Shown here piece after piece: positions 1 to 64,000 of a stretch of DNA of 64,000 bases (within the stretch, counting starts at the first letter, position 1; every line of letters begins with the position of its first letter). The position numbers and the translations under genes are program-made. The stretch is from Candidatus Cloacimonadales bacterium (lineage in GTDB: Bacteria; Cloacimonadota; Cloacimonadia; Cloacimonadales; DAONDQ01), in contig OY759316.1 of assembly GCA_963662275.1 (NCBI GenBank), positions 2,912,001-2,976,000 of the forward strand. The letters run 5' to 3'. Under the pieces are notes generated by a model, which searched no databases, was not told the DNA's origin, and was given only the letters and a program-made list of their open reading frames with translations.

Positions 1-3000
1 ATTGGATCGAATTATCCTGCTTACGGTATGGGATTCAGGGGAGCAATTGAATATTGTAATAAGCGTAGCATCATTGAAGGTTTGACACCATGCTACAGTT
101 ACAGTACTTATGGCACAGCTACAAGTAGCTGGCCTTATAATTGGTGTTATGAGGCGAACCATGTCAATCTAAGCTGCAATTGGACAGCCAATGGTTACAG
201 GTTACCGTCTGAAATGGAATGGATGTATGCTGCCAGGGGTGGGAGTTCAACCCATAATTACACTTACAGTGGAAGCAATGATGTAACAGCGGTGGGCTGG
301 TGTTACCCTTATGCGGCGAATACAACACATACAGTTGGTTCTAAAAATTCGAATGAACTTGGGCTATATGATATGACGGGGAACTTGAGTGAATATTGTT
401 GGGATATCTGGTCTGAAACATATCCTAGTGGTCAACAAACAAATCCGCATGGACCTGCTTCTGGTACGACAAGAGTAGTTCGAGGTGGAAATTTCGATTA
501 TGAGCCAGTGTTTTCTACTGTTTCTTATCGAGATTATAGCAGTACTGATGCAGGATCTTCAAACTACGGTTTTCGTCTTTGCAGAACCTCTGTATCCATA
601 CCTATGCAACAGCATTTTACCAGGGTAGAAGGAGGTACTTTCAATAATGGAGCTTCAGATGTTACTTTATCACCTATCCTCCTCGATAAATACGAAGTAA
701 CACAATCATCATACCAGTCAATAATGGGAAGTATCCCCTCTACTTCGTATGGGAACGGTTCGGATTATCCTGTATATGGTGTTTCCTGGTTCAATGCATT
801 TGAATATTGCAATAGAAGAAGTTTGAGTGAAGGTTTGATTCCATGCTACAGTTATCGAACTTACGGAACAAACCCGAACACTTGGCCCACCGGATGGAAT
901 TCTAGTGGTAATAACTTCACATATTTTACCTGTAACTGGGAAGCGAACGGTTATCGTTTACCTACTGAAATGGAGTGGATGTTTGCAGCCAGGGGTGGTA
1001 ATCTTACACAAGGTTATACTTACAGTGGCAGCAATAATATAAATACCGTAGCATGGTATAACTCCAACTCTAGCTATGCAACTCATATTGTGGGATCGAA
1101 AACAGCGAATGAATTGGGGTTATACGATATGAGCGGAAATGTCAATGAATGGTGCTGGGATTCATACGGCAGTTATCCTTACGGACCTCAAACCAATCCT
1201 CACGGAGCAACAGATGGATACTATCAGGATTACCGTATTCTTCGCGGTGGAGGATTTGATGGCTCAAGTACAAGTTGTACAACAAGTTATAGAAGCTACA
1301 ATCTTGCTTATTACACTAACTTGTATGGCTACAACTATGGTTTCCGTATCTGTAGGAATGCACCATCTCAAATCGTTGCTACACCAACTTTTAACATGGC
1401 TGCAGGTATTTATAACAACGCGATTGATGTGAGCATCAGTTGTTCAACACCTGGTGCCAGTATCTACTATACAATCAATAATTCACTTCCTACAGAAAGC
1501 TCGATGCTTTATCAAAACCCGGTAACAATCAGCCAGACTACATACCTCAGGGCAATAGCATTTAAGACAGGATGGACACCTTCAGAGGAAAAACATGAAT
1601 CGTATAACCTGACCATAGCAACTCCTACTTTTTCTGTTGCCGGTGGTGTCTACACAAGTACTCAGACTGTTAATCTACAGACAGTGACAACCGGTACTGA
1701 AATCCGCTATACAACGAATGGCAGTGAACCCACCGAGACATCGTCTCTCTACACAAATCCGCTCAGTATTTTTCAAACTACCACGTTAAAAGTAAAAGCC
1801 TATCGTACTGGCTGGAATCCTTCTTCTACAGCAACTGCCATCTATACAATCAATAACTTAGTCCTTGTCGATGGCGGTACCTTTAATAATGGCACTTCGA
1901 ATGTGACAGTGAGCAGTTTCTATCTGGATAAGTACGAACTAACACAAGCTGCCTATCAGGCTGTGATGGGTACGAATCCTGCTTCAAGCTATGGTGTAGG
2001 CAGTTCATATCCCGTATATTTTGTATCTTGGTTCAATGCTATAGAATATTGTAACAAGAGAAGTATCTCCGAAGGACTGACTCCCTGCTATAGTTACAGC
2101 ACTTATGGCACAAATCCGACAGCATGGCCTTCCGGCTGGAATACCAGTGATGACAACCATACCAACGTGACTTGCAACTGGACAGTAAATGGATACAGAC
2201 TTCCAACTGAAGCGGAATGGGAATTTGCTGCACGAGGCGGTAATTCAACCCATGGTTATACCTATAGCGGTAGTAATACCATTGACGGGGTAGCGTGGTA
2301 TAGTTCAAATTCAAGCAGCATTTCACATGTCATTGGTTCCAAAGCAGCAAATGAGCTTGGTATCTATGATATGAGCGGTAACGTCTGGGAATGGAATTGG
2401 GACATTTATGGCACCTATCCCAGCGGATCGCAAAATAATCCGCATGGAGTAGTCAGCGGGTCTGCCCGTGTGTTACGTGGCGGTTGCTGGGCAGACGTTA
2501 CTGGCGGCTGCGCTAGTTCCTTTCGGAACCATTTCAGTGCGTCTTCCGGCGCTGGCACTATAGGCATCCGCATCTGCAAGAATGTACCTGCTCCGCCAAT
2601 ACAGGAATCCTATGTGTTGGTGGATGGTGGTACTTTCAACAACGGTACATCCGATGTTGCTTTATCATCCTTCTATATGTATAAGACGGAACTCACTCAA
2701 TCTTTATATCAAACTGTGATGGGAACTAATCCAGCATCAGGGTATGGAGTCGGAAACGATTATCCTGTATATAATGTTAACTGGTTTAAAGCCATAGAAT
2801 ACTGTAATAGACGGAGTATTAACGAAGGACTGACTCCGTGTTACAGTTACAGTACATATGGTGGAAATACTGCTAACTGGCCTTCTGGTTGGAACACAAG
2901 TAACTCTAACCATACGAATGTATCTTGTAACTGGACTGCTGATGGATATCGTTTACCTACAGAAATGGAATGGCAATTTGCAGCTCGAGGTGGTAATCTG

Positions 3001-5574
3001 TCACATAATTATACATATAGCGGTAGTAATACTCTCAATTCAGTAGCTTGGAACTCTTCAAACGCACCATACACAACCCATTCTGTGGGAACACTAACTG
3101 CAAATGAACTTGGCATCTATGATATGAGTGGTAATATTTGCGAATGGGTGTGGGATATATACGATAATTATCCAAGCAGTACTCAGATTAATCCACATGG
3201 TCCAACAAGTGGTCTTTACCATGTCCAGCGCGGAGGAAGTTGGGGTTTTTATCCTGAAAATTGTGCAGTTTCATCTCGAGTTGTCAACAATCCCACAGAC
3301 AGTAACTACTTTCTTGGTTTCCGTCTCTGCCGCAGCATCCCAGCACCACCTGTATTGGAAAGCTATCTTCCGGTACCTGGCGGTACTTTCAACAACGGCA
3401 CTTCAGATGTGACAATATCATCTTTCTCTATAAGCAACTATGAAGTGACTCAATATGCCTACAAGTTAGTCATGGGTACAAATCCTTCCTATTTCAGCAA
3501 TGATTTGAACAAACCCGTTGATTCCGTTACATGGTTCAATGCCATTGAATATTGTAATCGGAAAAGCATCAGTGAAGGATTAACTCCGTGTTACACGTAT
3601 ATTGGTTATGGTACAAATCCTTCAAGTTGGCCTTCCGGGTGGAATACCAGTAACGCCAACCATGTTTACATCTCCTGCAATTGGGCAGCATTTGGTTATC
3701 GTCTTCCTACTGAAATGGAATGGCAGTTTGCTGCAAGAGGTGGTACATTAACAAATAATTATTCCTATGCCGGTAGCAACACTATAGATGCTGTTGCCTG
3801 GTATCTCACTAATGCCGGTAATTACACTCACCAGGTTGGAACAAAAGCATCTAATGAACTTAGTCTGTATGATATGAGCGGTAACGTCTGGGAATGGAAT
3901 TGGGATATTTATGGCACATATTCCAGCGGACTGCAAGCTAACCCTCATGGCGTCGTCAGCGGGTCTGCCCGTGTAGTACGCGGCGGTAGCTGGACAGACG
4001 TTCCCGGCGGTTGCACAGTTTCCGGTCGGAACAGCCTCAATGCGACTGACATCGGTCCCAATATAGGTTTCCGTATCTGCAGGATCATGCCAATCCAAAA
4101 TGCATTGATTTCCGTACCTGGCGGAACATTCAATAATGGAACTTCGGATGTGACGATCTCAACATTCTCAATGGAAAAATATGAAACAACTCAAACAGCT
4201 TATCAAGCTGTCATGGGTAATAATCCTTCTTATCGGACGAGTATAGCCAATGGACCTGTCGAGCAGGTTACATGGTACAATGCTATCGAATATTGCAACA
4301 GGAGAAGCATCAGTGAAGGTCTGACTCCCTGCTATAGTTACAGCACTTATGGTACAAATCCTTCGAACTGGCCTGCTAATTGGAATGCAGTTGTTAACAT
4401 TACGAATTTAACGTGCGATTGGGCAACAGCCAATGGTTATCGGTTACCTACTGAAATGGAATGGCAATTCGCTGCCCGTGGTGGTAACCTGACGCATAAT
4501 TACGCATATAGCGGGAGCAATACTGTGACTACGGTAGCTTGGTGTAATTCAAATTCCGGAAGCACAACACATACTGTTGGAGATAAGCTCCCGAATGAGT
4601 TAGGTTTATATGATATGAGCGGTAATGTCATGGAATGGGTATGGGACAAATATGCAAGCACTTATCCCAGCTTTAATCAGTTTAATCCCCATGGACCGAG
4701 CACAGGGGAAGGAAGAATATATAGGGGAGGCGGTTATATGATTTCTGATACCCAATGCCAGGTTACATTACGTAGCTACGATTATGAAGCTAGTTGGTCA
4801 TTTTACATGGGCTTCCGTGTCTGTAAAAATAACCCGAGTTTTGTATTTGTTCCGGGTGGTACGTTTAATAATGGCACTTCTAATGTGACAGTATCAGATT
4901 TCAAGATGGAAAAATGGGAAGTTAGGCAGGCTGACTACCAAGCAGTAATGGGAACGAATCCAGCATATGATTATGGAGTCAGCAGCAATCATCCTGTGCA
5001 CTACGTGTCATGGTTCAATACTGTTGAGTACTGTAATAAACGCAGCATACAGGAGGGATTTACACCTTGTTATAGCTATGGAACTTATGGTACTAATCCT
5101 TCCAGTTGGCCTTCCGGGTGGAATACATCAAATGATAATCATGTGAATGTGAATTGCAATTGGATGGTGAATGGTTATCGTCTTCCCACAGAAGCTGAAT
5201 GGGAATTCGCTGCAAGAGGTAGTAATCTAACCCATAATTATATTTATAGTGGTAGTAATACGATTGATAATATAGGATGGTATCAGTCAAATTCTGGTAA
5301 TACTAGCCATATTGTTGCAACCAAAACTGCCAATGAACTTGGCATTTATGATATGACCGGGAATGTATGGGAATGGTGTTGGGATATATATGATACTTAC
5401 CCAGCAAATTCACAGACGAATCCTCACGGAGCAATTTCAGGGATATACCGTATTAATCGTGGTGGAGCTTTTTCAAATGTGGATTACGGTTGTACAATAG
5501 CCAATAGGAATTACGGATCGGCAACTATTAATCACAATTACTATGGATTCCATATCTGTCAGAATGCACAATGA
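1..5574 (+). CDS. 5'-truncated multi-domain surface protein: 7 FGE-sulfatase (SUMF1-like/CLec-fold) domains plus two ~80-aa chitobiase/Fn3-associated-type repeats; probable DGR target
   Basis: Frame is open from base 1, so the gene starts upstream. Seven repeats of YRLPxExEW..AARGG / NELxxYDMxGN..E..WD / RGG..R..GF(R). Two ATPTF...IxYT..PTE.S.LY.NP repeats follow domain 2. Confidence 0.9.
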   Translation: MGSNYPAYGMGFRGAIEYCNKRSIIEGLTPCYSYSTYGTATSSWPYNWCYEANHVNLSCNWTANGYRLPSEMEWMYAARGGSSTHNYTYSGSNDVTAVGWCYPYAANTTHTVGSKNSNELGLYDMTGNLSEYCWDIWSETYPSGQQTNPHGPASGTTRVVRGGNFDYEPVFSTVSYRDYSSTDAGSSNYGFRLCRTSVSIPMQQHFTRVEGGTFNNGASDVTLSPILLDKYEVTQSSYQSIMGSIPSTSYGNGSDYPVYGVSWFNAFEYCNRRSLSEGLIPCYSYRTYGTNPNTWPTGWNSSGNNFTYFTCNWEANGYRLPTEMEWMFAARGGNLTQGYTYSGSNNINTVAWYNSNSSYATHIVGSKTANELGLYDMSGNVNEWCWDSYGSYPYGPQTNPHGATDGYYQDYRILRGGGFDGSSTSCTTSYRSYNLAYYTNLYGYNYGFRICRNAPSQIVATPTFNMAAGIYNNAIDVSISCSTPGASIYYTINNSLPTESSMLYQNPVTISQTTYLRAIAFKTGWTPSEEKHESYNLTIATPTFSVAGGVYTSTQTVNLQTVTTGTEIRYTTNGSEPTETSSLYTNPLSIFQTTTLKVKAYRTGWNPSSTATAIYTINNLVLVDGGTFNNGTSNVTVSSFYLDKYELTQAAYQAVMGTNPASSYGVGSSYPVYFVSWFNAIEYCNKRSISEGLTPCYSYSTYGTNPTAWPSGWNTSDDNHTNVTCNWTVNGYRLPTEAEWEFAARGGNSTHGYTYSGSNTIDGVAWYSSNSSSISHVIGSKAANELGIYDMSGNVWEWNWDIYGTYPSGSQNNPHGVVSGSARVLRGGCWADVTGGCASSFRNHFSASSGAGTIGIRICKNVPAPPIQESYVLVDGGTFNNGTSDVALSSFYMYKTELTQSLYQTVMGTNPASGYGVGNDYPVYNVNWFKAIEYCNRRSINEGLTPCYSYSTYGGNTANWPSGWNTSNSNHTNVSCNWTADGYRLPTEMEWQFAARGGNLSHNYTYSGSNTLNSVAWNSSNAPYTTHSVGTLTANELGIYDMSGNICEWVWDIYDNYPSSTQINPHGPTSGLYHVQRGGSWGFYPENCAVSSRVVNNPTDSNYFLGFRLCRSIPAPPVLESYLPVPGGTFNNGTSDVTISSFSISNYEVTQYAYKLVMGTNPSYFSNDLNKPVDSVTWFNAIEYCNRKSISEGLTPCYTYIGYGTNPSSWPSGWNTSNANHVYISCNWAAFGYRLPTEMEWQFAARGGTLTNNYSYAGSNTIDAVAWYLTNAGNYTHQVGTKASNELSLYDMSGNVWEWNWDIYGTYSSGLQANPHGVVSGSARVVRGGSWTDVPGGCTVSGRNSLNATDIGPNIGFRICRIMPIQNALISVPGGTFNNGTSDVTISTFSMEKYETTQTAYQAVMGNNPSYRTSIANGPVEQVTWYNAIEYCNRRSISEGLTPCYSYSTYGTNPSNWPANWNAVVNITNLTCDWATANGYRLPTEMEWQFAARGGNLTHNYAYSGSNTVTTVAWCNSNSGSTTHTVGDKLPNELGLYDMSGNVMEWVWDKYASTYPSFNQFNPHGPSTGEGRIYRGGGYMISDTQCQVTLRSYDYEASWSFYMGFRVCKNNPSFVFVPGGTFNNGTSNVTVSDFKMEKWEVRQADYQAVMGTNPAYDYGVSSNHPVHYVSWFNTVEYCNKRSIQEGFTPCYSYGTYGTNPSSWPSGWNTSNDNHVNVNCNWMVNGYRLPTEAEWEFAARGSNLTHNYIYSGSNTIDNIGWYQSNSGNTSHIVATKTANELGIYDMTGNVWEWCWDIYDTYPANSQTNPHGAISGIYRINRGGAFSNVDYGCTIANRNYGSATINHNYYGFHICQNAQ

Positions 5575-5584
5575 TAACATACAG

Positions 5585-5617
5585 GGGGCTGGAGACTAGT
5601 CTCTAGCCCCTTTCTCT
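5585..5617 (+). terminator. Intrinsic terminator-like hairpin
   Basis: GGGGCTGGAGAC-TA-GTCTCTAGCCCC (one G-T pair) followed by TTTCTCT, 10 nt after the stop codon. Confidence 0.65.
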
Positions 5618-5732
5618 AGCCACTGGTCTCTTGTCTCTATTCTCTTCCCACTCCTTCTTAACAATTAAAACATTTGACAATTATTAAGCAAACTACAATA
5701 GGATAATTATTATTTATTAACTTGGAGATCGA

Positions 5733-8700
5733 ATGTCTAATATCAGTTTTATCGAGTATGAGCCGCAATATGCAAAAGCAGTTGCCGATATGTGGAACAG
5801 GAGCAGCAGCGTCTGGAATGGACGAATCTTCAATAGCAGTGAAAAAAAAGTCCTTCAGGAAGAAGAGAATTCAACTTACCTGAATTTGTATCTTGCTGTC
5901 ATCGATTCATTGGTCATTGGCTATGCAAAGTTTTCTCCATACCCTGAAGAAAAGGGAGTTTCCTACATTGATATGTTGGGTGTAGATCCTGAGTGGCATG
6001 GTAAAGGCATCGGGAAAGTTTTAGTGCAGAAATGTGTGCTCAGGGCTGCTGAGTTAGGATATGATAGAATTGATCTCTTTACCTGGCCTGGTAATACCAA
6101 AGCGGTTCCTCTCTACAAGAAGTGTGGCTTTTTCTGGGAAAAGATGGAAATGCAAGTGACTCATCTAATGAACTTTATTCCTGGATTACTCAACAATGAA
6201 CTGATCAAGCCTTATTTTGATTACTTTGACTGGTATCTTGATTCTAAGAGAGAAATAGAGATAAAGCCTGACGGAAGATGTGATAATGGCTTTGAAATCT
6301 ATGATTATATATGGGAAAAAGAAGATAAAAAACTCCAGATTTCTTTTGAAAAAAGAGGAAGAGGTATCATTGCTATCACAACTTCTGATTTTCATATTTC
6401 CACTTATACTCCTGAAGCGAAACCAGTATTCGGAACAGAATACCCTATCACATACAGGCTGGAATCCTTTATGGACGAACCAATTGAAGTATTTCTCCAG
6501 GGAGAGAATGATCGTGAAATTGACTTTACTTTTGCTCATTCACAGAGCTTAGTTAATAAATTAGAATTGAATGCAGGTTTCTATCTGAATTCAATCACAA
6601 AAGAACTAACTGAATGGGATACTTTACCCAGTGTAGTAACAAAACTAAACATTATGGGTAAATCCGTAAGGATGAAAACAGGGTTGAAGATTCAATATCC
6701 GCTAGATACTACGTTTGCGATGGAAAAAAGCTTAGTGACACCCAGCCATGATCAAGTTCTTTATCTGAATGTACAGAATTGTTTTTCATGCAAATGCTTA
6801 TATCGGATAGATTTTGAGAATGAAGAACCGCTGCAATTGGAAAGAAAGAGTTTTGAAATTAACCTCAAACCACGCGAAAGGAGTTATATTCCCATCAAAT
6901 TCACAACTCCCGAGGCTTGTATCATCTATCCGACATTAAAGATAACAGCCCTGCCGGAAAACGGAAAAGAAGTTCAATTTAACCGGCAAATTCATTACCA
7001 AATCTACACTCTCACATCCAAAGCACAGAAAGTTTTACCTAATCAGTACATTTTGCTCAATGGTAGGATGAGTGTCAGTTTTGATCAATTGGGAAACAAG
7101 AATTGGGGAATGTTTCAAATTATGCAGGGTATGGGTTTCAATCTTTGCCCTCCAAGAGTTGGAAAGCCATATTCTGAAGAGTTTGACCAGGAACTACCCT
7201 ATGATGTACAAGTGAATGATCTCGGTGTGGCGAATGAGTTAGTCATGTATTTCCGTTCCAAAGAGTTTCAAGGAGTTGAGTTTGCTTATGTTTACAAGCT
7301 GTATCCAACCGGGCTGATGGAATTTCATATCAGGATCATCAATCTGCCAATCCAGGAACAGAATGTCTTTGCGAAACTAAGGTTTTGTATTTATGGTGAA
7401 AATCTCGTTTGTGAACTGGGTGGAAGGTTGATCAAATTAGAAAACGATATGCCTGGATTAGATACAAATAATCTGGATGGTGAAGAGTTTAGTAAAAACT
7501 GGGCATTTTCCAAATATGATGATTGTACAAGTGCCATGATTTGGGATAAGAATTGGCATGCATGTATCGACAGATGGTTTGTTTGTTGGGATATTAACTT
7601 AAGCGATTATTATGCTCGAGGTTTACAAGAAACAGAGCCGGTTCTTCTTTACATTGATGTCTTTCAAAATGCTTTTGAAGTGAGAAATGTTGCTGAAGAA
7701 TGTAATAAAAAAGTGGAACCTATGTATCCATCTCTTGAGCTTGTTATTAACAATGAGGATCCATTCCCTGGTCATGCATATGAAGTGAAACTCATCCAGC
7801 ACCAGACTGAAAACTTGAGAGGAAGCTTCATTTTAAGTTCTTCTACAAATGCAATATTACGTGAAGAAATCAAGCATAAATTTGAGGATGAAGTACGCGA
7901 AATCAAATGGACAGTTGAAGCCCATTCAAAGAAACCAATGGAGGTGATCAACTGTGAAGCCAGGTTGCCACTCTATACAGTAGAGCGAAAGCAAATTGTT
8001 TTTCATGAAAAAGGTGAAGTCAGATTCGCTGAAACTAGTGATATTAACGATACACTCCTTGTTGCCGATAATGGCATCATTCAAATCACAACCGCCAAGG
8101 ATGCACGAATACCCAATTTGCTCTCTCTTATTCATGAGGGAAGGGAGTGGCTGGATAATAGTTATCCTGAATATGCTCCTAAATCAAATTACAATCCTTA
8201 TCCTGGGGGAATGACCATAACACCTTGGCAGCTTAGGATCATGAATCTGATGAATGAAACGCACGAAATAAAGAAGGCTAGCCTGTTAGATCAGTGGGGG
8301 CATAAGTGGGAAGGATTGGAAATGAGATCCTCAATTACTAATTTCGACCCTTTACAAGGTTTGGTATATGTACAATATTATCTGATGAGACCTGGTGTAC
8401 CAATTCTTGCAATCACAACCAAGATCATCACAGATACCGGTCATGCCGAATACATACCCTTTTGTTTGAATATGTTTTTCAAACCAAATGGTGAAATACA
8501 GAATAGCAGTATCGACATTCCCTGTGAAGATAATCGTTGGCATATGCTTCATGCTGGGAGTGAGGCTTTTTATCTTCGGAATTCATATCGGCATGTAAAG
8601 ATAAAAAACATGAAATCAGATTATATGCTCAATATCTTAAGTTTGGGGAAATCCTATCACGATATTCACATTGATCCGCAAATTCTCAGGGATAAGTGTT

Positions 8701-8819
8701 ATCTGTACAGTGATTTTGCAAAAACAGTACCTTCTATGTTACGACCTATGTTTATCATATTCTCCGGATCAGATATTGAACATGAATGGCTGTATTCGCT
8801 GCTGAACACAAGGTTTTAG
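5733..8819 (+). CDS. Large protein with N-terminal GNAT acetyltransferase domain
   Basis: VDPEWHGKGIGK acetyl-CoA motif and N..AVPLYKKCGF. About 870 aa of C-terminal sequence is unassigned. GGAG RBS. Confidence 0.8.
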   Translation: MSNISFIEYEPQYAKAVADMWNRSSSVWNGRIFNSSEKKVLQEEENSTYLNLYLAVIDSLVIGYAKFSPYPEEKGVSYIDMLGVDPEWHGKGIGKVLVQKCVLRAAELGYDRIDLFTWPGNTKAVPLYKKCGFFWEKMEMQVTHLMNFIPGLLNNELIKPYFDYFDWYLDSKREIEIKPDGRCDNGFEIYDYIWEKEDKKLQISFEKRGRGIIAITTSDFHISTYTPEAKPVFGTEYPITYRLESFMDEPIEVFLQGENDREIDFTFAHSQSLVNKLELNAGFYLNSITKELTEWDTLPSVVTKLNIMGKSVRMKTGLKIQYPLDTTFAMEKSLVTPSHDQVLYLNVQNCFSCKCLYRIDFENEEPLQLERKSFEINLKPRERSYIPIKFTTPEACIIYPTLKITALPENGKEVQFNRQIHYQIYTLTSKAQKVLPNQYILLNGRMSVSFDQLGNKNWGMFQIMQGMGFNLCPPRVGKPYSEEFDQELPYDVQVNDLGVANELVMYFRSKEFQGVEFAYVYKLYPTGLMEFHIRIINLPIQEQNVFAKLRFCIYGENLVCELGGRLIKLENDMPGLDTNNLDGEEFSKNWAFSKYDDCTSAMIWDKNWHACIDRWFVCWDINLSDYYARGLQETEPVLLYIDVFQNAFEVRNVAEECNKKVEPMYPSLELVINNEDPFPGHAYEVKLIQHQTENLRGSFILSSSTNAILREEIKHKFEDEVREIKWTVEAHSKKPMEVINCEARLPLYTVERKQIVFHEKGEVRFAETSDINDTLLVADNGIIQITTAKDARIPNLLSLIHEGREWLDNSYPEYAPKSNYNPYPGGMTITPWQLRIMNLMNETHEIKKASLLDQWGHKWEGLEMRSSITNFDPLQGLVYVQYYLMRPGVPILAITTKIITDTGHAEYIPFCLNMFFKPNGEIQNSSIDIPCEDNRWHMLHAGSEAFYLRNSYRHVKIKNMKSDYMLNILSLGKSYHDIHIDPQILRDKCYLYSDFAKTVPSMLRPMFIIFSGSDIEHEWLYSLLNTRF

Positions 8820-8847
8820 GTTTTAGGTGCTAGGTGTTAGGTGCTAG
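8815..8847 (+). repeat. Heptamer tandem repeat (TTAGGTG/CTAGGTG)
   Basis: ttaggtt ttaggtg ctaggtg ttaggtg ctagt. Confidence 0.7.
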
Positions 8848-8891
8848 TGAATTAATTTTGAAGATTGCCCCGAGATCAGTCCCGACTAAGA

Positions 8892-8961
8892 GTTTGGAGT
8901 TCAAATGCCCTAAACAAATTATCATTGAATACTTAACTAAAAGGGCATTCGGACTTCAAAC
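8892..8961 (+). repeat. GGAGTTCA...GGACTTCA hairpin family, copy A
   Basis: Conserved outer arms, inner stem AATGCCC/GGGCATT, 32-nt loop. The block ~8886-9008 recurs inverted at ~24838-24960. Confidence 0.85.
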
Positions 8962-9020
8962 CCGACCTTTCATCCTCGGTAGCGAAAACCTGTTTTCATG
9001 AAGTTCAGAATCTAATTGTA

Positions 9021-9095
9021 GGAAGTTTGAAGTCCACACATCCTGAAGTCACTTATCTTTGATGATCTCGAAGGATGAATGAACTCCAAACTTCC
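9021..9095 (-). repeat. GGAGTTCA...GGACTTCA hairpin family, copy D
   Basis: Same outer arms, inner stem CATCC/GGATG, 29-nt loop; convergent with copy A. Confidence 0.8.
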
Positions 9096-9102
9096 AGAAC
9101 AA

Positions 9103-9127
9103 AGGGCGCACTTCCGTGCGCCCCTAC
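9103..9127 (-). repeat. GTAG-type REP-like palindrome
   Basis: Minus strand reads GTAG-GGGCGCAC-GGAA-GTGCGCCC. A degenerate relative lies at ~24321-24345. Confidence 0.7.
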
Positions 9128-9131
9128 ATTT

Positions 9132-11567
9132 CTATTTATCCCATTGCTTTAAGTCAATTGGAGTCAGCATCAGGCATTTCTCGCCCTGGTACTGCTGCCA
9201 ATCGAGATATATCTTTTGAAGCATGTCCATTTCGGCTGGTAGTTCCACTTTGGGACCTAAAACACCAACGCCAATATTTATAGAAATGGCATTTCCATTG
9301 GCATTTGATGAATATTCAACCAGTTCAGCTTCACCTTTGCATTTGATGAGTTTCTTCATTTCATCCACAGCAGTCTTCATACCACCCAATTGATCGACTA
9401 AACCATTAGCTAACGCCTGGTTACCTGTCCATACGCGACCCTGGGCAATGGCATCGATCTCGTCAAATGTCTTACTACGACCGGTTGCGCAGACATTGAC
9501 GAACTTCTTGTAGAAGGATTCTGTCATAGCACGCATCATTTCAGTCTCTTCGGTTGTCGGTTTGCGTGTTGTGGAACCGAGATCAGAATGTTCACCATAT
9601 TTGATCGTTGACCAATTAATATGAATTTTCTTATACATGCGTTCTGCATGAAGACCAAGACCTGTTACACCGATGGAACCGGTGATAGTAGATGGCTCTG
9701 CAATGATCTTATTGGCAAATGCAGAAATATAATATCCTCCAGATGCAGCAGCACCGGACATGGAAACAACAACAGGTTTCGGGTGTTTGCCGGTCTTGCA
9801 TAATTTAACTTCATTGGCAATGATGTCAGATGCTTGTCCTGAACCTCCACCGCTATTCACACGCAGGATGATGCCATCGATTTCTTTGTCTTTACGGGCT
9901 TTCGCAATTGTTTCTGATAAAGTGACAGAGCCGATCGTTTTACCGGGAACGCTCTTACCCATCATAATATTTCCTGAGGCATAGATCACGGCAATTTTGG
10001 AACCAGGCATGATTGCCCAGTCATTTTTATAATAATCAGGAAGTTCCTTGGTCTTGTTCTTCCAACCGAAGTCTTTCTTCAAAACATCTTTCAACTGGTC
10101 TTCATAGATCAATTGATCCACAAGACCCAGTTCCACGACTTTGTCAGAATCATAATATGGTCCTTCATCGATAATCTGCTGCACAGGTTTTTTCAGCTTA
10201 TCGCCGCGTCCGTTCTGGATCATCTTCACATATTCCGCATAGAGATCTGATACGAAGGAAGAAAGTGCAATGCGTTCTTCCGGTGTCATTTGCTTTTCAG
10301 TAAACATATTGAAAGCTGATTTGTACTTATGGCTTTGATAGCTGACGAAATCGATTCCCAGGGTATCAGCCAATTCCTTGAAATATGGAGAATTGATAGC
10401 AATACCGCGCAGATCGATGGTACCAATGGGATTCAAATAGATTTTATCACCTATCGCAGCAGCGAAGGCATAACTCCCGTTTCCGATATTATCGAAATAG
10501 AAGACAACTTTTTTACCTTTTGCCTTGAAGGCTGTCAAAGCATCGATGAGTTCCTGGCGATGTGCAAAGGAGGCTGTAAAATTTGTATTCCTGAAAAGAA
10601 TCCCACCTATTTCAGGTTCATCAGAAACCTTTTTAATCGTCTTCAAGATATCCAGCATCGCTGTCTGTTTTCCGTCCACAATTGTGAATGGTCCGATCTG
10701 CATACCGCTTTTTTGATCAACGAGAGACTGTTTGATACCTAATTCATAATATACTGGCTTCTTCTTTCCATGAGTATTGTAACGGAACGCCTTGTCAGTC
10801 AATGAAACGTAGTCATAATAATAATTGTTGTTATCCTCTATGTGGTAACGTGAACCCGTTGCTGCTTTCTTACCGCGGAAGCTTAAATTCAAACCGTAAG
10901 TTTCGGTTTCGCTATTGTAGGAACCACCGAGCACTAAGCCATTGATCACTTCCGTGTTAGCACCGAAAATAGGCTTTTGTGATTTGTAATCAGCACCGTC
11001 TTTGAGGTAATTCATATCGGCTGTCAATTCAACACGATTGGAAACTTTCCCTTTCAGGATAAGCGGACGAATACCAACACCCATGCGATAAGAAGGTGAC
11101 ATTTCGTATGGATTGGAAAGGACGAAACCAAGGGAAAGAGCATTATGTGGTGCCCAGAGCCAGGAAGAACGAATATCACCATATTTCATATCCTTGTTTT
11201 TCCAATCATAGCCCATACCAATATACATATTGGGAATAGTCTTTCCAACTGAAAGATCACCACCAAAGGCTAGGGTGTTGTAATTCAGATGGTTGCTTTC
11301 CTTTTGAATCACATAAGCAAATTCACCTGTATTGATAAACACTGAATACGGATTCAGGTACTTGTCATCGCGATAAGGCTGAATAAATGTGATGCCTCCG
11401 CCGTTTTCACGACCCATTGCTGCAGGATTTACCAGCGGTGCCAGGTAATCATCCGTTGAAGCCACGGGTGCATCGTTATAGTTAAAAGAATGGAAAGATG
11501 TGCTTTGTGATTGAGCAAACACACATGTGAGGCTCAATACAAAAATCATAATTAGAATGTACTTCAT
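9132..11567 (-). CDS. sppA: Signal peptide peptidase SppA (protease IV, two S49 domains) with N-terminal extension
   Basis: LRVNSGGGS, SMSGAAASGGYY, TITGSIGV, GRVWTG motifs. Likely start MKYILIM at 11567 after an AAGGAG RBS; signal peptide. Confidence 0.9.
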   Translation of the reverse strand: MKYILIMIFVLSLTCVFAQSQSTSFHSFNYNDAPVASTDDYLAPLVNPAAMGRENGGGITFIQPYRDDKYLNPYSVFINTGEFAYVIQKESNHLNYNTLAFGGDLSVGKTIPNMYIGMGYDWKNKDMKYGDIRSSWLWAPHNALSLGFVLSNPYEMSPSYRMGVGIRPLILKGKVSNRVELTADMNYLKDGADYKSQKPIFGANTEVINGLVLGGSYNSETETYGLNLSFRGKKAATGSRYHIEDNNNYYYDYVSLTDKAFRYNTHGKKKPVYYELGIKQSLVDQKSGMQIGPFTIVDGKQTAMLDILKTIKKVSDEPEIGGILFRNTNFTASFAHRQELIDALTAFKAKGKKVVFYFDNIGNGSYAFAAAIGDKIYLNPIGTIDLRGIAINSPYFKELADTLGIDFVSYQSHKYKSAFNMFTEKQMTPEERIALSSFVSDLYAEYVKMIQNGRGDKLKKPVQQIIDEGPYYDSDKVVELGLVDQLIYEDQLKDVLKKDFGWKNKTKELPDYYKNDWAIMPGSKIAVIYASGNIMMGKSVPGKTIGSVTLSETIAKARKDKEIDGIILRVNSGGGSGQASDIIANEVKLCKTGKHPKPVVVSMSGAAASGGYYISAFANKIIAEPSTITGSIGVTGLGLHAERMYKKIHINWSTIKYGEHSDLGSTTRKPTTEETEMMRAMTESFYKKFVNVCATGRSKTFDEIDAIAQGRVWTGNQALANGLVDQLGGMKTAVDEMKKLIKCKGEAELVEYSSNANGNAISINIGVGVLGPKVELPAEMDMLQKIYLDWQQYQGEKCLMLTPIDLKQWDK

Positions 11568-11583
11568 ATTTTTACTCCTTTTT

Positions 11584-12522
11584 TTACTGTTGTATTTCAC
11601 GTTTTTGATAGATATAGGTTGCGATCACATAGAGAGCTGCGCAAATTAATAGCTTTTCCAGGATTTGCCAAGTGAAAAGCGTACTCCACATAGTGGATAA
11701 GAAATCTGCAGGGAGCCTGAATTGTGTTATATCTCCCATTTTCCCTTGTACTGCAGTAAATGCCCCGTATTTCTGCATTTGAATCTGTGTCGATAAATTA
11801 CCAAAACCTGACATAATGAATTTGAAAAATGAGCCAATAGGGGATGGTATTTTCAATCCCATAAGGTAATTCACGATCTGTGTGGCTATTTCAACTCCAC
11901 CTATTCCCAACATTCCTTTCCCAAAAGCGTTCGACTTAAATAATGAAGACAGGATAAAACAAATGGAACCAAGCAGCAGCAAGGCTACACTGATATGCAG
12001 GAAGCTAAGGATTAATCCGTTTAATGACATCCACCAATCGACACGAAGCGGAGTCGCTATGGTAGAAACGATATTCACTACGATCATGTTAATGAATCCT
12101 AGCGCAAAAGCTACAGCAAGTGAACCGATAATGCCAACCAGGTATCTTGAACCGGTAATCTGCCATACTGATACAGGCTGGGAACGATGGAACAGTTCAC
12201 ATTTATGCTGTATATCATGATTCAGTAACGTTGAACTGATCACCACCATGGAGATACCCACAACAACCCCAAAGAAACTCATGAACATGATTGCCTGGAT
12301 GGAAAAGGATATCATGGAATGAAAATCCATATTCGTAAGGAATGGTGCTGGAATATCAGCAAAATTCATATTGAAATTTGCATTTCCACCTGTATGCAAT
12401 TTGGCATAGATATATGCTGCTATCGAAAAAATGTAGATTCCTGCAAGAATATATACAGGTACAACCAAACCTTTTTTAGTAGTCCGATAGTCTTTTAAGA
12501 GTAAAGCTTGTAATGGACTCAT
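11584..12522 (-). CDS. ABC transporter permease
   Basis: About 6 TM segments and an FHRSQPVS motif. Likely start MSPLQALL at 12522, overlapping the ATPase stop. Confidence 0.8.
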   Translation of the reverse strand: MSPLQALLLKDYRTTKKGLVVPVYILAGIYIFSIAAYIYAKLHTGGNANFNMNFADIPAPFLTNMDFHSMISFSIQAIMFMSFFGVVVGISMVVISSTLLNHDIQHKCELFHRSQPVSVWQITGSRYLVGIIGSLAVAFALGFINMIVVNIVSTIATPLRVDWWMSLNGLILSFLHISVALLLLGSICFILSSLFKSNAFGKGMLGIGGVEIATQIVNYLMGLKIPSPIGSFFKFIMSGFGNLSTQIQMQKYGAFTAVQGKMGDITQFRLPADFLSTMWSTLFTWQILEKLLICAALYVIATYIYQKREIQQ

Positions 12523-13364
12523 GAGCGACCTCCTACTTTGGCAAGGAACAGATCTACAAGCTGTGGTGCCGAATATTCTGCTTCCGGGACATCGATCTCT
12601 TCTGTAACGAGGGCATGGACATATCCCAGTCCTTCCCAAACCTGTAACGGATTATGCAGCATCAGGGCTGCCATATGTTCCCTTGGGACTTTCACTTCCT
12701 TGTATTTCTGTTTCAAAACTTCAATATCTTCAAACAGGACTACTTCTCCCTCATCAAGGAAGATAATGTCCTGGAGAATATGTTCCACTTCATCCACCTG
12801 GTGGGTTGAAATGATTATCGTTTTCGATTCATCAAAGAACTCACCGAGAATAGTATTGAAGAACTCCTTGCGGAATACGATATCCAGCCCGATAGTTGGC
12901 TCATCCAATAAGAGGAATTCCACATCGAGTGATAGAACAAGTAACAGGTACAGCTTGGTCTTCATACCTTTGGAAAGGTTTTTGACCTTCTGCTTCAAGG
13001 GCAGGTCACTCTTTTCCAGAAGTGCATCTGACTTCTGGTCATTCCAACTGGGATTGACACCTTTCACATACTGGATGGTCTGGGCAACGGTAAGTCTGTC
13101 ATCAAGGGCACTGACATCCGGGATGAAAGCAATCTTCTTGAATAAAAGTGTGTCGTTATGTTCGATAGTAGTTCCATGATAGAGAATCTCTCCCTGGTAT
13201 TTCAGGAAACCTAACATGCAGCGCATGAGTGTTGATTTCCCGGCACCGTTCTTTCCTAAAAGACCGATAATGCGTCCCTGGGGTATCTCAAGATTTACAT
13301 CCTTGAGTGCCTGTAATTTTCCGAAGTTCTTGTTAAGGTTCTTAATCTCCATGATTGCTGTCAT
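12519..13364 (-). CDS. ABC transporter ATP-binding protein (YtrB-like)
   Basis: GKNGAGKST, LSKGM, LLLDEPT, STH motifs. Confidence 0.95.
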   Translation of the reverse strand: MTAIMEIKNLNKNFGKLQALKDVNLEIPQGRIIGLLGKNGAGKSTLMRCMLGFLKYQGEILYHGTTIEHNDTLLFKKIAFIPDVSALDDRLTVAQTIQYVKGVNPSWNDQKSDALLEKSDLPLKQKVKNLSKGMKTKLYLLLVLSLDVEFLLLDEPTIGLDIVFRKEFFNTILGEFFDESKTIIISTHQVDEVEHILQDIIFLDEGEVVLFEDIEVLKQKYKEVKVPREHMAALMLHNPLQVWEGLGYVHALVTEEIDVPEAEYSAPQLVDLFLAKVGGRS

Positions 13365-13737
13365 GTGCTTCCTCCGTAGTATACGTGGTTTTTATCATAT
13401 TTATAAATTCATTAAGAGTAATACCAAGCTGTTTTGCCTTATTAACAAAAACTTTTAATTCATAGTCAAGGAATTCTGTCACTTTTTTCCTCCTTAATTC
13501 GGATAATGCGTCTTTTGCGACGTAAAAACCAACGCCGCGCTGCTTTACTAAAATGCCATCATCCACCAATTCCGAGATGGCTTTCGAAACTGTGAGTGGA
13601 TTAATTGCGTATTGCTGTGCCAGCACTCGTATCGATTGCACCATTTCCTCTTCTTTCAAGACACCTGAAAGAATGGCATCCTCCACTTCCGATCGCATCT
13701 GCAGATAGATCGGCGTGGTATCGTTGAACTTTTTCAT
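13342..13737 (-). CDS. GntR-family (YtrA subfamily) transcriptional regulator
   Basis: PIYLQ...SIRVLA...INPLTVSKA..EL...G...RGVGFYV wHTH with a short C-terminus; heads the ABC operon. Confidence 0.92.
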   Translation of the reverse strand: MKKFNDTTPIYLQMRSEVEDAILSGVLKEEEMVQSIRVLAQQYAINPLTVSKAISELVDDGILVKQRGVGFYVAKDALSELRRKKVTEFLDYELKVFVNKAKQLGITLNEFINMIKTTYTTEEAHDSNHGD

Positions 13738-13756
13738 AGCACCTCCTTTGTGTTGG

Positions 13757-13795
13757 TGTCATAGTCAAGTAATACAGTACTACAAAAACAGTCAA
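13757..13795 (-). promoter_or_regulatory. Putative promoter with YtrA-type operator
   Basis: Minus-strand TTGACT, then the imperfect palindrome TGTATTA-N6-TATGACA upstream of a GGAGG RBS. Confidence 0.5.
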
Positions 13796-14072
13796 GTTTT
13801 ATTTGAAAAAATATCTGTTTTTTTTTGAATACCCCCCTACCCGAGGGGGGGATTAAGGGGGGGTTGAAATCTGATCTGAGCTATTTGCTATTCCCTATTA
13901 GCTATTCCCTTCTTCAACAGTATCAAGGTTTCTTCAATAACTAAGAAGATCGAAGAGACCATGACAGTTAAAAAAGGTGCCAACCTCTTCAATATGAAGA
14001 ATAAATATATTGTCTTTATTCGAAATTTGGTCTGAATCTAGTATATCACAAAAAAATCAGTAAAAATATCTA

Positions 14073-14885
14073 TTACCTTAATCTATCATTTTGCATCGGG
14101 TGTTTCAGCATAGTAGAGCTTAGTCCAAATCCACTTCTCTTAGTCTCGTTGGTAGCTTCGGTGCGTGCGATAGTACATACAAGATTGTTTTGATATTCAG
14201 TAAAATTATACTCTGCAATTCTAATGATATAGTATAACCAATTCTCTACATTAACGCTAGAGGATGGTATTGAGTATGATCTTGCTGATCGAGGTACAAC
14301 AGATGAAAAATAATCATCATAATCAGAACTAAATAACCAAATTTCTGCTGTTTGTGTATGGCTATCTTTGTTTACATCCCAAGTAAGCGGAATTGCCTGA
14401 TTGGGATCAAGATTACTGGGAACTTGTAAATTATGTGGAAATTCCGTTACTGCAACAGAACAATCTAGCAAAACAATCTGGTTCCTTTTAAATATGACAT
14501 GAATTGAGGGTGTTCGATCCAAAGGTACAACATTATCATCATTGAAATCTAACAAAACCTGATTATCTATACTTGAAATAGAAACAGGAACTGATACATC
14601 ATTCAATACCAATTCGAAAACATCGTCTGCAGTAATATTATGTTCATTAATATCATTCGAATTGTTATTGGGAGCATGTGGAAATATATACATCATTGAC
14701 TTGTCCTTGGCAGATTCATGGATGAAAAGCTCTAAATCCCAATCATGAGAATTTACAAAATCTAAAAATTCTGTTAAGTTCGCAAAGTTGTATTTCCCGT
14801 TATTTTCATCATTAGCAGAGTCTTTATTACAAGCTACAAAGAAAAGCGATATACAAAATACTAAAATCATTATGACTAATCTCAT
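14073..14885 (-). CDS. Hypothetical lipoprotein
   Basis: Likely start MRLVIMIL after AGGAG; hydrophobic stretch ending in the lipobox-like FVA-C. Confidence 0.7.
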   Translation of the reverse strand: MRLVIMILVFCISLFFVACNKDSANDENNGKYNFANLTEFLDFVNSHDWDLELFIHESAKDKSMMYIFPHAPNNNSNDINEHNITADDVFELVLNDVSVPVSISSIDNQVLLDFNDDNVVPLDRTPSIHVIFKRNQIVLLDCSVAVTEFPHNLQVPSNLDPNQAIPLTWDVNKDSHTQTAEIWLFSSDYDDYFSSVVPRSARSYSIPSSSVNVENWLYYIIRIAEYNFTEYQNNLVCTIARTEATNETKRSGFGLSSTMLKHPMQNDRLR

Positions 14886-15025
14886 TATTATCTCCTGTAC
14901 ATTTACTATATACACATGAATATTTGTTCATTTTGCATTGTCAAGTAATAAATAATCCAGGGATAATTCTCTTACCGAAGCGGATAATGAAGGGCTACTT
15001 TCGAACTTTACATGAACGCTAATAG

Positions 15026-15091
15026 TTTGGAGTTCAAATTTCCATCTAATCACCTACGACTTCTCAAGTAATAGGAAATTCGGACTTCAAA
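15026..15091 (+). repeat. GGAGTTCA...GGACTTCA hairpin family, copy B
   Basis: Inner stem AATTTCC/GGAAATT, 30-nt loop. Confidence 0.8.
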
Positions 15092-15107
15092 ATCGACATT
15101 TCTTTCC

Positions 15108-15190
15108 AGGAAGCGAAAACCTGATAAGCGGGTGATGTCCGAAACGCACGGGGTGCATTTTGCCACCTCACGGGGTGAGGCGTTCCGGTC
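15108..15190 (+). repeat. Twin-hairpin repeat (AAACGCAC-GGG-GTGCRTTT, CCTCAC-GGG-GTGAGG)
   Basis: The 50-nt core at 15141-15190 recurs at 24486-24535 and, truncated, at 48979-49003; each is preceded by AGCGAAAAC. Confidence 0.8.
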
Positions 15191-15221
15191 TTCTCTGCCA
15201 ATTCGTAATTCTTAATTGCTC

Positions 15222-16193
15222 TCACTCCTCTTTCAAAGCTACTTCATAAACACTAATCGTTTTGTCATTATAATTACAGGTTATCAGTCTGTTTCCAATG
15301 ATATCGACAATCCCTGATTTATTGAAATTCTCCTTCAGCAGAATAAATAGTCCCGTTATTTTATGTCCAAGAGTATCATAGACAGCTGCTGTTGCTGTTG
15401 GCTTCCAGGCATTGTTGACGGTATTGATTATAACAAAGTTCTGACCCGTAAATAACTGGTTCAAATGATCATTCCGGTGTCTTTTAATTGTGGATTTCCT
15501 CTCCCCTGTCCCTGCAAAGAAGCGTAGTAAATAGCTATCCTTCTTTTCCTCCACCATTGCCATTTGACTGTCCTTATTTGTATCTAGCAGGAAACCCCAT
15601 GAGAAAAAGCCTGCTTTGTTGCCTGTTCTCTCAAAAGATATTTTCCGCAAAGGCCATAACTTTCCTTCATATTCCCTGTACCAGGTCATGGAAGTGGTGA
15701 TTATTTCATTATTTGGCATACCAGCTTCAAGGATTCTCCAGTATCGATAATACATGGTACTATCATAATCTACTGCATCTCCATAAACTCCATCAGGAGA
15801 GAAGTAAGTGCTATCATCCAGAGTTCTTAACTGATTCATTAATTTACCCTGGATAGAAAATAGATTGATTCCTTCATAAGAACTCATTGCGATTTGTTTT
15901 TTACCATACAGATATCGAAACAGTAGCGGTTGCCTTCTGGTATAATCTACAGGTAAGTGAAAAGCATCTATACTGTTTCCCTGATAATCATAACAGAATG
16001 TCTTGATTTGAGTAGAATCAGCAGTATCGAGTACAATGATGATCGTATCGGCAACGCAGATTTCAGTGAAACTGGGATCAAAAGCAACTTCCTTTGCACT
16101 GAAAGTATTAATCAGTTTGGTTTCAAAGACAGGTTTTGAGAAAAGAAGTATGGATATAAAAATCCAGATCAAAGAAAGAACCAGCTTTTTCAT
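15222..16193 (-). CDS. Secreted hypothetical protein, possibly beta-propeller
   Basis: Signal peptide MKKLVLSLIWIFISILLFS; repeated (Y/F)D..G/FS..GK blade-like motifs. Confidence 0.6.
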   Translation of the reverse strand: MKKLVLSLIWIFISILLFSKPVFETKLINTFSAKEVAFDPSFTEICVADTIIIVLDTADSTQIKTFCYDYQGNSIDAFHLPVDYTRRQPLLFRYLYGKKQIAMSSYEGINLFSIQGKLMNQLRTLDDSTYFSPDGVYGDAVDYDSTMYYRYWRILEAGMPNNEIITTSMTWYREYEGKLWPLRKISFERTGNKAGFFSWGFLLDTNKDSQMAMVEEKKDSYLLRFFAGTGERKSTIKRHRNDHLNQLFTGQNFVIINTVNNAWKPTATAAVYDTLGHKITGLFILLKENFNKSGIVDIIGNRLITCNYNDKTISVYEVALKEE

Positions 16194-16285
16194 AATCTCT
16201 CCAAATTAGATTGTACAAAGTACTTACATGTGGTATCAGAATGAGAGGAACTATACATTCTACGCTTAAATGGAAACAATTTCAT

Positions 16286-16582
16286 TTACTCTGCAACTTT
16301 GTCGGGTCGTTTCTTAGCATTTTCTACCTGAACTGAATAATTTTCCTGATATTCAAATCCGAAATAGACATCATAGATGTTATTCTCAACAAAAAAGCTG
16401 TAGAATAACTCGCCAGCAAACTTTTCAAATTCAGGATTCGAAAATTCATAATCACTTCTATTATGACATATCTTTGTAGTTTGCGTTACTTCGTTATCCT
16501 GGAGCCATAAAAGCATATCAGGATATTGTGCTTGAAGGTCTTTCATAAATGAATCAATTAGCTTCTTTACTTCTGGTTTCAT
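16286..16582 (-). CDS. Small acidic hypothetical protein coupled to the HEPN gene
   Basis: ATGA overlap with the upstream HEPN stop. Confidence 0.65.
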   Translation of the reverse strand: MKPEVKKLIDSFMKDLQAQYPDMLLWLQDNEVTQTTKICHNRSDYEFSNPEFEKFAGELFYSFFVENNIYDVYFGFEYQENYSVQVENAKKRPDKVAE

Positions 16583-16995
16583 CTGATCTCCAATGTTAGA
16601 ATGTTAGGAATCAAACCACCTTCAACAAGTTTTGTTAGAATACAATTGTATGTATTCCTGAATTTGTTCTGATAATCAGAAAAAGACATTAATTTGTCAT
16701 TGAAATAATCCGCTTGAACTCTCATTTTTACTAAATCATTGATGTAATGAATATACTGATAGTATTTTCTATCCATTTTCTTAAGTTCAGCTAATTGCTG
16801 TAATTCCATAGTTAATTTGTGAGTCCCACCAATTCTGGCATCTGGAAAATACAGATGATTAATCTCTAATTCAGATATCAACCGATTATGTAATGAATAA
16901 TAAAATCTACTTACAGCAACATCATAACATTTCTCATTTTCTGCATACTGAGCAATATGGAAATTTTGTTTACTTTTTTCAGTCAATACACTCAT
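16579..16995 (-). CDS. HEPN domain protein (UPF0332-like)
   Basis: AVSRFYYS, TH and MRVQADY motifs. Likely start MSVLTEKS at 16995 after GAGGGAG. Confidence 0.7.
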   Translation of the reverse strand: MSVLTEKSKQNFHIAQYAENEKCYDVAVSRFYYSLHNRLISELEINHLYFPDARIGGTHKLTMELQQLAELKKMDRKYYQYIHYINDLVKMRVQADYFNDKLMSFSDYQNKFRNTYNCILTKLVEGGLIPNILTLEIR

Positions 16996-17172
16996 AGAAT
17001 ATACTCCCTCTATAAAAATAGACAATGATACATTTCAAACCTAGCTGTCAATAAATTCGTTTTGACCATACTTTGTCATCGTGGCTTCTGACACCAAACT
17101 TCCATCTTCCATTCTGCAAGCTCTGCCTACAAGCTATCAGCTATAATCTTATGTATACCAATTCATAATCTT

Positions 17173-17197
17173 GTCATCCTCGATCTGATCGGGGATC
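17173..17197 (+). repeat. GTCA-footed palindrome (REP-like)
   Basis: GTC-ATCCTCGATC-T-GATCGGGGAT-C. Confidence 0.5.
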
Positions 17198-17295
17198 GTA
17201 ATACGTAATTTACCCAAGCTTCGTACTTCGCACTTCGAGAGAGTTAGACTTCTCTGCGATGTCACTAAACTGCGTTTTAAATCATTGATAATATG

Positions 17296-17412
17296 TAGAG
17301 CAGGACATTAAGATCGGTATCTTACTCCACACAGATAGCAGGACGGCATCCTACTCTACAACCGCGTAAATGCGGAGCTACAACAGGCAGCAGGATCGGC
17401 GTCCTGCTCTAC
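17296..17412. repeat. Cluster of GTAG-type REP-like palindromes
   Basis: Minus strand GTAG-AGCAGGA-CGCCGA-TCCTGCT and GTAG-AGTAGGA-TGCCG-TCCTGCT, plus degenerate copies. Confidence 0.7.
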
Positions 17413-17462
17413 ACTATTGCAACAGTGAAGTTTTGGCTGATATCCACAGCCCAAAAGAATAT

Positions 17463-17678
17463 TCAAATGAGATATTGGGAGTAGTTCTCCGTGGTGACAG
17501 TTTGTAACACTGCATTGGGATAGTGATTTAGGAATCCTTTGAACTTACCGGCTTTCCGAGGATTCCACTTTATCTCATAAGCTGTGAGCTTGTTATCAGC
17601 CAGTTCGAGATAGTCTATTTCGCTACCGGTAGTGGAACGCCAGAAGTACTCTTTGTGGTATAATCTGAAGTGTCTGAT
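17463..17678 (-). pseudogene. C-terminal relic of an AAA_14/DUF4143 ATPase gene
   Basis: Manual translation: RHFRLYHKEYFWRSTTGSEIDYLELADNKLTAYEIKWNPRK...FLNHYP...YSQYLI*. No start codon or N-terminal part. Confidence 0.75.
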
Positions 17679-17843
17679 GTCAACAGATATATGGCTATAT
17701 TTTAGATTATAATCAAATAATAATGGCTTAATAGTAGATTATACTCTACATTTTAGCTGTGCAACCTTTGTTGGTGTTCCTCTTGATGACATTTGAGAAG
17801 TTATGGCGGACAAAATGCATACGGATGGCTCTCCAATGAGAAG

Positions 17844-17893
17844 CTAATCAGCACCTAATCAGATCCTAATCAGTTCCTAACCAGCTCCTAAAG
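17844..17893 (+). repeat. 11-bp-period repeat (CTAATCAG core)
   Basis: Cores at 17844, 17855, 17866, 17877 and 17888. Confidence 0.75.
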
Positions 17894-18100
17894 TATTTTA
17901 GATTTTCTTTAGCTTCTGATTAGCTGATGTTCCTTTCTTATGACTTGGATATTTAGTAGCCATGAGGGAGCGGTATGATTTGGGTGACAACAATGCAGTC
18001 AGGTACTGACGACAGGTAATAACGCTCGGATTTTAATCAGGCGAAATGTGCACAGCAGAAAACCAAGTACCCCTGTACGCTATAGATAGTAGTTATGTGT

Positions 18101-18168
18101 CGTCCTGATGGGACTGGACGCGTTGCGAATGCTCATCACCGGATTGAAATCCAGTGTTAATATCTTTC
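18101..18168 (+). repeat. CGTC-type REP-like unit (continues at 20062-20128)
   Basis: GTCCTGATGGGAC-N17-CTCATCACCGGATTGAAATCCAGTGTTAWTATCTTTC; the downstream part of the unit recurs after the IS. Confidence 0.75.
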
Positions 18169-20061
18169 GGAGATGTCCCGAAACTAAATGATAGAAAAAT
18201 AGCAACTATTAAATATTAATCATATTACTTGACATATTGTTATAGGGTGTATTGTTGCCTTTAAAAACTAAGCATAGAGAGAATTATGAATTTCAGAGAG
18301 CACAATCCGAATCAGGGGACACTCTATGGACTTAATATTGAAGAGAGAATACCTCCCCAGCACATGGTTCGTTATGTTAACGATGTCGTTGAGCAACTGG
18401 ACTTATCTGAGCTATATACAAGATACTCTGATGAAGGTACACCTGCTTATCATCCCAAGATGATGTTGAAGATCATTGTGTATGCCTATATCAATGGTAT
18501 TTATACCTGTCGGAAGATAGCTAAGGCTGTTCGGGAGAACATCAATTTTATCTGGCTGGCAGGAGAACAGGAACCTGATTTCAGAACGATCAACACCTTT
18601 GCCTGGACTAAGTGTTCTGATATTCTTATTGATGTATTTTATCAGGTAGTACTGAAAGCATCATCATTAGGATATCTTGATCTCGACACCTGTTTTGTTG
18701 ACGGGACGACGATTCACGCAAATGCCGGCAAGAATTCCTACATCTGGAAAAGCAATGCGCTTCGTTATCAGGAACTGGTCAAGACACGAGTTGAGGGATT
18801 GTTTAAAAAGATCGAGGAATATAATCAGGAAGAGCAACAGCAATATGGAACCGCTGATCTTCTTGAGCTTGGTGAGCAATTGCATGCGGTTGAATCAGAG
18901 AAAACTGCTACAGTCGCATCTGAACAGATCAGAGATAGACTGGTCTCAGCAGAAAACAAGCTGAAAGAAGCAATGTCCCGACTACAGAAAAATCATCCGT
19001 CAGATACTCGGGCTATCAAGAAAATCAAATCTCTTTTGCGCGAAATCTCCAAATCAAAGAGCAATGATATAACTAAGCTGGAGAAATATGAGCAACAGCT
19101 TGAGATAATTGGAGAAGGACGCAGCAGCACATCCAAGACTGATAATGATGCCACATTTATGCGATTGAAAAATGGACAGCTGGCACCGGGTTATGTTGCC
19201 AGTATCGGAACTTCAGAGCAATTTGTCACAGGCATTCACTTATTCAATATCCCTAAAGAAACCGTTGAATTTCCCAATCTCATGGAGCAAATGCATGATG
19301 AATTGGGACAATATCCTACCGACGTTGTTGGAGATGCTGCCTATGGCACTGCGCTGAATTTGAATTATGCTGCTGAAAAAGAGATAACAAGCTATCTCAA
19401 GACCCAGGATTATAAGAGAGATTATCGGGACTCTCTTCTGACAGGCTTCAGCTATGATGAGGAGCATGATGAGTGGGTCTGTCAATTTAATCGGAGACTG
19501 GTCAAAATCAAGGAAGAAGAGACAGAGAAGAACGGTCCGAAACGAATCGTGAAAACCTATATATGTAATGACTGCAGAGAATGTCCTCACAATAAAAAGT
19601 GTATTCCCTACAAGGATAAAACACATAAATCACTGACCTACGATCCTCATATAGCTCCACTAAAACGTCAGACCGTCAATAATCTGCTTTCTGAAAAAGG
19701 CGACAAGCTGAGAAAGCAAAGAGGCATCGAACCGGAGGCTGTATTTGCTTTCATGAAGTGGAACAGGAAGTTTGAGAGATTTACTGTCCGTTCATTGAGA
19801 AAATGCAAGGAACAGTTATCCCTCCTCTTTTTAGGACATAATATAGGGAAAATGTTTCTGCACTTACAAAATACTGAAGGAAAAGCCTGATGAAGACTCT
19901 TCCTACCAGAATTCAAACATGAATTAGGTAAATATTACTCCGTTTTTCCTTGTCTTTGCATCGCTTTTCGGAAAATATTGAGTAATTTAGTTTGCCTGTA
20001 AAAACAATCACATATTTTACAACAGAAGAAAATAAAATCATGCTAGTTTCGGGACATCTCC
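18169..20061 (+). mobile_element. IS1182-family insertion sequence
   Basis: Perfect 18-bp terminal inverted repeats GGAGATGTCCCGAAACTA (18169-18186 / 20044-20061) around a transposase gene. Confidence 0.92.
18286..19890 (+). CDS. IS1182-family DDE transposase
   Basis: YHPKMMLKI..YAY (DUF772-like), PDFRTI, FVDGTTIHANA, TDNDATFM, DAAYG, IEPEAVF motifs. Confidence 0.93.
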   Translation: MNFREHNPNQGTLYGLNIEERIPPQHMVRYVNDVVEQLDLSELYTRYSDEGTPAYHPKMMLKIIVYAYINGIYTCRKIAKAVRENINFIWLAGEQEPDFRTINTFAWTKCSDILIDVFYQVVLKASSLGYLDLDTCFVDGTTIHANAGKNSYIWKSNALRYQELVKTRVEGLFKKIEEYNQEEQQQYGTADLLELGEQLHAVESEKTATVASEQIRDRLVSAENKLKEAMSRLQKNHPSDTRAIKKIKSLLREISKSKSNDITKLEKYEQQLEIIGEGRSSTSKTDNDATFMRLKNGQLAPGYVASIGTSEQFVTGIHLFNIPKETVEFPNLMEQMHDELGQYPTDVVGDAAYGTALNLNYAAEKEITSYLKTQDYKRDYRDSLLTGFSYDEEHDEWVCQFNRRLVKIKEEETEKNGPKRIVKTYICNDCRECPHNKKCIPYKDKTHKSLTYDPHIAPLKRQTVNNLLSEKGDKLRKQRGIEPEAVFAFMKWNRKFERFTVRSLRKCKEQLSLLFLGHNIGKMFLHLQNTEGKA

Positions 20062-20138
20062 TCAGTCTATGTTTCAGACTCATCACCGGATTGAAATCCA
20101 GTGTTATTATCTTTCTTCCCGATGAGATTAAGAGCTGA

Positions 20139-20231
20139 TTACAGCAATACACAATCATCCATGCAGTTATTTCTAACGATATATTGTAAAGGGATATTCG
20201 GGTATATGCTTTTGAACTTTTAATACTTGTT
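20139..20231 (-). pseudogene. Distal part of an interrupted AAA_14/DUF4143 relic
   Basis: NKY*KFKSIYPNIPLQYIVRNN... is in frame with AFEVKWTGKQIKT on the far side of the element. Confidence 0.6.
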
Positions 20232-20351
20232 GAACGAAGCTGCAAGCAGCAGTACCGTTCGCAGTAAACTCGTGTTTCATGCATTTAAACTATTGATATA
20301 CTGAACCCTCACTAAAAGCATACTTACCCCCAAAATTAACTGGAGGTAAGT

Positions 20352-21224
20352 ATGGAATCATACGAAGTTCGCTTTTTAGAGTGCCTTGATCTTCGAGGCG
20401 TGTCCCGAGAGACAAAATACAATTACATCAGACAAGTCACTTCTTTAGCATCATATTATGGTCAAGACCCCGGCACACTATCTATTGAACAGGTAAGAAC
20501 ATATTTTGTCTACCTGCATAACGTCAAGAATTATAGTCCTCAGAGTTTAAAATCAGCCTATTATGGCATCAGATTTTTTTTCATCCATGTTGTTGGTTTC
20601 AGGCAAGAGGATTTTACCTTTTTTAAGGCAAAGATTGAGCACAAACTTCCTGTGATTCTGACCACAGACGAAGTTAGAATGCTTATCTCCCGCATTCATA
20701 CTTATGATTATCGACTCTTACTGACTCTTACCTATCAATGCGGATTAAGGATTTCGGAAGCAGTCAAGATTAAAATAGCCGATATCAACCGGGAATTGAT
20801 GACCATCACGGTAAGGCAATCCAAAGGCAACAAAGACAGGTCAATACCTCTGCCTGAAAAATTGTATCAGGAACTCCGGGAATATTGGAAAACCCATCAG
20901 AACAGACAGCTTTTATTCCCGAGCAGAAGCACCAGACAGGCTGATATTAACAGAATGACAACCTCGAACCAGATTTCTGTCCAAACTCTTCGGTCAGCTC
21001 TGAAGTCAGCCTTAAAGGAGACACGCATCCCTAAGCATGTAACCTGTCATACACTCAGACATTCTTATGCCACACATTTATTGGAAGCAGGTGTCAGTAT
21101 CATCATCATCAAAGACTTGCTCGGGCACGAAAGTCTTAGAGCGACCATGGTATACGTGCATTTGACTAACGTTTCCCGAGAGCAGTCATGTAAAATCATC
21201 AATGAACTGATGAATAAGATGTAA
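20352..21224 (+). CDS. Tyrosine recombinase/integrase
   Basis: GLRISE (R), KGNKDR (K), HTLRHSYATH, LLGH..L..T.VY catalytic set; N-terminal SAM-like domain. Confidence 0.95.
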   Translation: MESYEVRFLECLDLRGVSRETKYNYIRQVTSLASYYGQDPGTLSIEQVRTYFVYLHNVKNYSPQSLKSAYYGIRFFFIHVVGFRQEDFTFFKAKIEHKLPVILTTDEVRMLISRIHTYDYRLLLTLTYQCGLRISEAVKIKIADINRELMTITVRQSKGNKDRSIPLPEKLYQELREYWKTHQNRQLLFPSRSTRQADINRMTTSNQISVQTLRSALKSALKETRIPKHVTCHTLRHSYATHLLEAGVSIIIIKDLLGHESLRATMVYVHLTNVSREQSCKIINELMNKM

Positions 21225-22367
21225 ATGGATTTTAGCAGGATTCTCAAAAACAACCTGTCCGAGTATCTGGAAAAATATGGAAACCAGTCACCGGAAAGCC
21301 ATTTAAGAGCGATCAGAGATATTCTCCTTTGCCGGACACCTGAACTGGGCGGAGAAGTCTATTTATGCCAGGAATGTGCGGAACTGCATTATTCCTATCA
21401 TTCCTGCAAAAACCGTCACTGCCCGAAGTGTGGCCGTAATGATTCAGCGAAATGGCTGGAAAAGCAGCTTGCCAAACTGCTGCCGGTTAAGTACTTCATG
21501 GTAACTTTCACCATACCCCGGGAACTGCACAAAACATGCCTGTCAAATCAGAAACTGCTTTATGATCTTCAGTTCAAAGCATCATCTGAAGCCTTAAAGA
21601 CATTGCTTTCAGATCCCAAATATGCCGGTGGCGTTTCAGGCTTTACCGGGGTACTTCATACCTGGACAAGGCAGCTTGAATATCATCCTCATATTCATTA
21701 TATAGTCCCCGGCGGAGCTTGGAATAAAGAACGAAAGGAATGGCAAAAAGCAGGCAATAAGTTCCTGATTCCGGTCAAAGCTCTTTCGGTGATTTACCGG
21801 GCAAAATTCCGTGATTTGCTTCGACTGGAAAATCAGCATCTGTTTGGTCGGATATCCCCGCTAGTCTGGCAGCAAAAAGAGTTTGTCACAGACTCCCGAC
21901 CCGTCGGAAAAGGTCGGGAGGCTCTGACTTATTTGGCCAATTATGTGTATCGGACCGCCATCACCAACAATCGCATCCTTTGGGAAAAGGACGGGCTGGT
22001 AACCTTTAAATACAAGCCGGCAGGTTCAGCTAAATTCGCCTTTAAAAGCGTCGACTCCGTGGAGTTTATCAATAAGTTCCTGATGCATGTTCTGCCGCAG
22101 GGATTTCAGAAAATCAGATACTACGGATTTCTCAGTCCGGCGGCAAAATCTGTCTGGGAGATGGTCAACAGCTTTTTCCCAGCAAAGTCCGATTCTAATG
22201 ACAAGAATCAGACAGCTAAAACTTTTGTAATTCCCAAATTTGAAAAAGACCTCTGCCCTAATTGCAAATCAAAGATGACACAGCATGCTTCAATTACCGG
22301 AAAACCAAGATCACCGCCTTGGTCGCTGTTGTTTTTGGCAAATTGCTTTGATGGCGGTAAACTGTAA
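21225..22367 (+). CDS. IS91-family HUH (Y2) rolling-circle transposase
   Basis: Zn-binding CRT...C..C..HSCKNRHCPKC, LHTW...HPHIH (HUH), YLANY, HVLP.GF.KIRYYG motifs. Confidence 0.95.
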   Translation: MDFSRILKNNLSEYLEKYGNQSPESHLRAIRDILLCRTPELGGEVYLCQECAELHYSYHSCKNRHCPKCGRNDSAKWLEKQLAKLLPVKYFMVTFTIPRELHKTCLSNQKLLYDLQFKASSEALKTLLSDPKYAGGVSGFTGVLHTWTRQLEYHPHIHYIVPGGAWNKERKEWQKAGNKFLIPVKALSVIYRAKFRDLLRLENQHLFGRISPLVWQQKEFVTDSRPVGKGREALTYLANYVYRTAITNNRILWEKDGLVTFKYKPAGSAKFAFKSVDSVEFINKFLMHVLPQGFQKIRYYGFLSPAAKSVWEMVNSFFPAKSDSNDKNQTAKTFVIPKFEKDLCPNCKSKMTQHASITGKPRSPPWSLLFLANCFDGGKL

Positions 22368-22677
22368 GTTAATTTTACCGACGGGATTGTCTTGCCTAAA
22401 TTATAGAAACAACCGAAATATTACAGGCAATTTGCTAAAATACTTGAAAACAATATCAGCCCATACACAAAAAGTCTGATCTCAAAGTGATTTGATAACT
22501 TCTGAAAAGAAAATCATCTCTTCCATTGGTAAAAGACTCTGCTAAAATTGTAAAAATCCAATTCAACCCAAGAAATCTTCAAAAAGCAATTTCCAAATAC
22601 ATATTCAAAATCACCCTGCTACTTGAGCTTGTTCAACAGCATATCCAATCATGCCTATGATGGGAAATGCTTATTAT

Positions 22678-22828
22678 GTTAGTTTTGATTTGTTTGCCAG
22701 TCCATTTTACTTCGAAGGCATGCTGATCATCAATTTAGTTTATAATGTATCTGGCGAAGGGCTGTTGTCTTGCCGGTCTGTCTGGAACCGGCCAATGGAA
22801 TGGCTGTTTGACTTGGTAACCATGTATT
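22678..22828 (-). pseudogene. Internally deleted AAA_14/DUF4143 relic (Walker A joined to C-terminal motif)
   Basis: WLPSQTAIPLAGSRQTGKTTALRQI, then in a shifted frame DDQHAFEVKWTGKQIKTN. Confidence 0.65.
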
Positions 22829-22897
22829 TCTGGAGTTCAAAGCTCCTTCGAATTCGATGTTGTAAATAGACTATTAGGAGCTGCGGACTTCAGAAAT
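22826..22897 (+). repeat. GGAGTTCA...GGACTTCA hairpin family, copy C
   Basis: Inner stem AGCTCC/GGAGCT, 30-nt loop. Confidence 0.8.
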
Positions 22898-22929
22898 GAC
22901 TTTACTATTAGACTTTTTAATGGATCAGC

Positions 22930-22997
22930 TTTGAAGTCCGCATGCCCTTCTAATCAGGTATTCAATGATAATTTGTTTAGGGCATTTGAACTCCAAA
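22930..22997 (-). repeat. GGAGTTCA...GGACTTCA hairpin family, copy F
   Basis: Close to copy A in sequence; convergent with copy C. Confidence 0.85.
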
Positions 22998-23080
22998 CTG
23001 ACCTTCAATGTAAGGGCTTTGATGAAAACTCTGGCATCATCCAGACTGTTTTTCTTTGTATCCAAAGCCATTCTTCCCGC

Positions 23081-23313
23081 CAGCTTTATCAAACTCTCCG
23101 ACCTAAAGGTCACCTCCCTTTATCCAAAGGGAGGAATGGGTAAATACCCGCATCCTGTCTGATCTCCCTCCCTTTGGATAAAGGGAGGGATTAAGGGAGA
23201 GTTTGATTCTCTGTTCTGAAACCTGATACATGATACCTGACACCTTCTGCAAATGGATTGAGTTTTTCCTCTTTACTTCGAACTTCGCACTTCGAACTTC
23301 GCACTTCGAACTT
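23081..23313. repeat. Composite repeat with CCTCCCTTT-N4-AAAGGGAGG palindromes and an ACTTCGM heptamer tail
   Basis: Same layout at ~26055-26332 (three palindromes); parts recur at ~40728-40772 and ~48606-48703. Confidence 0.85.
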
Positions 23314-23489
23314 CTAAGAACAGACAGTGCTTGACAACAACATATAATTAGGGAAATTACTTTTAATTGTCAACTATTATGATATCTTGAGACAACGAGG
23401 TAGCGAATAATAACATCAAAATCAAGGATTACGATCTCATGGAACATTTATACTTCAATCACTATTGAGAAACGGAAGGGGAATGATAA

Positions 23490-24269
23490 ATGGATTTTAA
23501 GATGGAGCATAGCAAATCGCGGTTGGTGAGATTTCTCAGCCGGGATAAGCATCTGAATATGTATTCACTGGGCGACCTGGATGATCGGTTTTGGGAACAT
23601 AATATCTGGTATTCTCATAGAAACGGAAAAGATATCAGGAACTTAATTCAAATATATACTCACTTCGATACCCCAACACTTATTTCATTTCCTGAGGATT
23701 TGGAATCATATAAAACCTTTCTTGATAAGGTGGCTGCATATCTACCAGTCAAAGTGATGTTTCATCTGTCGCCAGATGCTTTGGATGTATATAGGCAATA
23801 TTACCGGATAAGCAGTCAGACAAGGATGCTGAATATGAGTTTGAAGGATATTCCATCTCTTAAATTACATCAGGCAGAAGAAACCATTCAACTGAAAATG
23901 AGCCATTTAACGATCATAAAGCAGTTGTATGCTGAAGCTTATCCGGATAACTTCTTTGATCCGGAGATTCTCAAAACCGGTATGTTCTACGGGATACTGA
24001 AAGATTACAGACTGGTATCCATTGCCGGAATACATGTTTATTCACCCAGGTACAAAATCGCAGCGCTGGGAAGCATCACTACTCATCCTGATTACCGTAA
24101 TAGGGGATTTGCAGGTATATTAGTGTCAAAAGTGTGCACAGAACTGTTGAGAAAAGTGGATACGATTGGTTTAAATGTGAATGCAGAAAATGGCAGTGCT
24201 ATCCATTTGTATGAAAAGCTGGGGTTTGTGAAGAATAAAGAATTCATCGAAGGGTTTCTTCTCAAGTAA
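23490..24269 (+). CDS. GNAT acetyltransferase (FR47-like C-terminal domain)
   Basis: ITTHPDYRNRGFA and LNV..EN.SAI.LYEKLGF motifs. Confidence 0.88.
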   Translation: MDFKMEHSKSRLVRFLSRDKHLNMYSLGDLDDRFWEHNIWYSHRNGKDIRNLIQIYTHFDTPTLISFPEDLESYKTFLDKVAAYLPVKVMFHLSPDALDVYRQYYRISSQTRMLNMSLKDIPSLKLHQAEETIQLKMSHLTIIKQLYAEAYPDNFFDPEILKTGMFYGILKDYRLVSIAGIHVYSPRYKIAALGSITTHPDYRNRGFAGILVSKVCTELLRKVDTIGLNVNAENGSAIHLYEKLGFVKNKEFIEGFLLK

Positions 24270-24466
24270 TGGTAAAGGATGCTCTGCTCTGTCCCTCGCT
24301 TCAGATGAAGAGAGGGTGGCGTAGGGGCTTGCGGAAGTATGCCCTTCTCGGGAGAGTTTGATTCTTTTTCACACGCACTTCAAGAAGGGTGAAGTGTTCC
24401 AGTCCGCTTGGCAGCTTTTCACTTTTAGTTATTAGCTTTTTCAGTTTCTCGGCATTCCACCCTCAA

Positions 24467-24620
24467 TAGCGAAAACATAGAGTTAGAAACGCACGGGGTG
24501 CGTTTTGCCACCTCACGGGGTGAGGCGTTCCGGTCACTTCGAACATCGTACTTCGCACTTCAAGCTGGGGTGAGGAGTTCTGGTCACTTCGAACTTCGAA
24601 CTTCGCACTTCGCACTTCAA
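24467..24620 (+). repeat. Twin-hairpin repeat followed by ACTTCGM heptamers
   Basis: Core differs from 15141-15190 at one base; heptamer runs at 24536-24620. Confidence 0.8.
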
Positions 24621-24635
24621 TATGAAGTAAGCTTC

Positions 24636-24674
24636 ATCTAGGGATTATCTAGGCTTCATCTAGGGATCATCTAG
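24636..24674 (+). repeat. 11-bp-period repeat (ATCTAG core)
   Basis: Cores at 24636, 24647, 24658 and 24669. Confidence 0.75.
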
Positions 24675-24749
24675 ACTTTTTTAGATTTTCTTACATTTGT
24701 GCTTTCTTTTTGCGTTTTCAGTCTTTTTCTGGATATTTATGTCATATTA

Positions 24750-24812
24750 TGAAGTCCACTTGCCCTTTTAATCCTATATTCATTTGAAGTTAACTTGGGC
24801 AAATGAACTCCA
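24750..24812 (-). repeat. GGAGTTCA...GGACTTCA hairpin family, copy E
   Basis: Inner stem TTGCCC/GGGCAA, 31-nt loop. Confidence 0.8.
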
Positions 24813-24885
24813 AAATCTTAGCTTTAAATAAACGGGTTTGAACTTCCCTGAAAACAAGTTTTCGCTACCGAGGATGAAAGGTCGG

Positions 24886-24954
24886 GTTTGAAGTCCGAAT
24901 GCCCTTTTAGTCAGGTATTCAATGATAATTTGTTTAGGGCATTTGAACTCAAAC
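24886..24954 (-). repeat. GGAGTTCA...GGACTTCA hairpin family, copy G
   Basis: Near-identical to copy A with one base missing in the outer arm. Confidence 0.85.
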
Positions 24955-25016
24955 TCTTAGCTTTCATGTAAACTCTAAACATTCTCTGCAACCTTTTAAT
25001 TTTTAACTTTTAATTT

Positions 25017-25808
25017 TTAATTCTTCCCATCCGGGAACATCTCTTCTACTTTAACATCGGGATGATGATAACGTCCTCTTGTCAGTGTCGCTTTCTTGTA
25101 TTGTATTGCAGCTTTCGGACACCAGTGAATACAGGCTAAACATTGGTGGCAGTCATGATTCCATACAGGCTTTCCCTTTGGAAGCGTGATATTGGCAGAA
25201 GGACAGATTTTTGCACAGATACCGCAATTGATACAATCGTCTGTACTCCAGAAGTTATGATCTGTTTTCTTTTTATTATAACCTATTTGATAAACTATTT
25301 CTGCGAATGCATTCAACACCCAGGGGTGCTTGGGAGTCGATTTCAGGACGTTATTATTGATATCCTCAGAAATCTGAACTACGGCTTTCTTAGCGTCCCC
25401 AAATAACTCAGCTTGTTTATTTTCTGCCGTAGTCGGATACATGAGTATGTAATTGCCGGGCATGAGCCGATTGACTCCATAGGAGAGTTTTAAGCCCTTT
25501 GAAGCAAGTATTCTTTCTACCTGGAGCAGCGAGATAACATCTGTCCCTCCCATATCAGCTACGGCAAAACAATATGTCCCTCGTGCGATATTGAGCTTTG
25601 TGATAAAATCCATCATCATCCTTGGCAGCCCGAAAAAATATACAGGATAAACAAAGCCCACCCGATCAGCCTGGGGCAGTTCCATCTTCAAAGTATAATG
25701 ATTGACCGGAATCAACTGAGTATCACCAAGCTTGCCGGCAATGTCTTTCGCCAGAGCCAGGGAATTACCTGTTCCGCTGAAATAATAGATCACGTTTTTC
25801 ATACTCAC
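25017..25808 (-). CDS. EFR1-family ferredoxin (flavodoxin-like + 4Fe-4S dicluster)
   Basis: YFSGTGNS; CINCGICAKICP and CHQCLACIHWCP. Confidence 0.92.
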   Translation of the reverse strand: MSMKNVIYYFSGTGNSLALAKDIAGKLGDTQLIPVNHYTLKMELPQADRVGFVYPVYFFGLPRMMMDFITKLNIARGTYCFAVADMGGTDVISLLQVERILASKGLKLSYGVNRLMPGNYILMYPTTAENKQAELFGDAKKAVVQISEDINNNVLKSTPKHPWVLNAFAEIVYQIGYNKKKTDHNFWSTDDCINCGICAKICPSANITLPKGKPVWNHDCHQCLACIHWCPKAAIQYKKATLTRGRYHHPDVKVEEMFPDGKN

Positions 25809-25881
25809 TTCCTATGGGTTGGTATTAGTTTAGTTATATGTATTATAGTTCACAAAAAAAGTCAAGATTCATTTGATAAAG

Positions 25882-25956
25882 AGAGACCCCCCTACCCCCC
25901 TTCTCAAGGGGGGATATGATGAATCCCCCCTTGAGAAGGGGGGTAGGGGGGTCTCT
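25882..25956. repeat. Perfect 34-bp inverted repeat with nested C6-TTCTCAA-G6 palindromes
   Basis: Arms 25882-25915 and 25923-25956 with a 7-nt loop; a related G/C-run element lies at ~13832-13863. Confidence 0.9.
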
Positions 25957-26054
25957 TCACTGACACCTGAAACCTGACACCTTCTGCATAGGTTGAGTTT
26001 GATTCTTCTCTCTTCTGTATTCTGACTTTGCACTTAGAACTTCGAACTCCCCTT

Positions 26055-26332
26055 CAGCTTTATCAAACTCTCCGACCTAAAGGTCACCTCCCTTTATCCA
26101 AAGGGAGGAATGAGCCAATACTCGCATCCTGTCTGGTTTCCCTCCCTTTATCCAAAGGGAGGAATGAGCCAATACCTGCATCTTGTCTGGTTTCCCTCCC
26201 TTTATCCAAAGGGAGGGATTAAGGGAGAGTTTGATTCTCTGTTCTGAACCAGAGACCTGACACCTTCTGGATAGTGTGAGTTTGATTCTTCTGTATTCAG
26301 GCTTCGCACTTCGCACTTCGTCCTTCGCACTT
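26055..26332. repeat. Composite CCTCCCTTT-N4-AAAGGGAGG repeat, three tandem palindromes
   Basis: Units of about 54 bp; homologous to 23081-23313. Confidence 0.85.
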
Positions 26333-26536
26333 TAAAAGCCTACCTCCTCAAGAATTAGCTTGACTTTAAGCTTGCATAACGATTTCTGAATTAAATATGG
26401 TATTGCGATATGTACTTTGTAGCTTATAGTGAAATTTCTGTTTCACTGCTTTCCAGTTCAGAATTGTGAATTTTTATTTGTCATTCTGAAAGTAGAGAAT
26501 AGTACAAAAAATTAAATTGATATTGATGGAGATTTT

Positions 26537-28777
26537 ATGAGCGATATGCTATCTATGGCAGCAATTAGAAATCTTGATATACAATCTGAAATTAATCCTC
26601 AGCAGACAATTGAACAAATTAAAGTGTTGTTGACCCAGGATTTTTCACCCGATTCCCAGAGAGCGTTGAGATACTATGAGGCTAAATCTCTGTTTACTAT
26701 GCGGCAATTTGATAAAGTAGTGCAAATTACGATCGAGTGTTTAGGTGAATCCATCAAGGATAAAGACTATTTTATTCTTGTACGCTGCAATGTCCTGCAG
26801 GGTTTATGTTATCATAATATGAACGATGAGTTAAGGAACAGACCATGTTTGGAAATGGCTCTTGAATACGCTATCCAGGCAGATGACTTTGAATTATTAA
26901 TCTATGCAAGTTGTTACTACCTTACATTCTTAAGAAAAATTCCTGCTTTCGATCTGGCATTGGAAGAAGAAAAGAGAATTCTTGACCTGGTGAAACGAAT
27001 CCCGGCTACCTACACTTCTATTATTGCTCTTATGCAAGTGTCGAGCCTATATATTGACTTGCATAAGATAGATAAAGCCATTAAAGTCCTGCTCACGGCA
27101 TACGAATATTCCCAAGCTCTTAATATCATACATATCAAACTGACAATTATCAATAACCTGGCAACACTGTACTCAAAAATAGAAGATTACACTAAAGCTA
27201 AAATGCTGCTTGAAAATGGGTTAAATGCTGCAATTGAAATTCAGAATCCACAGCAACAAGCTTTGATGCAGTTCAATCTGGGGAATCTGATGATTGCAAT
27301 GGATAATTACCATGCAGCGCTGGATTATTTTGACAACAGTATTTCTGCTGCACAGGAATGTAAGTTTATCTCTCCTCTTTTTTTAATCGATATATACAAC
27401 AATTATTCCATGTGTTACTCACGCTTGGATGATCTCGTCAAATCAATTGAATATATAGATAAGGCGATAACGATTGCCGAGGAGAACAAGCTCGAAAATG
27501 ACAAAATCCAGATGGAAGAAAGCAAAGCTAATATTCTGTATCAAATGGGGAATTTTGAAGCGACCAAAACCATACTTAAAAATGCGATCAAGTTCTTCAA
27601 GAAAACTAATCAATACCCCCATTTACTTAGGGCAAACATTTCTCTAGCCAAGTTTTATGCCCAAAACAAGGATTTTAAGGGTAGTGTAAAGGTCTATGAG
27701 CGCTTGAGTAATATCTTTGACGAATATGTCACTCAGATTATGAATAAACAGATAGAATCAGAAACAGGTAAGCTTAATGTAAAAGAGCTGTTTGCGAGTA
27801 CTCCCACTTTCAATCCTACTGGGACAATAGCCAACACTATGCAGGGCTTTGTAGGAAAGAGTAAAGCCTCCCAGGATGTTTTGAATGCAGCACTCCTGGC
27901 TGCACAGCATCAAAATACCAATGTGATGATCGTAGGAGAGTCAGGCACCGGTAAGGAAGTAATTGCGCGGATAATTCATAACAACAGTTTGCGGCGTAAC
28001 TATAACTTTGTTTCCGTTAATGTATCATCACTCTCGGCAAATCTGATAGAAAGTGAGCTGTTCGGTCATACGAGAGGAGCTTTTACAGGAGCTCAGGAAC
28101 AAACAAAGGGCTTTTTTCTGCAGGCAGATAAAGGTAGTATCTTCCTGGATGAAATAACAGAATTGCCATATGAACTACAGAGTAAACTGTTACGTGTTAT
28201 AGAGACTCAAAAAGTTGTATCAGTGGGCAGTAGTATAGAAACCGGCTATGATAGCAGAATCATCTGTGCTACCAATCAAAGCCCTCGTGAGCAAATATCT
28301 CTGAATAAATTTCGTCTGGATCTGTATCATCGGCTTAACACGATAGAGATCGTTATTCCCCCATTAAGGGAACGTCCGGAAGATATTGAGCCCATTTTGA
28401 TGCATTATGTCGATAAGTATGCCACTGAACTGAAAAAACCTAAACCATTCATTGATAAGTCACTGATAAGCCTGATGCAGCAGTATGCATACCCCGGCAA
28501 TGTTCGTGAGCTTAAAAATATGGTGGAAAGAATGTATATCCTTAGTAGCAGCCTACAATGGGATGCTACTCTTCTATGTAGAATTAACCCATATATAGAA
28601 GCCCCTTCAGAAGTAGAAGAGATACAGCTCAAAGAAGAAGAGCTGATTCTCAAAGCTCTGATAAAAGCAAAAGGCAAACAAAAGGATGCTGCTATAGCAC
28701 TGGGTATATCAGAGGCTACAATCCATCGTAGAATAGCCAAATACAATCTTCAGCAATATACGAGTAAAGGAAACTAA
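26537..28777 (+). CDS. Sigma54-dependent enhancer-binding activator with N-terminal TPR region
   Basis: TPR-like repeats; [45 protein letters not shown]-terminal Fis-type HTH. Confidence 0.95.
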
Positions 28778-28792
28778 ATTTTAAATTCCTAA

Positions 28793-28829
28793 TTATTTCA
28801 TGTGAAATTTCACTTTCAGTGAATTTCAG
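28793..28829 (+). promoter_or_regulatory. Putative upstream activator sequence 1
   Basis: TTATTTCATGTGAAATTTCACTTTCAGTGAATTTCAG; 35/37 identical to 40857-40893. Confidence 0.75.
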
Positions 28830-28924
28830 CTTCTTGTGAAAGAATCACCAATAAGCCATTTTGCAATTATAGCATAAACTCATATTTATCATATAGTTAC
28901 ACGATTATTAAAAAAAACTTTTGT

Positions 28925-28940
28925 TGGAACCTATCTTGCA
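28925..28940 (+). promoter_or_regulatory. Sigma54 -24/-12 promoter
   Basis: TGGAACCTATCTTGCA (GG-N10-GC); IHF-like TATCATATAGTTA at 28887-28899. Confidence 0.75.
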
Positions 28941-28953
28941 CTCTCTCCTTAGT

Positions 28954-29166
28954 ATGAATAAAAATAAAAGCAAAAACAACACTCCTAAAGTCAGTCCCAT
29001 CATAGAAACTACTGATGAGACTGGAAGAAAACTGTTAGGTTTTACCATCATACTGGCAGATGCTAGTTTCGAAAACACTGTGGTTGAGTTTACAAAAGAG
29101 AATCATGACCAGGTATATGCTGAATTGAAGCAACTTCGAATGAAAAAAATAAAATCTATTAAATAG
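28954..29166 (+). CDS. Small hypothetical protein (70 aa)
   Basis: ATG 14 nt after the promoter; ends just before the RBS of the giant gene. Confidence 0.45.
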   Translation: MNKNKSKNNTPKVSPIIETTDETGRKLLGFTIILADASFENTVVEFTKENHDQVYAELKQLRMKKIKSIK

Positions 29167-29179
29167 CAAAGGAGAGAAC

Positions 29180-32100
29180 ATGAAAGCATCAAAGTTCAAA
29201 GTTTTTATGCTGACAATTCTTATCATCATGTTAGCTGGCAGCCTATTTGGTGAGACCATCTATAATGAAACGATCGGAAGCGCAGGCACAACCACAGGAG
29301 TCAGCTCTTATACCGGTTGGCTGAATTACGGTACGGTAACCTACACCGGAACAACTGATGCCAGAAACACCTATACTTCCACTGGTGATTATACCGGTGC
29401 CAGTGGTGGCGGCAATGTGTATTTTGTCGGTGGTTCCTCAGACTATTTGCAGATAGCCGGTATCAATACTTTAGGCTATACAAACATCAGGCTGGCTTGT
29501 GGAATTTACAAAACCAATTCCAACACAAATACATCCAATGCTGAAAACGGTTCCAATTTCCAGATCAGGTATAGCACTGACGGAACTACCTGGTCATCTC
29601 CTTTAGCCTACACCTTGCCTACAGGCGCAGGTACAGATGCAACGTATTTTTGGATTACCTTTAACGAAGCTTTGCCCGCAGTGGCAAGTTTGTATCTGAA
29701 ATTCACCGATGTGGGTGCATCTGAAGCTATTCACTTCAGGCTGGATGACATTACTCTCACAGGTACCACCTTCAATCTCTACAATGAAACAGTGGGAGTT
29801 GGAGCAAATTACACTCCCATATCTAGTTATTCCGGATGGTCAAACACATCGCCGATTTCCTATGTGGGCACTTCAACTGTAGATAATTCCTACACATCTG
29901 CTGGTTCTTATTCCAATGCCACAGGCACAGGAAATGTCTATATATCAAACGGTACTTACTTCCAGATCGAAGGACTCAATACAGCAGGTTATAGTGATCT
30001 CTGGCTTTCTTTCGCTGTGCATAAAGACACTGGTTCAGAAACGGGTACAAATCTGAAAGTGGAAGCGTATGATGGTTCAACTCTTACCGGGACATACTAT
30101 GTTAATATTCCCACTAGTTCCGGAGATATCTGGATCAATCGGACAATTAGCACTGCCCTTCCTGCAACAGCAACTCTTATACTGAAGTTTTCAGATATAC
30201 ATGCCAGCAGGGACTTCAGGATCGATGATATCAGGATTCGGGCTGGAATCAAAACGCCAGATATATCCTCGCCTATATGTTTAGGTAAATTGAATACTAA
30301 TGCTCTGCTGGGAGCAAGCATTACTGCATTTAACAACAGTAATGCCACGGAAAGAGGTATCTACTACTCTACAACCAGCGGTTTTGCCGATGGTACTGGG
30401 ACCAAAGTGTCAGTAACAGGAACATTCAGTGTTACAGGTGCGTTCACTATAAATGTCACAGGGCTAACTGAAAATACCGTTTATTATTATAAAGGCTTTG
30501 CTACAAATGCTGCCGGAAGCAGTTATACTAGTCAGGCAACTTTTACAACTAGGAATATCTATCCCCCAACATTAACCCTGCCTACTGCTACGGATATAAC
30601 CAATACCACCGCAGTCCTGGGAGCAAGCATCACAGCTCTGAATAATGACAATGCCTTCGCCAAGGGTATCGTCTACTCCACAATAGATGGCTTTTCCGAA
30701 AACACTGGGACTTTTGTGAGCACATCCTGCTATATCAGTCAACCCACTGCTTTTACCATGAATGTTACAGGGCTGTCGCCAAATACAGTGTACTATTACA
30801 AAGGCTTAGCAGTAAATAATGCCGGTGAAGGGTTTACAGCGCAGGCATCTTTTACAACGGCAAATGTCGTGCCGACTCTAACACTTCCTACAGCCATCAG
30901 CATCACTAATACAACGGCGGTACTTGGAGCCAGCATTACTGCCCTGAACGGCAGCACAGCAACTGAAAGAGGCATCTACTACTCTACCACCAGCGGTTTT
31001 GCTGATGGCACAGGCACCAAGGTCTCTACTACAGGAACATACAGTTCCACCGGCGCATTCACAATGAATGTAACAGGGCTGGTTGTAAATACTGTTTATT
31101 TTTATAAAGGCTTTGCCACTGATGATGCGGGTACCGGATATACTGCCCAGGCTACATTTACCACTACCAATATCCTGCCTCCAACGGTAACGTTGCCTAC
31201 TGCTGCCAGCATTACGAATACAACTGCAGTTTTGGGGGCAAGTATTACGGCATTTAACGGCAGTTATGTAACAGAAAGAGGCATCTACTACTCAACGACA
31301 AGTGGTTTTGCCGATGGTTCCGGCACTAAGGTCTCTGAAACAGGGACATTTATCAGTACTGGTGCTTTTACCCTTAATGTTACCGGTTTATCAGCAAATA
31401 CGGTGTACTACTATAAGGGTTTTGCCACGAATGATACCGGTACTCAATTTACTACCCAGGAAACTTTCACAACTACCAATGCCTTACCACCGACAGTAAC
31501 GTTGCCTACTGCTGCAAGCGTAACGAATACAACAGCCATCCTGGAAGCTAACATCAGTTCTCTTAATAATGGTAATGTAACTGAAAGAGGTATCTTCTAT
31601 TCAACAACGAGTGGTTTTGCCGATGGCACCGGAACAAAAGTGTCTGAAACAGGTACGTTCAGTTCCACCGGAGTTTTTACAATCAATGTTACCGGTTTGT
31701 CCCCAAATACTTTGTACTTTTACAAAGGTTTCGCCACTAATGCGGGTGGAAGTGGATACTCCGCTCAGGCTTCCTTTACCACTACCAATGTCTTCCCGCC
31801 AACGGTAACATCACCTACAGCCACGGGGATTACATATACATCAGCGGTTCTGGGTGCAAATATTACTGCCCTGAACGATAGCCTTGTCACTGAAAGAGGC
31901 TTCTACTACTCCACTACCAGCGGCTTTGCAGATGGCACTGGGACCAAAGTATCGGAAACAGGGACATTCAGTACCACCGGGGCTTTCACATTTAATGTCA
32001 CGGGCTTGACCACTAGTACCAGGTATTATTACAAGGGCTTTGCAACAAACGCTTTTGGAACAAGCTATACTACACAAGGTATGTTCTACACCGGAGCAAT

Positions 32101-35100
32101 AATTGGGTGTGATGGTAATGTATCTATGACCTGTACTGTGGGCCAGAGAGCAAATTTGAGTTTTACGATAGATTATTATGGACTTACACCAGATCCAGGT
32201 ACTTTAACAATATCATCTTATGGTAATTCCGATGAGTTTTTTAATAATTATTTCTCGACATGGCAATATGAAAATTCAAGTAGCCTGCTTACAGTACCTT
32301 TTACCGATGGATCACATTTTAGGAAAACAATTTATGTGACATTTACCCCCAGTCAAGTCTTGTTATACGGGGGTATAGTTTCAAACAAAATAACCGTCAG
32401 TGATGGTGCGACGACAGTAATCTATACATGCGTTATAACTGTCCAAGGATTACCGGTTGTTGGTAACCCGACGATTTTTGGCATAACACCGACTAGTGCA
32501 GGTATTAAAGGTGTATGTATGAGGGATGGGAATTCCCAGATAACTTCCGCAGGCTTTTTTGATTTTGATCACAATTATACGCTTCCAGCCCATGGAACAG
32601 GTTTTTACGAAACTGAGATATTTTATCTACCTACTACGACCAATCATCAAATTTGTTTTTATGCCACAAATAGTATTGGGACAACCTATTCAAATTGGAT
32701 ATCATTTAATTCTGCACCTAATTTAAGCTTAACAGTGCTTACAGGAAATTTTGATGATACTCCCGTTGGAACTTCAAAAGATGAAGTTTTAGCTGTTAGA
32801 GGGAACTCCCTGACACCGCCAGAAGGAAATATCATTATCACTGCACCGCCTGGATTTCAGCTTTCTGAGACAGAAGGCACAGGTTTTGTATCAAGTATTA
32901 CAATTCCCTACAATTCTTATGGTCTAGGTTATGGCGGAGTTAGCAGTCAAATCTATATGCGGTTTACTCCACTCAACGCAATGAGTTATAACGACACTAT
33001 CTCCGTAGTAGGCGCAGGAATTATATATAAAGCTAATGTGTATGGCAATGGAATAGATATTCCGATTCTCACATTGCCCACTGCAACTAATGTAACAAAT
33101 ACAACTGCTGTGCTGGGAGCGAATATCAGTTCTCTCTACAATGGAAATGCCCTTGAACGAGGTATCTATTACTCCACCACCAGGGGCTTTACAGATGGCA
33201 CAGGCACCAAGGTCTCTACTACAGGAACATACAGTACGACAGGTGCTTTCACCATTAATGTGACCGGTCTATCACCCAATACGGTGTATTACTACAAAGG
33301 CTTTGCCAGAAATGCTGCGGGCAGTGGTTACACCAGTCAAGACAGCTTGACTACAACCAATGTCTTCCCACCTACAGTTTCATTACCTACTGCTACCAGT
33401 ATTACAAATACAACAGCAATACTGGGAGCGAATATTAGTTCATTTAATAACAGCAACGCTACAGAACGGGGTATCTACTACTCTACAACCAGGGGCTTTG
33501 CTGATGGTGCAGGTACAAAAGTATCCGAAACTGGCACATTCACTTCTACGGGGACTTTCACCATTAGTGTCACTGGTCTGTCACCCAATACGGTGTATTA
33601 TTACAAAGGCTTTGCCACCAACTCAGCCGGTAGTGGTTACACAGCACAGGACAGCTTGACGACCACTAATGTCTTCCCTCCGACGGTCGCATTGCCTACT
33701 GCAACAAGTATCACGAATACAACGGCTGTGCTGGGAGCGAATATCAGTTCACTTAATAACAGCAACGCTACGGAAAGAGGTATTTACTATTCAACAATTG
33801 ATGGTTTTGCAGACAGTACCGGTACGAAAGTATCTGAAACAGGGACATTCAGCTCAACAGGGGCTTTTACCTTTGATGTTTCAGGTCTGTCGCCCAATAC
33901 AGTGTACTATTACAAAGGCTTTGCTACTAATGAAGTCGGCAGAGGCGATACTTCTCAAGCTACTTTTACCACCACCAATGTCTTCCCACCGACAGTCTCA
34001 TTGCCTACTGCAACAAGTATCACGAATACAACGGCTGTGCTGGGAGCGAATATCAGTTCACTTAATAACAGCAACGCTACAGAACGGGGTATCTACTACT
34101 CTACAACCAGGGGCTTTGCTGATGGTACAGGTACAAAAGTGTCTGAAACAGGATCATTCAGTTCAACAGGTGCTTTCACCATTATTGTTACCGGACTGTC
34201 ATCCAATACCGTGTATTACTACAAAGGGTTTGCCACCAATGCTGCGGGTAGCGGATACACCAGTCAGGACAGCTTGACCACCACCAATATATTCCCACCG
34301 ACTGTAACATTGCCTACCGCTGCCGGCATTACTTATTCAGCAGCTTTGCTGGGAGCGAATATCAGTTCGTTTAACAACAGTGATGCGACAGAACGGGGTA
34401 TCTACTACTCCACAACCGACGGCTTTGCAGACGGAACTGGAACAAAATTGTCCGAAACAGGTACATTTACTTCTACTGGGGCTTTCACCATTTGTGTCAC
34501 TGATCTGTCGCCCAATACCGTGTATTATTACAAAGGCTTTGCCACTAATTCTGCCGGTACCGGTTATTCCCCCCAGGCGACTTTTACCACATATTACCAG
34601 CCTTTCGCCGGTATCTATACGATTGATAACACCTTGCCAACTGGCGGAACTAACTTTGCTTCCTTCACATCTGCAGTCAATGCACTGAACGCAGCCGGAA
34701 ACACGGCATCGGTGACTTTCCATGTGACTTCCGGGCAGACTTTTGTGGAAAACGTACCTCCAATTACCCTGAATGCTGTATCAGAAAAAGCCGTAACCTT
34801 TATAAAACAGGGTGAGCTGGCTAATCCGGTGATCAAAGCCGGTATCGGGAAAAACATGTCTGACGATGCTATCGTCACCTTCAAAGGCTGCGATTATATC
34901 ACTTTTGACGGTATTGATCTGCAAGAAAACACAGGGGTGAATACTAACGTTACAACCCAAGCTGAGTACGGCTTCAGTATCCTCAATAACGGTAATGATG
35001 ATGGGGCTCAACACAACACAATCCAGAACTGCACGGTCACTTTGGCATATGCAACTACTTACACAACCAAAGGATTCTATGTATATGGCAACGGTGCGAA

Positions 35101-38100
35101 AGATTTAGCCGCTAACTCCTATAACAGGTTCTATGGCAACTCCCTGAACGGTTGTGTTACCGGTTACTATCTATATGGTTCCACCGCATCTTCAGCGGAA
35201 GATATAGGTAATGAAATCGGCTCTTCCGCGCATGGCGGTACGATTACAGGTTGTGATTATGGGGTATATTATGCTTATCAAACATCATTGAAGGTCTATG
35301 ACCAGACTATCGTACTGAAAGGCGGTACTAGAATGACAATTTGCGGCATTTATGCAGATTCCGGTACAGCCTGCGCAAGTGAGATTTATAACAATAATAT
35401 ATCTTTGCAGGCAACCTCAATCTATGCTGCCTATTGTTTAGGAGTTCAAATTAGTTATGGCACTGCTTCCATTCATGATAACATCATCCATGATTTTTCC
35501 AATACATATACATCTACAGGAAGCGGTATGATTGGTATATATGTTGCAGCCGGTGCAGCAGGGGAGACGAATGTTATCTATAATAACCAAGTATATAACT
35601 TCAGTTCTTTACGGCACATCCAATATGGTATCAGTGTCTCAAACACCAGCAGCACCAACAACATTCACAACAATGTGATTCATGACTTCACAAGTGGAGC
35701 GACAAACGGTTATTACAAGTATGGCATCTTCTGTAATACCGGTGTTAATGATATATATAATAATGAGATCTATAACATGAACATCACAGTTGGCTCAGGA
35801 GCAACGATTTGCGGTATTGATATCGAAGGAGAAACCAGTACGATCCATGGTAACATCATCCGCAATATGATCAACAATAGCACAACCGTCTTTGAAACAT
35901 ATGGTATTATAAGTAATGCCAGAACTTCCTGCCAGATATACGACAACGTCATAAGAGCTATTTCAAGCAGCTCATCAAAAGTAACAGGTATTTACATGTA
36001 TACAGGAGCAGCCAATACAATCAGAAATAACAAAGTATATGATCTCACGTATTCAGGAAGCGGAACCTCCTATGTGTATGGAATGTTATTGAATTCTGGA
36101 ACAACCAATTACGTTTACAACAACTTTGTATCAGATCTCAAAGCTCCTGCGGCGGCATCTGGTACATCTCTGAAAATCACTGGTGTAAAGGTGCTCGGAG
36201 TAAACAACTATCTCTGGTACAATACGATCTTCCTGAACTCGGACGCTACAGGTACAAAAGTAAACAGCGCTGTAGTATATGTTGCTTCAGCTACATCCCT
36301 GGTCGATATGAAGAATAACATCTTTATAAATAAAAGTGCTACAGGTTCAACCGGTATCGCAAGTACGATATGGAAAACATTTACTACCTGGACCGGTTTC
36401 ACTTCTAACAACAATATTTATAATGCAGGTGAAAGCAGTACCCAGCACTTGATCTGCTTTGACGGTACCAACAGCTACCAAAGCCTGGATTCATTTAGAA
36501 CAACATCAGGCAATGACAGTTGCAGCTTTGTCGGTGACATCAACTTCATAAATGCTGTGACAGCTCCTTATGACCTGGATATCGACCCAGGTATACCTAG
36601 TATTGCGGCTGGACACGGTGTGGTGATCAATACTCCTATCGCCGTAACGGATGATTATCACTATCAGACTAGGGCAACCGGTCTTGCCTCTGATTTACCC
36701 ATTCCTCATGGTCCTGCTATCGGTGCCCAGGAAGTAATCATGGAATTAGTTCCACCCAGTGTTTCCTTACCTACTGCTGCGAGCATAGCTAATACAACCG
36801 CAGTTCTAGGAGCCACCATCACATCTTTCAATCGCATCAATGCAACAGAACGGGGTATCTACTACTCAACTACTGACGGTTTTGCGGATGGAACAGGAAC
36901 GAAGGTATCAGAAACTGGGACATTCAGCACTACTGGTGCTTTCACAATAGACATAACCGGTTTATCACCCAATACTGTGTATTATTACAAAGGCTTTGCC
37001 ACAAGTGAAGCCGGCAGCGGTTATACAGCTCAGGCTACTTTTACAACTACCAATTTCTTCCCGCCGATTGTAACATTGCCTACCGCTACAAGTATCACGA
37101 ATACAACCGCAGTCCTGGGAGCTAACATTAATGCTCTTAATGCTGGTAATGCCACGGAAAGAGGTATCTACTACTCAACTACAGACGGTTTTGCGGACGG
37201 ATCTGGAACTAAAGTATCTGAAACTGGGACATTCAGCACAACCGGTGCTTTCACCATTAGTGTCACAGGTTTGTCGCCTAATACCAAGTATTATTACAAA
37301 GGCTTTGCCACCAATGCAGCCGGCAGTGGATACACATTGCAGGACAGCTTGATAACAACCAATATCTTCCCTCCAACTGTTGAATCACCAATAGCAACAA
37401 GCATCACCAATACAACCGCTGTGATAGGAGCGAATATCAGTTCGTTTAACAACAGCAATGCGACAGAAAGAGGAATTTATTACTCAACAACCAATGGTTT
37501 TGCCAATGGTACAGGTACAAAAGTGTCCGAAACCGGCACATTCAGTTCTACCGGAGCTTTCAGCTTTAGTGTTACCGGATTATCAGTGAATACGGTTTAC
37601 TTCTACAAAGGCTATGCCACAAACACAGCCGGTAGTGGTTATTCCACACAGGGAACTTTTACTACAACAAACGTCTTCCCACCGACAGTAATATCACCTT
37701 CTTCTGCCAGCATTACTAACACAACCGCGGTACTGGGAGGTAATATCAGTGCTCTCAACAATAGCGATGCCACAGAAAGAGGCATTTATTACTCAACAAG
37801 CAGTGGTTTTGCCAATGGTACAGGTACAAAAGTGTCCGAAACTGGCACATTCAGTTCTACCGGAGTTTTCACCATTAGTGTTTCCGGATTATCCCCCAAT
37901 ACTTGGTACTATTACAAGGCATTTGCTACCAATGCAGCCGGCAGCGGTTATTCCACTCAGGCTAATTTTAAAACTACCAACGTTTTCCCACCAACGGTAA
38001 CATTGCCCACTGCTGCCAGCATTACTCAAACAACAGCTATGCTGGGAGCGAATATCAGTTCACTTAACAACAGCAATGCCTCAGAAAGAGGTATCTACTA

Positions 38101-40672
38101 TTCTACTACTAGTGGCTTTGCCGATAGTATAGCTATTAAAGTGTCCGAAACCGGGACATTCAGTTCTACTGGAGCTTTCACCCTTAGTATTACAGGATTA
38201 TCGCCAAAAACCGTGTATTATTACAAAGGGTTTGCTACCAATTCTGCCGGAACCGGATATACCCCACAAGCTACTTTTTCTACAATTTACCCTCCTTTCG
38301 CCGGTGTCTATACAATTGATAATACCTTGCCTACCAGCGAAACTAACTTTACTTCCTTCACATCGGCTGTTAATGCACTGAATGCAGCCGGAATCACGGA
38401 ACAGGTGACTTTCTATGTGACATCCGGGCAGACTTTTGTGGAAAACGTACCCGCGATCACCCTGAATGCTGCTTCCGATAAAACAGTAACCTTTGTGAAA
38501 CAGGGTGAGTTGGCTAATCCTGTGATCAAAGCCGGAATTGGTACGGGTACTGCTGATGCGATTGTCGCCTTTACAGGCTGTGATTACATCACTTTTGACA
38601 GTATTGATCTGAGTGAAAACACAGGTGTAAACAATACAGCCACAACACAAGCTGAATACGGCTTCAGAATCATCAACGGTAATACTGATGGTGCCCAACA
38701 TAACACCATCAGGAATTGCAATATCACCCTGGCGAATGCCGCTCCTGCTAATACGAATGGTTTCTACCTATTAGCGTCAGGAACCACTGCTGCCAAATCA
38801 AACTCTTACAACAAGTTCTATGGCAATTCCCTGAGAGGTTGTACTACCGGTTATTCTCTAAATGGTTCCACCACTTCTTCAGCGGAAGATACCGGTAATG
38901 AAATCGGTTCTACCACGTGTGGCGGTACAATTACCGGATGTGATTATGGGATTAATTATTCTTATCAAAAGTTATTGAAAGTCTATGACCAGGCAATCAT
39001 CCTAACAGGCGGTGCTGCAAAGGGTAATACTGGCATATGGGGTACTCAAGGTTTGACAAACACAGTAGAGATATATAACAACAATATCTCTATGCAGACA
39101 ACAGGGACCAGCAATAGCAGCATTTATGGAATCTGCATATCAGAAGGTGTAACGGCATCCATCCACAATAACGTAATCCATGATTTCTCCAGCACATATG
39201 CCTCCATTGGGAATGATATTTATGGCATAAGCTTAGTTATCAATTATGTGGATCAGACTAATGATATCTATAATAACCAGGTATATAACCTTAGTTCTTT
39301 GCGCCACACGCAATATGGTATCTTGACCAGAACTTCAGCTGCTGGAACCAACAACGTTTACGGTAATGTAATTCATGACATCACGAGTGGTGCGACAAAC
39401 GGTTCGTTCATGAAAGGCATCATGTGCGTAAACGGGGGAGTAAGGAATGTCTATAATAATGAGATATACAACATGAATATCACTGCCGGCACTGGTGGGG
39501 GTATTTCTGGCATACACGTCGGCGGGGGAATCAGTTCCGTCCACGGCAACATTATCCACAACTTGATCAACAATAGCACAACATCCAATAATACCTACGG
39601 TATTACCAGTGGTGTTACTACTTCCAGCCAGATTTACGATAACGTCGTAAGGGCTATTTCAAGCAGCTTATCAAATGTAGCAGGTATTTATATGAATTCC
39701 GGTTTAGCCAATACAATCAGAAACAACAAAGTGTATGATCTCACGAATTCAGGAAGCGGAACTTCTTATGTTTATGGGATGTTATTGGATATTGGAACAA
39801 AAAATTACGTTTACAACAACTTTGTATCAGACCTCAAAGCTCCTGCTGGTGACTCCGGTACAGTACCTAATATCGCTGGAATTAGTACCCAAGGAACGAA
39901 CAACTATCTCTGGTACAATACATTCTTCCTGAATTCCGACGCTACAGGTACAACCGTAAATAGCACTGTAGTTCATATATTTTCAGCCACATCGTTGGTC
40001 AATATGAAGAACAACATCATGATCAATAAAAGTGCTACAGGTTCAAACGGTATCGCAAGTACGATATGGAAAACATTTACTACCTGGACCGGTTTCACTT
40101 CTAACAACAATATTTATAATGCAGGTGAAAGCAGTACTCAACATTTGATCTGCTTTGATGGCACCAACAGCTACCAAAGCCTGGATTCATTTAGAACATC
40201 ATCAGGCAATGACAGCTGCAGCTTTGTCGGGGATGTCAACTTTGTAAATGCTGATACTGCTCCGTATGACCTGGATATCAATTCTGCACTGCCCAGCATT
40301 GCTGATGGGACGGGTGTTGTAATCACTACTCCAATCGCCGTAACTGATGATTATCACTATCAGACAAGGGCAACAGGACTTGCCGGCGATTTACCTGATA
40401 TCGGTGCTGATGAATTCGCTATCGAATTGCCGGCACCTTCTACACCCGAAAATGTCAGCCTTGCAAAAGAAACTGGCACTGGAAATCTGATCATTTCCTG
40501 GGATGCCTCAACAGGAAATGTTAGCGGATATCACGTCTATGGCTGCCCCAATCCTGATTTCTCAAGCCAAACCACTGTTCTGGTAGGCTCTACCTCAGCC
40601 TCAACGCTGACCCTAACAGTTCCTGCTTCTGAATTGCCCATCAGGATGTTCTACCGGGTGACTGCTTACTAA
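29180..40672 (+). CDS. Giant secreted protein (3830 aa): two N-terminal beta-sandwich repeats, ~16 FN3-like repeats, two parallel beta-helix regions, conserved C-terminal domain
   Basis: Signal peptide; ~100-aa TERGIYYST..GFADGTGTKV..GLSPNTVYYYKGFATN repeats; I.NN.I.. coils; ends MFYRVTAY. Confidence 0.9.
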   Translation: MKASKFKVFMLTILIIMLAGSLFGETIYNETIGSAGTTTGVSSYTGWLNYGTVTYTGTTDARNTYTSTGDYTGASGGGNVYFVGGSSDYLQIAGINTLGYTNIRLACGIYKTNSNTNTSNAENGSNFQIRYSTDGTTWSSPLAYTLPTGAGTDATYFWITFNEALPAVASLYLKFTDVGASEAIHFRLDDITLTGTTFNLYNETVGVGANYTPISSYSGWSNTSPISYVGTSTVDNSYTSAGSYSNATGTGNVYISNGTYFQIEGLNTAGYSDLWLSFAVHKDTGSETGTNLKVEAYDGSTLTGTYYVNIPTSSGDIWINRTISTALPATATLILKFSDIHASRDFRIDDIRIRAGIKTPDISSPICLGKLNTNALLGASITAFNNSNATERGIYYSTTSGFADGTGTKVSVTGTFSVTGAFTINVTGLTENTVYYYKGFATNAAGSSYTSQATFTTRNIYPPTLTLPTATDITNTTAVLGASITALNNDNAFAKGIVYSTIDGFSENTGTFVSTSCYISQPTAFTMNVTGLSPNTVYYYKGLAVNNAGEGFTAQASFTTANVVPTLTLPTAISITNTTAVLGASITALNGSTATERGIYYSTTSGFADGTGTKVSTTGTYSSTGAFTMNVTGLVVNTVYFYKGFATDDAGTGYTAQATFTTTNILPPTVTLPTAASITNTTAVLGASITAFNGSYVTERGIYYSTTSGFADGSGTKVSETGTFISTGAFTLNVTGLSANTVYYYKGFATNDTGTQFTTQETFTTTNALPPTVTLPTAASVTNTTAILEANISSLNNGNVTERGIFYSTTSGFADGTGTKVSETGTFSSTGVFTINVTGLSPNTLYFYKGFATNAGGSGYSAQASFTTTNVFPPTVTSPTATGITYTSAVLGANITALNDSLVTERGFYYSTTSGFADGTGTKVSETGTFSTTGAFTFNVTGLTTSTRYYYKGFATNAFGTSYTTQGMFYTGAIIGCDGNVSMTCTVGQRANLSFTIDYYGLTPDPGTLTISSYGNSDEFFNNYFSTWQYENSSSLLTVPFTDGSHFRKTIYVTFTPSQVLLYGGIVSNKITVSDGATTVIYTCVITVQGLPVVGNPTIFGITPTSAGIKGVCMRDGNSQITSAGFFDFDHNYTLPAHGTGFYETEIFYLPTTTNHQICFYATNSIGTTYSNWISFNSAPNLSLTVLTGNFDDTPVGTSKDEVLAVRGNSLTPPEGNIIITAPPGFQLSETEGTGFVSSITIPYNSYGLGYGGVSSQIYMRFTPLNAMSYNDTISVVGAGIIYKANVYGNGIDIPILTLPTATNVTNTTAVLGANISSLYNGNALERGIYYSTTRGFTDGTGTKVSTTGTYSTTGAFTINVTGLSPNTVYYYKGFARNAAGSGYTSQDSLTTTNVFPPTVSLPTATSITNTTAILGANISSFNNSNATERGIYYSTTRGFADGAGTKVSETGTFTSTGTFTISVTGLSPNTVYYYKGFATNSAGSGYTAQDSLTTTNVFPPTVALPTATSITNTTAVLGANISSLNNSNATERGIYYSTIDGFADSTGTKVSETGTFSSTGAFTFDVSGLSPNTVYYYKGFATNEVGRGDTSQATFTTTNVFPPTVSLPTATSITNTTAVLGANISSLNNSNATERGIYYSTTRGFADGTGTKVSETGSFSSTGAFTIIVTGLSSNTVYYYKGFATNAAGSGYTSQDSLTTTNIFPPTVTLPTAAGITYSAALLGANISSFNNSDATERGIYYSTTDGFADGTGTKLSETGTFTSTGAFTICVTDLSPNTVYYYKGFATNSAGTGYSPQATFTTYYQPFAGIYTIDNTLPTGGTNFASFTSAVNALNAAGNTASVTFHVTSGQTFVENVPPITLNAVSEKAVTFIKQGELANPVIKAGIGKNMSDDAIVTFKGCDYITFDGIDLQENTGVNTNVTTQAEYGFSILNNGNDDGAQHNTIQNCTVTLAYATTYTTKGFYVYGNGAKDLAANSYNRFYGNSLNGCVTGYYLYGSTASSAEDIGNEIGSSAHGGTITGCDYGVYYAYQTSLKVYDQTIVLKGGTRMTICGIYADSGTACASEIYNNNISLQATSIYAAYCLGVQISYGTASIHDNIIHDFSNTYTSTGSGMIGIYVAAGAAGETNVIYNNQVYNFSSLRHIQYGISVSNTSSTNNIHNNVIHDFTSGATNGYYKYGIFCNTGVNDIYNNEIYNMNITVGSGATICGIDIEGETSTIHGNIIRNMINNSTTVFETYGIISNARTSCQIYDNVIRAISSSSSKVTGIYMYTGAANTIRNNKVYDLTYSGSGTSYVYGMLLNSGTTNYVYNNFVSDLKAPAAASGTSLKITGVKVLGVNNYLWYNTIFLNSDATGTKVNSAVVYVASATSLVDMKNNIFINKSATGSTGIASTIWKTFTTWTGFTSNNNIYNAGESSTQHLICFDGTNSYQSLDSFRTTSGNDSCSFVGDINFINAVTAPYDLDIDPGIPSIAAGHGVVINTPIAVTDDYHYQTRATGLASDLPIPHGPAIGAQEVIMELVPPSVSLPTAASIANTTAVLGATITSFNRINATERGIYYSTTDGFADGTGTKVSETGTFSTTGAFTIDITGLSPNTVYYYKGFATSEAGSGYTAQATFTTTNFFPPIVTLPTATSITNTTAVLGANINALNAGNATERGIYYSTTDGFADGSGTKVSETGTFSTTGAFTISVTGLSPNTKYYYKGFATNAAGSGYTLQDSLITTNIFPPTVESPIATSITNTTAVIGANISSFNNSNATERGIYYSTTNGFANGTGTKVSETGTFSSTGAFSFSVTGLSVNTVYFYKGYATNTAGSGYSTQGTFTTTNVFPPTVISPSSASITNTTAVLGGNISALNNSDATERGIYYSTSSGFANGTGTKVSETGTFSSTGVFTISVSGLSPNTWYYYKAFATNAAGSGYSTQANFKTTNVFPPTVTLPTAASITQTTAMLGANISSLNNSNASERGIYYSTTSGFADSIAIKVSETGTFSSTGAFTLSITGLSPKTVYYYKGFATNSAGTGYTPQATFSTIYPPFAGVYTIDNTLPTSETNFTSFTSAVNALNAAGITEQVTFYVTSGQTFVENVPAITLNAASDKTVTFVKQGELANPVIKAGIGTGTADAIVAFTGCDYITFDSIDLSENTGVNNTATTQAEYGFRIINGNTDGAQHNTIRNCNITLANAAPANTNGFYLLASGTTAAKSNSYNKFYGNSLRGCTTGYSLNGSTTSSAEDTGNEIGSTTCGGTITGCDYGINYSYQKLLKVYDQAIILTGGAAKGNTGIWGTQGLTNTVEIYNNNISMQTTGTSNSSIYGICISEGVTASIHNNVIHDFSSTYASIGNDIYGISLVINYVDQTNDIYNNQVYNLSSLRHTQYGILTRTSAAGTNNVYGNVIHDITSGATNGSFMKGIMCVNGGVRNVYNNEIYNMNITAGTGGGISGIHVGGGISSVHGNIIHNLINNSTTSNNTYGITSGVTTSSQIYDNVVRAISSSLSNVAGIYMNSGLANTIRNNKVYDLTNSGSGTSYVYGMLLDIGTKNYVYNNFVSDLKAPAGDSGTVPNIAGISTQGTNNYLWYNTFFLNSDATGTTVNSTVVHIFSATSLVNMKNNIMINKSATGSNGIASTIWKTFTTWTGFTSNNNIYNAGESSTQHLICFDGTNSYQSLDSFRTSSGNDSCSFVGDVNFVNADTAPYDLDINSALPSIADGTGVVITTPIAVTDDYHYQTRATGLAGDLPDIGADEFAIELPAPSTPENVSLAKETGTGNLIISWDASTGNVSGYHVYGCPNPDFSSQTTVLVGSTSASTLTLTVPASELPIRMFYRVTAY

Positions 40673-40727
40673 AACGTCTCCTTGCTAAAATAGAAAACGA
40701 GCTGCTCAGCTCTTCTCTTCTCCTGTT

Positions 40728-40772
40728 CCCCTCCCTTTGGTTAAAGGGAGGGGTTAGGGGAGAGTTTGATTC
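40728..40772. repeat. CCTCCCTTT-N4-AAAGGGAGG palindrome
   Basis: Single unit followed by AGGGAGAGTTTGATTCT. Confidence 0.75.
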
Positions 40773-40856
40773 TGCTCTGCACTACACCCTACCACCTACA
40801 ACCTTCTGCTATATTTGCACCTGCCTTCGAACTTCATACTTCAAAATGGGGGAGTT

Positions 40857-40893
40857 TTATTTCACGTGAAATTTCACTTTCAGTAAATTTCAG
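40857..40893 (+). promoter_or_regulatory. Putative upstream activator sequence 2
   Basis: TTATTTCACGTGAAATTTCACTTTCAGTAAATTTCAG. Confidence 0.75.
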
Positions 40894-40988
40894 TGCCTTT
40901 TTGAAATAAATCTCGATGAGCCATTTTTACAGATTGTATAAAAACATACATATCATACATTTACAGATTTTTCTTAAAACAGTTTTAT

Positions 40989-41004
40989 TGGAATATATTT
41001 TGCG
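40989..41004 (+). promoter_or_regulatory. Sigma54 -24/-12 promoter
   Basis: TGGAATATATTTTGCG (GG-N10-GC); IHF-like TATCATACATTTA at 40951-40963. Confidence 0.7.
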
Positions 41005-41063
41005 TTCTTCATGTCATATAAATAAAATGAAATAACTAAAACTATTAAGAATAAGGAGAGAAC

Positions 41064-44000
41064 ATGAAAGCATCAAATTACATTGTTTTTATGCTGACCA
41101 TTCTTACCATCATGTTAGCTGGTAACCTATTCGGTGAAACCATCTACAATGAAACAACCGGAACTGCAAGCTCAATCACACTAGTCAACAGTTATACAGG
41201 TTGGCTGAACTATGGAACGGTAACTTACTCCGGAACGGCTGATACCCGCAACACAAACCCTTCTACCGGGTATTCCGGTGCCAGCGGAGCTGGTAATACA
41301 TATTTTATTGGCGGTTCCTCAAACTATATGCAGATAGCCGGTATTAATACCCTGGGGTATACTAATATCAGGCTTGCTTGCGGTATTTTTAAAACGAATA
41401 TCATTACCGCCACCGGTAATGCTGAAAACGGTTCCAATTTCCAGATCAGGTACAGTACAGATGGAACAACCTGGTCATCTCCCCTTGTATACACCTTGCC
41501 CACAGGGACAGGCACTAATTCAGATTATACCTGGATTACCTTCTCTGAAGCCTTACCGGCTGTTGCAAACCTGTATTTGAAATTCACTGATGTGGGAGCC
41601 ACAGAGCCTGTGCACTTCAGACTGGATGATGTTACCGTCACAGGTACCACTTTCAATATCTATAACGAAACTGTGGGAAACGGATCAATTGGTATATCGG
41701 TTGGATCATATACGGGGTGGAATTTCTCTACTCCAATTACCTATTCAGGTACAGCTGGTGTACAAAGTAGCTACTCATCAGCAGGCACTTACACCAATGC
41801 ATCCGGTAATGGAAATGTGTATATCCCAAATGATACCTACTTATCCATCTCAGGCATCAATACTACAGGATATACAGATATTTGGTTATCTTTTGGTGTT
41901 CACAAGGACAACAGCGCAGAAACTGGTACTAACTTCCAGGTGGATGTGTACGATGGAGTAACCCTTTTCGGGACATACTTTGTGAATATCCCCACCACTT
42001 CCAATGATCTCTGGATCAACCGAACGGTAGCAGTTCAGATTCCAGTAACTACCAATTTAGTCTTAAAATTTACTGACATACATCCTTCCAGGGACTTCCG
42101 AATCGACGATATCAAGCTTCGGGCTGCAATTAAAGCTCCGAATGTATCATCGCCTAGGGCTACCAGCATCACCAATACAACCGGTACCCTGGGAGCGAGC
42201 ATTGTATTATTGAACAGCGATAATGCCACAGAAAGGGGTATTTACTACTCTACAACCAGTGGTTTTGCCAATGGCACAGGTACAAAGGTATCTGAAACAG
42301 GAACGTTCAGTGCCATAGGTACTTTCACACTCCCTGTTACCGGATTGACTGAAAATACCATTTACTACTTTAAAGGATTTGCTACTAATATCGCCGGCAC
42401 AGGATATTCTAACCAAGGTACTTTTACCACTACCAATGTTCCTCCCACAATTGCACTGCCGACAGTAAGCAGTGTAACAAATACGACCGCTATACTGGGA
42501 GCCAGCATCACTGCTCTAAACAGCAGCACTGCCACGGAAAGGGGTATCTATTACTCCACGACTGATGGCTTTGCAAATGGTACTGGTACCAAAGTATCGG
42601 AAACAGGAGCATTCAGTTCCACAGATCCATTTACCATAAGTGTCACCGGTTTGACTCCAAATACAACATATTACTATAAAGGCTTCGTCACAGATGCTGC
42701 TGGAAGTGGATACACCGTCCAAGATACCTTCATTACCACCAACATTTTCCCTCCGACCGTAGCATTACCTACTGCAACTGGTATTACCAACACAACCGCT
42801 GTACTGGGTGCCAGCATCACAGCCTTTAACAATAGCAGCGCCACGGAAAGAGGTATCTATTACTCAACAACCAATGGCTTTGCCGATGGCACCGGTACTA
42901 AAGTCTCTGAAACAGGAACATTTAGTACCACAGGTGCTTTCACCATTTCTGTGACTGGTCTATCACCCAATACCTTGTATTATTACAAAGGCTTTGCCAC
43001 AAATGCTGCCGGCAGCAGTTATACTGTGCAGGACAGCATGACCACCACCAATATCTTCCCTCCGACTGTTGTACTGCCTACTGCAACTGGTATTACCAAC
43101 ACAACCGCTGTACTGGGTGCCAGTATCACTGCCTTTAACAATAGCAACGCCACGGAAAGAGGTATCTATTACTCTACAACCGATGGCTTTGCCGATGGCA
43201 CCGGCACCAAGGTATCTGAAACAGGGACGTTCAGTACCACAAGTGCTTTCACCGTTTCTGTTACAGGCTTATCACCCAATACCTTGTATTATTACAAAGG
43301 CTTTGCCACAAATGCTGCAGGCAGCGGTTACACCGTGCAAGGCAGCATGACCACCACCAATATCTTCCCTCCGACTGTTGAATTGCCAACAGCTTCCAGC
43401 ATCACCAATACAACAGCCGTCCTGGGAGCCAGCGTTACCACTCTCATCAATGGTAGTGCAACTGAAAGGGGTATCTATTACTCCACAACAGATGGCTTTG
43501 CGGATGGCACCGGAACAAAAGTATCCGAAACAGGAACATTCAGTTCTCTCGGTGCTTTTACACTTGAAGTCACGGGTCTGTCCCCCAATACCGTGTATTA
43601 TTACAAAGGCTTTGCCATAAACATCGATGGCAGTGGATACACAGCCCAGGCTACTTTTACCACGACCAATATCTTCCCCCCCAGCATTACCGCAAATGCA
43701 ACAGCGAATCTGACTGATGAGGGTGCAACCCTGAATGCCAACATCACCAGCACCAACAATGCCCTGGTCACAGAACGGGGATTTTATTATTCCTCTGTAA
43801 GTGGTTTCGCTGATGGTACAGGTACCAAGATCTCGGAAACCGGTTCCTTTGGAGTGGGGGCTTATTCATTAATCCTCACAGGTCTGGACCAACATACCCA
43901 ATACTACTTTAAAGCCTTTGCCACGAATGCAGTTGGTACAACATATTCAGCCCAGGGTTCCATCAACCCAACTGTTATTCCTCCCCTGGCAACAATCGAT

Positions 44001-47000
44001 TCACCGGATGATGCTGCCGTCGTCACCAATTCTGCCAGCTTGAACTGGACAGATGGAGGAGGCTGGACATACGGCTTCAAATTGTTTATGGGAACCGATG
44101 CTGCAGCTACAAATCTTACCCCTGCAGGTGGACTTGACTTAGGCTATGTAACCACATACACACCAGCATTTATTAACGGCAGTACTTATTACTGGCGGAT
44201 TCAACCTTATAACAGTTTTGGCGCAAATACGACAGGAACCATTAGGTCATTTACTGTTTCCGGTCCTTTAAGCGGAACTAAAATCATTGGACCAGGTGGT
44301 GATTATGCCAGTTTCACGGCTGCCATCAATGCCCTCAATACAATGGGAGTGGCAGTCGGAGGCGGTGGAGTTACATTTAATGTGACTGCCGGAGAAGTAT
44401 TTACAGAAGCCATGCCGATTCCTGCAATTACTGCTACGGGGACCCTGGCAGACCAGGTCATTTTCAGGAAGTCCGGTACAGGAGCCAACCCAATCGTACA
44501 GGCTACAGGTACAAGTGTAAGTCAAGAGTATTTCTTCAAACTCTTAGGTTCTGATTATGTTACATTTGATGGCATCGACCTGCGCAATACCGGTACAACT
44601 GAACTGATGGACTATGGCTACTGGCTGCAAGCTGTTGCAACTAATGGCTGCAACCATAATACGATCCAAAACTGCACTGTAACATTGGATAAAGCAAGTA
44701 ATTACACGACTGGTATAAAGGTTTATTATACTAATTCGAGTTCAATAACCAACAACTACAACAAGTTCTATAACAACACCATCAATCATGCCATATATGG
44801 TTACGATATCTATGGAATAACTGGTAGTGTGAAGGACACTGGGAATGAAATCGGCACCACAACAGGTACAACGATGATTAATGATGTGAGCTTTGGTGCA
44901 TATCTAGCTTTCCAGACCAACGCTAAGATTTACAACCAGGTCATTACGTTTGCAGCATCTTCAGACATATCTAATTATGGGATTTATTGTCAAACCTGCA
45001 CGGCAGATGTTTACAACAATCGTGTCCAAAATGGCATTTCACATGGCAGCAACGGTATGTTTGGCTACTATAATTCAAGCTCTCAAAACAATGTCCATGA
45101 CAATACTTTTACGGGATTTTCTTGCACCTATGGTACAATAGCGGGTATCAATATATCAAGCGGATCAGATAACGTCTACAGAAACAAGATATATAATCTG
45201 AGCTATACAGTCATCGGTATAGGTACGGTATCAGGAATTATCTTAACAGCTGGATCCAGTAATGTATATAATAATATGATCTGGGATTTGAGAGCTCCAG
45301 CCTCTTACAGTACTAATCCGTGTGTAAATGGTATTCAAATCGGTTCCAGTACAAACAAAATATATAATAATACTGTCTATCTGTATCAAACGGCTACAGG
45401 GACAAATGCTGGTATTACGGCTGCTCTGACATTTAGTACAGCAGCATCTTATTCACAGGATTTGAGAAATAATATCTTTGTCAACAAAAGTGCTGCCAGT
45501 AATAATCCCTCAAGCCGCACATGTGCTATTTTCAAATCTTTTACAGGCTGGTCATGTCTGACAGCCACTTCCGGCAGAAATATCTATTATGCCTATAATA
45601 CCGCTCTCCCCGGAACCAGAAATCCTATCTGCTATGAAAATACTTCAGATATTGCAAACATTGATGCTTATCACACTGCAGTCGGATCATTGGATGCAGT
45701 GTCCTGGTCTGAAGATGTACCATTTGATCTCAGTAATCTTCCTCACATTACAACCGGCGGGATTACCTTTGCAGAAGGAAATGGTCTGCCAGTTACATCT
45801 CCAGCTATCACGGATGATATTGATGGCAATCTCAGGGATGCTTCCACCCCTGATATCGGTGCCGATGAAGGGGCTTTTACCAATGTAGGACTGGCTCCCA
45901 TGGCTGCCAACGTACCGAATCCTGCTAATACTTTTTCTGCCTTTCCTCCGACGAATGTAACCTTTAGCTGGCGTGCTCAGGCTGATCAGACCCATGGTGT
46001 ACCCACTTCCTATAAATTCTATCTGCGCCAATCCACCGGAACTTATGCAGATATGATCAATGGTATCGATCTCGGAACCGCTTTATCATATACTCCTGCA
46101 ACACCGCTTTTGATTGGTACAGGTTATGTATGGAAAGTGATTCCTGCCAATGCAACAGGTGAGGCAATGAATCCGCCTGAATGGTGTTTTTCCACAGCTT
46201 ACCTGCCCTTGAACGGTATTTATACGATCGATAATACCTTGCCTTCCGGTGGAATTAACTTCGCGTCCTTTTCGGATGCAATTAGTGCACTGAATTATTC
46301 CCTGATCTCCGGACCAGTAACATTCCGGGTAACTTCAGGACAAACCTTTGTAGAAAATTTACCAGCTATTACCCTTCAGGCAACCCTCGATAACCAGGTA
46401 ACCTTTGTGAAGTATGGTACATCTGCTAATCCAGTGATCAAAGCAGGGATAGGGAAAAGTTCTACAAGTGATGCGATAGTAACCTTTTCTTGCTGCGATT
46501 ACATCACCTTTGACAGTATCGACCTGAGTGAAAATATAGGTGTAAACATGACAGCCTACACCCAAGCCGAAATCGGTTTTAATATCTATAACGGGAGTAG
46601 TGGTGCTCAACATAATACCATTAGGGACTGTAATATCACACTGGCTAATGCTACTACTCTCAATGCAACTGGTATCTACCTAAAGTCCTCAGGATCAGCT
46701 GCTACGACAAACTCCTATAACAGATTCTTAGGTAACTCCGTGAGCGGTTGTTTTAATGCATATATTATTCAAGGTTCTTCCTCAACTTCAGCGGAAGATA
46801 TCGGAAATGAAATCGGCTCTTCCTCGCGTCGTGGTACGATGACCGGTTGTAATTATGGAGTATATTATTATCATCAAAAGTCATTTAAAATATATGACCA
46901 GACAATCCTCCTGACTGGTGCAAACGGAGGATCTAATGGCATCTATTGTAATCTCGCGTCGACAAGCACAGTTGAGATTTACAACAATAATATCTCAATG

Positions 47001-48569
47001 CAGGAAACCGCTCACACTTCTGGCGGTTGTACTGGAGTTTACCTTAATAGCGGCTTCAGTGCTTCCATTCATGATAACGTCATCCATGATTTGTCCGACA
47101 TAGTTGCTACAGGAAGTTATGTATGCGGTATCTATGTTACAGCAGGTGCTACAGGTCAGACGAATAATATCTATAACAACCAGGTATACAATCTCAGTTC
47201 TTTGCGCCATACCCAATATGGTATCAATGTCTCAAACACTTATAGCACCAACAACATTTACAACAATGTGATTCATGACGTCACAAGTAGTACGACAAAT
47301 GGTGGTACGCAATATGGAATCTACTGCAATGCTGGGATAAATAATGTGTATGATAATGAGACCTACAACATTAACATCACTGTCGGCTCAGGAGGCAAGG
47401 TTTATGGCATATATGCAGGAACAGGAATCAATACCATCCATGGTAACAACGTCCACAATATGATTAATAACAGCACTACTGCCTCTCAAACTTACGGTAT
47501 TGCAAGTGGTACAAATACTTCCTGCCTGATTTACGAAAACATCGTAAGAGCAATTTCAAGTAACTTGTCAAGTGTAGCAGGTATCTATGTGAGTGGCGGT
47601 TCAGCCAGTACTGTCAGAAATAACAAAGTGTATGATCTCACTTATACGGGAACCTTAACCTCACAAGTGAATGGGATTTCAACAGATACTGGCAGCACAA
47701 GTTATGTTTACAACAACTTTGTATCAGACCTCAAAGCTCCTGCCATTGCATCCGGAACAACTCCCTTCATCGCTGGCATAAGTGTACTCGGGATAAGCAA
47801 CTATCTCTGGTACAATACAATCTTCCTGAATGGTACGGCATCTAATGGTATGTTGAATAGCGCAGCTATTTATATATCTTCAGCTACTTCGCTGGTGGAG
47901 ATGAAAAATAACATCTTCATTAATATGAGTGCTATAGGTTCAACAGGTATCGCAAACGCGATTTGGAAAACGTTCACAACCTGGACCAGTATCACTTCCG
48001 ATAACAATATCTTCTTTGCCGGTAATGGTGATACCCAGCATCTGATATGCTATGATGGAACGAATAGCTACCAAACATTCGATGCTTATCAGTCAGCCTC
48101 AGGAAATGACTCACACAGTTATACAGGAGATATCAACTTCGTAAATGCTGTAACAGCCCCTTATGACCTGGATATCAACCCATCGCTATCCAGCCTTGCT
48201 GATGGAGCGGGAGTAGTCATCACATCTCCTGTTTCCGTTACAGATGATTACCATTATCAGCCCCGGGCTACAGGACTTGCCGGCGATCTACCGGATATCG
48301 GAGCTGATGAAGTAACTTTACTGTTACTACCGCCTTCTACACCTGGAAATGTCAGTATCACTAGGGCAACCGGCTTAGGGAATTTGACCATTACCTGGGA
48401 TGCTTCCACAGGTGATGTTAAGGGATATCACGTCTACAGTTGCCCCACTCCGGACTTCTCTTCTGAACGTACTGCCCTGGTAGGGTCTACATCAATTTCA
48501 ACGCGAACCCTAACAGTTCCTGCTTCTGAATTGCCCATAAGGATGTTTTACCGGGTTACTGCCTATTAA
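41064..48569 (+). CDS. Giant secreted protein (2501 aa), paralog of the upstream gene
   Basis: Same N-terminus and RBS, ~6 FN3-like repeats, two beta-helix regions, identical terminal TLTVPASELPIRMFYRVTAY. Confidence 0.9.
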   Translation: MKASNYIVFMLTILTIMLAGNLFGETIYNETTGTASSITLVNSYTGWLNYGTVTYSGTADTRNTNPSTGYSGASGAGNTYFIGGSSNYMQIAGINTLGYTNIRLACGIFKTNIITATGNAENGSNFQIRYSTDGTTWSSPLVYTLPTGTGTNSDYTWITFSEALPAVANLYLKFTDVGATEPVHFRLDDVTVTGTTFNIYNETVGNGSIGISVGSYTGWNFSTPITYSGTAGVQSSYSSAGTYTNASGNGNVYIPNDTYLSISGINTTGYTDIWLSFGVHKDNSAETGTNFQVDVYDGVTLFGTYFVNIPTTSNDLWINRTVAVQIPVTTNLVLKFTDIHPSRDFRIDDIKLRAAIKAPNVSSPRATSITNTTGTLGASIVLLNSDNATERGIYYSTTSGFANGTGTKVSETGTFSAIGTFTLPVTGLTENTIYYFKGFATNIAGTGYSNQGTFTTTNVPPTIALPTVSSVTNTTAILGASITALNSSTATERGIYYSTTDGFANGTGTKVSETGAFSSTDPFTISVTGLTPNTTYYYKGFVTDAAGSGYTVQDTFITTNIFPPTVALPTATGITNTTAVLGASITAFNNSSATERGIYYSTTNGFADGTGTKVSETGTFSTTGAFTISVTGLSPNTLYYYKGFATNAAGSSYTVQDSMTTTNIFPPTVVLPTATGITNTTAVLGASITAFNNSNATERGIYYSTTDGFADGTGTKVSETGTFSTTSAFTVSVTGLSPNTLYYYKGFATNAAGSGYTVQGSMTTTNIFPPTVELPTASSITNTTAVLGASVTTLINGSATERGIYYSTTDGFADGTGTKVSETGTFSSLGAFTLEVTGLSPNTVYYYKGFAINIDGSGYTAQATFTTTNIFPPSITANATANLTDEGATLNANITSTNNALVTERGFYYSSVSGFADGTGTKISETGSFGVGAYSLILTGLDQHTQYYFKAFATNAVGTTYSAQGSINPTVIPPLATIDSPDDAAVVTNSASLNWTDGGGWTYGFKLFMGTDAAATNLTPAGGLDLGYVTTYTPAFINGSTYYWRIQPYNSFGANTTGTIRSFTVSGPLSGTKIIGPGGDYASFTAAINALNTMGVAVGGGGVTFNVTAGEVFTEAMPIPAITATGTLADQVIFRKSGTGANPIVQATGTSVSQEYFFKLLGSDYVTFDGIDLRNTGTTELMDYGYWLQAVATNGCNHNTIQNCTVTLDKASNYTTGIKVYYTNSSSITNNYNKFYNNTINHAIYGYDIYGITGSVKDTGNEIGTTTGTTMINDVSFGAYLAFQTNAKIYNQVITFAASSDISNYGIYCQTCTADVYNNRVQNGISHGSNGMFGYYNSSSQNNVHDNTFTGFSCTYGTIAGINISSGSDNVYRNKIYNLSYTVIGIGTVSGIILTAGSSNVYNNMIWDLRAPASYSTNPCVNGIQIGSSTNKIYNNTVYLYQTATGTNAGITAALTFSTAASYSQDLRNNIFVNKSAASNNPSSRTCAIFKSFTGWSCLTATSGRNIYYAYNTALPGTRNPICYENTSDIANIDAYHTAVGSLDAVSWSEDVPFDLSNLPHITTGGITFAEGNGLPVTSPAITDDIDGNLRDASTPDIGADEGAFTNVGLAPMAANVPNPANTFSAFPPTNVTFSWRAQADQTHGVPTSYKFYLRQSTGTYADMINGIDLGTALSYTPATPLLIGTGYVWKVIPANATGEAMNPPEWCFSTAYLPLNGIYTIDNTLPSGGINFASFSDAISALNYSLISGPVTFRVTSGQTFVENLPAITLQATLDNQVTFVKYGTSANPVIKAGIGKSSTSDAIVTFSCCDYITFDSIDLSENIGVNMTAYTQAEIGFNIYNGSSGAQHNTIRDCNITLANATTLNATGIYLKSSGSAATTNSYNRFLGNSVSGCFNAYIIQGSSSTSAEDIGNEIGSSSRRGTMTGCNYGVYYYHQKSFKIYDQTILLTGANGGSNGIYCNLASTSTVEIYNNNISMQETAHTSGGCTGVYLNSGFSASIHDNVIHDLSDIVATGSYVCGIYVTAGATGQTNNIYNNQVYNLSSLRHTQYGINVSNTYSTNNIYNNVIHDVTSSTTNGGTQYGIYCNAGINNVYDNETYNINITVGSGGKVYGIYAGTGINTIHGNNVHNMINNSTTASQTYGIASGTNTSCLIYENIVRAISSNLSSVAGIYVSGGSASTVRNNKVYDLTYTGTLTSQVNGISTDTGSTSYVYNNFVSDLKAPAIASGTTPFIAGISVLGISNYLWYNTIFLNGTASNGMLNSAAIYISSATSLVEMKNNIFINMSAIGSTGIANAIWKTFTTWTSITSDNNIFFAGNGDTQHLICYDGTNSYQTFDAYQSASGNDSHSYTGDINFVNAVTAPYDLDINPSLSSLADGAGVVITSPVSVTDDYHYQPRATGLAGDLPDIGADEVTLLLLPPSTPGNVSITRATGLGNLTITWDASTGDVKGYHVYSCPTPDFSSERTALVGSTSISTRTLTVPASELPIRMFYRVTAY

Positions 48570-48605
48570 ATAATCCATCTCTCCAAATAACAAGACTGGC
48601 TATTT

Positions 48606-48703
48606 CCCTCCCTTTGGATAAAGGGAGGAATGGGTCAATACCAGCATCCTGTCTTATTTCCCTCCCTTTGGATAAAGGGAGGGATTAAGGGAGAGTTTGA
48701 TTC
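48606..48703. repeat. Two CCTCCCTTT-GGAT-AAAGGGAGG palindromes
   Basis: Same family as 23113-23189. Confidence 0.8.
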
Positions 48704-48720
48704 TGCTTTTCTCCTTATCC

Positions 48721-48897
48721 TCATATCTTCTGTATCACACATTTTTCAAAAGTAGGAATGTACCTTCCATGGCGAAACCACAGCTTTAATTCTTCATCAG
48801 TATTATTTCAATTCAGTTCTGATCTTTGATTCTTTGACGAAACATGATCGTGTGTCCGTATGCTCTTCTGCGATCTATCCTGATTTTCTATTTTCAT
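48721..48897 (-). pseudogene. Possible N-terminal relic of a DUF559/Vsr-like endonuclease gene
   Basis: MKIEN...KNQRSELN*NNTDEELKLWF resembles the R.LR.N.T.AE..LW start; weak similarity. Confidence 0.25.
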
Positions 48898-49177
48898 TTA
48901 ACGGGTAACAGTTGCTTTTCAAACTCTCCGACCTAAAGGTCACCTCCGGTAGCGAAAACCCGTGTAGCATCGGATTCCGAAACGCACGGGGTGCATTTTG
49001 CCAAGCTCACTGATGATCAGCAAAAAGTTGAATTCGCTATTAATTTCGTCAAGACGTTTGCCAAAGTAAGCGACAAGGCAAGGCATTATCCTGCTCAATT
49101 AAAAGATTGGATCTATGAATATGAAAATGCGTACCACTTTCCCACATGTACACCACTTTTAACAGAACGACAGAACA

Positions 49178-49216
49178 ACCGCAACACTACCGCAGGACCA
49201 CCGCAGCAGAACCGCA
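49178..49216 (+). repeat. 11-bp-period repeat (ACCGCA core)
   Basis: Cores at 49178, 49189, 49200 and 49211. Confidence 0.75.
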
Positions 49217-49659
49217 GGGAAGAGCGGTTGTGTTTTGTTTGTTTGGTGGTTTTTGTCTGTACTGTTAAGGTTGTATTTAAAGACACTTATTAGGGGTTAT
49301 CTTAAGCCAGAAAAGAGCATAGAGTTGATCAAACCGAGAATTCATCCTCTTAAAGACACATAATACTATCAAAAAGATAGCGCTCAAGTATATTGATTTC
49401 CAGAAAAATACGTCTTCTCAAAGAGCACATAGCATCATCTAAAAAAAAGCTGGATAGCCAGTTATTTTTTATCAAAATTAACAAATAGGAAAATAGTTTT
49501 AACTGCTTATATATCAATTTCTTATCATGCATGTGTCTAAGGACGCTGAAAACAACCTCTATTTTCTATCTATTTCTCATGTTTGAAGTTGTGGTGATTA
49601 TATTTTGTAAGTGTTCAAATCAATGGAAGTTAGAAATGCTAAAAAAATATAAAAAACAC

Positions 49660-49724
49660 TTGACAGGCTCTCATAATATCTTAAGAAATGTCATTGAATC
49701 TCAATGCCTCTCAAAATTTCTCAA
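49660..49724 (+). promoter_or_regulatory. dcw promoter with 10-bp-period candidate MraZ boxes
   Basis: TTGACA at 49660; TCTCAA-like hexamers at 49669, 49679, 49689, 49699, 49709 and 49719. Confidence 0.65.
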
Positions 49725-49739
49725 CGTATGGGGGAGCTA

Positions 49740-50177
49740 ATGCCATCTGGTGACTTTATTGGAACCTATGAAGTATCAGTCTATAAGCAGCGTATCATGC
49801 TACCGACTCAATTTCAGAAGAAATTGAATCCTGCTGCAAAACAGACATTTATCCTCACGCTTGGTTTTGATAATACCATTTCAGCGTATTCCCTTGATAA
49901 TTGGAATATCCTCATTAATCGCCTGCAACATGGCTCAGAAGAAGATCAGGAATTTTTAACTGATCTCTATTACTATGCAATGGAACAGCAACTGGAAGGA
50001 CCGGGGCGTCTGAAAATCAGTGATGATCTAATGCGTGTCGCAAATATCAAAGATGTCGTGAAAATCATAGGAGTCGGAACTTTCATCTCGATATTCAATC
50101 CGGATCATCTCGAAAATCGTCGTCAGAAAATTGAAGAAAACAATAAAGGCTATTCACGTCGGAAATGGAATCTGTGA
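49740..50177 (+). CDS. mraZ: Transcriptional regulator MraZ
   Basis: F.GTY...QRI.LP..F and E.PGRL.I..L...A.I...V..IGV patterns; first gene before rsmH; ATG at 49740 after GGGGAG. Confidence 0.85.
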   Translation: MPSGDFIGTYEVSVYKQRIMLPTQFQKKLNPAAKQTFILTLGFDNTISAYSLDNWNILINRLQHGSEEDQEFLTDLYYYAMEQQLEGPGRLKISDDLMRVANIKDVVKIIGVGTFISIFNPDHLENRRQKIEENNKGYSRRKWNL

Positions 50178-51115
50178 TCTATCATGTACCAGTTTTATTG
50201 GAGGTTTGCGTGGAAGCGATGCAATTGAAGGATAATGGGATCTATGTTGATGCGACTGCTGGTGGCGGTAGCCATAGTGAAGCATTATTACAAGCTAATC
50301 CTACCATTCAATTGTACGCCTTTGACCAGGATCCGGAAGCCATTGCTTCTGCTTCAGAACATCTAGCCCAATTTAATGACCGGATTCATTTGATCCAGGA
50401 TAATTTTTCACATTTACGAACACGTCTGGCGCTACAAAAAATCAAGCACATAGATGGTATTTTATTTGATCTAGGTGTTTCCTCGCATCAGATCGATATT
50501 GCAGAACGCGGGTTCAGTTTTCAGCAATCCGGTATCCTGGATATGAGAATGAACCAGGAAGTGGGGGTTCCTGCTTTCGAAATTGTAAATCATTACGGAT
50601 ATGAACAATTAGCAAAAATCTTCAGAGAATATGGAGAGGAACCTGATGCCGGTAAAGTTGCCAGGGTCATTCTTCATGCGAGAGAAAAACATCCAATCCA
50701 GACAACAGATGATCTTTCAATGCTAATCGATGAGAACTTTCCCCAGAATCCCAAATTCAAAACAAAAATGAAAGCTAGAATCTTTCAAGCTTTACGCATT
50801 TATGTAAATCGTGAATTAGAAAATCTTCAAGCAGTACTGGTTGATTGCACGAATATTCTCAACCCTGGTGGAAGAATTGTAGTTATTTCTTATCATAGCT
50901 TAGAAGACCGCATCGTTAAGAACTACTTTAGGGCTGAGGAAAAAGCCTGCATTTGTCCTGATAATTTTCCCAAATGCATTTGTAACAAGAAGTCTAGATT
51001 AAAAATTATTACCCGCAAACCACTTTTGCCGGATTCATCTGAAATTTTAACCAACAGCCGATCCCGCAGCGCTAAGCTTCGCGTTGCAGAAAGACAGGGG
51101 GAATCATGTATATGA
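50165..51115 (+). CDS. rsmH: 16S rRNA m4C1402 methyltransferase
   Basis: HVPVLL, DATAGGGSHS, DLGVSSHQ, LDMRM, ISYHSLEDR, SRSAKLR motifs. Confidence 0.97.
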   Translation: MESVIYHVPVLLEVCVEAMQLKDNGIYVDATAGGGSHSEALLQANPTIQLYAFDQDPEAIASASEHLAQFNDRIHLIQDNFSHLRTRLALQKIKHIDGILFDLGVSSHQIDIAERGFSFQQSGILDMRMNQEVGVPAFEIVNHYGYEQLAKIFREYGEEPDAGKVARVILHAREKHPIQTTDDLSMLIDENFPQNPKFKTKMKARIFQALRIYVNRELENLQAVLVDCTNILNPGGRIVVISYHSLEDRIVKNYFRAEEKACICPDNFPKCICNKKSRLKIITRKPLLPDSSEILTNSRSRSAKLRVAERQGESCI

Positions 51116-51447
51116 AGAAATCATTCCTATTATTTTTTATTCTTATCGCGATCTTCCTTCATTTTTTTAATGAAAATCAAATTGTGAAAGCAACTAAGGA
51201 AACGGCAAGACTTAGAAAACTGTTTAATGCTGAAAAAACAATCAACACGGAATTCTGGATTTATAATTATCAACTGAATTCACGTGATCGAATCCTCCAG
51301 TATGCCTCTACTGATTTGGGTATGATCTGCCCAAAAACAGATGGTGAACAGGTGATATACATCAAGGAAAACGAGACAAAAGATAAGATATTATTCAGCC
51401 TGATCGATTTTATCATCCCTGAAGCACAAGCCTTAACCCAGAAGTAG
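51106..51447 (+). CDS. ftsL: FtsL-like cell division protein
   Basis: TM segment plus coiled coil, RI..YA...LGM motif; located between rsmH and ftsI. Confidence 0.6.
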   Translation: MYMKKSFLLFFILIAIFLHFFNENQIVKATKETARLRKLFNAEKTINTEFWIYNYQLNSRDRILQYASTDLGMICPKTDGEQVIYIKENETKDKILFSLIDFIIPEAQALTQK

Positions 51448-51453
51448 GTTAGC

Positions 51454-53625
51454 TTGAAATTCCGTTATTACAGCCTCCTGGCTGTGTTACTTCTTGTTGT
51501 TGTAACCTGGGTAATCTACTTATTCATAATTCAGATAACAGACCCCTTAGATCTCGCCTATTTACGGCAAATACGCTATAATCCTTCCAAAGAGCTTCTC
51601 ATCCCGACACGGGGTGCAATTTATGATTGTAATGGACAATTACTGGCTAGCACCATTAAATATTATCAAATTGACATTGATCGAGGTGCTGTAAAAAAAT
51701 ACGCTGAGCGACATAGATTATCACAATCTGTTGAATTCGATAAGATAGCTACTATCATTTCCCGGAATTCGGAATTAACTAAGGAATTTATCCTTGAAAA
51801 ACTGAATCGAGGAAACCTTACATTTTCTATCCAGATATCTAATAAAATCAAAGAATCTGAATTAAACAGAATTCTCAAGGAATTTGCAGCAAATAAGCTT
51901 CCCCAACCAATTTATACCTTCAGTTCAATGAAGAGAGTCTATTCAAAAGGCATCCTGGCAGCAAGAGTCATTGGTTCTGTGCGTGAGAATACAGAGGAAA
52001 TTGCCAAAATCCAAAGAGATAAAGTACTTTATAAATTACGAGGTACATGTGGATTGGAAGCAACATATGACCATATATTATCCGGTGAATATGGATGGAG
52101 AGAAGTGGTGTATGATGCTCATCATTCTGAAGTTCCATATCCTGAATTATCGGAAAAATACCCCGAGAATGGAGCAAATCTGACCCTTACCATCGATTCA
52201 GACATCCAGGAGATAGTAGAAAATAATCTCTTTGAGGGGATAGAAAAATATTCTGCTAAAAATGCAGCAGCTATTGTTATGAATCCCGATACCGGTGAGA
52301 TCGTTGCCATGGCAGGAATATCAAAAACAGATAGAAGCTCTGATCCAAATGCGGTGAGGGCGTTAATGAATATTCCGGTGACATTCATGTTCGAACCCGG
52401 TTCAACATATAAACCATTTACAGCCATGCTTGCTTTGGAAAAACATATGTATGGTCCGAATGAGCTTATCGATTGTTCAACCAGGAATATCGGGGGCAGA
52501 AGAATTGGTGATTCCCATGGGCATGGTGCTTTAACATTAAGAAATGTGATTGCCTATTCCAGTAATTGCGGAATTAGCAGAGTTGCTGAAAGAGTTGGCG
52601 CTCCAGCACTTTATGAACGTTTAACCGAACTTGGATTCGGTCAAAAATCAGGACTTAACATGGTCGGAGAATCAAGTGGCTGGTTTAGAAAACTAGTTAA
52701 TTGGGGACCATATTCATTACCTTCAATATCATTCGGGCAGGAAGTTTCGGTGACTCCTATCCAGTTAGCAACTGCATATTGTGCCATTGCCAATGGCGGT
52801 AAAGTGATGAAGCCGTATATCGTAAAATCTATCTCAGATAATAATGGTAATGTACTTCAAGCGTTTCAACCCAAGCTGATACGTACTATTTCTGATAAAA
52901 CTACTCTTGATACTCTCAGATCCTATATGCAGGGAGTTGTTGATTATGGTACAGCCACACAAGTGAAATTGGATTATTTGAAAATCGGTGGTAAAACAGG
53001 AACTGCACAAAAAAAAGAAGAAGGCAGCAATCATTATTCCGGGGATAAATTCACAGCCGGTTTTTCAGGATTCTTTCCTGTGGATAATCCTAAATTAGTA
53101 ATCGTTGTTTTATATGATGAACCTGTAGGAGTTTACCATTTCGGTGCCTTATCAGCAGGTCCAACATTTAAAGCTATTACCGAACAAATTTGCGCTTTAC
53201 CAAAATGTGCTATTATCCCGGAAGTAAAACAGAAGAACCAGGTACAAGTCATTATGCCGAATGTGACAGGTCTAAGACAGCTCCAGGCAGAAGCCATTTT
53301 ACGACAGGCGGGGATTCAATTTAATTCAGTAGTAAATGATGCTAGTGGAATCGTTGTTAATCAATTTCCAAAATCGGAAGTGCAATTCAGTCGACAAAAT
53401 TCTGCAACTTTAATTATTGATAGAAAAACCCAGGATTTCTTAGCTATATCTGATAATTCAATCATGCCTGACCTATCAGGTATGACTATCCGTTCGGCTA
53501 TGAAAATAGCAAAGACAAAGAAAATAAACTTAGTAATTAACGGTTTTGGCTCTATCATTTCTCAAACCATTCCCTCCGGTTCTAAAACACGTACGGGTGA
53601 AACCTGTATCGTGGAAGCTAAATAA
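51454..53625 (+). CDS. ftsI: Class B PBP (FtsI/PBP3) with two PASTA domains
   Basis: RGAIYD, GLE, EPGSTYK (SxxK), SSN, GKTGTAQ; MPNVTG and MPDLSG PASTA starts. Confidence 0.93.
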   Translation: MKFRYYSLLAVLLLVVVTWVIYLFIIQITDPLDLAYLRQIRYNPSKELLIPTRGAIYDCNGQLLASTIKYYQIDIDRGAVKKYAERHRLSQSVEFDKIATIISRNSELTKEFILEKLNRGNLTFSIQISNKIKESELNRILKEFAANKLPQPIYTFSSMKRVYSKGILAARVIGSVRENTEEIAKIQRDKVLYKLRGTCGLEATYDHILSGEYGWREVVYDAHHSEVPYPELSEKYPENGANLTLTIDSDIQEIVENNLFEGIEKYSAKNAAAIVMNPDTGEIVAMAGISKTDRSSDPNAVRALMNIPVTFMFEPGSTYKPFTAMLALEKHMYGPNELIDCSTRNIGGRRIGDSHGHGALTLRNVIAYSSNCGISRVAERVGAPALYERLTELGFGQKSGLNMVGESSGWFRKLVNWGPYSLPSISFGQEVSVTPIQLATAYCAIANGGKVMKPYIVKSISDNNGNVLQAFQPKLIRTISDKTTLDTLRSYMQGVVDYGTATQVKLDYLKIGGKTGTAQKKEEGSNHYSGDKFTAGFSGFFPVDNPKLVIVVLYDEPVGVYHFGALSAGPTFKAITEQICALPKCAIIPEVKQKNQVQVIMPNVTGLRQLQAEAILRQAGIQFNSVVNDASGIVVNQFPKSEVQFSRQNSATLIIDRKTQDFLAISDNSIMPDLSGMTIRSAMKIAKTKKINLVINGFGSIISQTIPSGSKTRTGETCIVEAK

Positions 53626-56414
53626 TGAAAATCCAAGACATTCTTGATGCCTTAACAGCAGAATCTCTGTTAGTTGGATACGTAAATATTGATACAAACC
53701 AGGTAATCTCAGGATTACCTAGAACCAGCTCATCCCTTGTGCAGCAGGATGATATTTTTATTTGTATCAGTGGTTTTCAAGCCGATGGCCATCAATTTGC
53801 CGCAAAAGCCGTTATGCATGGAGCAAGTTTAGTAATCCATGAAAAATCAATTGAAGCAAATCTCCCGGGAATTGGCGTAAAAAATAGCCGGAAAGCAGCA
53901 GCTATCCTAGCAAAACTGTATTATCATAATCCTTCATCAAAATTCAAATTAATTGGTGTTACTGGAACTAATGGGAAAACTACAATTACTACGCTCATCT
54001 CTCAACTGCTTACAGCGCAGGAGAAAAAAGTCGGTTTAATCGGTACTTTAGGTTATTCCATATTAGGCGTTCATTATCCATCTAATAGAACTACACCGGA
54101 TATCATGGATTTGAATAGGATTTTTTCTGATATGGTGAGTGCCGGTTGTGAATATGTAGTAATGGAAGTTTCTTCTCATGCATTAGCACTTGAACGGGTA
54201 TATGGGTTAGAGTTTGATTTTTCTATATTTACAAATTTATCCAGAGACCATTTAGACTTTCACCAGGATATGGAATCATATGCACAGGCAAAATTCCTCT
54301 TATTTGAATACCTGTTAAAAAATAATGGACACGCTTTAATTAATATAGATGATTCATATGGATTAACCTTTTATAAGAAGATTCATACCAATTGTTCTTC
54401 CATTTCTTTTGTAGAAGGCGACTTTAAAATCAGCAATATTCATCAGAACCTGGATATAAGCGAATTCACGTTGATTCATGAAAATCAGAATACTACAATA
54501 AAATCTACCTTACTTGGTAAATTCAATATCATGAATGTAGCAATGGCTATCGCTACAACTCATATGATTTTACCTCAAACTTCCTGGGAAGAACTTTCCG
54601 CGATTGCAGAAGTACTTAAACCTCCTGTAGGGCGACTTGAAGCTGTTATCAATCATCAACATGTGGGTGTTTTTGTAGATTATGCTCATACTCCAGATGC
54701 CCTGGAAAATGTATTGAATACGTTACAGGAATTGAAACCTCATCGGTTATTATGCTTAATCGGTTCCGGCGGAGATCGGGATAAGGGAAAACGTCCTGAA
54801 ATGGGAAAAGTAGCTGTTAGTCATGCGGATATAACAATTTTTACAGATGATAACCCACGTTCAGAAAGTCCAGTTCAAATCATTCGGGATATGGTGGCAG
54901 ATCTAGATCCTTTTGATTCATTCTGGATCATTCGGAATAGGAAAATAGCCATAGAATCAATACTTCATTTAGCTCAACCGGGAGATATTGTACTCTTAGC
55001 TGGAAAAGGACATGAGACATACCAGGAAATCAATGGAGAAAAGCAGCATTTTGACGATCGTGAAATTGCCGATGCGTATTTAAAAGCAGAATTAATATCC
55101 GATGATAGTATCCTGGCTCTCCCAATTGATCCCCTGATGTTGGAATTTGTATATGGTACCAAGATCAACTTATTAGAAAAAGATACCGTTCTTACTTCCA
55201 TATCGACAGATTCACGAAAGATTGGCAATAATGCTCTATTTTTTGCCATTAAAGGGGATAACTTCGATGGACATACATATGTAGAGGATGTGTTAAGAGA
55301 TACATCCTGCTACGCTGTAGTATCCACTCATCCAGCAAAGCATGAGCAGGCAATATTGGTAGAAGACACTGTTAAAGCATTGGGATTGCTTGCTGAGAAA
55401 TATCTGAGCTTATTCAGAGTAAAGAAAATCGCTCTTACCGGAAGTGTTGGAAAAACAACGACAAAAGAATTCATCTTTAATATTATGAACATTCATGGCA
55501 GCACTTTAAAAACCCTGGCTAACGAAAATAACTATATTGGACTGCCAAAGACTATTTTCAGAGTCCAACCAAATCACAAGTTTGCTGTTCTCGAATTAGG
55601 AACGAATCACTCTGGTGAAATTCAGATGCTGGCAGATATTTGCCATCCAGATATAGGAATAATTACAAATATTGGACCTTCTCACCTGGAGTTCTTTGAT
55701 AATGAAGATGGAGTTTTCCAGGAAAAGATTTTCTTATTTAAAAGACACTTGGAAGCATTGATTTATCCTGGTGATGATGTTAGGTTTGCCTCCTATATGG
55801 GAAAAGGGATTTCCTTTGGATTAGAACCTCATAATACCTATCACTTGAAAGAAGTTTCCGGAATGGGCAACGAAACACATATTAAAATTAACAACGAAAG
55901 CTATCAATATGCTTCTCCCGTTCCCTTTTATGCCATGAATGTGCTGATAGCAGTTGCAGTGGGAAAGCTCCTGGGATTCTCTGAAACATCTATACAAAAG
56001 GGTTTGAATAACAATATCGATTTGGGGTGGCGGATGAAAGTCCAGGAATCAGGTAAAAGAAAACTAATCCTTGATTGTTACAATGCAAATCCTATGTCTA
56101 TGCTTGCCGCTTTGGAATATTGGGTATTAGTGGAGCCTAAACGTCCTCATATAGCCATTCTTGGCGACATGCTAGAACTGGGTGATCGCACTGATTCATA
56201 CCATCAGCAAGTAAGTAACTATTTGAAAATGAAACATCTCGATGTGATTATCACAGTTGGAGAAAAAGCCAAGCTTTATGGAGGGGATTCTCACTTTCAG
56301 AATGTTGATTTATTGATTGAATCAGGAATCCTGCAATCTCTAGATCCAGAAGCAATCATTCTTTTGAAAGCGTCACACGGAATTCATCTTGAAAAACTCA
56401 TAGGTAGGCTATAA
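53625..56414 (+). CDS. murEF: Fused MurE-MurF ligase
   Basis: MurE half: GTNGKTT, MEVSSH, DYAHTPD, DNPR, AGKGHE. MurF half: STDSR, GSVGKTTTK, ELGTNH.GEI, D.YNANP, GDMLELG, KASHG. Confidence 0.93.
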   Translation: MKIQDILDALTAESLLVGYVNIDTNQVISGLPRTSSSLVQQDDIFICISGFQADGHQFAAKAVMHGASLVIHEKSIEANLPGIGVKNSRKAAAILAKLYYHNPSSKFKLIGVTGTNGKTTITTLISQLLTAQEKKVGLIGTLGYSILGVHYPSNRTTPDIMDLNRIFSDMVSAGCEYVVMEVSSHALALERVYGLEFDFSIFTNLSRDHLDFHQDMESYAQAKFLLFEYLLKNNGHALINIDDSYGLTFYKKIHTNCSSISFVEGDFKISNIHQNLDISEFTLIHENQNTTIKSTLLGKFNIMNVAMAIATTHMILPQTSWEELSAIAEVLKPPVGRLEAVINHQHVGVFVDYAHTPDALENVLNTLQELKPHRLLCLIGSGGDRDKGKRPEMGKVAVSHADITIFTDDNPRSESPVQIIRDMVADLDPFDSFWIIRNRKIAIESILHLAQPGDIVLLAGKGHETYQEINGEKQHFDDREIADAYLKAELISDDSILALPIDPLMLEFVYGTKINLLEKDTVLTSISTDSRKIGNNALFFAIKGDNFDGHTYVEDVLRDTSCYAVVSTHPAKHEQAILVEDTVKALGLLAEKYLSLFRVKKIALTGSVGKTTTKEFIFNIMNIHGSTLKTLANENNYIGLPKTIFRVQPNHKFAVLELGTNHSGEIQMLADICHPDIGIITNIGPSHLEFFDNEDGVFQEKIFLFKRHLEALIYPGDDVRFASYMGKGISFGLEPHNTYHLKEVSGMGNETHIKINNESYQYASPVPFYAMNVLIAVAVGKLLGFSETSIQKGLNNNIDLGWRMKVQESGKRKLILDCYNANPMSMLAALEYWVLVEPKRPHIAILGDMLELGDRTDSYHQQVSNYLKMKHLDVIITVGEKAKLYGGDSHFQNVDLLIESGILQSLDPEAIILLKASHGIHLEKLIGRL

Positions 56415-57517
56415 TGTTCTATGAATTGTTCTCACCCTTAGCTTCAAATAGTATTGTTTTCAACGTATTCAGATATATCACATTTCGATCTGCTGCTGCG
56501 TTCATCACAGCATTACTCTTTTCCTTTATTATAGGTCCCTTGATTATCAGCATCTTAAAGAAAAAGCAAGCAGTGGAGACAATTGATGAAGATGTACCGG
56601 AGAGACATCGCTCAAAACAAGGTACTCCAACCATGGGCGGTCTGATCATACTATTCGGCTTAATACTTACCAGTTTATTATGGAATGATCTCTCGAATAG
56701 TTATATCTGGCTCATGATGCTAACTACTATTTGGCTCGGTATCTTTGGGTTTCTTGATGATTACCTGAAGAATTTTATCAAAGCAAAGAAAGGTCTAGTA
56801 CCTAAATATAAATTGTTAGGGCAAGTGAGTCTTGCCATTATCGTAGCTTTAGCAATTTATTACAGTAAAACTGATAATTCTGCCTTGACTACAATTCAAA
56901 TTCCATTCTTAAAAAATACATTCATTCAATTAGGATGGTTTTTTATTCCTTTTGTGGTATTAATGATCGTTGGTACTTCAAATGCAGTAAACCTGACAGA
57001 CGGTTTGGATGGCTTGGCGGCAGGAGTAATTGCTTTCTCCTTATTAGCTTTAGGTATCATGGCATATATTAAAGGCAATTTTGTTCTTGCCAGTTATTTG
57101 AGAGTTGAATTCATCATGGAAGCAGGCGAATTAACTGTGTTCACCTTTGCCTTAATTGGTACGATGCTCGGGTTTCTATGGTTTAATACGCATCCGGCTC
57201 AAGTCTTTATGGGAGATACTGGATCTTTAGCTTTAGGTGGAATCCTGGCACTGCTTTCAATTCTCTTGCGAGAACAGATTTTCTTCTTTATTGTAGGTTT
57301 GATATTCGTAGCTGAAGTAATTTCTGTTATGGTACAGCGATATTATTTTAAATATACAAAGAAAACTACTGGGCAGGGAAGACGGATTTTTCGTTGTGCC
57401 CCAATACATCATCACTTTGAATTAGGCGGTTTACCCGAACCTAAAATAGTTGTACGTTTTTGGATTATTGCGGCTTTACTTGCAGCAGTAGGATTGGCAA
57501 CCTTAAAACTTAGGTAA
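56414..57517 (+). CDS. mraY: Phospho-MurNAc-pentapeptide transferase
   Basis: K.GTPTMGG, DDY, NAVNLTDGLDGLA, FMGDTGS, APIHHHFE motifs. Confidence 0.97.
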   Translation: MFYELFSPLASNSIVFNVFRYITFRSAAAFITALLFSFIIGPLIISILKKKQAVETIDEDVPERHRSKQGTPTMGGLIILFGLILTSLLWNDLSNSYIWLMMLTTIWLGIFGFLDDYLKNFIKAKKGLVPKYKLLGQVSLAIIVALAIYYSKTDNSALTTIQIPFLKNTFIQLGWFFIPFVVLMIVGTSNAVNLTDGLDGLAAGVIAFSLLALGIMAYIKGNFVLASYLRVEFIMEAGELTVFTFALIGTMLGFLWFNTHPAQVFMGDTGSLALGGILALLSILLREQIFFFIVGLIFVAEVISVMVQRYYFKYTKKTTGQGRRIFRCAPIHHHFELGGLPEPKIVVRFWIIAALLAAVGLATLKLR

Positions 57518-57524
57518 AAGAAAT

Positions 57525-58874
57525 ATGATTAATTTAAACATTCGTTATGGAATCCTGGGTCTGGCTCGCAGCGGACTTGCTGCTGCCTGGAAAATTCGGG
57601 AAATGGGTGGAAAGCCATTTCTGAGTGAATCAAAGCCAGCAAGTGAGTTTCCACAAGCAGATACTATTGCAGAGGAATTTGCTTGTGAATTTGGTGGTCA
57701 TACCGATCGCATCTTAGATTGTGATGTGCTGATTGTTAGTCCTGGAATTCCCTTAGAGACTCCTATTATCAAGAAAGCAAATGCAAAAGGAATCAAACTG
57801 ATTAGCGAATTGGAATTTGGATATCTGGTCAAATCACCAGACAGTAAAATTATTGCTGTCACAGGTTCAAATGGGAAGAGTACAACGGTTAGTTTAATAC
57901 ATCATTTTTTGAAAGCGGCTGGTTATAATTCCTTGCTGGCAGGCAACATTGGTAATGCCTTTACAGGATTTGAGATTGATAAACCCGGTATTGATTTTAT
58001 TGTCCTCGAAATCAGCAGTTTTCAGCTTGACCTAATAGATACTTTCAAACCTGATATAGCCCTGTTATTAAATATTACACCGGATCATCTCAATCGCTAT
58101 GCATCCTTTGAGCATTATGCACTCAGTAAGATGAGGATATTTGAAAACCAGGATGCAAATGATTATGCAATTATCAACGCTGATGACCCCGTTATTCACG
58201 GATTAGAGCATATGATCCATTCTAAAAAACAATATTTCTCAATGATCAAGTCATCTGATGCTTATTTCCAGGATGGCAGACTTACTTTTCCAAATAAACA
58301 GGAAACTATTCCGGTACTGGATTTGAAAATACGCGGACCCCATAATTATGCAAACTGTCTCTCCTCTGTTCTTGCAGCATTTATTGCTGGTGTTGATAAA
58401 AAAACTATCAGCACCAGCATAAATGCATTTCTACCCTTGCATCATAGACTTGAGTATGCCGGTGATATTCATGGCGTTCAATTTATTAATGATTCAAAAG
58501 CAACAAATACTGATTCCGTGAAATATGCACTTCAATCTTTTGACTCTAAAGTAAGGATCATAATGGGTGGATCGGATAAGGGTGAGGATTTTAGTGTACT
58601 GATCCCTTACTTGAAGGAACATGCAAAAAAAATGTATCTCATTGGAGCAACTCGACCTTTAATGCGACATGCATATCAGGATGCGTTAGAATTTGAAGAA
58701 TTTAACTCCTTGGAAGATTGTGTCAAAAAAGCTTATCTTGATTCCAGTGAAAATGACATCATCCTTTTATCTCCTGCATGTGCAAGTTATGATATGTTCA
58801 GTAATTTTGAACATCGGGGAGAAACTTTTAAAAGCATCGTACAGGACTTGAAAAATGAATACCCGTCAAAGTAA
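57525..58874 (+). CDS. murD: UDP-MurNAc-L-Ala:D-Glu ligase
   Basis: VSPGIP, GSNGKST, EISSFQL, NDSKATN, LSPACAS.D.F motifs. Confidence 0.97.
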   Translation: MINLNIRYGILGLARSGLAAAWKIREMGGKPFLSESKPASEFPQADTIAEEFACEFGGHTDRILDCDVLIVSPGIPLETPIIKKANAKGIKLISELEFGYLVKSPDSKIIAVTGSNGKSTTVSLIHHFLKAAGYNSLLAGNIGNAFTGFEIDKPGIDFIVLEISSFQLDLIDTFKPDIALLLNITPDHLNRYASFEHYALSKMRIFENQDANDYAIINADDPVIHGLEHMIHSKKQYFSMIKSSDAYFQDGRLTFPNKQETIPVLDLKIRGPHNYANCLSSVLAAFIAGVDKKTISTSINAFLPLHHRLEYAGDIHGVQFINDSKATNTDSVKYALQSFDSKVRIIMGGSDKGEDFSVLIPYLKEHAKKMYLIGATRPLMRHAYQDALEFEEFNSLEDCVKKAYLDSSENDIILLSPACASYDMFSNFEHRGETFKSIVQDLKNEYPSK

Positions 58875-60000
58875 AAGCCAAGTATATATTGCAGATTTCG
58901 ATAGATCTGTGTTTTTTTCCTATCTTGTCCTTTGCATGATTGGTTTAGGAGTACTCCTTGATATCAGTTCTGTTCGTGAAAATATGAATTATTTCTATAA
59001 GCAGGTGATGTATTTAGTACCAGCACTTTTAATAATGTTTGCAGCCTTGTATTACCCTAATTTGCAAAAATTGAAGAAATTCAACTCTCTCTGGATTGGA
59101 ATCGCAATTACTTTATTGATTGCAGTTCTTATTTTTGGACATAATGTTAATGGCGCTAGAAGATTCTTGAAAATTGGACCCTTTCTTTTTCAGCCAAGTT
59201 TTTTAGCTCGTATCGCGCTTGTATTTTACGCTGCTGGTGTTCTTTCTCGGAAGCAAGTTGAAATTCATGAGAAAAATCTTGTCGAATTACTCAAGTCTTT
59301 CCTTCCTCTATTTATTACTGTAATTGTAATATTTTTTTTGATTTTAACTGAAAAACATCTGAGTACCCTGGTAATTTCTGGCTGTACCCTCTTCGCTATG
59401 TTCTGGATAGCAGGAATACGAAAAAGATTCGTCTTCGGAATATTAATTGTGGGTATGCTAGCAGGTCTTTTCGTGATTACAAAAGGAGCAGATTACCGTG
59501 GTGAACGAATCGAAATCTACAAAAAATACTCTCTCTTTACCAAACCCCATGTAGCAAAAGTAAATCCCGAAAAAGAGTATCAGACCCGAGAAAGCCTAAC
59601 AGCCCTGTCTAATGGAAAATTATTCGGAACAGGTGTAGACAAGGGTAGAGCAAAGCATTTCTTTCTACCGGAATCAAGAACCGACTACGTTTTTACCATC
59701 ATCGGTGAAGAAAGCGGTTTTGCTGGAGCGCTCTTGGTTTTTAGCTTACAATGTTTCCTGTTTTGGAAAGCTTTTCAACTTTCGTTTAAGCAGGAGGATA
59801 TATATCTCAGATATCTCGGGATAGGTCTAGCCTTAAACATCTTTCTAAATGTACTAGTGAATGTTGGTGTTGCTATGTCTGCACTTCCCTCTACCGGTGT
59901 TACTTTACCATTTATCAGTTATGGTGGAACATCTCTTTTGATTGATTCTTTAACCATTGGACTTTTACTCAATATTAGTGCTAAGCGTAAGGAAATATAG
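58855..60000 (+). CDS. ftsW: SEDS protein FtsW
   Basis: NGARR, FQPS, LPE..TDY.F, TGVTLPFISYGGTS motifs. Confidence 0.93.
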   Translation: MNTRQSKSQVYIADFDRSVFFSYLVLCMIGLGVLLDISSVRENMNYFYKQVMYLVPALLIMFAALYYPNLQKLKKFNSLWIGIAITLLIAVLIFGHNVNGARRFLKIGPFLFQPSFLARIALVFYAAGVLSRKQVEIHEKNLVELLKSFLPLFITVIVIFFLILTEKHLSTLVISGCTLFAMFWIAGIRKRFVFGILIVGMLAGLFVITKGADYRGERIEIYKKYSLFTKPHVAKVNPEKEYQTRESLTALSNGKLFGTGVDKGRAKHFFLPESRTDYVFTIIGEESGFAGALLVFSLQCFLFWKAFQLSFKQEDIYLRYLGIGLALNIFLNVLVNVGVAMSALPSTGVTLPFISYGGTSLLIDSLTIGLLLNISAKRKEI

Positions 60001-61082
60001 TGAAAATCATTGTTGCAGCAGGAGGTACAGGGGGACATATCCTTCCTGCCTTAGCTATAACGGAAGAACTGCAAAAACTCGGTTGCGAAATTTTGTACAT
60101 TGGCAATAAGAACAGCATGGAAGAGCGTCTGACTAAATCACTGAATATATCATTTGCTCAAATTGATGTACAAAAGCTCTACCGAAGCTTCACCTTTGCA
60201 CATATCAAATTCCCTTATAAACTTCTGAGTAGTGTTATCGGTTCTATTCATTTATTCAGAAAATTCAAGCCTGATGCGTTTGTTGGAACGGGGGGATTTG
60301 TTAGTGGTCCAGTGGGATTGGTAGCAATCTTTACAGGTACACCTATTTTTTGGCAGGAACAGAATAGCTTGCCTGGTATTACGACACGCTTTATTTCCAG
60401 ATTTGCTAAACGTATTTTTATTGCCTATAATGGAGCTTTGAATTATCTTCCAAAAGAGAAATGCCTATTGGTTGGAAATCCAATTCACCCAAGTATTCTT
60501 ATTGAGAAAGACAAGCTGGATGCCAGGAAATATAGTCTAGCTGAAGGAAATAAAACACTCTTGATTCTTGGTGGTAGCCAAGGTTCCACGGCGATTAATA
60601 ACATTATCATGCAAATTATAAATCAATTATCGTTAAATAAAATCAATCTTTTATGGCAGTGTGGAAAGCGTGATTATGATTCTCTTCATAGTAAAATAAG
60701 TAATTTGCCAGGAATTTATCTTTTCCCATTCTCACATGAAATGGGGAAAATCTATAATTCTGCTGACATGGCAATCGCACGTGCAGGAGCATTAACTCTT
60801 GCTGAACTAGAAATGAAAAAGGTTCCGGCTATCCTAATTCCTTTGCCTACATCCGCAGGGAATCACCAGGTATTCAATGCCCTTGAACAGGAAGAAAAAG
60901 GTATTGCCAAAGTGATTGAGCAAAAGAATCTAAATCCTGATATTTTACTTCTATCCATTAAGGAAATGCTGGACAATATTAATCATTTTAAATCGAACTC
61001 TAATAATAGACAAGAAATGAAATCAGCTTCTGTTATTGCGCATAAGATCATTGAAGATTTGAGTTTTCATAAACCAATTTAA
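60000..61082 (+). CDS. murG: Lipid II GlcNAc transferase
   Basis: GGTGGHI.P, GGFVSGP, EQN, GGSQG, RAGA.T motifs. Confidence 0.97.
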   Translation: MKIIVAAGGTGGHILPALAITEELQKLGCEILYIGNKNSMEERLTKSLNISFAQIDVQKLYRSFTFAHIKFPYKLLSSVIGSIHLFRKFKPDAFVGTGGFVSGPVGLVAIFTGTPIFWQEQNSLPGITTRFISRFAKRIFIAYNGALNYLPKEKCLLVGNPIHPSILIEKDKLDARKYSLAEGNKTLLILGGSQGSTAINNIIMQIINQLSLNKINLLWQCGKRDYDSLHSKISNLPGIYLFPFSHEMGKIYNSADMAIARAGALTLAELEMKKVPAILIPLPTSAGNHQVFNALEQEEKGIAKVIEQKNLNPDILLLSIKEMLDNINHFKSNSNNRQEMKSASVIAHKIIEDLSFHKPI

Positions 61083-61091
61083 GGACGTATT

Positions 61092-62468
61092 ATGTTAGGA
61101 AGAACAAAGAAAATACATTTTGTTGGCATCGGCGGTATCGGGATGAGTGGTATAGCAGAATTACTCTTTAACCAGGGTATTGAGATTTCAGGCTCTGATA
61201 TGAAGAAATCAGAAATCACCAAACACTTGGAAAGTATTGGAATTAGAGTAGTTGAAGGACATGATCCAAATCTTATCAGTGATGTTGATGTGGTTGTAAA
61301 ATCATCAGCAGTACATGATGATAATCCTGAAATACAAGCTGCAAAAGCTCTTAAAATTCCTGTTATCCGACGTGCAGAAATGCTAGCTGAAATTACTAGA
61401 ATGAGCTATAGTATCGGGATCGCAGGAACACATGGGAAAACTTCTACAACTTCAATGGTTGGAATGGTCTTGGACATTGCAGGTTTGGAGCCTACAATAA
61501 TCGTTGGTGGAAAAGTGATGAATTTCGGTTCAAACAACCTTATGGGCAGTGGAAAATATATTGTGGTTGAAGCGGACGAATATGATCATTCCTTCCTGAC
61601 ACTAAGCCCCATTATTGCTGGTATCACGAATATTGAAGCGGATCATCTTGATTGTTATTTAGACTTAGATGAAATCAAAGATGCCTTTGTCGAGTTTGCT
61701 AATAAGGTTCCTTTCTTTGGATCAGTCATCGCCTGTCTAGAAGATCCCGGTGTTCAGTCAATTCTTCCATTAATCGAAAAAAAGATTCTGACTTATGGTA
61801 CTTCCAGGCAAGCTGATATTCAAGCTGTTAATATCGTTATGAAAAACTTCATTTCCAGTTTTGATGTTGTTTATAAGAGTTATCGTCTTGGAAATGTCAC
61901 TCTCGCAGTGAATGGAAAACATAATATTCTCAATGCCCTGCTTGCAGTAACTGTAGGATTGGAACTCGATATTCCCTTTGCTTTGATTAAGAAGGGACTG
62001 GAAGAGTATAAGGGTGTTTACAGACGTTCCGAATTAAAAGGAGAAGCAAAAGAAATTGTGGTTTTTGACGATTATGCACATCATCCAACGGAAATTAAAG
62101 CCACTTTGGAAGGATTCAGAGATAGTACAGAAAGACGAATTGTCGTTGCTTTTCAACCGCATCTTTTTAGCCGGACAAGAGATTTTTACCAAGAATTTGG
62201 ACAGGCATTTTTTTCATGTGATGCATTATTTATCACCCCGATATATCCTGCTAGAGAAAAACCTATTGAAGGTGTAAGCGGAAAGATGATAGCTGATGCA
62301 GCTGTCCAATCTGGACATCATCAAGTCAGTTACATTGATAAAAATGAGAGTATTGTGACAGATATCTCTGCTTTTCTCAAGCCGGGTGATATCTTCATAA
62401 CCATGGGTGCTGGCAATATCTGGCAATATGGCGAGGAAATTCTGAATCAATTAAAAGAACCAAAATAA
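61092..62468 (+). CDS. murC: UDP-MurNAc:L-Ala ligase
   Basis: HFVGIGGIGMSG, GTHGKT, EADE, DDYAHHPTE, FQPH motifs. Confidence 0.97.
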   Translation: MLGRTKKIHFVGIGGIGMSGIAELLFNQGIEISGSDMKKSEITKHLESIGIRVVEGHDPNLISDVDVVVKSSAVHDDNPEIQAAKALKIPVIRRAEMLAEITRMSYSIGIAGTHGKTSTTSMVGMVLDIAGLEPTIIVGGKVMNFGSNNLMGSGKYIVVEADEYDHSFLTLSPIIAGITNIEADHLDCYLDLDEIKDAFVEFANKVPFFGSVIACLEDPGVQSILPLIEKKILTYGTSRQADIQAVNIVMKNFISSFDVVYKSYRLGNVTLAVNGKHNILNALLAVTVGLELDIPFALIKKGLEEYKGVYRRSELKGEAKEIVVFDDYAHHPTEIKATLEGFRDSTERRIVVAFQPHLFSRTRDFYQEFGQAFFSCDALFITPIYPAREKPIEGVSGKMIADAAVQSGHHQVSYIDKNESIVTDISAFLKPGDIFITMGAGNIWQYGEEILNQLKEPK

Positions 62469-62623
62469 GGGAATTCAGGATATCAATAAAATATTCATTG
62501 ACAGCTATCGTAATTATATATCTTTTAGAAAGTTAGTTGCATGATATCACTTTCTTGTTTTTTTGTTTTTATCATGCTATCTAGTTATAATTTATATCTG
62601 TTAGTATTTATAGGAGATTTATC

Positions 62624-63391
62624 TTGGCTGCCAATGAATTAAAACGAAAACGAAGAGGAAACAGTAGATATTTTCTATTCTTCCTGATGATCGCATTGGC
62701 ATTGGGAGCTATGAGTTTTGGTTTAATTCAAGTCATGAAGCAAATTTCCTGGTTTAATGTGACTAAAATTGAAATTACAGGGAATCGCTTTCTGGACAAT
62801 AAATTTCTGACTGAAATTGCTCATGATTATATAGGTAAAAACATAATGGCTTTCTCAAAGAAAGATGTAGCAAAAAAATATTTGGCTATCAAGAGAATCC
62901 AGAAAGTGTCGATATCAAAAGTATTGCCTAGTAAATTGAAGATATCTGTTGTAGAACGCAGAAGTATTGTTTATGTGAAGACTGTTGAAGGAAACCTCTT
63001 CCCTATTGATGAAAATAAGATTGTTTTAGATAATCGCCCAACTGTTACTTTGGAAGATATGCCCGTTGTTAACACTGCCTATCAAAATTCACAGATGGTT
63101 GTTGGGAAGAAGTTAGCAAGTCAGTATCTTGAAAGAGTTATTTTGCTCCAGAAAGAATTATTAACTTTGAATCCAGATTTTGAAAGATGTATCTCAGAAT
63201 ATTATATGAAGGATGGACTCTTGTATTTTGTCGAAACTTCAACTGGCGCTCGAATCATCCTGGGGGACCAGAACTTACCCTCACGGATCAGGCGCTTCAT
63301 GTTCCTGAAAGAGAATGGTTCTTTTGAAAAGAACTCTATCTTCGATTTCAGATTTGAAGATCAGGTTGTCGTTAGAAAGGAGGCAGCTTGA
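62624..63391 (+). CDS. ftsQ: Cell division protein FtsQ/DivIB
   Basis: Basic N-terminus, TM segment, POTRA-like F.V..I.I.GN...LPS.L.I.V.ER, C-terminal DFRF; precedes ftsA. Confidence 0.85.
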   Translation: MAANELKRKRRGNSRYFLFFLMIALALGAMSFGLIQVMKQISWFNVTKIEITGNRFLDNKFLTEIAHDYIGKNIMAFSKKDVAKKYLAIKRIQKVSISKVLPSKLKISVVERRSIVYVKTVEGNLFPIDENKIVLDNRPTVTLEDMPVVNTAYQNSQMVVGKKLASQYLERVILLQKELLTLNPDFERCISEYYMKDGLLYFVETSTGARIILGDQNLPSRIRRFMFLKENGSFEKNSIFDFRFEDQVVVRKEAA

Positions 63392-64000
63392 GTAAATATA
63401 TAATCACAGCACTGGATATTGGAACTACTAAGATATGTGCTGTTATTGCCTCTTACACAGAGGATTCAAAGCTGGAAGTGAAAGGGATTGGCTGGAGTGA
63501 ATCTGAAGGTATTGATAAGGGAGTGGTGAAAGATATCCAAGCTGCTTCTGAATCAATTCGCAAAGCTCTTGAAGATGCAGAAACCCAGTCAAAATGTAAT
63601 GCTGATAATATCTTTATGGGCATCACAGGGGAACATATTCGCAGTATTAACACCATTGGCAGAATATCTATCTCTGGTTCATTAGGGAATGAGCCTTCTG
63701 AAATACAACAGGAACACGTAACTCAAGTATTGGATGATGCAAAGAAAAGTATCCGAATTCAGAAAGGAATGGAAAGATTAGAGATTCTTCATGGTATTCC
63801 ACAATTCTATGAGATTGATGGTCAAGACAGTATCCAGAATCCAATCAATATGAGTGGTTTCCATCTCACTGCTCATGTGAATATTATCCTGGCTGATATT
63901 ACAGCGATCAGGAATTTAAAGAAATGCGTGGAAATCGCAGGTTACGAAATTAATGAAATTGTATTAGAACACCTGGCTTGTAGTCTATCTATACTAACTG
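63388..64000 (+). CDS. ftsA: Cell division protein FtsA (3'-truncated by window)
   Basis: TTG start after GGAGG; MSKYIITALDIGTTKIC...GIDKGVV.DI. Confidence 0.93.
   Translation, partial: MSKYIITALDIGTTKICAVIASYTEDSKLEVKGIGWSESEGIDKGVVKDIQAASESIRKALEDAETQSKCNADNIFMGITGEHIRSINTIGRISISGSLGNEPSEIQQEHVTQVLDDAKKSIRIQKGMERLEILHGIPQFYEIDGQDSIQNPINMSGFHLTAHVNIILADITAIRNLKKCVEIAGYEINEIVLEHLACSLSILT

Follow-up and report, generated by a model that had tools for sequence, protein, structure and literature searches.

The question raised by this locus is whether two internal segments of one very long protein were diversified by a DGR and, if so, whether that retroelement is still at work. Both segments lie near the 5' end of the window (the whole stretch of 64,000 nucleotides that was analysed), in two FGE/CLec modules hereafter called domains 3 and 5. 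Comparison of their sequences with those of paralogues and of related genomes indicates that they are probably fossil variable regions (VRs) of a DGR since lost from the lineage.

Architecture of the multi-module protein

The protein had originally been predicted to contain seven CLec/FGE domains. Within the window, PF03781 covers seven stretches of the ORF (E 4.5e-245). The ORF crosses the 5' end of the window, however, and once the frame was extended upstream, tblastn recognised ten FGE-sulfatase/CLec modules in its 3,334 codons, so that domains 3 and 5 became modules 6 and 8 (Table 1). The modules are separated by CHB_HEX_C_1/Fn3_assoc spacers, and each is most similar to different stand-alone genes. 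A clear footprint of diversification is retained by two modules of the chain (6 and 8). The giant protein may act as an extracellular multivalent binder.

Concerning the fold, the best PDB match by sequence to domain 5 is TvpA, a DGR variable protein of Treponema denticola (2Y3C, E 6.6e-37), whereas true FGEs such as 2Q17 and 1Y1E, which share the Pfam family PF03781 and the overall fold with the chain modules, match it far more weakly (about 1e-10). As in DGR targets of this fold, PF03781 is present in every module and the variable block forms the last 42 codons of the domain. This hypervariable block corresponds to what we take to be the part of FGEs that holds the catalytic cysteines. When 50,697 phage records were searched by tblastn with domain 5, no match reached 42% identity, and most of the matches were to Microcystis phages.

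Table 1. Features of the giant ORF, with positions in the window
Feature	Position	Strand	Remarks
Giant ORF, 3' 1,857 codons	1..5574	+	Window part of the 3,334-codon frame; start 4,427 bases upstream of the window
Module 5 (domain 2)	616..1356	+	No significant footprint; non-adenine mismatch 29/57
CHB_HEX_C_1 + Fn3_assoc spacer between modules 5 and 6	1399..1845	+	Spacer type also present before FGE in the relatives' DGR targets with a single module
FGE/CLec module 6 of 10 (domain 3)	1867..2580	+	Genome 2913867-2914580, tblastn
Probable fossil DGR variable region of domain 3, 42 codons	2455..2580	+	Compared with relatives' TR; AAY third bases kept 12/15
Domain 3 VR, 5' 18 codons	2455..2508	+	Mutated states in common with domain 5, 3958-4011
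Domain 3 VR, 3' 24 codons	2509..2580	+	Diverged from domain 5, 4012-4083; contains the nine-codon run
Junction 3' of domain 3	2581..2625	+	Conserved target 3' flank absent; 7/30 bases, chance level
Module 7 (domain 4)	2608..3333	+	Weak, older footprint; non-adenine mismatch 21/68, AAY third bases 10/15
FGE/CLec module 8 of 10 (domain 5)	3361..4083	+	tblastn; PDB comparison
Probable fossil DGR variable region of domain 5, 42 codons	3958..4083	+	Compared with relatives' TR; AAY third bases kept 12/15
Junction 3' of domain 5	4084..4128	+	Conserved target 3' flank absent; 8/30 bases
Module 9 (domain 6)	4108..4827	+	Footprint weak or absent; non-adenine mismatch 24/60, third bases 5/15
Module 10 (domain 7), C-terminal	4837..5562	+	No footprint; non-adenine mismatch 36/73, third bases 5/15

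Comparison of the two variable segments

The gapless alignment from which the original prediction started was reproduced: segments 2452-2577 and 3955-4080 are both 126 bases long and in frame, and they differ at 14, 9 and 8 first, second and third codon positions, i.e. the 23 and 8 differences that had been counted by hand. In the run of nine codons singled out at the time, eight codons differ while the third bases agree in all nine (C, T, G, T, C, C, T, C and T), as described. When the limits are shifted by one codon (2455-2580 vs. 3958-4083), the 42 VR codons differ at 14, 10 and 8 positions, vs. 57, 41 and 89 for the other 199 aligned codons (Fisher p = 0.02). Counted from the same alignment, third-position differences occur in 3 of the 17 codons changed at positions 1-2 and in 5 of the 25 unchanged there. 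This equal rate means that positions 1-2 of the VR codons are near saturation, with silent sites only about 20% diverged.

The two VRs are not independent draws. Of the 17 template-adenine sites in codons 1-18, 11 are mutated identically in the two domains and 3 differ, whereas of the 24 such sites in codons 19-42, 15 differ (Fisher p = 0.0096). The mutated states common to codons 1-18 point to copying between the two domains, or from a common source, after diversification. Silent-site identity is also raised in residues 161-199 (21/28), and the first 160 residues are unrelated copies with 62% protein identity, placed on different branches of a FastTree tree of FGE domains, whose groupings are indicative only since it carries no support values. 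Non-adenine divergence is similar over both halves of the VR (5/37 vs. 9/48), and for this reason it does not separate gene conversion from partial re-homing.

Reconstruction of the template and cassettes in related genomes

A template was inferred from the third bases characteristic of each column in about 15 paralogous VRs of this genome, and its 24-base core, written as an IUPAC pattern, was searched in this genome and in 201 related genomes sampled from the phylum. No match was found in this genome with up to two mismatches. Among the related genomes, the core occurs without mismatch at 26 places in 22 of them, and with up to two mismatches in 56, vs. three matches for a reversed-pattern control. 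Six loci with such matches were retrieved, and in each of them the motif, or a close variant of it, directly follows an RT-like ORF of 332-363 aa. Pfam recognised RVT_1 in the three ORFs tested, and bAvd, HRDC and FGE-sulfatase in the single locus tested. The canonical order of the relatives' cassette is FGE-type target, HRDC, bAvd, RT and template repeat (TR), and the core is part of its TR.

The TR and VR of one relative show 28 differences over 133 bases, of which 27 fall on template adenines; in another, the TR and its cognate C-terminal VR differ at 19 of 41 adenines and at none of the 84 other bases. Judged by these patterns, the relatives' cassettes are live. A DGR RT (E <= 1e-50) is carried by 47 of 201 genomes of the order, and by neither the single genome of the same genus nor any of the eight genomes of family f2. 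The cassettes resemble the present locus in the type of target module, in the CHB_HEX_C-like spacer ahead of the target and in the TR sequence; they differ in that RT, bAvd, HRDC and TR are all missing from this genome.

Adenine bias and conservation of third bases

Compared with the relatives' TRs, which come from other families of the order and not from this lineage, domain 3 is mismatched at 30 of 40-42 template adenines and at 15-16 of 83-86 other bases (30/40 vs. 16/83: Fisher 3e-9), and domain 5 at 22 of 40-42 adenines and 15 of 84-86 others (22/40 vs. 15/84: Fisher 4e-5). This test is partly confounded, as template adenines are codon positions 1-2 of binding loops, which could also vary under ordinary selection. 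As anticipated, mismatches to the best template are concentrated at adenines, which make up about one third of the template and account for 30 of 45 mismatches (67%) in domain 3 and 22 of 37 (59%) in domain 5. These proportions are below the 75% of mismatches at adenines that Roux et al. give as criterion for a secondary target (PMC8144416). The best fossil (genome 3951858, minus strand) is changed at 24 of 41 adenines vs. 4-5 of 84 other bases.

As for the 15 AAY codons of the template, two stand-alone genes have kept every third base and domains 3 and 5 have kept 12 each. Pooled over ten domains, 126 of 150 are kept; when the C/T pattern is shuffled, the mean is 82, and only 9 of 10,000 rounds give as many as 126. 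The choice between C- and T-ending codons is fixed for each column, contrary to the genome's preference for T, and the sole all-adenine codon of the template is the one whose third base varies too. Together with the TvpA structure as nearest match and a predicted template that proved to be the relatives' TR beside a DGR RT, these data bear out the reading of the pattern as a trace of adenine-specific mutagenesis by a DGR, acting on AAY codons in a CLec fold of the FGE type.

Synonymous codon identity among the ten domains is 0.48, 0.48, 0.60 and 0.71 in residues 1-80, 81-160, 161-199 and 200-241, vs. 0.44, 0.45, 0.46 and 0.40 for all other pairs; these figures are descriptive and no independent test, since the subset (about 10-15 domains) was picked from pairs ranked by C-terminal silent identity. 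Within the ten-domain subset, the part covered by the TR (residues 200-241) is thus more recent as judged by silent sites, yet its protein sequence is more divergent. When all 44 full FGE domains (46 domains in the genome) are taken together, silent sites are saturated, with an identity that stays level over the length of the domain, and fourfold codons in variable columns show only a small genome-wide excess of C/T endings (0.70 vs. 0.65; C alone, 0.39 vs. 0.25). Most FGE copies are therefore without a readable footprint.

Change at non-adenine template positions amounts to about 17-19% in domains 3 and 5 vs. 5-13% in the freshest stand-alone paralogues, so the last writing of the two domains lies far back. 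Over the whole genome the fossils are graded, from about 5% to about 50% decay.

Search for DGR machinery in the genome

The genome consists of one contig of 4.38 Mb and is 99.97% complete. PF00078 identified 18 RTs in it, none of the DGR type: a group II maturase domain was found in one representative of each of three RT families, multi-copy or single, and the eighteenth RT, located in an 896-codon frame, is read as a putative Cas6-RT-Cas1. Queries made of the relatives' DGR RTs matched only these 18 genes, at 24-31% identity and never at E <= 1e-50, and tblastn searches of the genome with bAvd and HRDC proteins of two relatives gave nothing at E < 0.1. Four PF05635 four-helix-bundle genes were considered as Avd and discarded, none of them being near any RT or FGE gene.

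A search of the genome for a template gave the same picture. An nhmmer profile of 15 VRs hit 55 places, none of them adenine-rich (maximum 0.33 A), and its strong matches all fall in FGE frames or truncated copies. Template candidates collected by blastn, nhmmer and the motif pattern turned out to be coding VRs elsewhere in the genome, plus three truncated copies (615471, 1701162 and 1953295); the fragment 615351-615692 adjoins a transposase-like ORF and is not Asn-rich. BLASTn of both segments against the genome, which had been suggested as a means of finding a non-coding template repeat near an RT or avd gene, thus returned none. Of the two options in the original prediction, a remote DGR that diversifies the domains now finds no support, given the lack of TR and DGR RT in a complete genome and the decay at non-adenine positions. 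The other, diversification in the past through older events, agrees with a TR that is matched in relatives, decayed positions and a cassette gone from here. In the genome of the same genus, the best DNA matches are 65-70% identical over a few hundred bases, plus one piece of 73 bases at 85%, too little for a comparison of orthologues.

Present-day variation was looked for in assembled contigs. Those of four runs from two studies cover positions 2373-2741 or more, and those of two runs cover 3879-4350, with no other letter in either case; for runs X4 and X5, contig cover is listed for parts of the stretch only. No variant letter is listed inside either VR in these contigs, which speaks only weakly against ongoing variation, because rare variants are lost from contigs and the assembly itself may derive from one of the two studies. 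On the whole, it is quite likely that the variation in domains 3 and 5 is real but frozen, and not ongoing.

Internal position and origin of the variable regions

The 3' flank of the target is conserved in the live VRs of four relatives, and 14 stand-alone genes of this genome retain it at 12-26 of 30 bases, whereas this IMH-like sequence is matched at only 7 of 30 bases after domain 3 and 8 of 30 after domain 5. The conserved flank presumably is a functional IMH. It contains the stop codon of the stand-alone genes and hence cannot lie in an internal linker; at junction 2581..2625, the last sense codons of a stand-alone gene are kept up to the site of the stop codon, where the linker begins. 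About twelve stand-alone paralogues that retain the flank of live targets are fresher fossils. In four relatives possessing both a DGR RT and multi-FGE proteins, the 12 internal VR-like regions include no live target; their non-adenine mismatch is 22-51%, vs. 0/84 at a cognate C-terminal VR. The proposal that several internal domains were diversified thus stands as regards the DGR history of domains 3 and 5; as regards writing while they were internal, the missing flank and the relatives' internal regions speak against it.

The proposed history starts with an ancestor whose cassette would have consisted of FGE-type target, HRDC, bAvd, RT and TR, as in the relatives of the same order. Error-prone reverse transcription of the TR would have changed template adenines, and the cDNA would have overwritten the last 125 bases or so of FGE/CLec modules, so that positions 1-2 of AAC/AAT codons were randomised and third bases left intact. 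The lineage would then have lost RT, accessory genes and template, leaving VRs that are now probably frozen and drifting. For modules 6 and 8, we lean slightly towards VRs gained as C-terminal ends of separate genes, or copied from such ends, before the chain was joined.

The VRs could instead have been rewritten in place, inside the multi-module gene while the lineage still had its DGR, to give a multivalent variable binder that was frozen later. We regard this as unlikely, and as equally doubtful its detailed course, in which the C-terminal third of one module was copied to the other and partial homing then replaced the 3' 24 codons. The division of the VRs into a shared 5' part and a differing 3' part, the raised silent-site identity of residues 161-199 and the unrelated first 160 residues all fit such a course. 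According to work on Bordetella phage BPP-1, DGR cDNA integration reportedly proceeds with 3'-to-5' polarity, with which copying between modules 1.5 kb apart followed by 3'-only rewriting would agree. Targets with two or three VRs are also on record (PMC11661182). Yet a gene-conversion tract over residues 161-218 or so would give the same pattern with no DGR involved, the similar non-adenine divergence of the two halves does not discriminate, both junctions lack the flank, and all 12 internal regions of the relatives are decayed. If rewriting in place were true, the chain would be a stockpile of independently diversified sites, on which the retroelement acted internally without the usual 3' flank; a DGR able to write internal modules would bear on the understanding and engineering of DGR targeting rules.

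Two further explanations would do without a lost DGR of the lineage. Duplication of FGE modules, positive selection on ligand-binding loops and codon bias would involve no retroelement at all: binding loops often abound in Tyr, Asn, Ser, Asp and Gly, many such residues have only C/T-ending codons, the genome-wide signal at fourfold codons is weak and silent sites are saturated. Against this, a template derived from third bases alone is, base for base, the TR of the relatives' live cassettes, the C or T endings run column by column against codon preference, the one template codon made up of adenines only is also the one with a variable third base, and silent-site identity peaks exactly where protein identity is lowest; this very improbable explanation is already close to refuted. 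A DGR acting in trans from a phage, a plasmid or a strain variant outside the assembly, and still diversifying the domains, has in its favour that targets far from their cassette are known (PMC4891356). It is improbable in the extreme, considering the completeness of the single-contig genome, the missing flank, the 17-19% non-adenine change that a recent rewrite would have reset in both VRs and, weakly, the invariant contigs. The loss of a formerly resident DGR thus remains the preferred reading.

Significance and comparison with known systems

In a genome now without the element, third-base patterns alone suffice to read past DGR activity and to reconstruct the lost template, and the graded series of fossils could serve to date the loss. 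DGR-diversified binding modules evidently outlast their mutator and end in very large multi-module proteins. For annotation, the 'FGE-sulfatase' proteins of this order are better taken as TvpA-like variable binders than as enzymes.

Targets with several VRs have been reported, four genes with two VRs and three with three, 87% of VRs lying at the end of the gene (PMC11661182). The giant chain is alike in having more than one DGR-type VR in one polypeptide; it differs in that those VRs were called against a TR of the same genome, whereas here the TR is absent and the VRs are decayed and were possibly written before the chain was joined.

Leftover targets after DGR loss are already described: according to Nimkulrat et al. 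2016 (PMC4891356), Treponema denticola strains without the core DGR keep leftover target genes. These share with the present fossils the FGE-type CLec fold, the disappearance of RT and TR, VRs that differ from a relative's TR mostly at adenines, many paralogous targets per genome and a lysine (AAA) template codon that is mutated too. In T. denticola, the loss distinguishes strains within a single species and the VRs are fresh, whereas here the whole sampled family (two genomes) is without a DGR and the template comes from other families. Unlike those of T. denticola, the fossils of this genome are graded in age, and two of them lie inside a ten-module protein instead of at a C-terminus.

Genomic setting of the two variable regions

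The two variable regions (VRs) under study lie in domains 3 and 5, i.e. modules 6 and 8 of the ten FGE-sulfatase (PF03781) modules carried by one giant open frame and joined directly or via CHB_HEX_C_1 or Fn3_assoc spacers. The host genome, a single 4.38 Mb contig (99.97% complete), possesses about 46 FGE-type modules, the majority of which form the C-terminal domain in proteins 300-900 residues long. Directly after the giant gene comes a protein with an N-terminal GNAT acetyltransferase domain, its other ~890 residues having no Pfam match. The window also carries a DDE transposase gene (DDE_Tnp_1_6, DUF772) and two more giant ORFs, the latter with only weak Fn3, PhoD_N or Pur_ac_phosph_N-like matches and a common short TP6A_N match near residue 589-607, which is probably spurious.

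Coordinates of the features in the window and in the whole contig (genome)
Feature	Position	Strand	Remarks
Giant open frame	starts 4,427 bases before the window, ends at window 5574	+	3,334 codons, extended in the whole genome
Domain 3 VR	window 2455-2580		42 codons
Domain 5 VR	window 3958-4083		42 codons
GNAT protein	window 5733-8819	+	1,028 residues
DDE transposase	window 18286-19890	+	534 residues
Further giant ORF	window 29180-40672	+	3,830 residues
Further giant ORF	window 41064-48569	+	2,501 residues
RT-domain frame	genome 3092721-3095408	-	896 codons, ~117 kb past the window end
Truncated FGE/VR fragment	genome 615351-615692	+	
Truncated FGE/VR fragment	genome 1953295-1953383	+	
PF05635 genes	genome 4057914, 1305744, 1265377, 4195650		
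Stand-alone gene, end	genome 3951858	-	deviating subset; fresher fossil; shortened flank
Stand-alone gene, end	genome 3646020	-	deviating subset; fresher fossil
Stand-alone gene, end	genome 3762541	+	deviating subset; fresher fossil
Stand-alone gene, end	genome 4326437	+	deviating subset; fresher fossil
Stand-alone gene, end	genome 460377	+	deviating subset; shortened flank
Stand-alone gene, end	genome 2269205	-	deviating subset; shortened flank
Stand-alone gene, end	genome 134772		deviating subset
Stand-alone gene, end	genome 4247363		deviating subset

Silent-site pattern and inferred template

The gapless alignment of the two 126-base segments (window 2452-2577 and 3955-4080) was reproduced, with 14, 9 and 8 differences at the three codon positions, matching the count of the original prediction, as was its run of nine codons, eight of which are changed while all third bases are identical. 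The VRs themselves differ by 14/10/8, against 57/41/89 in the remaining 199 codons (Fisher p = 0.02). Between the two segments, third bases differ at a rate of ~20% whether the codon is changed (3/17) or unchanged (5/25), so that the excess difference is specific to positions 1-2.

When all 44 full-length domains (of the 46) are taken together, silent sites show saturation and no trend along the domain, and the signal at fourfold codons is weak. A subset of ~10-15 domains deviates, in that the C-terminal third is closer at silent sites, yet less alike in protein, than the rest. This subset includes domains 3 and 5 as well as the stand-alone genes (single FGE genes outside the giant chain) marked in the table. 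Synonymous codon identity by successive region is 0.48, 0.48, 0.60 and 0.71 in the subset vs. 0.44, 0.45, 0.46 and 0.40 for all other pairs. In its codon alignment, the variable columns have free bases 1-2 and a third base fixed per column, C in some and T in others, contrary to the genome's usual habit of ending Asn, Asp and Tyr codons in T.

A hypothetical template was built by reading each variable codon as AAC or AAT, and its 24-base core was used as an IUPAC search pattern. The host genome has no match at up to two mismatches and four at three mismatches, two of which are VRs. Among the 201 genomes of the phylum sample, 56 carry the core at up to two mismatches and 22 carry it exactly, in 26 places; the reversed-pattern control gave three matches.

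Live cassettes in relatives

In all six loci fetched around core matches, a reverse transcriptase (RT)-like ORF of 332-363 residues is closely followed on its 3' side by the motif or a slight variant of it. The order in five of them is an FGE-type target with a C-terminal VR, a ~150-residue gene, a ~112-residue gene, the RT and the template repeat (TR); locus L033 holds a cassette fragment only, among the ORFs listed. Pfam recognised RVT_1 in the three RTs tested and, on one locus, bAvd (1.6e-18), HRDC (1.4e-15) and FGE-sulfatase. Over the 133 bases of one TR/VR pair there are 28 differences, 27 of which fall at template adenines; a second pair differs at 19 of 41 adenines and at none of the 84 other bases. 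Judged from their sequence, these cassettes of diversity-generating retroelements (DGRs) are live. Their targets are single modules after the same spacer type, sometimes in tandem genes. Of 201 genomes of the order, 47 have a DGR RT (E ≤ 1e-50 to a relative's RT); at this threshold, none was found in the one other genome of the host genus or in eight genomes of one family (f2).

The relatives' TR agrees almost base for base with the inferred template, and its sole all-adenine codon coincides with the only variable column in which the third base is free as well. The reference for the adenine test was a relative's 124-base TR, which has 40 adenines, or whichever of 14 TRs fitted best. Mismatches proved to be concentrated at template adenines in both VRs: 30/40 adenines vs. 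16/83 other bases are changed in domain 3 (Fisher 3e-9) and 22/40 vs. 15/84 in domain 5 (4e-5), the freshest stand-alone fossil (a VR with an old DGR footprint) having 24/41 vs. 4-5/84 (1e-10). With the best TR, the figures are 30/41-42 vs. 15/83-86 for domain 3 and 22/42 vs. 15/86 for domain 5. As for the 15 AAY template codons, positions 1-2 are not AA in 12-14, and the third base is kept in 12 in each of the two domains and in all 15 in two stand-alone genes. Over ten pooled domains, 126 of 150 third bases are kept, for a shuffle mean of 82 (126 is reached in 9 of 10,000 shuffles). A DGR origin of both segments is well supported, and the footprint originally read from the sequence is borne out by adenine bias, third-base retention and the presence of the predicted template as TR in relatives. 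In the giant protein's remaining eight modules, the footprint is weak or absent, with 31-51% non-adenine mismatch to the relatives' TR.

Search for a cassette in the host genome

That a remote DGR diversifies these domains at present, one of the two alternatives originally proposed, is unsupported, the host genome having no DGR RT, bAvd, HRDC or TR. All 18 RVT_1 matches are accounted for: representatives of the 443-, 450- and 397-residue RT families have a group II intron maturase domain, and the remaining match is an 896-codon frame whose ends, read by eye, look like Cas6 and Cas1, as in a Cas6-RT-Cas1 fusion. The relatives' DGR RTs match only these 18 (24-31% identity), their bAvd and HRDC sequences have no host match at E below 0.1, and no adenine-rich VR copy was found in the genome. 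Contigs of four runs from two studies contain no variant letters inside either VR, a weak indication since contigs hide rare variants; the contig differences listed fall in conserved blocks where paralogues cross-map. Four stand-alone PF05635 four-helix-bundle genes (E 1e-30 to 4e-43) were rejected as DGR accessories, being unlinked to RTs or FGE genes and not of the bAvd type of the relatives' DGRs.

Fresher fossils than the two VRs lie elsewhere in the genome, in about a dozen single-module FGE genes with 5-13% non-adenine mismatch, up to 15/15 AAY third bases kept and the conserved target 3' flank still present; together they make up a graded decay series. After several stand-alone genes, the flank breaks off early and gives way to copies of a dispersed repeat, palindromic and REP-type in look, which suggests that insertions took place on what used to be the cassette side of these targets. 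Two truncated FGE/VR fragments, the longer of which adjoins a 425-residue transposase-like ORF, look like pseudogene relics of one-time targets.

Origin of the internal modules

In four relatives, the live VRs are followed by a conserved 3' flank that opens with the final codons and the stop, and which is kept in 14 stand-alone host genes (12-26 of the first 30 bases) and is at chance level after domain 3 (7/30) and domain 5 (8/30). At its end, domain 3 retains the final sense codons that a stand-alone gene has before its stop; where the stop would be, a linker takes over. A tree of residues 1-199, built without support values, does not unite the modules of the giant protein in one clade: domain 3 clusters with stand-alone genes and module 10, and domain 5 with the final module of a different multi-module protein. 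Over residues 1-160, domain 3 is 76-84% identical in protein to several stand-alone fossils vs. 61-62% to domain 5. Multi-FGE proteins are also present in relatives of the order, chains of 2-5 modules being widespread, e.g. at the fetched loci L085 (G119:C36, 1,113 aa), L088 (G105:C53, 1,767 aa) and L067 (G142:C196, 777 aa), the last with an internal module of fossil-like footprint (25/40 adenines vs. 17/76 other bases). Seven open frames from four DGR-RT-bearing genomes, four of these frames being complete multi-module proteins, were checked for internal VR-like regions, and none of the 12 found is a live target (22-51% non-adenine mismatch).

The missing flank, the end of domain 3, the relatives' single modules, the tree and the 0/12 score favour a capture of modules whose VRs would already have been written. 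The observation behind the original prediction is real and the DGR origin of the VRs is well supported; that internal domains were diversified in place is unproven.

Of the 17 adenine sites in VR codons 1-18, 11 have a mutated state common to domains 3 and 5, and of the 24 in codons 19-42, 15 differ between them (Fisher 0.0096 between the two parts). Just upstream of the shared part, their silent identity is raised (21/28). The shared 5' sites and this identity argue that, once diversification had taken place, the C-terminal third of one domain was copied over that of the other. A later rewriting of the 3' part, after the copying, would have the polarity expected of DGR homing and gives a counter-hint to capture; alternatively, the copied tract ended mid-VR, the data fitting both equally.

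Comparison with known systems

The open-access literature yielded no account of DGR fossils within a protein of many modules, and the portions available of Wu et al. (PMC5758913) and Roux et al. (PMC8144416) hold no description of fossil VRs. An excerpt of PMC11661182 mentions that Cloacimonadota DGRs fall into one cluster and reports seven targets that have 2-3 VRs each, the gene end being the site of 87% of VRs. The same kind of phenomenon as in the present host is described, in the text available of PMC4891356, for Treponema denticola, where leftover targets in genomes without RT or TR were identified because they differ, with an adenine bias, from the TR that related strains have. The host case is a new, well-preserved example of this known phenomenon, with one unusual architectural twist.

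Follow-up and report, generated by a model that had tools for sequence, protein, structure and literature searches.

A recombinase-carrying, most likely active IS91-family insertion sequence in a Cloacimonadales genome

The window analysed here, a stretch of 64,000 nucleotides from a Candidatus Cloacimonadales bacterium (assembly GCA_963662275.1, contig OY759316.1), contains an element of 2449 bp, if the GTT common to both of its junctions is counted once. It carries two adjacent genes, for a tyrosine recombinase (int) and an IS91-family HUH transposase (tnpA), followed by a 313-nt right non-coding region, and it lies within the relic of an ATPase-like gene (Table 1).

Table 1. Features of the element and of its insertion site, with positions in the window
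Feature	Position	Strand	Basis
Relic, distal part: C-terminal fragment of ATPase-like gene, internal stop	20139..20228	-	Empty-site and paralogue comparison
Whole element	20229..22680	+	13 copies with differing flanks; paralogous empty site; unitig boundaries in run contigs
Left copy of shared GTT	20229..20231	.	G in 13/13 copies, T before G in 12/13
Left terminal arm, starts GTTGAAC, complementary to 22616-22637	20229..20252	+	Joined-end fold
Small left-end hairpin, 5-bp stem, 10 nt from terminus	20239..20250	+	Same position with differing stem sequences in 12/12 families
int: 290-aa tyrosine recombinase, IntI/XerA-like, without I2 insertion	20352..21224	+	Pfam, NCBIfam and PDB matches
tnpA: 380-aa IS91-family Y2 HUH transposase, ATG abuts int stop codon	21225..22367	+	Y2_Tnp, Zn_Tnp_IS91, NF033538
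Conserved block in right non-coding region, resembles 5' arm of terminal hairpin	22581..22596	+	Kept in this element, L039, L040 and L041
Right subterminal arm, ends GTTCAAC, complementary to left terminus	22616..22637	+	Joined-end fold, family comparison
Right-end hairpin, 13 pairs, loop 22653-22656, C/T at 22654	22638..22671	+	Covariation
AT-rich spacer TATTAT (6 nt) between hairpin and cut; one-sided bulge in joined-end fold	22672..22677	+	Fold; 5-6 nt AT-rich spacer in relatives
GTTA: right GTT plus conserved flank A, tetranucleotide adjoining right end	22678..22681	.	12/13 copies
Relic, proximal part	22681..22734	-	Paralogue homology stops at 22734

Copies of the element and its insertion site

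A genome-wide search for the ends recovered 13 left and 13 right ends in the 4.38-Mb genome, all of them in full copies, with no solo end anywhere. These 13 insertions are dispersed over the genome at 13 different sites, and neither the copy search nor the end search found tandem copies. Variation among the copies consists of a single C/T position in the loop of the right-end hairpin (T in 7/13) and a 1-nt length change in one copy (L013). The base preceding TTGAAC is invariably G, and the right end reads ...TTATTAT-GTTA in all copies except L010. Both junctions had been read in the first-pass annotation exactly as we find them; its right boundary, 22684, falls 4 nt inside the flank, the right copy of the shared GTT being 22678-22680. 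Contigs assembled from the sequencing runs break at 20229 and 22681, with a depth of 448 inside the element versus about 40 in its flanks. The contigs of four runs held no circle junction or back-joint, assembled contigs being unable to reveal rare forms. A 'skip' joint in X3 was considered as a candidate excision and rejected, as it bears seven other letters that identify it as the paralogous locus. The element belongs to the recombinase-carrying subgroup of the IS91 family and is most likely an active insertion sequence that has expanded recently.

The relic, a short piece from the 3' part of its gene, corresponds to the C-terminal end of a paralogue of 403 aa that is intact (L014 382-1593, ...AYEVKWNGKQINTKKYEKFKNTYPNIPL...). 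A paralogous empty site (G000:C1:3518450-3518580), 91-93% identical, has a single TTT where the filled site has GTT...GTT. Removal of the element had been noted to rejoin the minus-strand relic in frame, and this rejoining is real, backed by both the empty site and the intact paralogous gene. Neither the empty site nor the 13 copies show a target-site duplication beyond the shared triplet. Empty sites sought in the same-genus genome G002 proved too diverged to be of use, the only match there being a coding one of 82% identity.

The recombinase and the transposase

Int matches Phage_integrase and Phage_int_SAM_4 in Pfam; TIGR02249 is its best NCBIfam match, the 180 bits being spread over two stretches and falling below the cut-off of 265, and its best PDB match is VchIntIA (2a3v; E 1e-31), which bears out the integron-integrase-like character first proposed for it. 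XerA (4a8e) scores Int equally well (E 1.7e-31). The I2 helix had been suggested as the means of placing the recombinase relative to IntI and Xer; Int is closest to the integron integrases, yet I2 has no counterpart in it, positions 182-213 of TIGR02249 being unmatched and residues 181-221 of IntI4 facing nine residues of Int. A profile search with TIGR02249 found no true integron integrase in the host genome.

The residues R133, K158, H233, R236, H259 and Y268 of Int do not vary among 14 orthologues, whose identity is 29-60%. By this pattern of conservation int appears clearly to be under selection for catalysis, and, being catalytically intact and conserved, it probably performs a real recombination step. 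Judged from the sequences, in which the invariant hexad is joined by pairing with tnpA in relatives and by likeness to IntI, Int presumably cannot be a mere passenger. In the accessible part of a preprint by Smyshlyaev, Barabas and Bateman (10.1101/542381), IS91 recombinases form an 'Integron-like subgroup', grouped with IntI but without its insertion. Recombinase-carrying IS91-family members are already published, and the sequences described here are new.

TnpA scores 363 bits against NF033538 (cut-off 125), and its gene is translationally coupled to the upstream int. Its residues C48, C51, C66 and C69, the motif H154-P-H-x-H158 (H154, H156, H158) and the tyrosines Y236/Y240 are invariant relative to IS1294-like and IS801-like proteins. 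Since TnpA retains both tyrosines, it has lost nothing needed for integration.

Two alternatives to insertion by TnpA itself have to be weighed. In one, which we regard as rather unlikely, TnpA would only make a single-stranded circle, and the IntI-like Int would bind the folded junction and exchange one strand with a GTT target, as IntI does with attC, leaving replication to resolve the product. That Int is the nearest kin of IntI and keeps its catalytic hexad speaks for such a division of labour; the complete TnpA speaks against it, as does the lack of I2, an insertion that the portion of PMC7790495 (eLife) available to us links to single-strand recombination. The other, which seems to us distinctly improbable, is that Int works on double-stranded forms, following HUH transposition or alongside it, either resolving head-to-tail multimers or double-stranded circles that arise from read-through, or excising and reintegrating a double-stranded circle via the joined-end site. 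The missing I2 and the XerA score, as good as that of IntI, make Int resemble a double-strand recombinase, and PMC13181058 describes IS91 circles of both single- and double-stranded form; the genome, as noted above, holds no tandem copies, and the run contigs, within their limits, no circle junction.

End structures, target and relatives

The left end carries the sequence TTGAAC(T/G/A)AA in 12/12 families examined, and its TTGAAC core is kept across relatives. When folded with DNA parameters, the joined ends give one long hairpin (top-strand dG -25.3, bottom-strand dG -26.5; z -7.3 and -7.9 versus shuffles), in which GTTCAAC pairs with GTTGAAC. Folding therefore reproduces the terminal hairpin with complementary cores that had been read from the sequence, and in this element the two heptamers fit RYYYAAC/GTTRRRY; in a relative with 18 copies the core starts with ATT. 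The right-end hairpin covaries: across four related elements both bases have changed in 6 of its 13 pairs, and pairing is kept in 94% of cells, versus 35-50% with partners slid. These counts come from the four closest elements only, because an alignment of eight right ends misaligned the distant ones.

In the folded strand the arm, the 6-nt spacer and the second stem have the geometry of a tyrosine-recombinase core site, with the crossover at the start of the spacer. This placement, the heptamers and the spacer length, kept at 5-6 nt while the second stem covaries freely, are what Int-mediated insertion of a folded circle would lead one to expect. Extrahelical bases, a two-sided unpaired spacer and conserved bulged bases are nevertheless absent from the fold, in which the 6-nt bulge occupies one strand only. 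Against action of Int on double-stranded DNA, the two complementary arms lie 40 bp apart at the joined ends, and a conventional double-stranded core site, with two inverted arms 6-8 bp apart, is not visible there.

The target logo from the 13 copies spans about 7 nt on both sides of the cut. Positions +1 and +2 are T and +3 is A, each in 12/13 copies, while +5 is a purine in 10/13 and +6 a pyrimidine in 13/13. The target in this genome, T-T-G^T-T-A, resembles the element's own terminal heptamer. The likeness of the target positions to the core pattern is the part of the target evidence that favours strand exchange by Int on a folded junction; a purine at +4 in only four of the 13, the diversity of the target sites and the lack of any evident second recombinase-binding arm at them weigh against it. 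We saw no signal of replication-strand bias: with the replication origin placed at about 4.16 Mb and the terminus at about 1.9-2.2 Mb, six copies have tnpA on the lagging and three on the leading strand, four being ambiguous. Rfam gave nothing above threshold within the window and nothing at the targets either, Acido-Lenti-1 in L007 being its sole match in the six loci scanned.

We found int to accompany tnpA in 14 of 16 related loci, and two plasmids, one of Herpetosiphon and one of Methylobacterium, carry the pair as well; no TnpA closer than 59-60% identity came up. In ISfinder, IS91-family members with an upstream tyrosine recombinase go by names such as ISAzo26. Relatives in other phyla combine the same gene pair with the same end design, namely a left end that starts with RTTGAAC followed by a small covarying hairpin, and a right end made up of the complementary arm, a covarying hairpin whose length differs among relatives, the AT-rich spacer and then the cut. 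A conserved GTT crossover and terminal hairpin had been named as features to look for in homologues. The hairpin recurs in them, and the GTT is not invariant: a relative with 18 copies has ATTG at the left terminus in 18/18 and ATT after the right end in 16/17, its junction triplet being ATT, and what is conserved across the elements is only R-T-T. Homologues lacking a shared GTT were among the outcomes that the first-pass annotation had named as telling against its own proposal; the ATT bears this out in part and counts against crossover by Int at a GTT target. Deviant right junctions occur in one copy each of the present element (L010) and of the 18-copy relative (L034). The contig of one relative both starts and ends with the left-end hexamer, which could reflect an element-to-element junction and would then fit the processing of double-stranded forms by Int. 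A truncated relative copy (L029) was rejected as a product of premature termination, as another element has inserted there.

Mode of transposition and comparison with known systems

On balance we lean towards the view that the element moves by HUH rolling-circle transposition, with Int in an auxiliary role. At both ends TnpA would cut one strand at R-T-T, after which a single-stranded circle would be released and reinserted at the short target, an outcome that would entail no duplication and a single triplet common to both junctions. The signals marking origin and terminus for this reaction would be the arms at the ends, both covarying hairpins and the AT-rich spacer. In its favour we count the full IS91 catalytic set of TnpA, the covarying hairpins, the extent of the target logo and the spread to 13 copies in a genome without an integron integrase. 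The terminus and target also covary (GTTG/GTTA here, ATTG/ATT in the 18-copy relative), as would follow from a single nick-site specificity at work on both. Against a purely HUH-based view stand the invariant Int hexad, the int-tnpA pairing, the likeness to IntI, the core-site-like geometry of the fold and the non-canonical tetranucleotides. Int's step is more likely auxiliary, for instance in circle or multimer processing or in an alternative pathway, than the main insertion.

An integrase-less IS1294-like element, present in three copies, is instructive in this regard. Its left terminus is GAAC, with a hairpin 4 nt later, and GAAC or CAAG follows its right end; its joined ends are enclosed by pairing arms with a TTGAA motif, and it has subterminal palindromes and makes no duplication. 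Its terminal tetranucleotide matches the flank tetranucleotide, as in the end logic of the present element, so the HUH enzyme alone explains the observations of the first-pass annotation. The initial picture of an integrase and IS91 gene unit holds for its mobility, its ends and its hairpin. Insertion by the recombinase is a possible further part of it, every feature cited for that role, from the shared triplet and the missing duplication to the subterminal hairpin and the pairing of the joined ends, being canonical IS91 design as well.

The ends, copies, target, structures, enzyme families and conserved residues are established here, while the cutting enzyme, the mobile strand and the position of the cut within the triplet are matters that we infer. 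The triplet is present in both target and element, and the cut position and transferred strand are for this reason ambiguous in the multi-copy families and in genome G088. Gene order argues for an origin at the right end, as in IS91; the CTTG before the left end and the deviant right junctions argue for the opposite assignment of origin and terminus.

A bolder proposal, which we consider unlikely, is that Int, despite missing I2, recombines the folded HUH-made circle; these elements would then be self-mobile cassette-like units, and their arm-spacer-hairpin with R-T-T would represent the kind of substrate ancestral to attC/IntI. Action of Int on the folded junction would provide a link between rolling-circle transposons and integrons, and otherwise the element would be an ordinary IS91 relative with an accessory enzyme. 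The papers found offer no explanation of why some IS91 elements carry a recombinase. In a literature search that left subscription journals and ISfinder/TnPedia text outside its scope, we found no paper on the ends, the target or the recombinase role of integrase-carrying IS91 elements. The genome makes a clean study case: its thirteen near-identical copies are evidently active, their ends are defined, a target logo and conserved structures are available, and the host has no integron integrase.

According to the accessible part of PMC13181058, IS91-family elements insert as single-stranded circles, duplicate nothing, have subterminal palindromes at both ends and depend on a flank tetranucleotide adjoining oriIS, and the terIS cleavage tetranucleotide equals the target in IS801, IS1294 and IS1294b. 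With this canonical group (IS91, IS801, IS1294, IS1294b) the present element shares the Y2 HUH transposase with an N-terminal zinc domain, the lack of target duplication, the layout of a flank tetranucleotide resembling the opposite terminus, subterminal palindromes and TTGAA arms that pair on joining. It differs in the added recombinase gene, in a TnpA only 23-24% identical, and in a large hairpin between the right arm and the cut, with the left arm at the very terminus. Its transposase-sense tetranucleotides are GTTG (terminus, 13/13) and GTTA (flank, 12/13), as against GAAC/CAAG; that GAAC/CAAG is absent after the right end and that CTTG precedes the left end (6/13 copies, including this one) had been correctly read at the outset.

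The members with an upstream tyrosine recombinase, as described in 10.1101/542381, have the same gene pair and an IntI-grouped recombinase without the insertion. Orf121 of IS91, which in the accessible text of PMC13181058 modulates transposition and the precision of terIS cleavage, is likewise encoded directly upstream of tnpA, its stop touching the tnpA start; it has 121 aa, whereas the protein here is a recombinase of 290 aa whose active site is conserved.

The likeness to the integron IntI/attC system lies in the nearest recombinase family, in a crossover triplet common to element and target, and in complementary heptamers flanking a hairpin that is conserved in structure, not sequence, and variable in length. 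Unlike that system, the element lacks I2, extrahelical bases and an attI platform, has a one-sided spacer and a GTT that is not invariant, supplies its own enzymes and has many insertion sites. CTX-phi-type integration, which combines a rolling-circle Rep with Xer recombination of a folded single strand and uses the host XerCD and dif site, is alike in concept to the integron-style model, in that single-stranded DNA comes from an HUH enzyme and its folded hairpin is integrated by a tyrosine recombinase; the present element, in contrast, carries its own recombinase and has many targets.

The element and its copies

The interval between the two junctions is occupied by two genes, which encode a tyrosine recombinase (Int) and an IS91-family Y2 HUH transposase (TnpA), with the stop codon of the former immediately preceding the ATG of the latter. 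The junctions read as described in the first-pass annotation, with a GTT at both ends. A GNAT-family acetyltransferase gene (259 aa, 23490-24269, plus strand) lies downstream of the element. The window's genome, a single 4.38-Mb contig to which all copy counts apply, holds 13 full copies with exactly 13 left and 13 right ends, and an end search of it recovered neither solo ends nor miniature derivatives. The sole differences among the copies are a C/T position in the hairpin loop (T in 7/13) and, in one copy, a length that differs by 1 nt. A G precedes TTGAAC in all 13, and 12 have TTATTAT-GTTA as the right end, the exception being copy L010, whose spacer is shorter by one base and whose flank begins with AAT. 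An Acido-Lenti-1 RNA match (locus L007, 4751-4796, minus strand; 45 bits against a gathering score of 37) lies about 800 nt from one copy.

An element-free paralogous locus, 91-93% identical, has one triplet only at the join and holds an intact 403-aa gene. Hence the minus-strand relic interrupted by the element is a genuine C-terminal gene fragment, and its in-frame rejoining, noted earlier from the sequence, is borne out. Contigs from public runs end at 20229 and 22681, and depth inside the element is about 10-fold higher. A second copy of the neighboring IS1182-like element adjoins the intact paralogue (L014), so that the relic and the IS1182-like element look like a duplicated block. The approximately 67 nt that separate the relic from the end of the IS1182-like element (20062-20128) are missing from the paralogous locus and contain the motif …CACCGGATTGAAATCCAGTG…, which recurs at 18132-18168.

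Features of the element, its joined ends, its neighbor and its repeat targets
Feature	Coordinates	Basis or remark
Shared GTT, left copy	20229-20231	sequence read
Shared GTT, right copy	22678-22680	sequence read
int, 290-aa tyrosine recombinase	20352-21224	Phage_integrase, Phage_int_SAM_4 (Pfam/NCBIfam)
tnpA, 380-aa IS91-family transposase	21225-22367	Y2_Tnp, Zn_Tnp_IS91, NF033538 (Pfam/NCBIfam)
Joined-end stem, ~22 nt	20229-20252 (left terminus) with 22616-22637 (right subterminal arm)	predicted fold
Inner hairpin	22638-22671	predicted fold of joined ends
One-sided 6-nt bulge	22672-22677	predicted fold of joined ends
IS1182-like element	18169-20061	perfect 18-nt terminal inverted repeats 18169-18186, 20044-20061
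IS1182-like transposase, 534 aa	18286-19890	DDE_Tnp_1_6/DUF772
37-nt direct repeat	18132-18168, 20079-20115	flanks IS1182-like element
Dispersed repeat, example loci	G000 (window's genome) C1:1212191, 1834448, 4357611	genome-wide
Insertion sites in dispersed repeat	G000 C1:463210, 908384, 2109456, 2649202, 3040317	

The two enzymes

In TnpA, the zinc cysteines, the histidines of the HUH motif and the two tyrosines are all retained. The top model match of Int is the integron integrase, at 180 bits against a cut-off of 265, and its best structure match is VchIntIA (2a3v, E 1e-31), nearly equaled by XerA (4a8e, E 1.7e-31). No true integron integrase was found in the window's genome. IS91 members carrying recombinases are already known, and the preprint describing them (10.1101/542381) assigns the recombinases found in IS91 and IS3 elements to an 'Integron-like subgroup' and treats one insertion as specific to IntI. 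Int has no counterpart to this insertion, in agreement with that placement. Its six catalytic residues (R, K, H, R, H, Y) do not vary among 14 orthologues of 29-60% identity, so Int is under selection as an enzyme, beyond mere DNA binding. Our literature search found no paper on the ends, target or recombinase role of such elements, and the present one offers a clean model for the question of that role.

Ends, relatives and target sites

Joined by script, the two ends fold into a single hairpin, long but imperfect, with a dG of roughly -25 to -26.5 and a z of roughly -7 to -8; an additional small hairpin lies at the left end, 10 nt from the terminus. Relatives at E <= 1e-30 occur in 12 of 200 other genomes in the same order, the recombinase being directly upstream of the transposase in 14/16 related loci, and the pair is also found on two plasmids, one from Herpetosiphon and one from Methylobacterium. 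In all 12 families the left end begins with TTGAAC(T/G/A)AA and continues into a hairpin whose sequence is unrelated from family to family. At the right end, a hairpin directly follows the arm in the predicted fold of 8/11 families, and reading of these sequences gives a 5-6 nt AT-rich spacer and then RTT; the Herpetosiphon element has a far longer hairpin at the equivalent place. Among the four closest elements both sides changed in 6/13 hairpin pairs and pairing holds in 94% of cells, compared with 35-50% in a control with the partners slid.

A MAG contains an 18-copy relative with the same gene pair (TnpA 38% identical), and here the triplet common to both junctions is ATT, not GTT. Its left end reads ATTGAAC in 18/18 copies (T before in 15/18) and its right end TTATTC-ATT in 16/17, the remaining one having an extra A; one further copy is truncated by a different insertion, which lies within tnpA (L029, 3956 onward) and begins TGACC…. 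The arm-hairpin-spacer design is retained among the relatives, but of GTT only R-T-T is conserved. Another relative, L049 (G088:C108, an entire 2332-nt contig), begins with TTGAAC and finishes with the right-end spacer and TTGAAC. As a putative uninterrupted family member of its target has a different sequence after the cut, this contig end may join element to element, as in a circle or a tandem.

For the count of target positions the cut was placed behind the invariant G; the real one may fall anywhere in the shared triplet. The 13 sites have T at -3 (9/13) and -2 (12/13), G at -1 (13/13), T at +1 and +2 and A at +3 (12/13 each), a purine at +5 (10/13) and a pyrimidine at +6 (13/13); the target therefore resembles the element's own terminal heptamer. 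The targets are dispersed in the genome. Of the 13 insertions, 5-6 occupy one fixed position of a dispersed repeat, which lies 5 nt ahead of that repeat's hairpin, so that the sites are not fully independent. This repeat, of about 100 nt, consists, in order, of a small hairpin whose final bases are CTTGTT, a GC-rich one whose loop resembles GTTTGTAAC, and a second palindrome; no Rfam family is named there.

Transposition and comparison with canonical IS91 elements

The evidence best supports ordinary rolling-circle transposition by the HUH enzyme at a nick site specific to this clade, with the recombinase as an addition. The right end may hold the origin, as suggested by the arrangement found in IS91, the gene order and the strongly conserved right-flank tetranucleotide; YAAC would then be the motif nicked on the bottom strand. 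Three observations speak for an origin at the left end instead: CTTG stands ahead of that end in 6/13 copies, the top strand has the arm-hairpin-spacer-cut layout at its 3' end, and both deviant junctions (L010, and L034 in the 18-copy relative) are right ones. The first-pass annotation had proposed instead that the recombinase integrates the folded single strand through an attC-like hairpin. This is possible given the kinship of Int to IntI and the conserved arm, 6-nt spacer and second stem of the folded strand, which are arranged like a tyrosine-recombinase core site, but the attC-recognition features, I2 and extrahelical bases, are absent, and no observation requires insertion by the recombinase.

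According to PMC13181058, IS91-family elements insert without duplication as bottom-strand single-stranded circles, carry subterminal palindromes and require a flank tetranucleotide adjoining oriIS, and in IS801, IS1294 and IS1294b the terIS cleavage tetranucleotide is that of the target. For comparison we read an integrase-less IS1294-like element from three plasmids in the transposase sense. GAAC forms its left terminus, with a hairpin 4 nt later; GAAC, GAAC or CAAG follows its right end, and its joined ends are enclosed by paired arms containing TTGAA. The shared triplet, lack of duplication, hairpin and joined-end pairing are therefore family traits for which a recombinase is unneeded. GAAC/CAAG is indeed absent after the right end of our element, as remarked earlier, yet a conserved tetranucleotide occupies the equivalent position. 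What sets our element apart from the IS1294-like one is the identity of the tetranucleotides, GTTG/GTTA in the same orientation, and the position of its large hairpin, which lies between arm and cut.
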